Positions 1-25,515 of a stretch of 25,515 nucleotides of DNA are shown here, in pieces (positions within the stretch are counted from its first letter, which is position 1; each line of letters starts with the position of its first letter). The notes below the pieces were generated by a model, which was given only the letters and a program-made list of their open reading frames with translations, made no database searches and had not been told where the DNA came from. Origin of the DNA: Myxococcota bacterium. Lineage in GTDB: Bacteria > Myxococcota > JACRCW01. Location: assembly GCA_040752415.1 (NCBI GenBank), contig JBFMGU010000156.1:1-25515 (forward strand), given 5' to 3'. Position numbers and translations under genes: made by a program.

Positions 1-753
1 CGGGCCGCACGGGAGCGCGAACGGGCCGCGCAGGAGCGCGAGCAGCAACTCCAGGAGCAGGCGGAGGCGCAGCAGCGTCGTCTGGAGCGCCGGTTGCGGC
101 AGCTGTTGGACATCCAGGCCCAGGTGCTCCGTGACTTCGACGTGCTGGCCCTGGGCCCCCTCCCCGACGACCCCGCGGAGCGACGCGCGCGCCTCCGGGA
201 GCTGTTGCCGGAGTATCACCCCACGCACGTCGTGGAGGCGGAGCCGGGCCGGCCGGACCGCTTCTTCGCCGGGACGGGTGCGGTCTACGCCAACATCCTG
301 GAAGCGGCGCTGCCGCCCTTCATCCCCGCCAACCCGCTGCGTCCCTCACTGCTGCTCTTCAACGACGAGTACCGTCTCATCGGCTGCGGCTACACGCGCC
401 AGCGCCTTCCGGGCGACGACGGCCACCCGCCCCACGGGCTCGACGTCGACGACGACGAATGGTTCTTCCACGTGGCGGGCCTGCACCTGCCCAACGGCTC
501 GTTCGCGCCCATGTCGCTGGAGGAGGCGGCGCAGAGCGGTGAGGAGGGTGTGTGGCACCCCGAGGTGTGGGACCTCCACATCTTCTTCGCCGCCGACGGC
601 GCGCCCGTGGTGGGCATGGCCCACGAGGCGCTCTCCCCCTTCAGCGACGTCGCTACCGCGCTGCTGGGCGTGGGCACCCCCAACCACCGCGCCGGCCTCC
701 CCGGCGAGGAGCCCGCCATCTACCGCTACCAGGACGGCGTGCAGTGGCAGTGA
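1..753 (+). CDS. Hypothetical protein, 5'-truncated; coiled-coil-like region followed by a His/Trp-rich globular domain
   Basis: Frame 1 is open from base 1 (RAARERERAAQEREQQLQEQAEAQQRRLERRLRQLL...) to TGA at 751-753, with GC-rich third codon positions. The C-terminal part contains WFFHVAGLH and WHPEVWDLHIFF. Confidence 0.75.
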   Translation, partial: RAARERERAAQEREQQLQEQAEAQQRRLERRLRQLLDIQAQVLRDFDVLALGPLPDDPAERRARLRELLPEYHPTHVVEAEPGRPDRFFAGTGAVYANILEAALPPFIPANPLRPSLLLFNDEYRLIGCGYTRQRLPGDDGHPPHGLDVDDDEWFFHVAGLHLPNGSFAPMSLEEAAQSGEEGVWHPEVWDLHIFFAADGAPVVGMAHEALSPFSDVATALLGVGTPNHRAGLPGEEPAIYRYQDGVQWQ

Positions 754-813
754 CCAACGCGGAGCGGGTACGGGCCAGCCCAAGGCGCCAGCACCTGCGC
801 GGAGGCGTCACAA

Positions 814-1109
814 GCGGTTCCCGTTGAGCTGGCCACGCTCTTTGGCCCCGTCTGGCAGAGTGCGCGCGTTGGTCCGAGCGAAAGCGGTACTGCATACCGC
901 AGTCCGAGAGTGCCGGCCGCGTTTGGTCTGATGGACGGAGGCCGGCACGTTCCCCGCGTGGCACGGGTGCGGGCGTTCGCCATTTCACGAAGCAGAGCGC
1001 CGCCCGCACCCTTTCGGACTGCGGCATGAAGTGCCGCTTTCGCTCGGACCAACGCGGGCGCACTCCGCCAGACGGAGCCAAGCAACGTGACAAACTCGAC
1101 GGGAACCGC
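814..1109. repeat. Long imperfect inverted repeat (~95-bp arms, 814-907 and 1014-1109) with two nested hairpins; REP/REPIN- or MITE-like
   Basis: The left arm GCGGTTCCCGTTGAG...CGCGTTGGTCCGAGCGAAAGCGGTACTGCATACCGCAGTCCGA matches the reverse complement of the right arm (GCGGTTCCCGTCGAG...CGCGTTGGTCCGAGCGAAAGCGGCACTTCATGCCGCAGTCCGA). Inner stems pair 910-918 with 940-948 and 965-975 with 1001-1011. Confidence 0.85.
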
Positions 1110-1162
1110 GGTAGGCTATCCCTGAGCTGGGGCGTTCCTCGTCGGACGCGAGGGGTATTGGC

Positions 1163-2125
1163 ATGAAGGCCATGGCGCAACGCTCCTGGAGCCAGGGGGA
1201 GAAGCTCACGCTCATCGAGCTGCCCGACCCGGTGCCGCGCGGAGGTGAGGTGCGTGTGCGCGTCAAGGCCGTTGGCGTCAATCCGGTGGACTGGAAGATG
1301 CGCCAGCAGGGCCCGCTGCGACTGGCCGCGCGTCTCGTCGGGCCGCCGCCGCCGGTGGTGGTGGGCGTGGACTTCGCCGGCGTGGTCGACGCGGTGGGCG
1401 GGGACGTGCGGGACCTCCAGCCCGGTGACCGCGTGGTGGGCGCCACCGACTTCTCGCGCGGCCAACGCGGCAGCCACGCCGACACCGTGCTGGTCCGCGC
1501 CGACCAGGTTTGCCCCCTCCCCGACGCCGTCCCCTTCGACGTCGCCGCCGCGCTCCCCGTGGCCGGCGTGACCGCGTGGCGCTCGGTGGTCCAGCTGGGC
1601 CGCATCACGCCAGGAAAACGCGCGCTCATCCTGGGCGCCTCGGGAGGCGTGGGGCAGCTGGCGGTGCAGGTGAGCAAGCGCGTGCAGGGCGCGTTCACCG
1701 TGGGCGTGTGCTCAACGCGCAACGTGGAGCTGGTGCGCAGCCTCGGCGCCGACGTGGTGGTGGACTACCACGCCGGCAACCCGCTGGAGCAGGCGCGCGC
1801 GCACGGTCCGTTCGACGTCGTGGTGGATTGCGTGGGCAGCTACTCCGGCGCGGGATGTCGGAGCCTGCTGGCCCGCGGGGGACGACACATCATGGTGGCC
1901 GGCGACTCACCCACCGCCGCGCTGCAGGCGCTGGTGCCCCCGTTCTCCTCGCGACTCATGCTCGGCCGGCCCGACGGCGCCTGGCTCCGCCCCCTCGTGT
2001 CGGCGGTGGCGGCGGGCACGGTCACCGTCAACATCGCGCAGCGGTTCCCGCTCACGCAGGCGGAGGACGCGCACCAGCTCAGCCAGGGTGGGCGCGTGAC
2101 CGGCAAGATCGTCCTCGTGGTGTGA
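1163..2125 (+). CDS. NAD(P)-dependent oxidoreductase, MDR / quinone-oxidoreductase-like family
   Basis: Motifs VRVKAVGVNPVDWK, GVDFAGVV, AAALPVAGVTAW, the Rossmann motif LILGASGGVGQLAVQ, and the terminal GRVTGKIVL. GAGGGG RBS upstream. Confidence 0.92.
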   Translation: MKAMAQRSWSQGEKLTLIELPDPVPRGGEVRVRVKAVGVNPVDWKMRQQGPLRLAARLVGPPPPVVVGVDFAGVVDAVGGDVRDLQPGDRVVGATDFSRGQRGSHADTVLVRADQVCPLPDAVPFDVAAALPVAGVTAWRSVVQLGRITPGKRALILGASGGVGQLAVQVSKRVQGAFTVGVCSTRNVELVRSLGADVVVDYHAGNPLEQARAHGPFDVVVDCVGSYSGAGCRSLLARGGRHIMVAGDSPTAALQALVPPFSSRLMLGRPDGAWLRPLVSAVAAGTVTVNIAQRFPLTQAEDAHQLSQGGRVTGKIVLVV

Positions 2126-2128
2126 GGC

Positions 2129-2653
2129 TCAGCGGGGCCAGCGCTCGAAGAGGATGGTGGGCTCGCCGCGGTAGGTGGTGCGCGTCAGCTCGCGGTAGCC
2201 GGCCTTCTCCGCCACCCGCAGCGACGCCACGTTCTGGGGATGGATGCAGCACACCGTGCGTCGCGTGCCAAAGTGCGCGTCACCCCACGCCGCCACCGCG
2301 CGCACCGCCTCGGTGGCCAGGCCCCTGCCGTGCGCCCAGCTCGCCAGCGCCCAACCAATCTCCGGCGCGTCCTCGACGGAAGGCTCCATGTCGCGCTTGA
2401 AGTCGGCGAATCCGGTCTCCCCAACGTACCGCCCCGAGGCCTTCTCGCGGATCACCCAGTAGCCAAAGCCCACCACGGTCCAGTGCCCCACGTAGCGCAA
2501 CAGCTTGGACCACACCTCCTCGCGCGTGCAGGGACGACCGCCGATGAACCGCGTGACCTCGGGGTCGGACCACATGGCCAGGCACTCGTCGAAGTCCAGG
2601 GCGCGGTGGCCGCGCAGCGTGAGGCGCTCCGTCTCCAGACCGGGGGGCGTCAT
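2129..2653 (-). CDS. GNAT family N-acetyltransferase (RimJ/RimL-like)
   Basis: Motifs LETERLTLR, PEIGWALASWAHGRGLATEA and IHPQNVASLRVAEKAGY. Four-base overlap with the upstream response regulator. Confidence 0.92.
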   Translation of the reverse strand: MTPPGLETERLTLRGHRALDFDECLAMWSDPEVTRFIGGRPCTREEVWSKLLRYVGHWTVVGFGYWVIREKASGRYVGETGFADFKRDMEPSVEDAPEIGWALASWAHGRGLATEAVRAVAAWGDAHFGTRRTVCCIHPQNVASLRVAEKAGYRELTRTTYRGEPTILFERWPR

Positions 2654-3093
2654 GCGCTGCGCGCCTGGGCCGGTGCGTCCACCAGCTCACGGATCCGCCG
2701 GGTCAGCTTCTCGATGTCGAAGGGCTTGGTGAAGTAGTCCGCGGCGCCGCACTCCAACCCGCGCCTGACGTCGTGCGGAGAGTCCCGCCCGGAGACGAAG
2801 ATCACCGGCACGTCCTTCAGCACCGGGTTGCGCTTGATGGCGCGACACAGGTCAAACCCGTCCATCCAGCTCAGCATGACGTCCAGCAGGAACAGGTCGG
2901 GCTTGTGCGCGTCCGGGCCCAGCAGCTCCAGGCCGTTGGCCGCGGTGGCCACGCCGTAGCCCTCCAGCTCCAGCGTGATGCGCAGGAGGCGTTGGGTGTC
3001 CGGGTCGTCGTCGACGATGGTGATGGTCCGGGTGTTCACGCGCGCGGCGGGAGGCGGAGCAACCTGGGTGGCCATGGCCAACCACGCTGCCAC
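2650..3093 (-). CDS. Single-domain response regulator (CheY-like receiver)
   Basis: IVDDD acidic pocket, LLDVML phosphoacceptor Asp, MDGFDLC, VIFVSG and YFTKPF. The start is uncertain (GTG 3093 or ATG 3075). Confidence 0.9.
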   Translation of the reverse strand: MAAWLAMATQVAPPPAARVNTRTITIVDDDPDTQRLLRITLELEGYGVATAANGLELLGPDAHKPDLFLLDVMLSWMDGFDLCRAIKRNPVLKDVPVIFVSGRDSPHDVRRGLECGAADYFTKPFDIEKLTRRIRELVDAPAQARSA

Positions 3094-3204
3094 CGTGACT
3101 TTCGTGCCGCAACGCTCACATCCGCGCAGATGGAAGTGCGTTCGGATGCGCGTCGGATGGACGGGCGCAACGCGAGGCGTTTGGCCCCACGTTGCACGCT
3201 GGTC

Positions 3205-4158
3205 TCAGCCGCGGACCTTCTTGATCTCTTCCATCAGCTCGGGGACCGCCTTGAACAGGTCGGCCACCAGGCCGTAGTCGGCCACCTGGAAGATGGGCGC
3301 GTCGGCGTCCTTGTTGATGGCCACAATGGTCTTGCTGCCCTTCATGCCCGCCACGTGCTGGATGGCGCCGCTGATGCCCAGCGCAATGTAGAGCTGCGGG
3401 GCCACCACCTTGCCGGTCTGACCCACCTGCCAGTCATTCGGCACCCAGCCGTCGTCGACGATGGCACGGGTAGCGCCCACCGCCGCGCCCAGCAGGTCGG
3501 CCAGCGGCTCCACGGTCTGCTTGTAGCCATCCGGGCTCTTGGTGCCGCGCCCACCGGACACAATGATCGACGCCTCGGTCAGCTCGGGGCGGGTGCTCTT
3601 GACCTCCTCGAACTTCACGAAGCGCGCCTTCACCGTGCCGGGGTCGGCCGCAAAGGAGGCCACCTCACCGGCGTCGCCGCTCTTCTGCGCCGCGCCGAAC
3701 TCGCTGCCGCGCACGGTGACCACCTTGACCGCGGTGGTGATCTCCACGGTGCCAATGACGTTGCCGGCCCACATGGGACGCTTGAAGGTCTTCTCGTCCA
3801 CCACGGCGCTGATGTCGGAGGCCATGCCGGCGCCCAGGCGGGCCGCCACGCGCGGGCACAGGTCCTTGCCCTGGCTGGTGGCGCTCATGACCACGTGGGT
3901 GGCTCCCACGCTCTTGGCCAGGTCGGCCACCACCTTGGCGTAGCCCTCCGCCAGGTAGTCCTTCAGTCCCGCGTGCTCCGCCACGTGGATCTTGGCCGCG
4001 CCATAGCCCTTGAGCTGACCGGCCGCGTTGGCCACGCCTGCGCCCAGCACCGCCAGGTGCAGCGTGCCGCCAATCTTCTGCGCGGCGGTGATGGCGGGGA
4101 AGGTTGCCTTCTTGATGTTTCCGTTTGCCTGCTCGGCAATGACAAGGACGGTTGCCAT
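3205..4158 (-). CDS. etfA: Electron transfer flavoprotein alpha subunit
   Basis: Motifs [69 protein letters not shown]. Confidence 0.97.
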
Positions 4159-4188
4159 CTTGTGCTTCTCGCTTTCTGCCTGACCGCG

Positions 4189-4935
4189 TCAGAGGACCTT
4201 GGCTTCGTTCTTCAGCTTCTGGACCAGGGTGGCCACGTCGGGGACCTTGGCGCCGGCGCTGCGGGCCTTGGGCTCCTCCAGCTTCAGCACCTTGACCTTG
4301 GGAGCCACGTCCACGCCCAGGGAGGCAACCGGAATCTCCTTCACCTCCTTCTTCTTGGCCTTCATGATGCCCGGCAGGCTGGCGTAGCGCGGGGTGTTGA
4401 GGCGCAGGTCGGTGGTGATGACCGCCGGCAGGTCCATGGAGATGGTCTCCAGGCCACCGTCCACCTCGCGCGTCACCGTGGCGGTCTTGCCCGCGATCTC
4501 CACCTTGCTGGCAAAACACGCCTGCGGCAGACCGCTGTACTCGGCAAAGAGCTGGCCGGCCTGGTTGCTGTCGTCGTCAATGGCCTGCTTGCCCATGATG
4601 ACCAGGTCGGGCTTCTCCTGCTCGTAGACGGCCTTGATGGCGCGGGCGGCGCCGTCGGAGTCCAGCGCGCCGTCCACCACCACCAGGATGCCGCGGTCGG
4701 CGCCCATGGCCAGCGCGGCGCGGATCTGCGTGGTGGCGTCCTTGGTGCCCAGGCTCAGCACCACCACCTCACCGCCGTGCTTCTCCTTGAGGCGCAGCGC
4801 CTCCTCGACGGCAATCTCGTCAAACGGATTGACGATCATGTTGACGCCGTCGGTCACCACCCCGGAGCCATCCGGTTTGACCTTGGGCTTGACGTTGTAG
4901 TCCATGACCCTCTTGACGGTGACCAGGATTTTCAC
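4189..4935 (-). CDS. etfB: Electron transfer flavoprotein beta subunit
   Basis: Motifs MKILVTVKRV, NPFDEIAVEEALRLKE, ALAMGADRG, GKQAIDDDSNQ, REVDGG and DLRLNTPRYASLPGIMKAKKK. Confidence 0.97.
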   Translation of the reverse strand: MKILVTVKRVMDYNVKPKVKPDGSGVVTDGVNMIVNPFDEIAVEEALRLKEKHGGEVVVLSLGTKDATTQIRAALAMGADRGILVVVDGALDSDGAARAIKAVYEQEKPDLVIMGKQAIDDDSNQAGQLFAEYSGLPQACFASKVEIAGKTATVTREVDGGLETISMDLPAVITTDLRLNTPRYASLPGIMKAKKKEVKEIPVASLGVDVAPKVKVLKLEEPKARSAGAKVPDVATLVQKLKNEAKVL

Positions 4936-5074
4936 GCTGCCTCCAAAGCTCTTGTTGCCAAATCCGCCACCACCAACACGGCGTTGGCGCGACGGCCCAC
5001 TCCCATGACGCCCGCAAGCGTGTCAACGCCCCTGACGCGGTGCGCCAGCCAGAAATCCCTGCGCGGGAAGGGCT

Positions 5075-5509
5075 TCAGTCCTCGGACTCTTCGCTGCCGC
5101 CGGAGGCCTTGAACTCATCCACCGCCTTGCGACCCACGCCGTCCTTGGCGAACCACTTGTTGAGGATCTTCATCATCTCGCCGGCCTGCTTTTCCGAGGA
5201 GATGTTGAAGCTGGACTGGTAGCGGTAGGTGCCGCCGGACTTCTTGTAGCGACGCACGCTGATCTTGGGAGCGCGGTAGCCCTTGGTTTTGCGGTCGAGG
5301 TCCTGGACCAGGAACATGACGGTGGCCCAGGCGCCCTTGCTGAGGACCTCCTTGGCCAGTTCCTTGGTGCGGAGCTCCTTGGTCTCGGGGTCTTCCCAGT
5401 TGGCCGTGAGGTCGTCGATGGGGTCCAGGCCCTTGGCCTCGCCCGCGTCCTTGTCCTTGGCCTTGCCCTTCTTGGCCTTGGGTTCCGGGCGGTCTTCGTT
5501 CTCGTCCAT
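5075..5509 (-). CDS. Hypothetical protein (144 aa, Lys-rich)
   Basis: ATG at 5509 preceded by an AGGAG RBS. Globular core KEVLSKGAWATVMF...RRYKKSGGTYRYQSSFNISSEKQA with strong GC3 bias. The longer start in the ORF track is unlikely. Confidence 0.8.
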   Translation of the reverse strand: MDENEDRPEPKAKKGKAKDKDAGEAKGLDPIDDLTANWEDPETKELRTKELAKEVLSKGAWATVMFLVQDLDRKTKGYRAPKISVRRYKKSGGTYRYQSSFNISSEKQAGEMMKILNKWFAKDGVGRKAVDEFKASGGSEESED

Positions 5510-5663
5510 GGGCAGCTCCTGTGTGGTCCCGACTGCATCGCGGGGTGGGGGCGGCGGACTACCAGCAGGGTGGGCGGGCTGCCAACCCCCGGGGCCGGCG
5601 GACGCGCCCGGGTGTCCCCCCGGCCGGAAGAGCCCGCCGCGGTTGGAGGAAAAGCCTGCCGCA

Positions 5664-5873
5664 CCCATTTCCCCGCTCGCGGCAGCCCTTTCCCTACGTG
5701 CGGCGTCCCTTCCCAGCGCGCCCCGACCTTTTCCCCGCGCGCCCCAGCCTTTTCACGGTGCGCCGCGGCTCTTTCCCCCGTGGGAAAGCGCTTTTTCTCC
5801 CTCGCGCCATCCTCTCCCGGGTGTGGTGGACCCCTTTTCCCGACGCGGTGGCCCTCATTCCCCGGTCCGCGGA
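5664..5873. repeat. Degenerate 21-bp tandem repeat, about 10 units
   Basis: Units start at 5664, 5685, 5706, 5727, 5748, 5769, 5790, 5811, 5832 and 5853. Each opens with a CC(C/T)TT(T)CCC-like pyrimidine run followed by a GC-rich half. Confidence 0.7.
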
Positions 5874-5925
5874 CGCCCTCCCGGTGTCCCTTGTCCCCGG
5901 GACGGCGCGTGAGAAGGTACGGACC

Positions 5926-6561
5926 ATGTTCCGTGCCCCCGTTCCGGCCGCCGTGCTGCTCGCCGTCACGCTGCTCTGGCCCACCGTCTCCTGGGCGCCC
6001 CCCGACGCGGGCCCGTCCGCCGCCTGCCCGCCCGGCCCCACCGACGACGCCTTCGGCCGCGCGCTCACCCGCGCCATGACCCTGCACCGGGAGGGTGACG
6101 ACGCAGCGGCCCGTCGCGCGCTGCTGGACGCGCTGGACGAGGCGCGGGCCCGCGCACCCCTGGAGGTGCACCACGGCACCGTCATCACCGAGCCCCCGGA
6201 AAACCTGGGCATGTACCGCCCCGCGCCCGGCTCCATGGTGTTTGGTGACACCGTCCTGCTCTACCTGGAGGTGGACAACCACGGGTTCCGCAAACGTCCG
6301 GAAGGCCTGGAGGTCGACCTGTGGACCGACGTGTTCATCCTCTACGAGGACGGCGAGCGCATCGGCGGCAAGGAGCGTTTCGGGGAGCACCGCTTCGTGT
6401 CCCGCACGCCGCACCGGACCACGCACATGGTGTTGGAGATGACGGTGTCCAAGCTGCCGCCGCAGCCCTACTGGGCGGAGGTGGTGGTCCACGACGCGGT
6501 GAGCGGCAAGGTAGGTCGGACGCGCATCCCGTTCCGCGTGGCGGCCCGGCCTGGTCATTGA
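5926..6561 (+). CDS. Secreted hypothetical protein (211 aa)
   Basis: ATG at 5926. Signal peptide MFRAPVPAAVLLAVTLLWPTVSWA, then a helical segment and a beta-rich C-terminal domain (VLLYLEVDNHGF...VVVHDAVSGK). Confidence 0.8.
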   Translation: MFRAPVPAAVLLAVTLLWPTVSWAPPDAGPSAACPPGPTDDAFGRALTRAMTLHREGDDAAARRALLDALDEARARAPLEVHHGTVITEPPENLGMYRPAPGSMVFGDTVLLYLEVDNHGFRKRPEGLEVDLWTDVFILYEDGERIGGKERFGEHRFVSRTPHRTTHMVLEMTVSKLPPQPYWAEVVVHDAVSGKVGRTRIPFRVAARPGH

Positions 6562-6652
6562 TCACACGGAGATTCCATTCCCGCGAGATCACTGCCAGAA
6601 TGCCTCGCCGCGCCGGATCGTCGGAGTTTTTCCAGGGCAACGTGGAGAGTGA

Positions 6653-8062
6653 ATGACGGACGACTTTGATCCGTTTGCAGACGTCCTGATCGGCCCTGCT
6701 CCGACGACGCCACCGGTGGCTGCGCCGCACGCGCGCGCGCCCACGCCGGTCTCCACTCCGGCCAGCTGGGGCGGGGCACCTCAACCGGCGCGTCCCACCT
6801 CGACACCGCCGCGCACCATGCCCGCTGCGCCCGGCTTCCCGGCGCCGCCGCACACTCCCGCGCCGGTGCTGTCCGCGCCGTCGCACGCCATGCCGGTGGC
6901 CACGGTGGGGACGCCGGCGCCGCAGCGCACCGTCTCGGCGGGTCGGCTGCAGGCGGTCACCGCGCCGCCCACCACCGCGCAGCACAACGCCAAGGACGTG
7001 CTGGACCAGCTGCTGGGCGTGGGAGTGAGCCACGGCGCTTCCGACATCCACCTCATCGCCGGGAGTCCCGCGCGCTACCGCATGAAGGGCGCGCTGATGC
7101 CCATCCAGGGTGAGCCGCTGCCGGTGGCGCTCACCGCCTCCATGGCGGAGCACGTGCTCTCCAGCCACCCGGACCGTCGGCCCACCGGGGAGACCCACGA
7201 CGTCGACACCAGCTACAGCATCCCGGGCGTGAGCCGCTTCCGCGTCAGCATCCTGCGCCAGCGCGGCAGCCTGGGGCTGATCTTCCGCGTGATCCGCTCG
7301 GAGGTGCTCACCATTGAGCAGCTCACATTGCCGCCGCAGGTGCGGGAGCTGGCGGGGCAGGACAAGGGGCTGGTGGTGATCTGCGGGCAGGGCGGCAGCG
7401 GTCGCAGCACGACGCTGGCGGCGGTGCTGGAGGAGATGAACATCCACCGGCCCATCAGCATCCTCACGCTGGAGGACCCCATCGAGTTCCTCCTCAAAAG
7501 CAAGCAGGCCTCGGTGATCCAGCGCGAGGTGGGCACCGACACGCGCAGCCTGGAAGTGGGGCTCAAGCAGGCCATGCGCCAGGACCCCGACGTCATTGCC
7601 ATGGGGGAGCTCACCGACGCCACGGGGGTGGACCTGGCGCTGAGCGCGGTGGAGTCGGGGCGGCTGGTGTTGTGCACCGCCACCGGGACCGAGGTGGTGA
7701 AGGTGCTGCAGCGCCTCATCGGCTTCTATCCGCCCGACGAGCAACCCGTGGCCCGCGCCCGCCTGTCCGACGCGCTGCGCGCCGTGGTGTTCCAGCGGCT
7801 GGTGCGCAGCACGCAAGGCAGCGGTCGCATTGCGGCGTGCGAGATCCTCCGCGCCACGCCGAAGGTGGCCGAGTACATCCGCGACCCCGCGCGCTTCGTC
7901 CAGCTGGGCGGGCTCATCCGCGAGGGCGAGCAGGAGCGCACCGGCTCCTTGAGCCTGGAGACCAGCCTGGCCACGTTGGTGCGCGCGCGCATGGTGGAGA
8001 CGGATGCCGCCATGGCGGTGGCCAACCGTCCCGCCGACCTGCACGCCACGCTGGAAGGCTGA
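6653..8062 (+). CDS. PilT/PilU-family type IV pilus ATPase paralog with a Pro-rich N-terminus and degenerate catalytic motifs
   Basis: Motifs GASDIHLIAG, SRFRVSILRQRG, ILTLEDPIEF, QREVGTDT and AMRQDPDVIAMGE. Walker A reads GQGGSGRSTT and the His-box histidines are absent. Confidence 0.9.
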   Translation: MTDDFDPFADVLIGPAPTTPPVAAPHARAPTPVSTPASWGGAPQPARPTSTPPRTMPAAPGFPAPPHTPAPVLSAPSHAMPVATVGTPAPQRTVSAGRLQAVTAPPTTAQHNAKDVLDQLLGVGVSHGASDIHLIAGSPARYRMKGALMPIQGEPLPVALTASMAEHVLSSHPDRRPTGETHDVDTSYSIPGVSRFRVSILRQRGSLGLIFRVIRSEVLTIEQLTLPPQVRELAGQDKGLVVICGQGGSGRSTTLAAVLEEMNIHRPISILTLEDPIEFLLKSKQASVIQREVGTDTRSLEVGLKQAMRQDPDVIAMGELTDATGVDLALSAVESGRLVLCTATGTEVVKVLQRLIGFYPPDEQPVARARLSDALRAVVFQRLVRSTQGSGRIAACEILRATPKVAEYIRDPARFVQLGGLIREGEQERTGSLSLETSLATLVRARMVETDAAMAVANRPADLHATLEG

Positions 8063-8065
8063 CGC

Positions 8066-10855
8066 TCAGGGGAAGTGGTTCAGGAGCACACTGACGTCGT
8101 CGCTGCTCTGGTTGCACGCGGCCAGGTCCGGCTTCCCGTCGCCATTGAGGTCCACCACCACCACGCCCACCGGCTGCGTACCCACCGGCTCGTCGGCGCC
8201 CAGCGGGGTGAACGTGCCGTCACCCGCGCCGAGCATCACGCGCACCATCCCGTCGCCGTGGGCGCTGGCCAGGTCGTCATTCCCGTCGGCGTTGAGATCC
8301 GCGGAGCGGAGCGCGGCGGGGCTGGTGCCCACCGTCAGGTAGCCGGGCGACTGCATGCCCGTGCCATCCATGCCCACCAGCGCCAGCAGCGCGGTCTCCG
8401 GGAGGGTCACCGCCACGTCGGGGCGACCGTCACCCTGCAGATCCACCGGCCCCACCTGCTCGGGGACATGGGCCAGCGTGACCCGGCTGTGCTCGACGAA
8501 GGTGCCGTCGCCCTGCCCCGTCATCAGGATGAGCTCGCTGTTGGCGGCGTCCACCACCACCACGTCCACCGCCGCATCCCCGACGAGATCCCCCGCCCAC
8601 AGCCCGCTGAGCTGCGTCCCCACCACCACGCTGGCGGGCGGACCCAGGGTGCCGTTCCCGTCGTTGAGGAGCACGGTGAGGGTGCCGTCTCCGTCCACCA
8701 CCAGCACGTCGGGTGCGGCGTCGCCGGTGAGGTCCACGGCCTGCAGCGCATTGGGGTTGGTCCCGGTGACGACGAGCGAAGGCGTGGGGAAGGATCCGTC
8801 GGGCTGCTGCATGAGCACGCTGATCCCCCCCTCGAACACCTCGGCCACCACCAGGTCCAGGCGGCCGTCGCCGTCCAGGTCCGCGGCGTCCACGTCGACG
8901 GGGGAGCTGACCACGGGCACCTCCGTGCGGCGGGTCAGCGTTCCGTCCCCCACGCCGTGCAGCAGGGTCACCGCCGCCGTGGTGAACGAGGCCACCGCGA
9001 GATCCGGACGCGTGTCTCCGTCGATGTCCGCGGCGGTGAGCGACTGGGGACCGGCGCCCACCGCGTAGGCGACCGCGTCGGCGAAGAGCGCGGCGGGTGA
9101 GACGGGCTGGCACACGTGGGGGGTGCCGCCGCCGGCGCACTGCAGCGGGGGCGTGCAGGAGCCGCACTCGACGACGCCGTTGCACCCGTCGGGAATCGCG
9201 TCGCACTCGAAGCCGGGCGGGCATTCCGTGAGGGGAACGCAGCCGCCGCTGCTGGAGCTGGTGCTGCCCCCGGAGCTGCTGGTGCTGCTGGAGCTGCTGC
9301 TTCCCGACGAGGATGTGCTCCCTCCCGACGAGCTGCTGGTGGAGGTTCCCGCGGGGAGCTCCGCCAGGTTGGCCAGGATGTGGACGCGCGCGGTGCTGTA
9401 GACGGCCACCGCCACGTCGGGACGGCCGTCGCCGGTGACGTCGCCCACGCTGGCGTGGAGGGGTTGCGCCTCCAGCGGCACGGTGGCCACCAGCGGGAAG
9501 GACCCGTCGGCCTGGCCCTGCAGCGCGTGGATGGCGCCCGCCGCGTCGACCACCACGAGATCCATGCGGCCGTCCCCGTCGAGATCGGCGGCGGCGGACT
9601 GGGTGGGCGCGTTGCCGGCGGGATGGGACACGTCGGCAGCGGACAACCCGGACGCGGTACCCCGACGGACGCGCAGCAGGCCCTCTTCCGTGGAGGACAC
9701 GACCACGTCGGTGAGCGCGTCCTCGTCCAGCTCCGTGGCCAGCACGTGGATGGGCGCGCGACCCGCGGTGAGCTGCTGCGCCGTCCCCAGCGCGCCGTCG
9801 ACGGAACCGGGCAGCAGGTTGAGCCGGTTGGCGGAGAAGTCCACGGCGGCCACGTCGAGCCATCCGTCGTGGTCCGCGTCCAGGACCGCCACGGCATTCG
9901 CGTACTCGCCCAGCGGATAGGACACCGGCGCGGAGAGCACGCCGCCGCCTTCCCCGAGCAGCACGCTCACCGCGCCGTCGTCGTTGGCCACCACCACGTC
10001 GGGGATGGCGTTATCATCCAGCAGCGCCACGGCAAGCGCATTGGGACCCACGCCGGCGGGATACGCCGCGGCCTCGGCGAATTGCAGCCCACCCAGGCCC
10101 CGCAGGACGCTCACACTGTTGCCCGCGATGTTGGCCACTGCCAGGTCCAGCACGCCGTCCACGTCGAGGTCCGCGGCCTGCACCGCCACCGGGGAGAAAC
10201 CGACGGAAAGCGAGGCGACCAGCTCCCAGCTCCCGCCGCCCAGGTTGCGCCAGACCACCACGCGGTGATCCACGGCGTCGGCGACCACCAGGTCCACCTG
10301 GCCATTGGCGTCGAGATCCGAGAGCAGCACGCTGGTGGGACCGGCCACGTCCTCCAGGCTGGCCACCCGCGCAAAGCCGGCGTTGCCGCCGCATTGATTC
10401 GCCACCCCGCCTCCCGAGCAGGACCGGGGCCACAGGCAGCTTCCGCAGGAGATGGGCACGCCGCAGTCGTCCCAGGTGCCGCACTCGTACCCTGGGGGAC
10501 ACCGGTTCTGGCGCGTGCACCCGCCGCTGCTGGAGCTGGAGGTTGACGTCGTGGACGCGCTGGAGGACGTGCCGCCGGTGGTGGAGCCCGTGCTGCTCGT
10601 GGAGCTGGTGCTGCCACCCGTGCTCGTCGACAGGGACCCGCTCGAGGACGACGAGGAAGCCGCCCCCGACGACGACGCGCTACCGCTGGACGACGACGAA
10701 GCCGAGGAGGACACGACGCTGGACGAGGCCACCGAGCCACTGCTGGACGACGAGCTCACGGTCTCCACGCCAGCGTCGGAAGACACCGGAGGCGGCGGCG
10801 GACACCCCACCAACACCCACACTCCCACCAACGCAAGCACACGACGGGAACGCAT
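8066..10855 (-). CDS. FG-GAP/VCBS-repeat lipoprotein with two repeat blocks, Ser-rich linkers and Cys-rich modules (929 aa)
   Basis: Start MRSRRVLALVGVWVLVGC is lipobox-like. Many D-L-D-G-D-G-x-x-D-L-(A/V)-V repeats occur in two blocks. Each block is preceded by a poly-Ser/Thr linker and a CPPG(Y/F)EC...CGSC...C.GGG...C module. Confidence 0.88.
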   Translation of the reverse strand: MRSRRVLALVGVWVLVGCPPPPPVSSDAGVETVSSSSSSGSVASSSVVSSSASSSSSGSASSSGAASSSSSSGSLSTSTGGSTSSTSSTGSTTGGTSSSASTTSTSSSSSGGCTRQNRCPPGYECGTWDDCGVPISCGSCLWPRSCSGGGVANQCGGNAGFARVASLEDVAGPTSVLLSDLDANGQVDLVVADAVDHRVVVWRNLGGGSWELVASLSVGFSPVAVQAADLDVDGVLDLAVANIAGNSVSVLRGLGGLQFAEAAAYPAGVGPNALAVALLDDNAIPDVVVANDDGAVSVLLGEGGGVLSAPVSYPLGEYANAVAVLDADHDGWLDVAAVDFSANRLNLLPGSVDGALGTAQQLTAGRAPIHVLATELDEDALTDVVVSSTEEGLLRVRRGTASGLSAADVSHPAGNAPTQSAAADLDGDGRMDLVVVDAAGAIHALQGQADGSFPLVATVPLEAQPLHASVGDVTGDGRPDVAVAVYSTARVHILANLAELPAGTSTSSSSGGSTSSSGSSSSSSTSSSGGSTSSSSGGCVPLTECPPGFECDAIPDGCNGVVECGSCTPPLQCAGGGTPHVCQPVSPAALFADAVAYAVGAGPQSLTAADIDGDTRPDLAVASFTTAAVTLLHGVGDGTLTRRTEVPVVSSPVDVDAADLDGDGRLDLVVAEVFEGGISVLMQQPDGSFPTPSLVVTGTNPNALQAVDLTGDAAPDVLVVDGDGTLTVLLNDGNGTLGPPASVVVGTQLSGLWAGDLVGDAAVDVVVVDAANSELILMTGQGDGTFVEHSRVTLAHVPEQVGPVDLQGDGRPDVAVTLPETALLALVGMDGTGMQSPGYLTVGTSPAALRSADLNADGNDDLASAHGDGMVRVMLGAGDGTFTPLGADEPVGTQPVGVVVVDLNGDGKPDLAACNQSSDDVSVLLNHFP

Positions 10856-10942
10856 GGCCCTCCAGGGGAACCCGAGTGCCGCGCTCAAGGCAAGTTCGCG
10901 GCACACGGGCGCAGAGCGAAGTGATAGCCTCTCCATCGGCCC

Positions 10943-11344
10943 ATGACGAAATCCTTCTGGTACACCCTGAGCGGGAACAGCATGGCGCCCGCCCTCAGGG
11001 ACGGCGAGAGCATCTTCCTGGAGCCACTGACGGGCGCGCCTCGTCGTGGAGACGTGGTGGTGCTGCGTCTGCCCACGGGCTGGGTGGTGCACCGCGTGCT
11101 GCGCGCCAACGGCAACATGGTGGTCACGCGCGGTGACGCGTGCGTGCGCGCGGATCCCGGGATGGGTCGTGATGCCGTGCTGTATCGCGCCACGCAGGTT
11201 CTGCGCGACGGACAACCACACCCCATTCCCGCGCCCTCCCCCGCGCTGCGGCTCCAACTCCGACGGGCACTTGCCCGCGTCCCACGTGTTGCTTCGCTGT
11301 TGCGGGGTCTGCGACGCGCACTGGTGGCGGAAGGGCTGGCCTGA
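10943..11344 (+). CDS. S24/S26-family peptidase (signal-peptidase-like, no transmembrane anchor)
   Basis: Motifs SGNSMAPAL (catalytic Ser box), RRGDVVV, VVHRV and VTRGDA. The stop overlaps the next start (TGATG). Confidence 0.82.
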   Translation: MTKSFWYTLSGNSMAPALRDGESIFLEPLTGAPRRGDVVVLRLPTGWVVHRVLRANGNMVVTRGDACVRADPGMGRDAVLYRATQVLRDGQPHPIPAPSPALRLQLRRALARVPRVASLLRGLRRALVAEGLA

Positions 11345-14300
11345 TGACGTCGAGCAGTGTGCGCGATCCAGGCGTGCGCGTTTGCCTCGCCCTTCTGGTG
11401 ACCACCGCGTTGACGTGGAGCGCGGACGCGCGCGCGCAGGCCACCGGGTACGTGCAGACGGTGGGATTGGCGCAGAGCAAGACGTCGTCCAGCACGCTCT
11501 CGGTCACGGTGGGCACGGCGGTGACGGCGGGCAATCGCGTGGTGATTGCGTTTGCCATGGATGACGTGTCTGGAACCGTCTCCGCGTCCGACACCGCGGG
11601 GAACAGCTACGCCGTCGACGCCGATTCGCAGAACACCGGCACGGTGCGCAACGTCATCCTCAGCGCGCACATGAGCAGCGGGCTGGCGGTGGGCAACACC
11701 ATCACGGTGAGCTTCCCCACCGTCACCGCCAAGGCCATGGTGGTGGCCGAGTACTACGGCGTGGCGCCCACCAACGCGGTGCACGGAACCGCCTCCAACA
11801 CCGCCACCAGCGGGGTCATCAGCACCGGGTCGGTCACCACCACGCGCGCGGACATCCTGCTGGTGGGCACGGTGGGAACGGAGGGACCGGAAGCGGACAA
11901 CATCTCGCCGTACAACAACTTCACCGGCGTGGCCAAACGCGGCACCACCGGCGGCACCGACAACACCAACATCACCGCCGGCATGGGCCTGCGCGTGGTG
12001 ACAACGACGGGGAGCTACACCGGCGACGCCACCATCAGTCCCTCCCGCTCCTGGGCCGCCGCGTTGGTGGCCTACCAGTCCGCGCCCTCCACGCTTGCCT
12101 TCAGCAACGCCACGAGGACACTGACCGCGGGCAGCTGCGGAGGCAGCACGAACGTCTTCACGTTGGAGACGCGGTCCAGCGGCGGCAGCGCGGTTCCGCC
12201 CACGGGGAGCACGGTGGTGGCGGTCAGCTCCACCACGGCCACCGCCACGTTCTACTCCGACGCCACCTGCACCACCGCGCTGCCCGTCTCCAGCGGCGCC
12301 GCGCAGGTCACGTTCACCAGCAGCGAGAGCAGCAAGAGCATCTACGTGCTGGACACCGCGGTGGGCACGGCCACCATCAGCGCCTCCCAGGTCTCCGGCC
12401 CGGACACGCTCTCCGCGACGAGCCAGGCCTACACGGTGACCGGCGGCGTGGGCTCCAATTCGTCCAAGACCACGGGCACCAGCCTGTCGGTCACGGTGGG
12501 CAGCGTCGGGGTGAACCAGGATGAGCGCATCGTGGTGGCGTTCGCCATGGACTACACGGCAACTGCCACGCCGGCGTTGGCCTGCGCGGACAGCAAGGGC
12601 AACAGCTACGCCATCGACGCCAACATCCCCAACACGGGCGGCGTGCGCACCGTGGTCTTCACCGCCCATGCCGCCCAGGCACTGGTCAGCGGCGACGTCA
12701 TCACCGTGACCCATCCCTCGGTGGCCGCGCGAGCCATGACGGTGTCGCGCTTCGTGGGTGTGGCCTCCAGTGGTGCCCTGGACCGGACGAGCGTGCGCAC
12801 AGGAAGCATTACGTCGGTGACCTCCAACGCCACGGCCACCACCACGCGCGCCCACGAGCTGGTGATCGGCGTGACCGGCGTGGAGGGCGTGACTTCCGAT
12901 GGCTACACGCCCACCGGAGGCTTCACGCTGGACTCGCAGGCGGGAACCACCGGGGGCGGCGCGAACACCAACATCGCGGTCTTCCTCACCTTCAAGGAGG
13001 TTTCGACGACGGGCACGCAGACGTCCACCGGCAACCTTGGCACCGCCCGGGACTGGGCCGCCGCGGTGGCCACCTACAAGCTGGTCCCGAACAAAGTCGT
13101 CATCAGCAGCAACCCCTCACCGCTGACCGCGGGCGTGGGCGAGGCGTTCACGCTGCAACCGCAGAGCGTCAAAGGCGTGGCCATGCCGCCGCTCACCGAC
13201 ACCACTGCCACGGTGACGACGACGAGCGGGAACGCCACGCTGTATCCGGGCACCGCGTGCACGGGGACTTCGGGCAGCACCGTCACGTTCTCCGCCAGCG
13301 CCACCTCCCCCTACACCACCGACGTATGCGTGCTGGATCGTCGCAAGTCGGCTCCCACGCACACGCTGCAGGTGACCTCGTCATCGTTGACGGGCACCAG
13401 CGGGACGTACGTGGTGGACGCGGGCGCGCTGAGTCGCCTCGCGGTGGCGCTGCCGGGTCAGACGTTCACCGACGGGAGCGGCGTCAGCGGGACCGCCTCG
13501 AACCAGACCGCGGGAACGGCCTTCACGCTGGCCGACCTCGCCGGCACGGACGACTACGACAACGTTGTCTCCTCGTTCAGCGGCACATACACGCTCAGCT
13601 ACAGCGGTCCCAGCAACGCGGGCGACGGCACGCCACCGCAGTACACCACAAGCGCTTCGTTCACCTCCGGCGTGGCAACCACGTCGCTGGTGACGACGTT
13701 GGTGAAGGCGGAGACGGTGGCCATCACGGTGACGGGTGGCGGGGTTTCGGGCACTTCCTCCCTGGTCACGGTGGTGGCGCCGGCGGACACCACGTCGGTC
13801 TCCGCGGTGGGAACGGGCTACGCCAACCGGACCAGCGGCGTGGTGCAGGTGAGCGTGGTCAACGGCACCGGCGGCGGACTCGTCCGCGTGGACCTCGACG
13901 CGCCCAGTGGCTTCCTATGGGATCCCACGTCGGGGTCCACCACGGTGGCGGGGTGGAGCGTGACCTCGTCGAGTGCGAGCACCATCACGTTCGAGGGACC
14001 GGCGAGCGCGTTCCTGAACGGCGCCACGGGCAGCTTCTCCGCCACCAACGCAGGCGGCCTCTACCCCAACAACGCCGTCGACACCGACCACGACGTCGTG
14101 GTGACCTGGGACGGCTACCAGTCGGGAGCGGCAACCGCCGCGTTCACCGTGCTGGTGCCCATTGGCAACGTGGTGCTGCCCGCGGTGAGCCGCTCCGCCG
14201 CATCCGCGCGCCCCACCTTCTACTGGACCAACTCCGACGAGTACCGCACCCATTCCGGCGTGTTGATCCTGCGCGGCAGCGACGTTCCCGTCGACGGTGT

Positions 14301-15636
14301 CACCTACGCGGCGGGCGATACGCTGGGCAGCTCCGTGGTGGTCTGCGTGGATGGCGGCACGGGACAGGGCTGCACGGAGAGCACCTCCGTGACGCAGGAC
14401 GACGCCACGCAGCGCTACGTGTTCCACAACTTCGACGCGTCGCAGGTCTACGCCACCGGCGTGGCCATCAGCGTTCCCGCCCGGCCGGCGCAGGGCTTCC
14501 TCTACAAGCACAGCGCGGCCGGCATGACGCCACCGGGGGTCCGCCCCGGCTCGCTCAGTCCGCCCGGCTTCGCCACCTTCGCCGCCAACGACCTGGGCCT
14601 CTACTTCGTCCGTCGTGACGGGACGGAGGAACGACGCGCGGTCCTGCTCAACAACCAGGTCACCCGCCGCTCCCTGCCACTCTCCGACGCCAGCGCAGGC
14701 TACGCCGTCTTCACCGCCGACTCCGGCAGCCCCAACCCCGGCACCCTCTACCGCGTGGAACCGAGCGGAAGTCCCACCACCTCGACGACGACGGCGGCGG
14801 TCAGCAGCGGCGTGGGCGCGTTGCTCACCTCGTCGGCGGCACTGCACAGCACCTACAAGGCCAACGGACCGGCCCTGCTGTTCGGCACCAACGAGGCTTC
14901 CGGCAACTACATCCGCGCCGTGCGCCCGGACCTCACCGCGTACTGGACGCTCAGCATTGGCACCGACGCCATCACCCACGAGGTCAACAGCGACGTCACG
15001 CGGGCGTACATGTTCGTGCCGGTGGGCGCGGGCAGCGGCGGCATCTACGCGTTCGACATGAGCGTGGACCCCGGAGCGGGCGCCGCGCCCAAGCCCAGCG
15101 GGTGGGCCTCACAGAAGATCCTCGACGGGACGCTGTTCAAGGCGCAGTGCCGCATGTCCCCCACGGCGTGGACCCAGCAGGCGCTCTTCTGCGGCAGCCA
15201 CAGCGGCACGCTCTACGCCATCAATCCCGCCACCGGCGCGGTCATTGCCACGACGTCGGTGACCGGCAGCGTGCAGGGCCTGGTGGCGATCTCCAGCGCC
15301 GGGTACGTGGTGTACTCCACGCGCAGCGGCAGGGTGGGCAAGGTCTACTTTGACGGCACCGCGTTCAAGACCGCCGCCGACGGCCAGGCCAACACGTTCG
15401 AGGTCACCGTCTCCGGCGCCGCGGTGGTGAGCACGCCCCTGCCCATCAGCGCGGGGGTGTTCGTGGGCGGGGCCGGCAAGCTGTTCAAGCTGAACCCCAC
15501 CGACGGGTCGCTCCTGGGCTCACTGGCGTTGGATGGCGTGCAAGTCAGCGAAGTGGCGCTGGAAACCTCGACGAGCACCATCTTCGTCCAGACCAGCGCG
15601 GGAACCATCTGGGGAGTGCCCGCGTCCGGCCTCTGA
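11344..15636 (+). CDS. Large secreted Thr/Ser/Gly-rich beta-structured surface protein (1430 aa): repeated N-terminal modules, Ig/FN3-like domains, probable C-terminal PQQ-like beta-propeller
   Basis: Signal peptide ending ARA|Q. Two ~200-aa internal repeats end in WAAALVAY and WAAAVATY. Propeller-like blades (GTLYAINPATGAV, GKLFKLNPTDGSLL) near the C-terminus. Continuous GC3-biased ORF. Confidence 0.85.
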   Translation: MTSSSVRDPGVRVCLALLVTTALTWSADARAQATGYVQTVGLAQSKTSSSTLSVTVGTAVTAGNRVVIAFAMDDVSGTVSASDTAGNSYAVDADSQNTGTVRNVILSAHMSSGLAVGNTITVSFPTVTAKAMVVAEYYGVAPTNAVHGTASNTATSGVISTGSVTTTRADILLVGTVGTEGPEADNISPYNNFTGVAKRGTTGGTDNTNITAGMGLRVVTTTGSYTGDATISPSRSWAAALVAYQSAPSTLAFSNATRTLTAGSCGGSTNVFTLETRSSGGSAVPPTGSTVVAVSSTTATATFYSDATCTTALPVSSGAAQVTFTSSESSKSIYVLDTAVGTATISASQVSGPDTLSATSQAYTVTGGVGSNSSKTTGTSLSVTVGSVGVNQDERIVVAFAMDYTATATPALACADSKGNSYAIDANIPNTGGVRTVVFTAHAAQALVSGDVITVTHPSVAARAMTVSRFVGVASSGALDRTSVRTGSITSVTSNATATTTRAHELVIGVTGVEGVTSDGYTPTGGFTLDSQAGTTGGGANTNIAVFLTFKEVSTTGTQTSTGNLGTARDWAAAVATYKLVPNKVVISSNPSPLTAGVGEAFTLQPQSVKGVAMPPLTDTTATVTTTSGNATLYPGTACTGTSGSTVTFSASATSPYTTDVCVLDRRKSAPTHTLQVTSSSLTGTSGTYVVDAGALSRLAVALPGQTFTDGSGVSGTASNQTAGTAFTLADLAGTDDYDNVVSSFSGTYTLSYSGPSNAGDGTPPQYTTSASFTSGVATTSLVTTLVKAETVAITVTGGGVSGTSSLVTVVAPADTTSVSAVGTGYANRTSGVVQVSVVNGTGGGLVRVDLDAPSGFLWDPTSGSTTVAGWSVTSSSASTITFEGPASAFLNGATGSFSATNAGGLYPNNAVDTDHDVVVTWDGYQSGAATAAFTVLVPIGNVVLPAVSRSAASARPTFYWTNSDEYRTHSGVLILRGSDVPVDGVTYAAGDTLGSSVVVCVDGGTGQGCTESTSVTQDDATQRYVFHNFDASQVYATGVAISVPARPAQGFLYKHSAAGMTPPGVRPGSLSPPGFATFAANDLGLYFVRRDGTEERRAVLLNNQVTRRSLPLSDASAGYAVFTADSGSPNPGTLYRVEPSGSPTTSTTTAAVSSGVGALLTSSAALHSTYKANGPALLFGTNEASGNYIRAVRPDLTAYWTLSIGTDAITHEVNSDVTRAYMFVPVGAGSGGIYAFDMSVDPGAGAAPKPSGWASQKILDGTLFKAQCRMSPTAWTQQALFCGSHSGTLYAINPATGAVIATTSVTGSVQGLVAISSAGYVVYSTRSGRVGKVYFDGTAFKTAADGQANTFEVTVSGAAVVSTPLPISAGVFVGGAGKLFKLNPTDGSLLGSLALDGVQVSEVALETSTSTIFVQTSAGTIWGVPASGL
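14514..15437 (+). repeat. Copy 1 of a ~924-bp direct repeat (copy 2 at 19255-20178)
   Basis: Constant offset of 4741 bp. Off-frame ORF translations are identical (14615-15061 vs 19356-19802; 15102-15353 vs 19843-20094). The first mismatches flank the tract at 14513/19254 and 15438/20179. Confidence 0.93.
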
Positions 15637-15737
15637 CGTCTGAAACAACGGAGTGTGCCCACGTCACAGATCCGGGGTCCGCGCTGCGGATACGATTGTT
15701 GACGTATCACGAGGCACTTCCTACAGTATTTCCTCGT

Positions 15738-15752
15738 TGGCACGCGGTTTGC
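15738..15752 (+). promoter_or_regulatory. Sigma54 (-24/-12) promoter upstream of the PqqD gene
   Basis: TGGCACG-CGGT-TTGC matches TGGCACG-N4-TTGC with exact GG-N10-GC spacing. It lies in the only sizeable, relatively AT-rich intergenic gap of the cluster. Confidence 0.7.
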
Positions 15753-15776
15753 CCACATTCACCGACGGGTCCGGAC

Positions 15777-16118
15777 ATGAACGGCGACAGCACTCAGTCC
15801 GCAGCGGCATCGGCGACCCCAGGGCCAGCGTCGCTGGAGGCGGTGCCGGTGGTGGGGAGCCGGTGCGCGTGGCAGTCGCTGGACGGTGAAGCGGTGGTGA
15901 TTGACCTCACCGCCCGGCGCGTCATGGGCCTGAACCCGGCCGGCACGCTGCTGTGGAGCCACGCCGACGGCAAGCGCACGGTGCGCGAGCTGGCGGAGCT
16001 GCTGGCGGCGCGGTTCGCGTTGACGGCGCCCACGGCGGAGGCCGACGCGGCGAGCTTTGTGGGCAAGATGGTGGCACGGGGGCTGATGGACCTGCGGTCC
16101 CCGACGGGGGACCCATGA
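15777..16118 (+). CDS. Stand-alone PqqD-family protein / RiPP recognition element (113 aa)
   Basis: WQSLDGEAVVIDLTARRVMGLNPAGTLLWSHADGKRTVRELAELLAARFAL...AEADAASFVGKMVARGLM is the typical three-strand, three-helix PqqD pattern. ATGA overlap with the next gene. Confidence 0.92.
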   Translation: MNGDSTQSAAASATPGPASLEAVPVVGSRCAWQSLDGEAVVIDLTARRVMGLNPAGTLLWSHADGKRTVRELAELLAARFALTAPTAEADAASFVGKMVARGLMDLRSPTGDP

Positions 16119-19100
16119 GCGTGCGCCTGCTCTTCCCCTCCGCGGTGGTGGCCGTGGTGGCGTTGTCCGCCCCGGTACACGCCCAGGTTGCCGCACGGGT
16201 GAAGAACCTGGGCACGGCACAGAACAAGACCGCGGGGAGCAACACGCTGACGGTGACGGTTCCCTCGGGAGGGGTGGCGCAGAACAACCGGATCATCGTG
16301 GCGGTGGCCATGGACGCGGTCAGCGGCACGGTCAGCGCCTCGGACTCGCGCGGGAACAGCTACGCCGTCGACGCGGACGTGACCAACTCCGGGACGGTGC
16401 GCACGCTCATCCTGAGCGCCAACGCAAGCACGTCCCTGACGGCGGGGAACACCATCTCCGTCACCGTGCCGTCCGGCGCCACGGCCAAGGGGATCGTCGT
16501 CAGCGAGTACTCCGGCCTGATGCCCAGCGGGGCCCTGGACAAGACCGCCACGGGGACGGGCAACAGCCGCAACCCCGCCACCAGCAGTGCCACCACCACC
16601 CGCGCCAACGAGATGCTGATTGGCGTGGTGGGCGCGGAAGGCCCGGAGAACGACGTGCTGAGCCCGGGCGGCTCCTTCACCACCGACGCCAAGGCCGGCA
16701 CCAGCGGCAACCCCGCGGCCACCAACGTCACCGCCACGCTGCTGTACCGGGAGGTCACCGCCACGGGGAGCTACGCGGTCTCCGCCCGACTGAACACCAG
16801 CCGCGCCTGGGCCGCCGCCATGGCCACCTACCGCGCCGCGCCCAGCAAGGTGGTGTTCACCAACACCAACCGCATCCTCTCCGCCGGCGTGTGCAGCGGC
16901 ACCAGCAATCCGTTCACGGTGGTCCTGCAGAGCAGCAACAGCGCCGCGGTCCCGCCCACCGGCACCACCGTGCTGGGCGTGAGCTCCACGTCGGGGACGG
17001 CCACGTTCTACTCGGACTCCGCGTGCACCACGGCCATCACGCAGCTCACCTTCAGCAGCACGGAGAGCAGCAAGACGTTCTACGTGCTGGACACGCAGAC
17101 CTCGTCGGGATCACCCACGCTGACGGTTTCCAAGGTCTCCGGCCCGGACACGCTGAGCGCGGCCACGCAGACCTACGCGGTGAACGGAACCATTGGCTTT
17201 GCGCAGAGCACCAACCCCGCGGTGACCACGCTGTCCATCACGCTGGGAACCACGGTGCCGGTGAACAACCGCGTTGTCATCACCTTTGCCATGGATGATC
17301 CCAGCGGCGGCACCATCACGGCGTCGGACAGCCGCGGCAACACCTACTCCACCGACCTGGACGTGCGGTCGCAGAACCAGGTGCGCGCGTTCATGTTCTC
17401 CGCCAACACCACCACCGCCCTGGTGCCCGGGGACACCATCAGCGTGACCTTCCCGTCGGTGACGGCGAAGGCGATGACGGTGGCCTACTTCTCGGGACTG
17501 GCGCAGACCGGCGCGGTGGACGTCACCACCAGCACCACCGGCTCGGGCACGTCGGTGACGAGCAACAGCGCCACCACGTTGCGCGCGCAGGACCTGCTGA
17601 TGGGGCTGGTGGGGGTGGAGGGCCCGTCCACGGAGACCATCACCGCGGGCAACAGCTTCAAGGTGGAAGGGAGCTACGGCACCAACGGCGACGGCGGCGC
17701 GGGTGACATCTCCGTGCACATGTTGTCGCGCCAGGTCACGGCCACCGGCAGCTACGCCGCCACGGGTACGCTGTCGCAGTCGCGCAAGTGGGCGGCGGGG
17801 ATGGCGGCGTACAAGCTGGCCCCCTCGCAGATTGTCTTCACCAACACCACGCAGACGCTGACGGCGGGAACCTGCAGCGGCACCGCCGCGCCCTTCACCC
17901 TGGAGCTGCGCAACGCCACCGGCGTGGCCGTGCCGCCCACCGGCACCACGGTGGTGAACCTGGTCCAGCCCACCGGCTCCAACGCGCTCTTCTACAGCGA
18001 CAGCGGCTGCACCACGGCCATCACCAGCGTGACGTTCTCCTCCACGCAGAGCAGCCAGACCTTCTACGTGCGCGACACCGTCGCCGCCACGCACACCCTC
18101 ACGGTGCAGAAGGCTTCCGGTCCCGAGGCGCTCACCGACGCGTCGCAGAGCTACACGGTGAACCGCCTGGCCGCCGACCGCCTCATCGTCACGCTGCCCG
18201 GCGAGACCTTCACGCCCGGCTTTGGCAACAGCGGGACGGTGACCACGCAGACCGCCAGCGTGCCCTTCGACATCGTCGACATCACGATGACCGACGTCTA
18301 CCACAACGTGGACACCAGCTATTCCGGCAGCGTCACGCTCAGCTACAGCGGTCCCTCCGCGGGTCTGGACGGCAGCCAGCCCAGCTACACCACCGCGGTC
18401 ACCTTCAACGCCGGCCAGGTGTCCACCGCGCTCCCCACCACGCTGCAGCGCGCGGAGACCGTTTCCCTCGTCGTCAGCGGGGCGGGGCTGAGCGGCACGT
18501 CCTCACCGCTCACGGTGGTGCTGCCGGCGGATACCACCACGGCGTCCGTCACCAACTCGCCGGCCTACGCGGCGCGCAGCAGCGGCGAGATCGAGGTGAG
18601 CATCACCAACGGCACCAGCGGGCTCATCAACCAGGTGGTGCTCACGGCGCCGTCGGGGTGGACGTTTGACGCGGGCAGCACCAGCCTCAGCGGATGGACG
18701 GTGAGCGCGGCGGCGGGCGCGGTGACCTTCAGCGTGGGAACCGGGGCCGCGTTCAGCAACGGAAGCACCGCCACCTTCCGCGCGCGCAACAGCGGCGGCT
18801 TCTACCCCAACCCCGCCAGCGACACGACGTACACGGTGCCCATGGCGTGGTCGGGGTTCCAGCCGGGAAGCAGCAGCGCTTCCTTCACGGTGATGGTGCC
18901 CATTGGTTGGGTCGAGCTGCCCGCGGTGAGCCGCTCCGCCACCAGCGCGCGTCCGGTCTTCTACTGGACCAATTCCGACGTCAGCCAGACGCACGCCGGC
19001 GTCATGGTGGTGCGCGGAACCGACCGGCCCACCGACAAGCAGGCCTACGCCGTGGGCGAGGTCATTGGCAGCTCGGTGGTGGTGTGCGTGGACGGCGGCA

Positions 19101-20371
19101 CGGGAGAGAGCTGCACGGAGAGCACGTTGGTGACGCAGGACGACGGCAGCGCCACCTACACGTTCTACAACTTCGACGCGCTGTACGGGTATTCGAACCC
19201 GCGGAGCATCGTCGTGGCGGCGCGGCCGGGCACGGGGTTCTTCTACAAACACGCCGCGGCCGGCATGACGCCACCGGGGGTCCGCCCCGGCTCGCTCAGT
19301 CCGCCCGGCTTCGCCACCTTCGCCGCCAACGACCTGGGCCTCTACTTCGTCCGTCGTGACGGGACGGAGGAACGACGCGCGGTCCTGCTCAACAACCAGG
19401 TCACCCGCCGCTCCCTGCCACTCTCCGACGCCAGCGCAGGCTACGCCGTCTTCACCGCCGACTCCGGCAGCCCCAACCCCGGCACCCTCTACCGCGTGGA
19501 ACCGAGCGGAAGTCCCACCACCTCGACGACGACGGCGGCGGTCAGCAGCGGCGTGGGCGCGTTGCTCACCTCGTCGGCGGCACTGCACAGCACCTACAAG
19601 GCCAACGGACCGGCCCTGCTGTTCGGCACCAACGAGGCTTCCGGCAACTACATCCGCGCCGTGCGCCCGGACCTCACCGCGTACTGGACGCTCAGCATTG
19701 GCACCGACGCCATCACCCACGAGGTCAACAGCGACGTCACGCGGGCGTACATGTTCGTGCCGGTGGGCGCGGGCAGCGGCGGCATCTACGCGTTCGACAT
19801 GAGCGTGGACCCCGGAGCGGGCGCCGCGCCCAAGCCCAGCGGGTGGGCCTCACAGAAGATCCTCGACGGGACGCTGTTCAAGGCGCAGTGCCGCATGTCC
19901 CCCACGGCGTGGACCCAGCAGGCGCTCTTCTGCGGCAGCCACAGCGGCACGCTCTACGCCATCAATCCCGCCACCGGCGCGGTCATTGCCACGACGTCGG
20001 TGACCGGCAGCGTGCAGGGCCTGGTGGCGATCTCCAGCGCCGGGTACGTGGTGTACTCCACGCGCAGCGGCAGGGTGGGCAAGGTCTACTTTGACGGCAC
20101 CGCGTTCAAGACCGCCGCCGACGGCCAGGCCAACACGTTCGAGGTCACCGTCTCCGGCGCCGCGGTGGTGAGCACGCCGCTGCCCATCAGTCGCGGCATC
20201 TTCGTGGGTGGGGCGGGCAAGCTGCACAAGCTGGACAACGCCACCGGCGCGCTGCTGGGCAGCCAGACGCTGGACGGAGTGCAGGTCAGCGAGGTGGCGC
20301 TGGAGACGTCCAGCAGCACGTTCTTTGTCCAGACCAGCGACGGCACCATCTGGGGCATTCCCGCCTTCTGA
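16115..20371 (+). CDS. Large secreted surface protein (1418 aa), paralog of 11344-15636
   Basis: ATG at 16115 with a GGGGA RBS. Signal peptide MSVRLLFPSAVVAVVALSAPVHA|Q. Same domain order as the first copy, with an identical stretch in the C-terminal region. Confidence 0.87.
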   Translation: MSVRLLFPSAVVAVVALSAPVHAQVAARVKNLGTAQNKTAGSNTLTVTVPSGGVAQNNRIIVAVAMDAVSGTVSASDSRGNSYAVDADVTNSGTVRTLILSANASTSLTAGNTISVTVPSGATAKGIVVSEYSGLMPSGALDKTATGTGNSRNPATSSATTTRANEMLIGVVGAEGPENDVLSPGGSFTTDAKAGTSGNPAATNVTATLLYREVTATGSYAVSARLNTSRAWAAAMATYRAAPSKVVFTNTNRILSAGVCSGTSNPFTVVLQSSNSAAVPPTGTTVLGVSSTSGTATFYSDSACTTAITQLTFSSTESSKTFYVLDTQTSSGSPTLTVSKVSGPDTLSAATQTYAVNGTIGFAQSTNPAVTTLSITLGTTVPVNNRVVITFAMDDPSGGTITASDSRGNTYSTDLDVRSQNQVRAFMFSANTTTALVPGDTISVTFPSVTAKAMTVAYFSGLAQTGAVDVTTSTTGSGTSVTSNSATTLRAQDLLMGLVGVEGPSTETITAGNSFKVEGSYGTNGDGGAGDISVHMLSRQVTATGSYAATGTLSQSRKWAAGMAAYKLAPSQIVFTNTTQTLTAGTCSGTAAPFTLELRNATGVAVPPTGTTVVNLVQPTGSNALFYSDSGCTTAITSVTFSSTQSSQTFYVRDTVAATHTLTVQKASGPEALTDASQSYTVNRLAADRLIVTLPGETFTPGFGNSGTVTTQTASVPFDIVDITMTDVYHNVDTSYSGSVTLSYSGPSAGLDGSQPSYTTAVTFNAGQVSTALPTTLQRAETVSLVVSGAGLSGTSSPLTVVLPADTTTASVTNSPAYAARSSGEIEVSITNGTSGLINQVVLTAPSGWTFDAGSTSLSGWTVSAAAGAVTFSVGTGAAFSNGSTATFRARNSGGFYPNPASDTTYTVPMAWSGFQPGSSSASFTVMVPIGWVELPAVSRSATSARPVFYWTNSDVSQTHAGVMVVRGTDRPTDKQAYAVGEVIGSSVVVCVDGGTGESCTESTLVTQDDGSATYTFYNFDALYGYSNPRSIVVAARPGTGFFYKHAAAGMTPPGVRPGSLSPPGFATFAANDLGLYFVRRDGTEERRAVLLNNQVTRRSLPLSDASAGYAVFTADSGSPNPGTLYRVEPSGSPTTSTTTAAVSSGVGALLTSSAALHSTYKANGPALLFGTNEASGNYIRAVRPDLTAYWTLSIGTDAITHEVNSDVTRAYMFVPVGAGSGGIYAFDMSVDPGAGAAPKPSGWASQKILDGTLFKAQCRMSPTAWTQQALFCGSHSGTLYAINPATGAVIATTSVTGSVQGLVAISSAGYVVYSTRSGRVGKVYFDGTAFKTAADGQANTFEVTVSGAAVVSTPLPISRGIFVGGAGKLHKLDNATGALLGSQTLDGVQVSEVALETSSSTFFVQTSDGTIWGIPAF
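19255..20178 (+). repeat. Copy 2 of the ~924-bp direct repeat
   Basis: Matches 14514-15437 at offset 4741. Confidence 0.93.
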
Positions 20372-20378
20372 GGAACCC

Positions 20379-20837
20379 ATGCGCGCAGCACCTCCGAGAT
20401 TCCCGTGGTCCCTGCTCGCCGGCGCGCTGCTGGCCGCCGCGTGTCAGCAGGAGGTGGGCCCACCGGAAACCCAAGCTCCGACGGGAGAAGCGCCTCCGCC
20501 CGCCGCTGGCGCTCCCGCGGGTCGTCCGGAAATCACCGTGCGCGGGGAGTCGGGTGAGGCAAATCTCCACGTCGGCGACAGCGCAGCCATCCTGCAGACG
20601 CGCTGGCCCAAGCCGGAGCCGGGGGATCGTCAGAATCTTGAGCTGTTCACCCCCGACGGAAACCTGTATCTCCGCAACACCAGCCCGGTGCCCGCCGACG
20701 GCGTGGTCTCCCAGCGCCTGCCGCTGCGGGGTAGCCACATCGAGGACTACAGCATGACGGGGACCTGGCGGGTCCGCGTCTACCGCAACAGCGCCACCGT
20801 GCCTGCGGCGGAAACCAGCTTTGAAGTGAAACTGTGA
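20379..20837 (+). CDS. Putative lipoprotein with a small Ig-like C-terminal domain (152 aa)
   Basis: GAGGA RBS overlapping the previous stop. Lipobox-like LLAAAC, a Pro/Ala linker, then LELFTPDGNLY...MTGTWRVRVY...SFEVKL. Confidence 0.82.
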   Translation: MRAAPPRFPWSLLAGALLAAACQQEVGPPETQAPTGEAPPPAAGAPAGRPEITVRGESGEANLHVGDSAAILQTRWPKPEPGDRQNLELFTPDGNLYLRNTSPVPADGVVSQRLPLRGSHIEDYSMTGTWRVRVYRNSATVPAAETSFEVKL

Positions 20838-20867
20838 CGTCGTGGGATTGGCCCTTGTTGTGACCTG

Positions 20868-21029
20868 ATGAAGAACCCGTTGCCCACCCCCACCCGCCCG
20901 CCGGCCGCGCCCTCCCCGGAGCGCTACGAGCCGCCCACGATTGCGTGGGAGGAGGACTTCGAGCCGGCGGGGCAGTCCACCGGCTGCCTCACGGGGGAAG
21001 GCGACTGCCTGGACGCGCCCGCGACGTGA
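20868..21029 (+). CDS. Putative RiPP precursor peptide (53 aa; not in the ORF track)
   Basis: MKNPLPTPTRPPAAPSPERYEPPTIAWEEDFEPAGQSTGCLTGEGDCLDAPAT*. 51 of 53 codons end in G/C. It has a YxxPxI motif and a two-Cys core, and fills the gap between the lipoprotein and kinase-like genes. No strong RBS is visible. Confidence 0.8.
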   Translation: MKNPLPTPTRPPAAPSPERYEPPTIAWEEDFEPAGQSTGCLTGEGDCLDAPAT

Positions 21030-21039
21030 GGAACGCGTG

Positions 21040-21822
21040 ATGCAGCCCACGGTGATTCCGCTGGAGATTGCACGCGTCCGGTTTGACGTGGCGAGTGAGG
21101 ACGGCGCCCTGCTCTCCCGCCTGCGCACCAGCTACGGACCCTTTGTGACGGCGGAGCGCGGGGGCATCCGCGTGAGCCTGGCCGGTGAGCCCGCGGCCCT
21201 GGCCGGCAACCCCAGCGGCGAGGTGGTGCGCGAGGACGAGGAGCTGCGCCTGCGGATGAGCCCACAGATGGGCTTCCTGGATCGTCGACGAGGCCAGGGC
21301 ACCCTGCGTCCCCACCCCAGCCTGCTGGGGCTGGACATGCTGTTGCGCGCGGAGATCACGCTGCGGGCGCTGGAGGCCGGGGGCGTGGCGCTGCATGCGT
21401 GTGGCGTGGAGCTGCGGGGTCGGGCGCACGTGTTCGCGGGGCCGTCCGGCGCGGGGAAGACCACGCTGGCGGGAATGCTGGAGCGCGAGGGCGCGCGCGT
21501 GCTTTCCGACGAGATGATGGTGGTCCGCCCCGGTGACGACGGACGCTGGTGGGCGTACGGCACACCCTACCGTTACGGCACGCGTGAGGGTGCGCCGCTG
21601 CACGCGTTGTGGCGGTTGCGGCACGGGCCGCGCTCGGTGCGCGCGCTGACGCGTCACCAGGCGCACCGGCACCTGGTGGGGAATCTCAGCCTGTGCGTGC
21701 GCGGTGACGTCGAGGTGGAGCTGGCCCTGGCGGGCGCCACGCGGCTGGCCGCCGCCGTTGACGCGCATGAGCTGACCTTCTCGCTCACCGACGCGCTGCG
21801 CGACGTGGTGGAGGCGGCATGA
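21040..21822 (+). CDS. HPr-kinase-related P-loop protein (260 aa)
   Basis: ALHACGVELRGRAHVFAGPSGAGKTTLA...VLSDEMMVVR: His-Ala motif, Walker A and SD(D/E) signature of HprK-like kinases. GAGGA RBS before ATG 21040. ATGA overlap with the radical SAM gene. Confidence 0.85.
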   Translation: MQPTVIPLEIARVRFDVASEDGALLSRLRTSYGPFVTAERGGIRVSLAGEPAALAGNPSGEVVREDEELRLRMSPQMGFLDRRRGQGTLRPHPSLLGLDMLLRAEITLRALEAGGVALHACGVELRGRAHVFAGPSGAGKTTLAGMLEREGARVLSDEMMVVRPGDDGRWWAYGTPYRYGTREGAPLHALWRLRHGPRSVRALTRHQAHRHLVGNLSLCVRGDVEVELALAGATRLAAAVDAHELTFSLTDALRDVVEAA

Positions 21823-22913
21823 CCACGACGTCGAACTACGGACGCTGGAAGGCGCGCGCGGCCTCCGCGGGACGCCCCACCACGGCGCACCTGGAGCTGA
21901 CCTACCGCTGCAACGTGCAGTGTCGACACTGCTTCCAGGACCGTCACCACGCGAAGGACGCGATGGCGCTGGAGGACTGGAAGCGCGTGGTGGACGAGGC
22001 GCGTGAGGCGGGCGTGCTGGTGGTGACCTTGAGTGGCGGCGAGGCGTTGCTGTCGCCGCACTTCTGGCCGCTGGCGGAGCACATCCGCGCCCGGGGACTG
22101 GCGTTCCGCGTGTTCACCAACGGGGTGCTGCTGAACAAGCGGAATTGTCGTCGGCTGGCGGCGCTGCAACCGCTGAGCGTGGAGGTCTCCATCTTCAGCC
22201 TGGACCCCGCGGTCCACGACGGCGTGACGCAGGCGCCCGGTTCCCTGCGCAAGGCGCTGCGCGGGTTGGCCATGCTGCATTACCTGGGCGTGACCACCAA
22301 GCTGAAGTGCCCGCTGCTGGACACCTCCACCAAGGACTACGCCGACGTGCGCGCGCTGGCGGAGCGGCTGGGCGCAAGCGTGGCGTTCGACCCGGGCATC
22401 ACCCCGCGCTTCAACGGCGACCTGGCTCCCACGGCGTGCCGCGGAGATGAGCATTTCCTGGTGGAATTCTTCCGCGACCCGCAGACGCGCCACCACGAGC
22501 TGAAGGACCTGCCGCCGCGCAAGCCGGGCGACGCCATCTGCGGCATTGCCCGCACCTTCACCGTGGTGGGCCCCGACGGGCGCGTGCTCCCGTGCGTGCA
22601 CATCCAGCAGCCGGTGGGGAATGTGAAGCAGGAAGGGCTGCTGCGGATCTGGGAGCACTCCCCGACGCTGCAGAAGCTGCGCCAGACCACCTACGCGGAC
22701 CTGCCGACGTGCAATGGCTGTCCGCGCAGCGGGTACTGCGGGAGGTGCAGCGCGGTGGCATTGCTGGAGGACGGAGACTTCCACGGTCCTTCGTCCCGCG
22801 CGTGTGAGCTGGCGGAGCTGAAGGAGCAGGCGTGGGGCGTGCCGCCGCCGGCCGGGGTGCGGGAGAAGACAGGAACCACCGCGGGGAAGCGGCTGCTGCA
22901 GGTCTTGCGGTAG
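21819..22913 (+). CDS. Radical SAM / SPASM-domain peptide or protein maturase (364 aa)
   Basis: ELTYRCNVQCRHC (CxxxCxxC), LSGGEAL and FTNG. Seven-Cys SPASM domain: CGIA...GRVLPC...GNV...CNGCPRSGYCGRC-x18-C. No N-terminal RRE. Confidence 0.95.
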   Translation: MTTTSNYGRWKARAASAGRPTTAHLELTYRCNVQCRHCFQDRHHAKDAMALEDWKRVVDEAREAGVLVVTLSGGEALLSPHFWPLAEHIRARGLAFRVFTNGVLLNKRNCRRLAALQPLSVEVSIFSLDPAVHDGVTQAPGSLRKALRGLAMLHYLGVTTKLKCPLLDTSTKDYADVRALAERLGASVAFDPGITPRFNGDLAPTACRGDEHFLVEFFRDPQTRHHELKDLPPRKPGDAICGIARTFTVVGPDGRVLPCVHIQQPVGNVKQEGLLRIWEHSPTLQKLRQTTYADLPTCNGCPRSGYCGRCSAVALLEDGDFHGPSSRACELAELKEQAWGVPPPAGVREKTGTTAGKRLLQVLR

Positions 22914-22948
22914 TTGGGGGCTGCGCGACGGTCGCCGAAGCGACGACG

Positions 22949-24136
22949 TCAGCCGAGGGCCGCGCTGCGCAAAAGACCCGGTGCGCACGCCAGCGCCGCG
23001 CGCGGCAACGCCTCCATGCCACAGGTGGCGCCGAGCATGCGGGAGAACAGGTCCGGCCGTCCCGCCAGGGAGCGCACCATGAGCCACACCAGCGCGCGGT
23101 GTCGCGAGGCCATGAGGACGCCGTGGGTGAGGACCTGGTGGTCGCGCACCAGCTCGTGGCGAGCCCGGGCGTAGTCGCGCAGCGCGTGGGCGCGCAGATC
23201 CCCCGTGTCCAACGCACGCAGGATGGTCCGCGCCGCCAACGGGGCGCTCTGCAGCGCCAGGCTCATCCCCTCGCCGGTGATGGCGTCCACGTAGCCCGCG
23301 GCGTCGCCCACCAGGAGCGCGGCGTCGGCCACCACGTCACGCGCTTCCACGCGCAACGGACCGCAAGCGCGAACGTCCGTGATCGGCTCCGCGCCGGAGA
23401 GCATCTCCATCACCGCCGGCACCTGCCGCAGCACGCCCTGGTAGCCACGCGTGAGATCCCCGCGCATGACCTCCATCCGCGCCTTCTCCAGCAGGCACAC
23501 CACGTTGGCCCCGTCGGGTCCCGAGGGCGTCACGTAGACCTCGCCGCCGCCCATCAGGTGCACGTGCACCAGTCCGTCGGTGAGCGGGCGGGCCAGGCGG
23601 TAGTGGCACACCACGCCGTAGCGGTTGTTGCCGTGGTGTCCCCCGTCCAGCCCCAGCCTGCGCCGCACCAATGAGCGCGCACCGTCCGCCCCGACGAGAA
23701 ACCGCGCCTGCCACGTCCCCTCACGCGTCTCCACGTACCAGCGGTCATCCTCCCGACGGAGCGCGCGCACCGGCTCGCCCTCGCGTCGCTCCGCGCCGGC
23801 GTCGCGGGCCATGGCGGCCATCACCACGTCCAGCTCCAGGCGGCGGATGCACAGGCCCTCCGCTCCGTCGGGGAAGTGGCCCACCGCGGTGCGTCCGGCG
23901 GCGTGGTAGGCAATGCCGCGCATGGGTCGGGCCCCGCGCGCGCGCACCGCGTCCAGCACGCCCAGGTCCCGCAGCGCGTCCACCCCGCCGGGCATGATGC
24001 CCTCCCCGCAGGGCTTCTCCCGCGGGAACGACTCCGCCTCCAGCACCATGACCTTCACGCCACGACGCGCCAGTGTTGCCGCCACCGCGCAGCCCGCCAC
24101 GCTCCCACCCACCACGATCACGTCGTAGTTCGACAT
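22949..24136 (-). CDS. FAD-dependent oxidoreductase (geranylgeranyl reductase / flavin monooxygenase-like)
   Basis: Motifs YDVIVVGGSVAG, FPREKPCGEG, LVGADGARS and LLVGDAAGYVDAITGEGMSLAL. Confidence 0.9.
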   Translation of the reverse strand: MSNYDVIVVGGSVAGCAVAATLARRGVKVMVLEAESFPREKPCGEGIMPGGVDALRDLGVLDAVRARGARPMRGIAYHAAGRTAVGHFPDGAEGLCIRRLELDVVMAAMARDAGAERREGEPVRALRREDDRWYVETREGTWQARFLVGADGARSLVRRRLGLDGGHHGNNRYGVVCHYRLARPLTDGLVHVHLMGGGEVYVTPSGPDGANVVCLLEKARMEVMRGDLTRGYQGVLRQVPAVMEMLSGAEPITDVRACGPLRVEARDVVADAALLVGDAAGYVDAITGEGMSLALQSAPLAARTILRALDTGDLRAHALRDYARARHELVRDHQVLTHGVLMASRHRALVWLMVRSLAGRPDLFSRMLGATCGMEALPRAALACAPGLLRSAALG

Positions 24137-24324
24137 ATCCGTTCCGTCCCCGGCGACGCCTCCTTAGCGCAGGGTCGAGGGTGGGGGAAGCATGTGGACG
24201 ACGGTCCGGTTACGCTCCTGGCCGCTGCGGACTTCGCGCGAGCGTGGCCTGTGACGCGAATGCCGGGCGCGCTCCCGCCGGAGCTTGTTATCGTGCGCGG
24301 CGCTCCTGGGAGGACCGGCCGCAC

Positions 24325-25515
24325 ATGATGGGGCTTTCACTCTGCACGCTGCTGGCGGTGACCACCGCGGGTGGTGCTGCGCCGTCGACGGGGGAGCGGC
24401 TTGCGCGCCTGCTGGTGATGCCGTTGGAGGCACGCGCGGGGGTCTCCGCCAAGGAGGCATCCCTGTTGAGCGACCTGCTGGTGAGCGAGACGCGCCGCAT
24501 CCCGGGCTACCGCGTCATCGCGCACGCGGACATCGAGCAGATGCTGAGCCTGGAGATGAAGCAGCAGCTGCTGGGCTGCAACGGGACCAGCTGCCTGGCG
24601 GAGCTGGGCGGCGCGCTGGACGCCGACGAGGTGCTCTACGGCAGCGTGGGAAGGCTGGGTCGGGAAGAGCTGGTGCTCAGCGTGACGCGTATTGATCCGC
24701 GCAACGCCAACGCGCTGGCCGGGGAATCCGAGCGCCTGAGCGGCGCCAACGCCGACGCCACGCTGGACAGCGTACCGCGTGTGCTGCACCGCCTCTATCC
24801 GCAGTACGAGCCGCCCGAGCCGCGCGTGCGCACGTTGTCGCGACCGTTGTTGTGGGGCGCGCTCACCGCCGCGGGCGCCGCCATCCAGTACAGCGCGTTC
24901 TCCAGCCTGTTCACCTCCGTGGTGTTCTGGCCATGCCCGCCGTTGATGGTGGTGTCGATGGTGTGCTCGTCGCTGATGTGCTTCAGCGGGCCGTTCTACG
25001 TCTCCGCGGCGCAGACCTGGCTCGCCGACGTCATGGGGCGCAGGCAGGCGGGATTCCGCAAGCCGGCGCTGGCGGGCGCGTTGGGACTGATGTTCACCGC
25101 CATGTACACGCTGGGCGCGGTGATCACCGGCTCGGTGTTGGCGGCGTTGACGGGCGTGGTGCTGGTGGCGTTCCTGGACGGCTGGCCGGAAGCGTGGCGC
25201 CTGCAGCCGCTGCACAGCTGGGCCACCCTCGACAACTGGCACCGCGCGTGGCTGGCGCCCGACCGGTTCTTCATCCTGGGGGCGGCGTTGGGACTCTTGC
25301 CCGGCGTGCTGGCGCTGGTGACGTTGATCCCCGGTGCGCAGGCGGTGGTGCTGCTGGCCATCTCCCAGGAGCGCCCCAAGGACGCGGACCCCGCGCGACC
25401 CGGTCTGTGGGGACCTTTCGAGGAGCCGCCGGGGTTCCTGCACTTCCTCCCGCGCAAGCTCCTGGGTGGACCGCAGAACACGCTGGACCTGGCGGAGCTG
25501 GAGGAGGCGGTGAAG
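24325..25515 (+). CDS. Hypothetical membrane protein, 3'-truncated (signal peptide, extracytoplasmic alpha/beta domain, several TM helices); not in the ORF track
   Basis: GGAGGA RBS then ATG at 24325; frame 1 is open to the window end. MMGLSLCTLLAVTTAGG...IEQMLSLEMKQQLLGCNGTSCLAELGGALDADEVLYGSVGRLG, followed by hydrophobic segments. Confidence 0.8.
   Translation, partial: MMGLSLCTLLAVTTAGGAAPSTGERLARLLVMPLEARAGVSAKEASLLSDLLVSETRRIPGYRVIAHADIEQMLSLEMKQQLLGCNGTSCLAELGGALDADEVLYGSVGRLGREELVLSVTRIDPRNANALAGESERLSGANADATLDSVPRVLHRLYPQYEPPEPRVRTLSRPLLWGALTAAGAAIQYSAFSSLFTSVVFWPCPPLMVVSMVCSSLMCFSGPFYVSAAQTWLADVMGRRQAGFRKPALAGALGLMFTAMYTLGAVITGSVLAALTGVVLVAFLDGWPEAWRLQPLHSWATLDNWHRAWLAPDRFFILGAALGLLPGVLALVTLIPGAQAVVLLAISQERPKDADPARPGLWGPFEEPPGFLHFLPRKLLGGPQNTLDLAELEEAVK

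Follow-up and report, generated by a model that had tools for sequence, protein, structure and literature searches.

A candidate LPP-type peptide maturation kit co-inherited with giant secreted propeller proteins in Myxococcota

The linear polyphosphorylated peptide (LPP) pathways of Bacillota comprise LppA, LppB, LppK, LppS, LppN and LppD (Popov et al. 2026, PMC13381572). According to the available part of that work, LppA carries a Tyr at −16, is cut after −1 and has its phospho-Ser at +3, LppK rejects Thr at +3, and LppS, for which a Ser/His/Asp triad is known, reads FET at −3 to −1 (PMC13381572). The biological role of LPPs and of phosphorylated lasso peptides is stated there to be unknown. 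In the main text, as far as available, the terms radical, rSAM, SPASM, Myxococc, surface and secreted never occur, and the available supplement includes a small number of proteases from Myxococcota that fall beyond the cluster under study, with two rows having no precursor assigned (PMC13381572). The accessible portion of PMC10288494 holds nothing relevant to the unit described here. Across the mostly open-access papers covered, this unit is undescribed.

The SynChlorMet (TIGR04248-04251) and HPr-rel-A (TIGR04352/04353) systems also combine PqqD, an HprK-like protein and a radical SAM (rSAM)/SPASM enzyme. The initial annotation of our locus had taken SynChlorMet, PqqD/PqqE and MftB/MftC as its models; these give way to the LPP pathway, which, judged from sequence, is the closest characterised model, with its RRE, signal-peptidase-like protease and HprK-like kinase. 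Scores against the SynChlorMet models ScmC, ScmD, ScmE and ScmF (25/125, 34/100, 97/400 and 87/400 bits) all lie far below cut-off, and those against PqqE and MftC (87.9/381 and 109.5/265 bits) also fall short. SynChlorMet has two rSAMs, whereas here there is one, which is optional; unlike in SynChlorMet and HPr-rel-A, an S26 protease, a lipoprotein and a propeller giant belong to the unit. The seven-Cys SPASM motif is held in common with CteB sactipeptide/ranthipeptide maturases and SuiB-type C-C cross-linkers, as these are described in the available part of PMC6231123, but the enzyme here has no fused RRE and is dispensable for the module. Paeninodin/Bsf-type lasso clusters resemble the locus in their discrete RRE, [Y/W]xxP leader and HprK-like kinase, as far as PMC13381572 is available. 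They differ in that the cassette lacks a macrolactam cyclase and a B2 protease (16 window ORFs scanned) and in that a terminal Ser is mostly missing from propeller-type precursors (0/6 in the propeller-type rSAM clade vs 21/31 in other cassette types).

The locus (Table 1) lies on contig JBFMGU010000156.1 of a Myxococcota bacterium (GCA_040752415.1), whose 25,515 nt form the window, the whole stretch of DNA analysed; the part under study spans 10943-22913. Eight co-oriented genes had been proposed, and all eight ORFs are real, on the + strand and correctly placed. The reported overlaps are all present (TGATG at 11342-11346, ATGA at 16115-16118 and at 21819-21822), and the description of the junctions as overlaps or very short gaps holds for six of them but not for the 140-bp gap between giant A and PqqD (gaps in gene order: −1, 140, −4, 7, 30, 10 and −4 bp). 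Inside this gap, upstream of pqqD, falls the only sigma-70-like site in 10300-23200, where 0.2 ± 0.4 were expected. The cassette contains no exporter gene, as previously reported. A downstream flavoprotein gene (22949-24136, minus strand) was considered and set aside, being unrelated to the flavoprotein-like gene near Myxococcaceae-type loci (E 1.8).

Table 1. Features of the locus, in positions of the window.
Feature	Position	Strand	Details
S24/S26 protease (archaeal signal peptidase I-like)	10943-11344	+	133 aa, PF00717 E 1.6e-7
Giant secreted protein A	11344-15636	+	1430 aa
Identical tract copy 1, 924 bp (propeller core)	14514-15437	+	= 19255-20178
Sigma-70-like site, possible internal promoter	15699-15727	+	consensus match only
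Stand-alone PqqD/RRE	15777-16118	+	113 aa, PF05402 E 7.6e-14
Giant secreted protein B	16115-20371	+	1418 aa
Identical tract copy 2, 924 bp (B aa 1047-1354)	19255-20178	+	= 14514-15437
Lipoprotein	20379-20837	+	152 aa, lipobox-like LAAAC, single MG2-like Ig domain
Precursor peptide	20868-21029	+	53 aa, YxxPxI at Tyr20, Cys40, Cys47
Predicted 18-aa core Gln36-Thr53	20973-21026	+	inferred from LPP register
HprK-like kinase	21040-21822	+	260 aa, TIGR04352 E 2.5e-10 (below cut-off)
Radical SAM/SPASM enzyme	21819-22913	+	364 aa, PF04055 3e-19, PF13186 3e-10

With the LPP pathway, as far as it is described in the available part of its source, the locus has in common a stand-alone RRE, a YxxPx[V/I] leader, an archaeal-type signal-peptidase-like protease, an HprK-like kinase, the lack of a lasso cyclase, and the same distances from the leader Tyr to both the predicted cleavage site and a Ser/Thr at +3. 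It differs in its Myxococcota host, a short Cys-containing core, an invariant Trp at Tyr+7, the lack of an MsbA exporter, a nucleotidyltransferase that is usually absent and an optional rSAM/SPASM enzyme. Its linkage is to a giant propeller protein and a lipoprotein, whereas LPP belongs to capsule loci.

The 53-aa Cys peptide (GC3 0.94) had been proposed as a gene, and homologues retaining leader motif and cysteines bear this out. Eleven equal-length homologous genes show 385 synonymous vs 176 non-synonymous codon differences in pairwise comparison, and a peptide profile run against 167,550 ORF tails of the source genome gave two matches below E 0.01, both in cassettes and both from the profile's seed set. 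The conserved motif and cysteines, the synonymous excess and the profile specificity argue against a chance ORF; a short-word tblastn with the peptide returned only Pro-rich noise. The leader Tyr and Pro are invariant in 28/28 aligned precursors and fit the YxxPx[V/I] motif of LPP. We scored 26 kinase-linked propeller-type precursors in the Tyr-based LPP register, many of them close kin, so that the counts overstate independence. Position −1 is Ala in 23, Gly in two and Thr in one, and position −3 is Ala in 20 and Pro in four, with a family consensus of A-L-A at −3 to −1; Ser/Thr stands at +3 in 24/26, vs 5/9 precursors from loci without the kinase. In the source precursor Thr38 is +3 and Ser37 is +2, and the register match thus predicts cleavage on the C-terminal side of Gly35, with Thr38 or Ser37 as phospho-acceptor; the unmodified predicted core would have a monoisotopic mass of 1737.72 Da. 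Instead of FET at −3 to −1, this precursor has FEP at −5 to −3, two residues earlier than the motif read by LppS, and a cut after Pro33 is therefore possible. A cut directly before Cys40 was considered as well, in view of small residues at −3/−1 in many rSAM-cassette precursors, and was ranked below the LPP register because the Cys position varies among propeller-type precursors.

The maturation enzymes fit the same model. By sequence, PqqD matches only lasso TbiB1 and 9x8z (LppB, E 5e-4) in the PDB, both YxxP-binding RREs. The S24/S26 protease, a predicted leader peptidase, has Ser14, His50 and Asp65 as a putative Ser/His/Asp triad (SM, HR and GD motifs at 13, 50 and 64), matches TIGR02228 below cut-off (E 3.7e-8) and carries no membrane helix. 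The kinase keeps its His, the P-loop GPSGAGKT and an Asp-Glu pair. Eight C-terminal cysteines of the rSAM are invariant in 36/36 close relatives; the eighth is linker Cys207, and together they would, by sequence, allow full ligation in place of an open site on Aux I. A signal sequence was found on none of the peptide, protease, kinase and rSAM.

Giants A and B are paralogues with 61% identity that share the identical 924-bp tract, a point absent from the initial annotation; the tract reflects either recent gene conversion or assembly collapse. In predicted structures, giant B has N-terminal beta-sandwich repeats followed by an Ig/Fn3-like module and, at aa ~1037-1418, an 8-bladed BamB-like propeller (Z 29.4, rmsd 2.2 and 311 aligned residues against BamB 4xga). 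From its identity to giant B, giant A is assigned a signal peptide, two jelly-roll-type repeat units, an Ig-like stalk and a C-terminal predicted 8-bladed propeller. The propeller shares its predicted fold with BamB/YxaL-type 8-bladed propellers, but this is a generic fold match at ~15% identity and, unlike those proteins, it caps a 700-2800-aa secreted stalk; function is not transferable from such a modelled likeness. The N-terminal repeat has no clear relative among solved structures (best Z 6.2). PilY1, considered as a candidate relative, is not among the family and structure matches listed for the giants. A family profile scan gave no catalytic match for propeller-type giants, and a plasmid collection searched with the giant contained no match to it.

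The link between the kit and the giants was examined by a reciprocal search seeded from the giant's C-terminal module alone, which added 37 loci in which a propeller was called. The lipoprotein is present in all 37, the peptide in 30 (27 by profile and three by inspection), PqqD in 24, the S26 peptidase in 21, the kinase in 20 and the cassette rSAM in none. Where enzyme genes are missing, the peptide usually still adjoins the giant, and the lipoprotein adjoins the propeller giant in 43/43 loci. No peptide is detectable beside giant and lipoprotein in 7/37 reciprocal loci, two of which lie at contig edges, nor at C41 of the source genome. No transporter, exporter, immunity gene, regulator or receptor recurs among the locus neighbours. 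The module is common to many myxobacteria, including Myxococcus xanthus, and its gene order shuffles among genomes; in one of them (G001) the S26 gene is unlinked and an NTP_transf_5 nucleotidyltransferase is linked, as nowhere else (it is unlinked at G000:C270). Other large surface genes crowd these regions, and a single-protein scan of genome contigs gave no matches. Only a small clade has the rSAM (the source locus, G001, Anaeromyxobacter oryzae Red232 and a small number of further members), and in a complete genome carrying the operon (G245) the rSAM alignment finds nothing at E 1e-20. Loci homologous by their rSAM had been expected, if the initial proposal were wrong, to lack a conserved peptide or large secreted proteins; this check was run, and such loci do carry both, so this ground for rejection falls away. 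An ORF of at least 1000 aa occurs in 33/46 cassette loci of at least 10 kb vs 8/83 other SPASM loci, the controls being distant SPASM enzymes from alignment scans. Among 23 scanned cassettes the same kit accompanies FG-GAP giants in seven and C25 protease giants in nine; giant type follows rSAM clade in quick, unrooted trees, and peptide subfamily tracks giant type.

We hold, with a little more confidence than doubt, that the operon pairs an LPP-type maturation kit with a lipoprotein and a secreted propeller protein, the peptide being their dedicated partner. By analogy with LPP, the YxxPxI leader is probably bound by PqqD, Thr38 (or Ser37) is the likely target of the kinase, and the S26 protease probably removes the leader after Gly35. 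Precursors of rSAM-less loci have at least two Cys in 30/30 cases and an even number in 29/30, a retention that suggests a disulfide, and Cys40 and Cys47 probably close such a loop. Judged by gene linkage, giant and lipoprotein may belong to one complex, on which the matured 18-residue peptide would act at the surface, while the rSAM would be an optional extra in one clade, adding one further modification. This reading draws on the LPP register match, the YxxP-binding PDB matches, the motifs kept by protease and kinase, the reciprocal loci, the retained Cys, the pairing of related cassettes with other giants, the enrichment in 1000-aa ORFs and the transcription of the M. xanthus copy. Against it stand the export of the giants while the peptide has no signal sequence or recurring transporter, and Thr at +3 in the source and G001 precursors, a residue that LppK rejects in the available account of LPP. 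The displaced FEP, the loci with giant and lipoprotein but no detectable peptide, the single Cys of the A. oryzae precursor, the kinship among the scored precursors and the low expression in M. xanthus, where no phenotype was found, also count against it. Co-inheritance of peptide and enzymes with giant and lipoprotein makes a surface-protein partner likelier than a free antibiotic; a surface role is thus favoured on gene linkage, and the proposal of an undescribed RRE-dependent peptide pathway tied to giant secreted proteins gains support. More tentatively, and with doubt outweighing belief, these peptides may form a class of phospho-/disulfide-bearing ligands of giant surface proteins, in which the partner domain is swapped and the rSAM added or dropped. 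The domains exchanged between lineages would be an 8-bladed propeller, an FG-GAP propeller or a C25 protease; such ligands contrast with maturation as antibiotics or redox cofactors.

An unlikely alternative is that the peptide, once matured, does not leave the cytoplasm or inner membrane and there controls giant synthesis or export as a signal or checkpoint, binding no folded propeller. The lack of a recurring exporter and of signal sequences agrees with it, as does the company of unrelated giants, since a regulatory role would fit without a shared binding surface. The absence of any recurrent regulator or receptor, the conserved, mostly even-numbered cysteines, which suggest an oxidising compartment, and the tracking of giant type by peptide subfamily weigh against it.

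A covalent tag or anchor, attached to the giant or lipoprotein via cysteine or phosphate and decorating the cell surface, seems rather improbable. It would account for the Cys at a fixed leader distance (Tyr+18 to +20) in 36/37 rSAM-cassette precursors and for the nucleotidyltransferase linked in G001. It also fits the C25 protease domain at the end of one class of partner giants, the C25 family including a transpeptidase. Propeller-type giants, however, show no catalytic family match, and Cys spacing is looser in their precursors (Tyr+17 to +28).

We consider it improbable, too, and a shade more so, that this is a sactipeptide/ranthipeptide pathway defined by an rSAM-made Cys thioether, as the initial annotation implied. 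The SPASM motif, a core holding two Cys as well as acidic residues, and the presence of the rSAM in every FG-GAP and C25-type cassette (the rSAM itself was the query that found these) speak for it. Yet the enzyme is missing from the 37 reciprocal loci and the complete genome while the cysteines persist, so a role as the defining crosslinking core of a minimal pathway is not supported, and A. oryzae retains the rSAM with a one-Cys precursor whose first Cys is gone. Through the invariant Cys207 the enzyme resembles SuiB, which is fully ligated, and differs from CteB, according to the accessible part of PMC6231123, though SkfB shows that a linker Cys of this kind need not ligate. It is very improbable that the peptide is secreted as a free antimicrobial or signal and that the giants are mere neighbours on a mobile surface-protein island: the shuffled gene order, the unlinked S26 gene and the crowding by other surface genes would suit this, but in most loci the peptide lies next to the giant even where enzyme genes have been lost, 1000-aa ORFs are enriched, and no exporter or immunity gene recurs.

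As read from sequence, then, the LPP-type kit is of a known kind and is here paired with a propeller giant, with an rSAM added in one clade. The same enzyme logic as in LPP is inherited here with a specific candidate partner, the secreted propeller protein and lipoprotein, and this, together with a copy in the tractable M. xanthus, makes the purpose of such peptides testable. A. oryzae, with the rSAM, and M. xanthus, without it, form a natural pair that isolates the uncharacterised radical SAM reaction. The copy in M. xanthus DK1622, MXAN_3726-3730, whose peptide has 48 aa, is one of the 37 reciprocal loci; the mostly open-access literature gives it no phenotype and no main-text mention, and published supplements, in the parts available, show it transcribed at low level.

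The conserved unit to which this cassette belongs is the lipoprotein, a giant protein and the short peptide, usually accompanied by PqqD, the S26 protease and the HprK-like kinase. The C-terminal alignment of the giant matches 63 of 363 genomes from the order holding Anaeromyxobacter, and a close relative of the radical SAM/SPASM enzyme (rSAM) occurs in at least 3 of these genomes. Beyond two places analysed before, we examined 40 of the 66 listed giant matches and called a propeller in 37. All 37 loci possess the lipoprotein, 24 PqqD, 21 S26 and 20 the kinase, and the peptide was recognized by profile in 27 and by inspection in 3; an rSAM appears in a single locus, as a partial, distant match. 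The rSAM is thus optional, since these loci almost all lack it and its alignment (E 1e-20) finds no match in G245, a complete genome carrying the operon, or in three Anaeromyxobacter-family genomes (96, 87 and 70% complete). In a quick, unrooted tree, kinases from rSAM-less loci group with rSAM-bearing Anaeromyxobacter kinases, with a weak support of 81, which would be compatible with rSAM loss. In one genome group (L244, L246, L252, L260, L261 and L271), the gene after the propeller giant encodes a variant precursor whose leader has WxxP and which contains 6-7 cysteines; four of these loci have S26 close by on the opposite strand, and PqqD and kinase were not called in the four checked.

From the rSAM, 76 close relatives were retrieved at E 1e-60 (38-74% identity), and the window rSAM forms with its close relatives a clade of 8 rows (SH-aLRT 100; quick, unrooted tree). 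In the five members with long enough flanks (the window, G001, A. oryzae Red232 L130, L052 and G422) the rSAM is always accompanied by PqqD, the peptide, a propeller giant, the lipoprotein and the kinase, with gene order differing between loci; S26 is linked in four and unlinked in G001. More distant rSAMs, in 44 of 401 genomes of the phylum, are accompanied by the same kit with other giants alongside. Among 23 giants scanned beside rSAM cassettes, 7 matched FG-GAP, 9 C25 protease, one Ig only, and one each PQQ-like, EGF and NHL, with three lacking a match. Open reading frames of at least 1000 aa are found in 33 of 46 cassette loci (≥10 kb) versus 8 of 83 control loci, in counts where kin are non-independent and some negatives are cut by contig ends. 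Over 212 loci, a profile of the peptide, seeded with sequences from loci that bear a kinase, yielded 39 matches (37 peptides in 35 loci after removal of one opposite-strand artefact and one duplicate), and it matched nothing in 147 of the 148 kinase-less SPASM loci.

The window is the entire contig C64 of an 11-Mb, 70% GC genome whose relatives in the trees are Myxococcota. The eight genes, overlaps and family matches of the initial annotation were all recovered, its very short gaps failing only between giant A and pqqD, where 140 bp include a consensus match to a sigma-70-like site. No cassette protein attains any cut-off of the named NCBIfam systems.

Judged by linkage, the peptide would belong with the giant: its gene usually abuts the giant gene and stays when enzyme genes are lost, and its subfamily follows the giant type; judged from these sequence patterns, a functional tie is very probable. 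Against this link, giant and lipoprotein also occur without the peptide in 7 of the 37 loci and on contig C41 of this genome, where the pair may depend on genes elsewhere in the genome or represent a relic. A peptide partner would suit an eight-bladed propeller, a fold that commonly binds peptides. In giant B, the last 558 aa are predicted to form an Ig/Fn3-like module and an eight-bladed propeller (pTM 0.75, mean pLDDT 73, first 67 residues unreliable), the latter matching BamB and designed eight-bladed propellers in structure comparison. The two giants share 61% identity overall and 35-60% along most of their length, and their identical 924-bp tract, due to gene conversion or assembly collapse, is limited to the propeller, the paralogues having diverged elsewhere. 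An identical propeller tract in both would fit one shared partner, or may be an assembly effect. Direct binding of peptide to giant, proposed by analogy, stands at slightly less than an even chance. No recurring transporter was seen among cassette neighbours in the compared loci, the main gap in the functional reading.

The C-terminal module defines a family of 60 representatives at E 1e-30 with variable N-termini. The N-terminal unit, present in two copies, is predicted as two paired all-beta sandwiches (pTM 0.83), whose structure matches are weak and of jelly-roll type only (best Z 6.2). Both giants start with a hydrophobic signal-like stretch, and the lipoprotein combines a lipobox-like motif with an MG2-like Ig domain.

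For peptide processing, the closest guide is the linear polyphosphorylated peptides (LPP) of Bacillota. In Popov et al. 2026 (PMC13381572), LppB binds leader Tyr-16/Pro-13, LppS (Ser/His/Asp) cuts after -1 aided by the RRE, and LppK phosphorylates Ser3 and rejects Thr. Aligning precursor Tyr20 on LPP Tyr-16 would put cleavage after Gly35, with Gln36 as the first core residue and Thr38 at +3. In this register, the 26 kinase-linked propeller-type precursors have Ala (23), Gly (2) or Thr (1) at -1 and mostly Ala (20) or Pro (4) at -3; Ser/Thr occupies +3 in 24 of 26 kinase-linked precursors versus 5 of 9 without a kinase in the locus. PqqD matches only TbiB1 and LppB among PDB sequences, and the protease and kinase motifs are intact. 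However, the FE motif is shifted by two here, which counts against the LPP register, and the Thr at +3 counts against LPP-type phosphorylation. By analogy, the processing steps are nonetheless likely to proceed as in LPP.

The SPASM motif and linker Cys207 of the rSAM are invariant (36 of 36), and its extra linker Cys pattern resembles that of SuiB (PMC6231123). Thioether formation by the rSAM is not favoured from the sequences: A. oryzae retains the rSAM with a precursor devoid of the first Cys. Each of the 30 precursors found in loci lacking the rSAM has two or more Cys (an even number in 29), so the cysteines are not present solely for the rSAM, and a disulfide loop would be the simplest reading.

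The enzyme set probably works alike in LPP and in the window cassette, but the window cluster departs from LPP in exporter, NTP transferase, FET motif and host phylum, and we place it in none of the LPP, SynChlorMet, lasso and sactipeptide classes. In the literature library searched, no description of the lipoprotein, giant and peptide unit was found. The cluster is LPP-like enzyme logic in a new setting, with a bold, testable reading; processing, functional tie and direct binding taken together, we judge this explanation marginally likelier to be right than wrong.

Features of the cassette, its flanks and compared loci (G000, genome of the window; other G, other genomes; C, contigs; L, compared loci)
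Location	Strand	Feature
Window 6653-8062		Flanking PilT-family ATPase, TIGR01420 above cut-off; recurrence with cassette not seen in compared loci
Window 8066-10938	minus	Divergent FG-GAP-repeat secreted protein with Ser-linker; starts few bases from S26 start codon, scarcely any promoter space
Window 14514-15437 = 19255-20178	plus	Identical tract of giants A and B (B aa 1047-1354)
Window 16187-16849	plus	N-terminal repeat (B aa 25-245); resembles unnamed ESM Atlas clusters (scores 0.91-0.92), mostly phage and archaeal proteins
Window 21819-22913	plus	rSAM
Window 22949-24136		Flanking geranylgeranyl-reductase-like flavoprotein; recurrence likewise not seen in compared loci
G000:C41 9265-10842		C-terminus like that of L050/L276 genes
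G000:C41 19754-26968 (L231)		Third propeller giant (~2250 aa) and lipoprotein; lower GC3; no peptide or enzyme genes at locus; adjoins Rhs-like gene at contig end
G000:C188 2322-13547 (L230)		Second cassette: PqqD, ~2900-aa secreted giant (FG-GAP-like C-terminus), 60-aa peptide (Ser-ending, two Cys), kinase, rSAM (32% identical to window's); S26 absent from locus
L018:230-1655 and 16273-17448 (G001)	opposite	NTP_transf_5 nucleotidyltransferase within cassette, as in LPP clusters
L018:230-1655 and 16273-17448		Presumed NusG/UpxY-like and MarR-like genes near the G001 cassette
L030:4355-8790		Single FG-GAP-type cassette with two rSAMs and three precursor copies
L050:1935-2927		Gly/Gln-rich gene after rSAM, 330-350 aa; no NCBIfam match
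L276:421-1464		Homologue of L050 gene (35% identity, E 2e-45), same size, composition and lack of NCBIfam match; beside unlinked S26 of G001

A related copy exists in Myxococcus xanthus, as the proteins of locus L253 cluster with Q1D612, Q1D611, Q1D610 and Q1D609 of strain DK1622 and a 48-aa hypothetical protein. The PMC9548883 supplement lists these as MXAN_3726 (S24/S26), 3727 (PqqD), 3728, 3729 (PQQ-like propeller, 3099 nt) and 3730. The five genes adjoin one another on a single strand, a 166-bp gap preceding 3730, and the transcriptome gives low but non-zero expression for all. By analogy with the L253 layout, the 48-aa peptide gene would fill this gap and MXAN_3730 would be the kinase. 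In the PMC5857379 supplement, following our own reading of its columns, MXAN_3729 is higher under starvation (69-351) than with nutrients (12-41), and MXAN_3726-3728 are listed as modestly up with dead prey.

Follow-up and report, generated by a model that had tools for sequence, protein, structure and literature searches.

Our analysis of a 25,515-nucleotide stretch of a Myxococcota genome (GenBank assembly GCA_040752415.1, contig JBFMGU010000156.1; hereafter the window) demonstrates that a 53-codon open reading frame (ORF) on its forward strand is a real, conserved gene, and the product of this gene is almost certainly a RiPP precursor. An earlier note, made from the sequence alone, had proposed it as a hidden small gene; we find the same peptide, conserved and with the same neighbours, in other genomes. 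We consider it probable that the peptide is guided by a discrete RiPP recognition element (RRE) and modified by both an HprK-like kinase and a radical SAM/SPASM enzyme (rSAM), in a pathway that resembles the linear polyphosphorylated peptide (LPP) pathway of Bacillota but includes a radical-SAM step. We infer every enzymatic step of this pathway from the gene content of the locus (Table 1).

Table 1. Features of the window discussed in the text
Feature	Position	Strand	Size	Remarks
Signal-peptidase-I-like (S24/S26) Ser/His peptidase	10943..11344	+	133 aa	SGNSMAP and VHRV motifs
Giant secreted protein 1	11344..15636	+	1430 aa	Syntenic neighbour
Discrete PqqD-family RRE	15777..16118	+	113 aa	PF05402, 53.6 bits, over cut-off
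Giant secreted protein 2	16115..20371	+		Paralogue of protein 1; syntenic neighbour
Small lipoprotein-like ORF	20379..20837	+		Lipobox LAAAC, weak MG2-like domain; directly upstream of precursor
Precursor peptide gene	20868..21029	+	53 aa	Translation, GC3, homologues, synteny
HprK/PEPCK-fold P-loop kinase-like protein	21040..21822	+	260 aa	LHA...GPSGAGKTT...LSDE
Radical SAM/SPASM enzyme	21819..22913	+	364 aa	Pfam Radical_SAM 3e-19, SPASM 3.1e-10
QhpG-like flavoprotein (FAD monooxygenase)	22949-24136			Convergent; 105.9 bits, cut-off 240

The precursor gene and its family

The translation given in the earlier note, MKNPLPTPTRPPAAPSPERYEPPTIAWEEDFEPAGQSTGCLTGEGDCLDAPAT*, is exactly reproduced, and the peptide can be divided into a variable, Pro-rich N-terminus (residues 1–19), a conserved recognition block (residues 20–33, YEPPTIAWEEDFEP), a junction carrying the conserved Ser/Thr (residues 34–39, AGQSTG) and a variable two-Cys core with Thr as its last residue (residues 40–53, CLTGEGDCLDAPAT). 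All the motifs that had been read in it are present, namely Y20-x-x-P23-x-I25, the pair C40 and C47 (C-x6-C) and C40-x3-E44. The reported bias toward G/C-ending codons also holds, with 51 of 53 sense codons (exceptions, ATT25 and GAA44) and a GC1/GC2/GC3 of 0.66/0.64/0.96. Inside four genes neighbouring the precursor, 991 of 3260 in-frame stretches of 53 codons had at least 51 G/C-ending codons, versus none of 6520 off-frame stretches. The precursor stop (TGA, 21027–21029) lies within TGAGGA, which is the overlap with the kinase ribosome binding site that had been described, and TGAGGA sits 7 nt before the kinase ATG at 21040. Scanning positions 10500–24300 gave one promoter-like site versus 0.4 expected and three terminator-like sites versus 5.4 expected.

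Homologous peptides of 52–60 aa are found in many genomes and metagenomes, with matches in 79 of 401 sampled genomes of the phylum. The family consensus is YxxPx(I/V/F)xWEEx(F/L/Y)EP, after which comes a short C-terminal stretch containing two Cys, and YEPPxIAWEExFEP is the block common among homologues. The YxxPxI motif, previously assigned to the leader, is the best-conserved part of the family: across 24 aligned members P23 and E29 are invariant, and Y20 and W27 occur in at least 90%. The closest relative comes from a same-family genome (...AYEAPAVAWEEDFEPAGQVTGCSDNIGNCDERPEVV). When the DNA encoding AWEEDFEP is compared over nine copies from several lineages, 0, 0 and 6 sites vary at codon positions 1, 2 and 3, the block being invariant at the protein level. 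It is this combination of conservation, third-position-only variation and synteny that identifies a real gene rather than a chance frame.

A profile search retrieved 259 protein clusters among 784 candidates, the sole name among them being "hypothetical protein", and a search of representative proteins returned 17 proteins (E ≤ 1e-3). By pattern search, relatives accounted for 3 of 151 matches in genome contigs and 8 of 250 in metagenome contigs. None of the 24 members matched an NCBIfam family, one matched Pfam weakly, and no Pfam family fits. The protein atlas returned unnamed clusters (best 0.92), its named matches DUF5972 (0.80) and Subterisin (0.76) falling under the lead threshold. Within its own genome, a single-sequence search with the peptide produced noise plus the self-match, and a profile search revealed a paralogue on contig C188 (2.7e-9). 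Some carriers of the family may be in culture, since it includes single-contig, 100%-complete genomes.

Enzymes encoded around the precursor

We compared 13 loci carrying the peptide: the window, L039, L059 (the paralogue locus of the same genome) and L045–L054, of which L048, L050 and L051 are 98–100% identical at the protein level and not independent. A kinase homologue lies directly downstream of the peptide in 12 of the 13, an IS110 transposase occupying this place in L047. The rSAM follows the kinase in 10 of 13 loci (the sequences of L046 and L052 stop within the kinase gene); the radical SAM/SPASM gene named in the earlier note is a conserved neighbour, present in all loci that reach far enough. 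The precursor, kinase and rSAM genes adjoin in the window, with the kinase stop overlapping the rSAM start (ATGA). PqqD is shown in 8 and the signal-peptidase-I-like (SpI-like) peptidase in 6 of the 13 loci. Two additional loci, L065 and L068, have the peptide motif and no neighbour match within 1.5 kb on either side of it.

The HprK-like kinase is probably a second modifying enzyme, a role that the earlier note does not mention. Its NCBIfam matches are local and below cut-offs (HprK_rel_A, 1.9e-10; HprK_rel_B; ScmC), and a sequence search of solved structures gave P-loop matches only. Foldseek matched its AF2 model (pLDDT 93.2) to PEPCK (5e-8) and HprK/P (1kkl_B, 6.6e-6), and H119, G134, G137, G139, K140, T142 and D157 are invariant among seven kinase homologues. 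The protein can thus be assigned as HprK-like by fold and by its P-loop, His and Asp motifs, despite the sub-cut-off family scores. Ser phosphorylation by HprK-like kinases is described for both lasso peptides and LPPs (PMC13381572). In our model the kinase would phosphorylate Ser or Thr, with S37 or T38, before the first Cys, and Thr53 as candidates. Of 88 strict-motif members, 86 have a Ser or Thr at most three positions ahead of their first Cys and 73 have a C-terminal Ser/Thr; the latter is not universal, being found in 17 of 31 distinct A-like tails.

The discrete PqqD-type RRE, whose gene the earlier note does not list, would bind the YxxPxI block and present the peptide to the enzymes. 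PMC13381572 defines the RRE leader motif as [Y/W]xxPx[L/V/I/F/A]. The PF05402 match spans 15888–16085, and the NCBIfam ScmD, PqqD and lasso PqqD models all match below their cut-offs. The gene is on the same strand as the precursor, 4.7 kb upstream. Every homologous locus of sufficient length also encodes a PqqD-family protein (homologues in L039, L059, L045, L046, L050, L051 and L054), and in L062 and L063 the PqqD gene lies directly upstream of the precursor. P0024 is a natural 193-aa fusion of a PqqD domain and the leader block; in its AF2 model the leader block has a pLDDT of 74 and the linkers 50–65, with no strand assigned. A predicted PqqD–peptide complex lends weak support to binding. 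Its score was 0.54 versus 0.02 for the best of three controls, in a range (≤0.60) where only 18 of 157 solved complexes passed, along with both mismatches that passed; overall, 116 of the 157 solved complexes reached the mark, as did 2 of 215 mismatched pairs. The runs agreed in at least 98% of contacts with a partner pLDDT of at least 53, and the pass may reflect likeness to solved structures, because RRE–leader complexes have already been solved.

The SpI-like peptidase is a candidate leader peptidase. This soluble enzyme would cut the leader off near the small residues before C40. Two Pfam matches are over their cut-offs (Peptidase_S24, 31.4 bits; Peptidase_S26, 24.9 bits), and the NCBIfam archaeal-type signal peptidase I model (TIGR02228, 3.7e-8) is below its own. 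This gene, also missing from the earlier note, is the first of the co-directional string, 9.5 kb upstream of the precursor. Homologues are present in L045, L046, L050, L051, L054, L042, L043, L062 and L063. In L039, the closest same-family locus (18 kb), the surroundings of the peptide lack an SpI-like gene, and the copy of that genome is on another contig. Two giant genes separate the RRE and peptidase genes from the precursor; since each of the two overlaps a giant gene start (the PqqD stop overlapping that of giant protein 2), they could serve the giant proteins instead.

Synteny between the giant secreted proteins and the cassette is seen in the window, L059 and L039, and weakly in L045; giant protein 2 shows 32% identity over ~1000 aa to L039 2534–6199. 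An NTP_transf_5 (PF14907-type) gene is present in L039, L045, L048, L051, L062 and L063. The window has none, and the only over-cut-off PF14907 match of its genome is on another contig (C270). The 15 window proteins that we scanned for an MsbA-like exporter, from ORFs picked by eye, contain no ABC transporter domain. The convergent FAD monooxygenase was rejected as a cluster member, tblastn giving no match to it in 15 of the homologous and related loci searched.

The rSAM carries the CX3CX2C motif (C31/C35/C38) and seven Cys in its SPASM region (241, 259, 298, 301, 307, 310 and 329), is devoid of an N-terminal RRE domain and is 60% identical to its L039 orthologue. All NCBIfam equivalogs scored below cut-off, and no thioether maturase model was reached. 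Its best solved relative is PqqE (6c8v, 3.5e-12) and the nearest models by score are NirJ2, MftC, AhbD and PqqE; because these are not thioether formers, thioether formation is the least secure step of our model.

Chemistry of the two-Cys core and alternative explanations

We propose that the rSAM modifies the two-Cys core, and the most likely outcome would be thioether cross-links in which C40 and C47 are joined to acceptor carbons that do not belong to a conserved Asp/Glu. The two-Cys core noticed earlier is a family trait, both Cys being present in 87 of 88 strict-motif members. PapB acts on CX3D/E, and the earlier note had suggested such a PapB-type thioether. The corresponding alternative, a PapB/QhpD-like ranthipeptide in which C40 is linked to E44 (CX3E) and C47 to a nearby Asp or Thr, we consider unlikely. 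The window peptide does have C40-x3-E44 and C47-L-D49, the enzyme is a SPASM radical SAM, and among 30 distinct A-like cores the fraction with D/E is 0.43 at position +4 relative to the first Cys and 0.27 at position +2 relative to the second. However, CX3E is not conserved even in the A-like group and is not a family feature, the +4 fraction falling to 0.01 in 88 B-like cores. Scored from 4 residues before to 7 after either Cys, these 88 distinct B-like cores have an acidic fraction of 0 to 0.01 at each position, yet the rSAMs of B-like loci are 38–40% identical to that of the window. A PapB/QhpD-type Cys-to-Asp/Glu link is therefore not the chemistry of the whole family, and the enzyme reaches none of the thioether maturase models. 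In the largest subfamily, acidic residues near either Cys are almost absent. The 7-residue echo once seen in the core is trivial, TGCLTGE and GDCLDAP agreeing at only 2 of 7 positions (C and L), and it is lost in the closest homologue (TGCSDNI and GNCDERP). A Lys-Trp link of the streptide/WgkB type was set aside, A-like cores being without Lys.

Less probable still is that WEEDFEP is itself the modified part. The rSAM would then cross-link or oxidise Trp, Glu or Asp residues of this block, perhaps together with the two Cys, and the peptide would become a cofactor or a cross-linked unit of the QhpC-like kind instead of a leader and a core. The protein-level invariance of AWEEDFEP over nine DNA copies would fit such a role, as would the discrete PqqD partner, the ranking of the rSAM (best against PqqE among solved structures, high against MftC) and the convergent QhpG-like flavoprotein. 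The block, however, includes the YxxPx(I/V/F) RRE motif, and the conserved stretch of LPP leaders is of comparable length (PMC13381572). The flavoprotein is unmatched in 15 of the loci searched, the loci share a conserved signal-peptidase-like protease, and the C-terminal part has conserved features of its own, the two Cys and the Ser/Thr by the first Cys.

The synteny of the giant secreted proteins, and the overlap of the PqqD and peptidase genes with their starts, could also indicate that phosphorylation is the sole modification of the peptide, as in LPPs, with its Cys forming a plain disulfide or binding a metal and the rSAM acting elsewhere, for example on these giant surface proteins. We hold this to be very improbable, for the rSAM gene, whose start overlaps the kinase stop, comes after the precursor and kinase genes and keeps this position in 10 of 10 far-reaching loci, including L049 and L051 with no giant gene in view. 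Finally, a chance frame in this GC-rich DNA (70% GC in the window, where long spurious ORFs are common) or a part of a lasso cluster, YxxPxL being a lasso leader motif too, has a negligible probability given the conservation, third-position-only variation and synteny of the gene and the absence of Asn_synthase and Transglut_core3 from the window contig and C188.

Relation to known pathways and significance

The closest parallel to a kinase- and rSAM-modified peptide is the LPP pathway, encoded by lppA-K-B-S-D-N clusters of Bacillota (Popov et al., Nat Commun 2026; PMC13381572). As described there, these clusters combine SpI, RRE, HprK-like kinase, NTP transferase and MsbA-like exporter, the leader consensus is YxxPxVLxHQxIxFETxxS, and the kinase places several phosphates on core Ser3 (PMC13381572). 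Our loci share with them the discrete RRE, the HprK-like kinase, the archaeal-type signal-peptidase-I-like protease, an NTP_transf_5-type transferase (here in the loci of relatives), the lack of a lasso cyclase, and a small precursor whose N-terminal part carries a YxxPx(V/I) block, then a conserved FE, and whose C-terminus is variable. Relative to this core of RRE, HprK-like kinase and SpI-like peptidase, the radical SAM enzyme is an addition: it is fixed here, whereas the main text of the LPP paper does not mention radical SAM or SPASM (PMC13381572). Further differences from the LPP system as described there are the two conserved core Cys, the leader (WEExFEP versus VLxHQxIxFET, the YxxPx(I/V) and later FE being common with a spacing off by two residues), the absence of an NTP transferase from the window and of an MsbA-like exporter from the window proteins scanned, and the hosts, GC-rich uncultured lineages here versus Bacillota.

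Phosphorylated lasso peptides of the paeninodin type likewise combine a YxxP/WxxP leader, a PqqD-type RRE and an HprK-like kinase. The paeninodin kinase targets a C-terminal Ser, and a C-terminal Ser/Thr is frequent in our family as well. In paeninodin-type clusters the HprK-like kinase acts on the precursor, and the NTP transferase is a secondary modifier. Unlike these clusters, our contig has a radical SAM gene and neither a macrolactam synthetase nor a B2 protease: PF00733 (Asn_synthase) and PF13471 (Transglut_core3), absent from the window contig and C188, occur on other contigs only, which rules out a lasso cluster.

The trio of HprK-like kinase, PqqD and radical SAM/SPASM enzyme also characterises the SynChlorMet (ScmC/D/E/F) and GeoRSP cassettes, and the ScmC, ScmD, ScmE/F and GeoRSP rSAM and PqqD models are among the best matches of the window proteins, although all scores stay far below the curated cut-offs (ScmC 25.3 vs 125, ScmD 35 vs 100, GeoRSP rSAM 90.9 vs 400). 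As in sactipeptides and ranthipeptides, a SPASM radical SAM maturase adjoins a Cys-bearing precursor; in contrast to them, the RRE is discrete and not fused to the rSAM, the core has only two Cys and no conserved acceptor motif, and the cassette additionally encodes a kinase and a signal-peptidase-like protease. The substrates of PQQ and mycofactocin pathways are marked by E-x3-Y and a C-terminal GVY, respectively. Our peptide has neither, and the rSAM scores are low (PqqE 87.9 vs 381, MftC 109.5 vs 265 cut-off). Our literature searches found no paper on SynChlorMet or GeoRSP cassettes, no peptide or product for the trio, and no description of a peptide pathway with HprK-like kinase and radical SAM; a paper that mentions HPr kinase, radical SAM and precursor peptides names the kinase in lasso clusters only, and matches for HPr kinase with PqqD were lasso papers.

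A broader reading, to which we give slightly less than an even chance, is that these peptides form a new RiPP class with two Cys, phosphorylated by an HprK-like kinase, cross-linked or rewritten in another way by a radical SAM/SPASM enzyme, trimmed by a protease, distributed in several phyla and linked in function to the giant secreted surface proteins that accompany the cassette. The phyla would be mostly uncultured ones, from soil and groundwater, and the protease would be the soluble signal-peptidase-like enzyme. In one subfamily the core is nearly invariant (CGKMPxQGGAC...S), a pattern that points to a fixed molecular target, or to a role like that of a metal or cofactor, and not to an arms-race antibiotic. 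Our study supplies a candidate substrate for the HprK-like/PqqD/radical SAM/SPASM trio, flagged as cassettes by database curators, and links this trio with the LPP pathway of 2026. The predicted hybrid product, both phosphorylated and radical-SAM modified, has not been seen before. The possible cultured carriers would make genetics and heterologous expression feasible, and the repeated association with giant secreted proteins invites the question of how the peptides act at the cell surface.

The precursor gene and its peptide family

Our translation matches exactly the 53-aa peptide proposed in the earlier note, and the high proportion of G/C-ending codons claimed for it also holds (51/53 sense codons, GC3 0.96 vs 0.77–0.92 in neighbouring genes). 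In a control on four neighbouring genes, at least 51 G/C-ending codons occurred in 0/6520 off-frame and 991/3260 in-frame windows of 53 codons. The stop lies within TGAGGA, with the ATG at 21040 following 7 nt further on, as expected from the proposed overlap with the kinase ribosome-binding site. Across nine DNA copies of the AWEEDFEP block, which is invariant in protein, 6/6 variable sites fall at third codon positions, a signature of selection on the reading frame of the precursor. The ORF is a real, conserved small gene with a family.

None of the Pfam and NCBIfam models fits this family. A same-family genome (locus L039) encodes MMTRPNPTQPASSSQTVPAYEAPAVAWEEDFEPAGQVTGCSDNIGNCDERPEVV, followed directly by a kinase-like gene (39–42% identity to that of the window by tblastn and alignment) and a radical SAM gene (60%). 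A single-sequence search of a large protein set gave one further member, and a three-sequence profile 17 representative proteins at E≤1e-3. In pattern scans, 3 of 151 genome-contig matches and 8 of 250 metagenome-contig matches were relatives; two genome-contig hits are recorded as Candidatus Binatia and Candidatus Rokuibacteriota. A 24-member profile retrieved 259 clusters among 784 candidates, all named only 'hypothetical protein', and matched 79/401 sampled genomes of the phylum of the window. The motif was present in 8/10 inspected loci from these phylum-wide matches and absent in 2.

Members share a variable, Pro-rich N-terminus of ~16–31 residues, a conserved block Y-x-x-P-x-(I/V/F)-x-W-(E/D)-E-x-(F/L/Y)-(E/D)-P, and a stretch of ~4–6 residues ending in Ser/Thr, which lies at most 3 residues from the first Cys in 86/88 members. 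Two Cys are found in 87/88, spaced by 6 (11 members), 7 (3), 8 (14) or 9 (59) residues, and the last residue of the 5–7-residue tail is Ser in 63 and Thr in 10, together 73/88. The window peptide falls in the A-like group, which is variable, has C-x6-C and frequently shows C-x3-P following the second Cys. In the B-like group, the largest, the core is nearly fixed as PYVFS(T/M/A)CGKMPxQGGAC....S. The '7-residue echo' previously seen in the core is not supported: only C and L are common to both halves, and the closest homologue does not retain it.

Partner genes in the window and in related loci

Features of the cassette and its surroundings
Feature	Position	Strand	Basis or remark
T2SSE (type II/IV secretion ATPase) gene	6653-8062	-	just upstream of cassette
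FG-GAP repeat protein, 1063 aa	8066-11257	-	just upstream of cassette
Ser/His S24/S26 peptidase, 133 aa	10943-11344	+	over both Pfam cut-offs
Giant secreted protein 1	11344-15636	+	paralogue of 2, ~1430 aa
PqqD-type RRE	15777-16118	+	PqqD search of genome, one copy inside window
Giant secreted protein 2	16115-20371	+	paralogue of 1, ~1430 aa
Lipoprotein-like ORF	20379-20837	+	lipobox LAAAC, weak MG2-like domain; directly upstream of precursor
Precursor peptide, 53 aa	20868-21029	+	
HprK/PEPCK-fold P-loop protein (kinase-like)	21040-21822	+	fold search and motifs
Radical SAM/SPASM enzyme	21819-22913	+	start overlaps kinase stop
FAD-dependent monooxygenase	22949-24136	-	convergent with cassette

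The conserved gene, kept in its translated frame, has fixed partners of recognizable fold and family. On the forward strand the string runs peptidase, giant protein 1, PqqD, giant protein 2, lipoprotein-like ORF, precursor, kinase and radical SAM, with stop/start overlaps at peptidase/giant 1, PqqD/giant 2 and kinase/radical SAM. Among 13 peptide-bearing loci (the window, L039, the paralogue locus L059 and L045–L054, of which L048, L050 and L051 are 98–100% identical in protein and count as one observation), the kinase lies directly downstream of the peptide in 12 and the radical SAM gene follows it in 10, two contigs ending inside the kinase; PqqD was seen in 8/13 and the peptidase in 6/13. 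L047 (1-1880) carries an A-like precursor and then an IS110-family transposase in place of the kinase, and this cassette is probably disrupted. The B-like order is peptidase, PqqD, methyltransferase, precursor, kinase, radical SAM, NTP_transf_5; in L045, L046 and L048–L054 a class I SAM methyltransferase lies directly upstream of the precursor, NTP_transf_5 follows the radical SAM gene, and cores are almost invariant (CGKMPxQGGAC....S).

A second, diverged cassette exists in the same genome (contig C188, L059 2322-13547), comprising PqqD, a ~2900-aa giant protein, precursor, kinase and radical SAM; its 60-aa precursor (11438-11620) reads …TYAPPSVESAEAFE…C-x13-C…S, with YAPPSV...AFE. A more distant relative, L043, encodes …PYEAPRLEQVEIV…C…C…C…S beside radical SAM, kinase and peptidase genes; a 1206-aa Peptidase_C25 protein (L043 9980-13600) is divergent from it. 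L062 and L063 have the order NTP_transf_5, peptidase, PqqD, precursor, and no kinase or radical SAM match within 1.5 kb downstream of the precursor. L065 and L068 gave no neighbour match within 1.5 kb flanks.

The kinase has local NCBIfam matches to HprK_rel_A, HprK_rel_B and ScmC, all below cut-off. Its confident AF2 model (pLDDT 93.2, pTM 0.90) matches PEPCK (5e-8) and L. casei HprK/P (6.6e-6 and 1.2e-5) in Foldseek, and homologue comparison leaves His119, G134/G137/G139/K140/T142 and Asp157 invariant, which we take to correspond to the His, P-loop and Asp motifs of HprK/P. The radical SAM protein carries CX3CX2C plus seven Cys in its SPASM region, has PqqE as its best solved relative, lacks an N-terminal RRE and reaches none of the curated NCBIfam families. 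The peptidase, recovered with the small ORF preceding PqqD in B-like loci as query, has SGNSMAP, VHRV and TRGD motifs and archaeal-type signal peptidase I as its best NCBIfam match.

The C-terminal parts of the giant proteins are identical over long stretches, and there is a weak match to a beta-propeller. A homologue adjoins the cassette in L039 (32% identity over ~1000 aa), and the link is seen in the window, C188 and L039, and weakly in L045. The overlap of giant-gene starts with cassette stops, the L039 homologue and the C188 giant together suggest that the peptide and these surface proteins are functionally tied. L039 (6201-6644) has a conserved copy of the lipoprotein-like ORF, and L045 and L048 show partial conservation. 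At the position matching the T2SSE/FG-GAP genes, L045 encodes a protein with a weak T2SSC match. The monooxygenase scores best against the geranylgeranyl-reductase family (144 bits against a cut-off of 158.8) and QhpG (105.9 against 240). With no match in 15 of the homologous and related loci, it is probably unrelated to the cassette.

Proposed leader recognition and pathway

P0024, a 193-aa predicted metagenome protein, has a PqqD domain (46% identity to that of the window) running directly into …AAAAYEPPAIAWEEDFEP…, with one Cys in its C-terminal part (…QLQGCDIL). It is either a genuine fusion or the product of read-through between neighbouring genes; in both cases it couples PqqD with the leader block. 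In L063 a P0024-like tail follows PqqD as an ORF of its own, 60-odd aa long, and the two may form a third subfamily with no kinase or radical SAM gene directly downstream. The predicted complex of the window PqqD and peptide scored 0.54 (best of three controls 0.02; at least 98% contact agreement between runs, partner pLDDT at least 53), which offers weak support: 116/157 solved complexes and 2/215 mismatched pairs reach the mark, those at scores ≤0.60 being only 18 of the 157 and both passing mismatches. Because RRE–leader complexes are already solved, this prediction would indicate likeness to them and not binding.

A model consistent with these data is that PqqD binds the YxxPxI block, the kinase phosphorylates Ser/Thr next to the first Cys or at the C-terminus, the radical SAM enzyme acts at the two Cys, and cleavage by the soluble signal-peptidase-like enzyme falls close to the small residues that precede C40. 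Signal peptidases prefer small residues at –3/–1, which the proposed cut would fit. Thioether formation is the commonest chemistry of SPASM enzymes with Cys-bearing peptides; the nearest scored relatives of this enzyme are not thioether formers, and we regard a thioether outcome as about evenly balanced within this model. Acidic residues near either Cys are almost absent in B-like cores, which on sequence grounds excludes a conserved Asp/Glu acceptor. The earlier note was right in kind on precursor, RRE motif, two Cys and radical SAM enzyme, mistaken or unsupported on the CX3E site and the echo, and incomplete on the kinase role and the RRE and peptidase genes.

Relation to known systems

A lasso cluster was rejected as the identity of the cassette: Asn_synthase and Transglut_core3 matches all lie on contigs other than C188 and that of the window. 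SynChlorMet and GeoRSP, two NCBIfam cassettes, have the same trio of HprK-like, PqqD and radical SAM/SPASM proteins, but all window scores are far below the cut-offs of both cassettes' models. Our literature searches found no paper on either cassette and nothing relevant joining HPr kinase/HprK with SPASM or radical SAM.

The linear polyphosphorylated peptide (LPP) clusters of Bacillota are closer. They combine SpI, RRE, HprK-like kinase, NTP transferase and MsbA-like exporter; LPP precursors carry a YxxPxVLxHQxIxFETxxS leader, the RRE presents it to the peptidase, and the kinase adds several phosphates to core Ser3 (PMC13381572). The window encodes 3/5 LPP proteins, and its precursor is built alike: YxxPx(I/V) comes first, FE later, and a Ser/Thr follows within a few residues. 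The window lacks an NTP transferase, although loci of relatives carry one, and no exporter was found among the window proteins scanned; it also has an added radical SAM/SPASM enzyme, a class with 0 mention in the main text of PMC13381572. The window peptide belongs to a large RiPP family that carries no name and is best viewed as the substrate side of an LPP-like pathway to which a radical-SAM step has been added.
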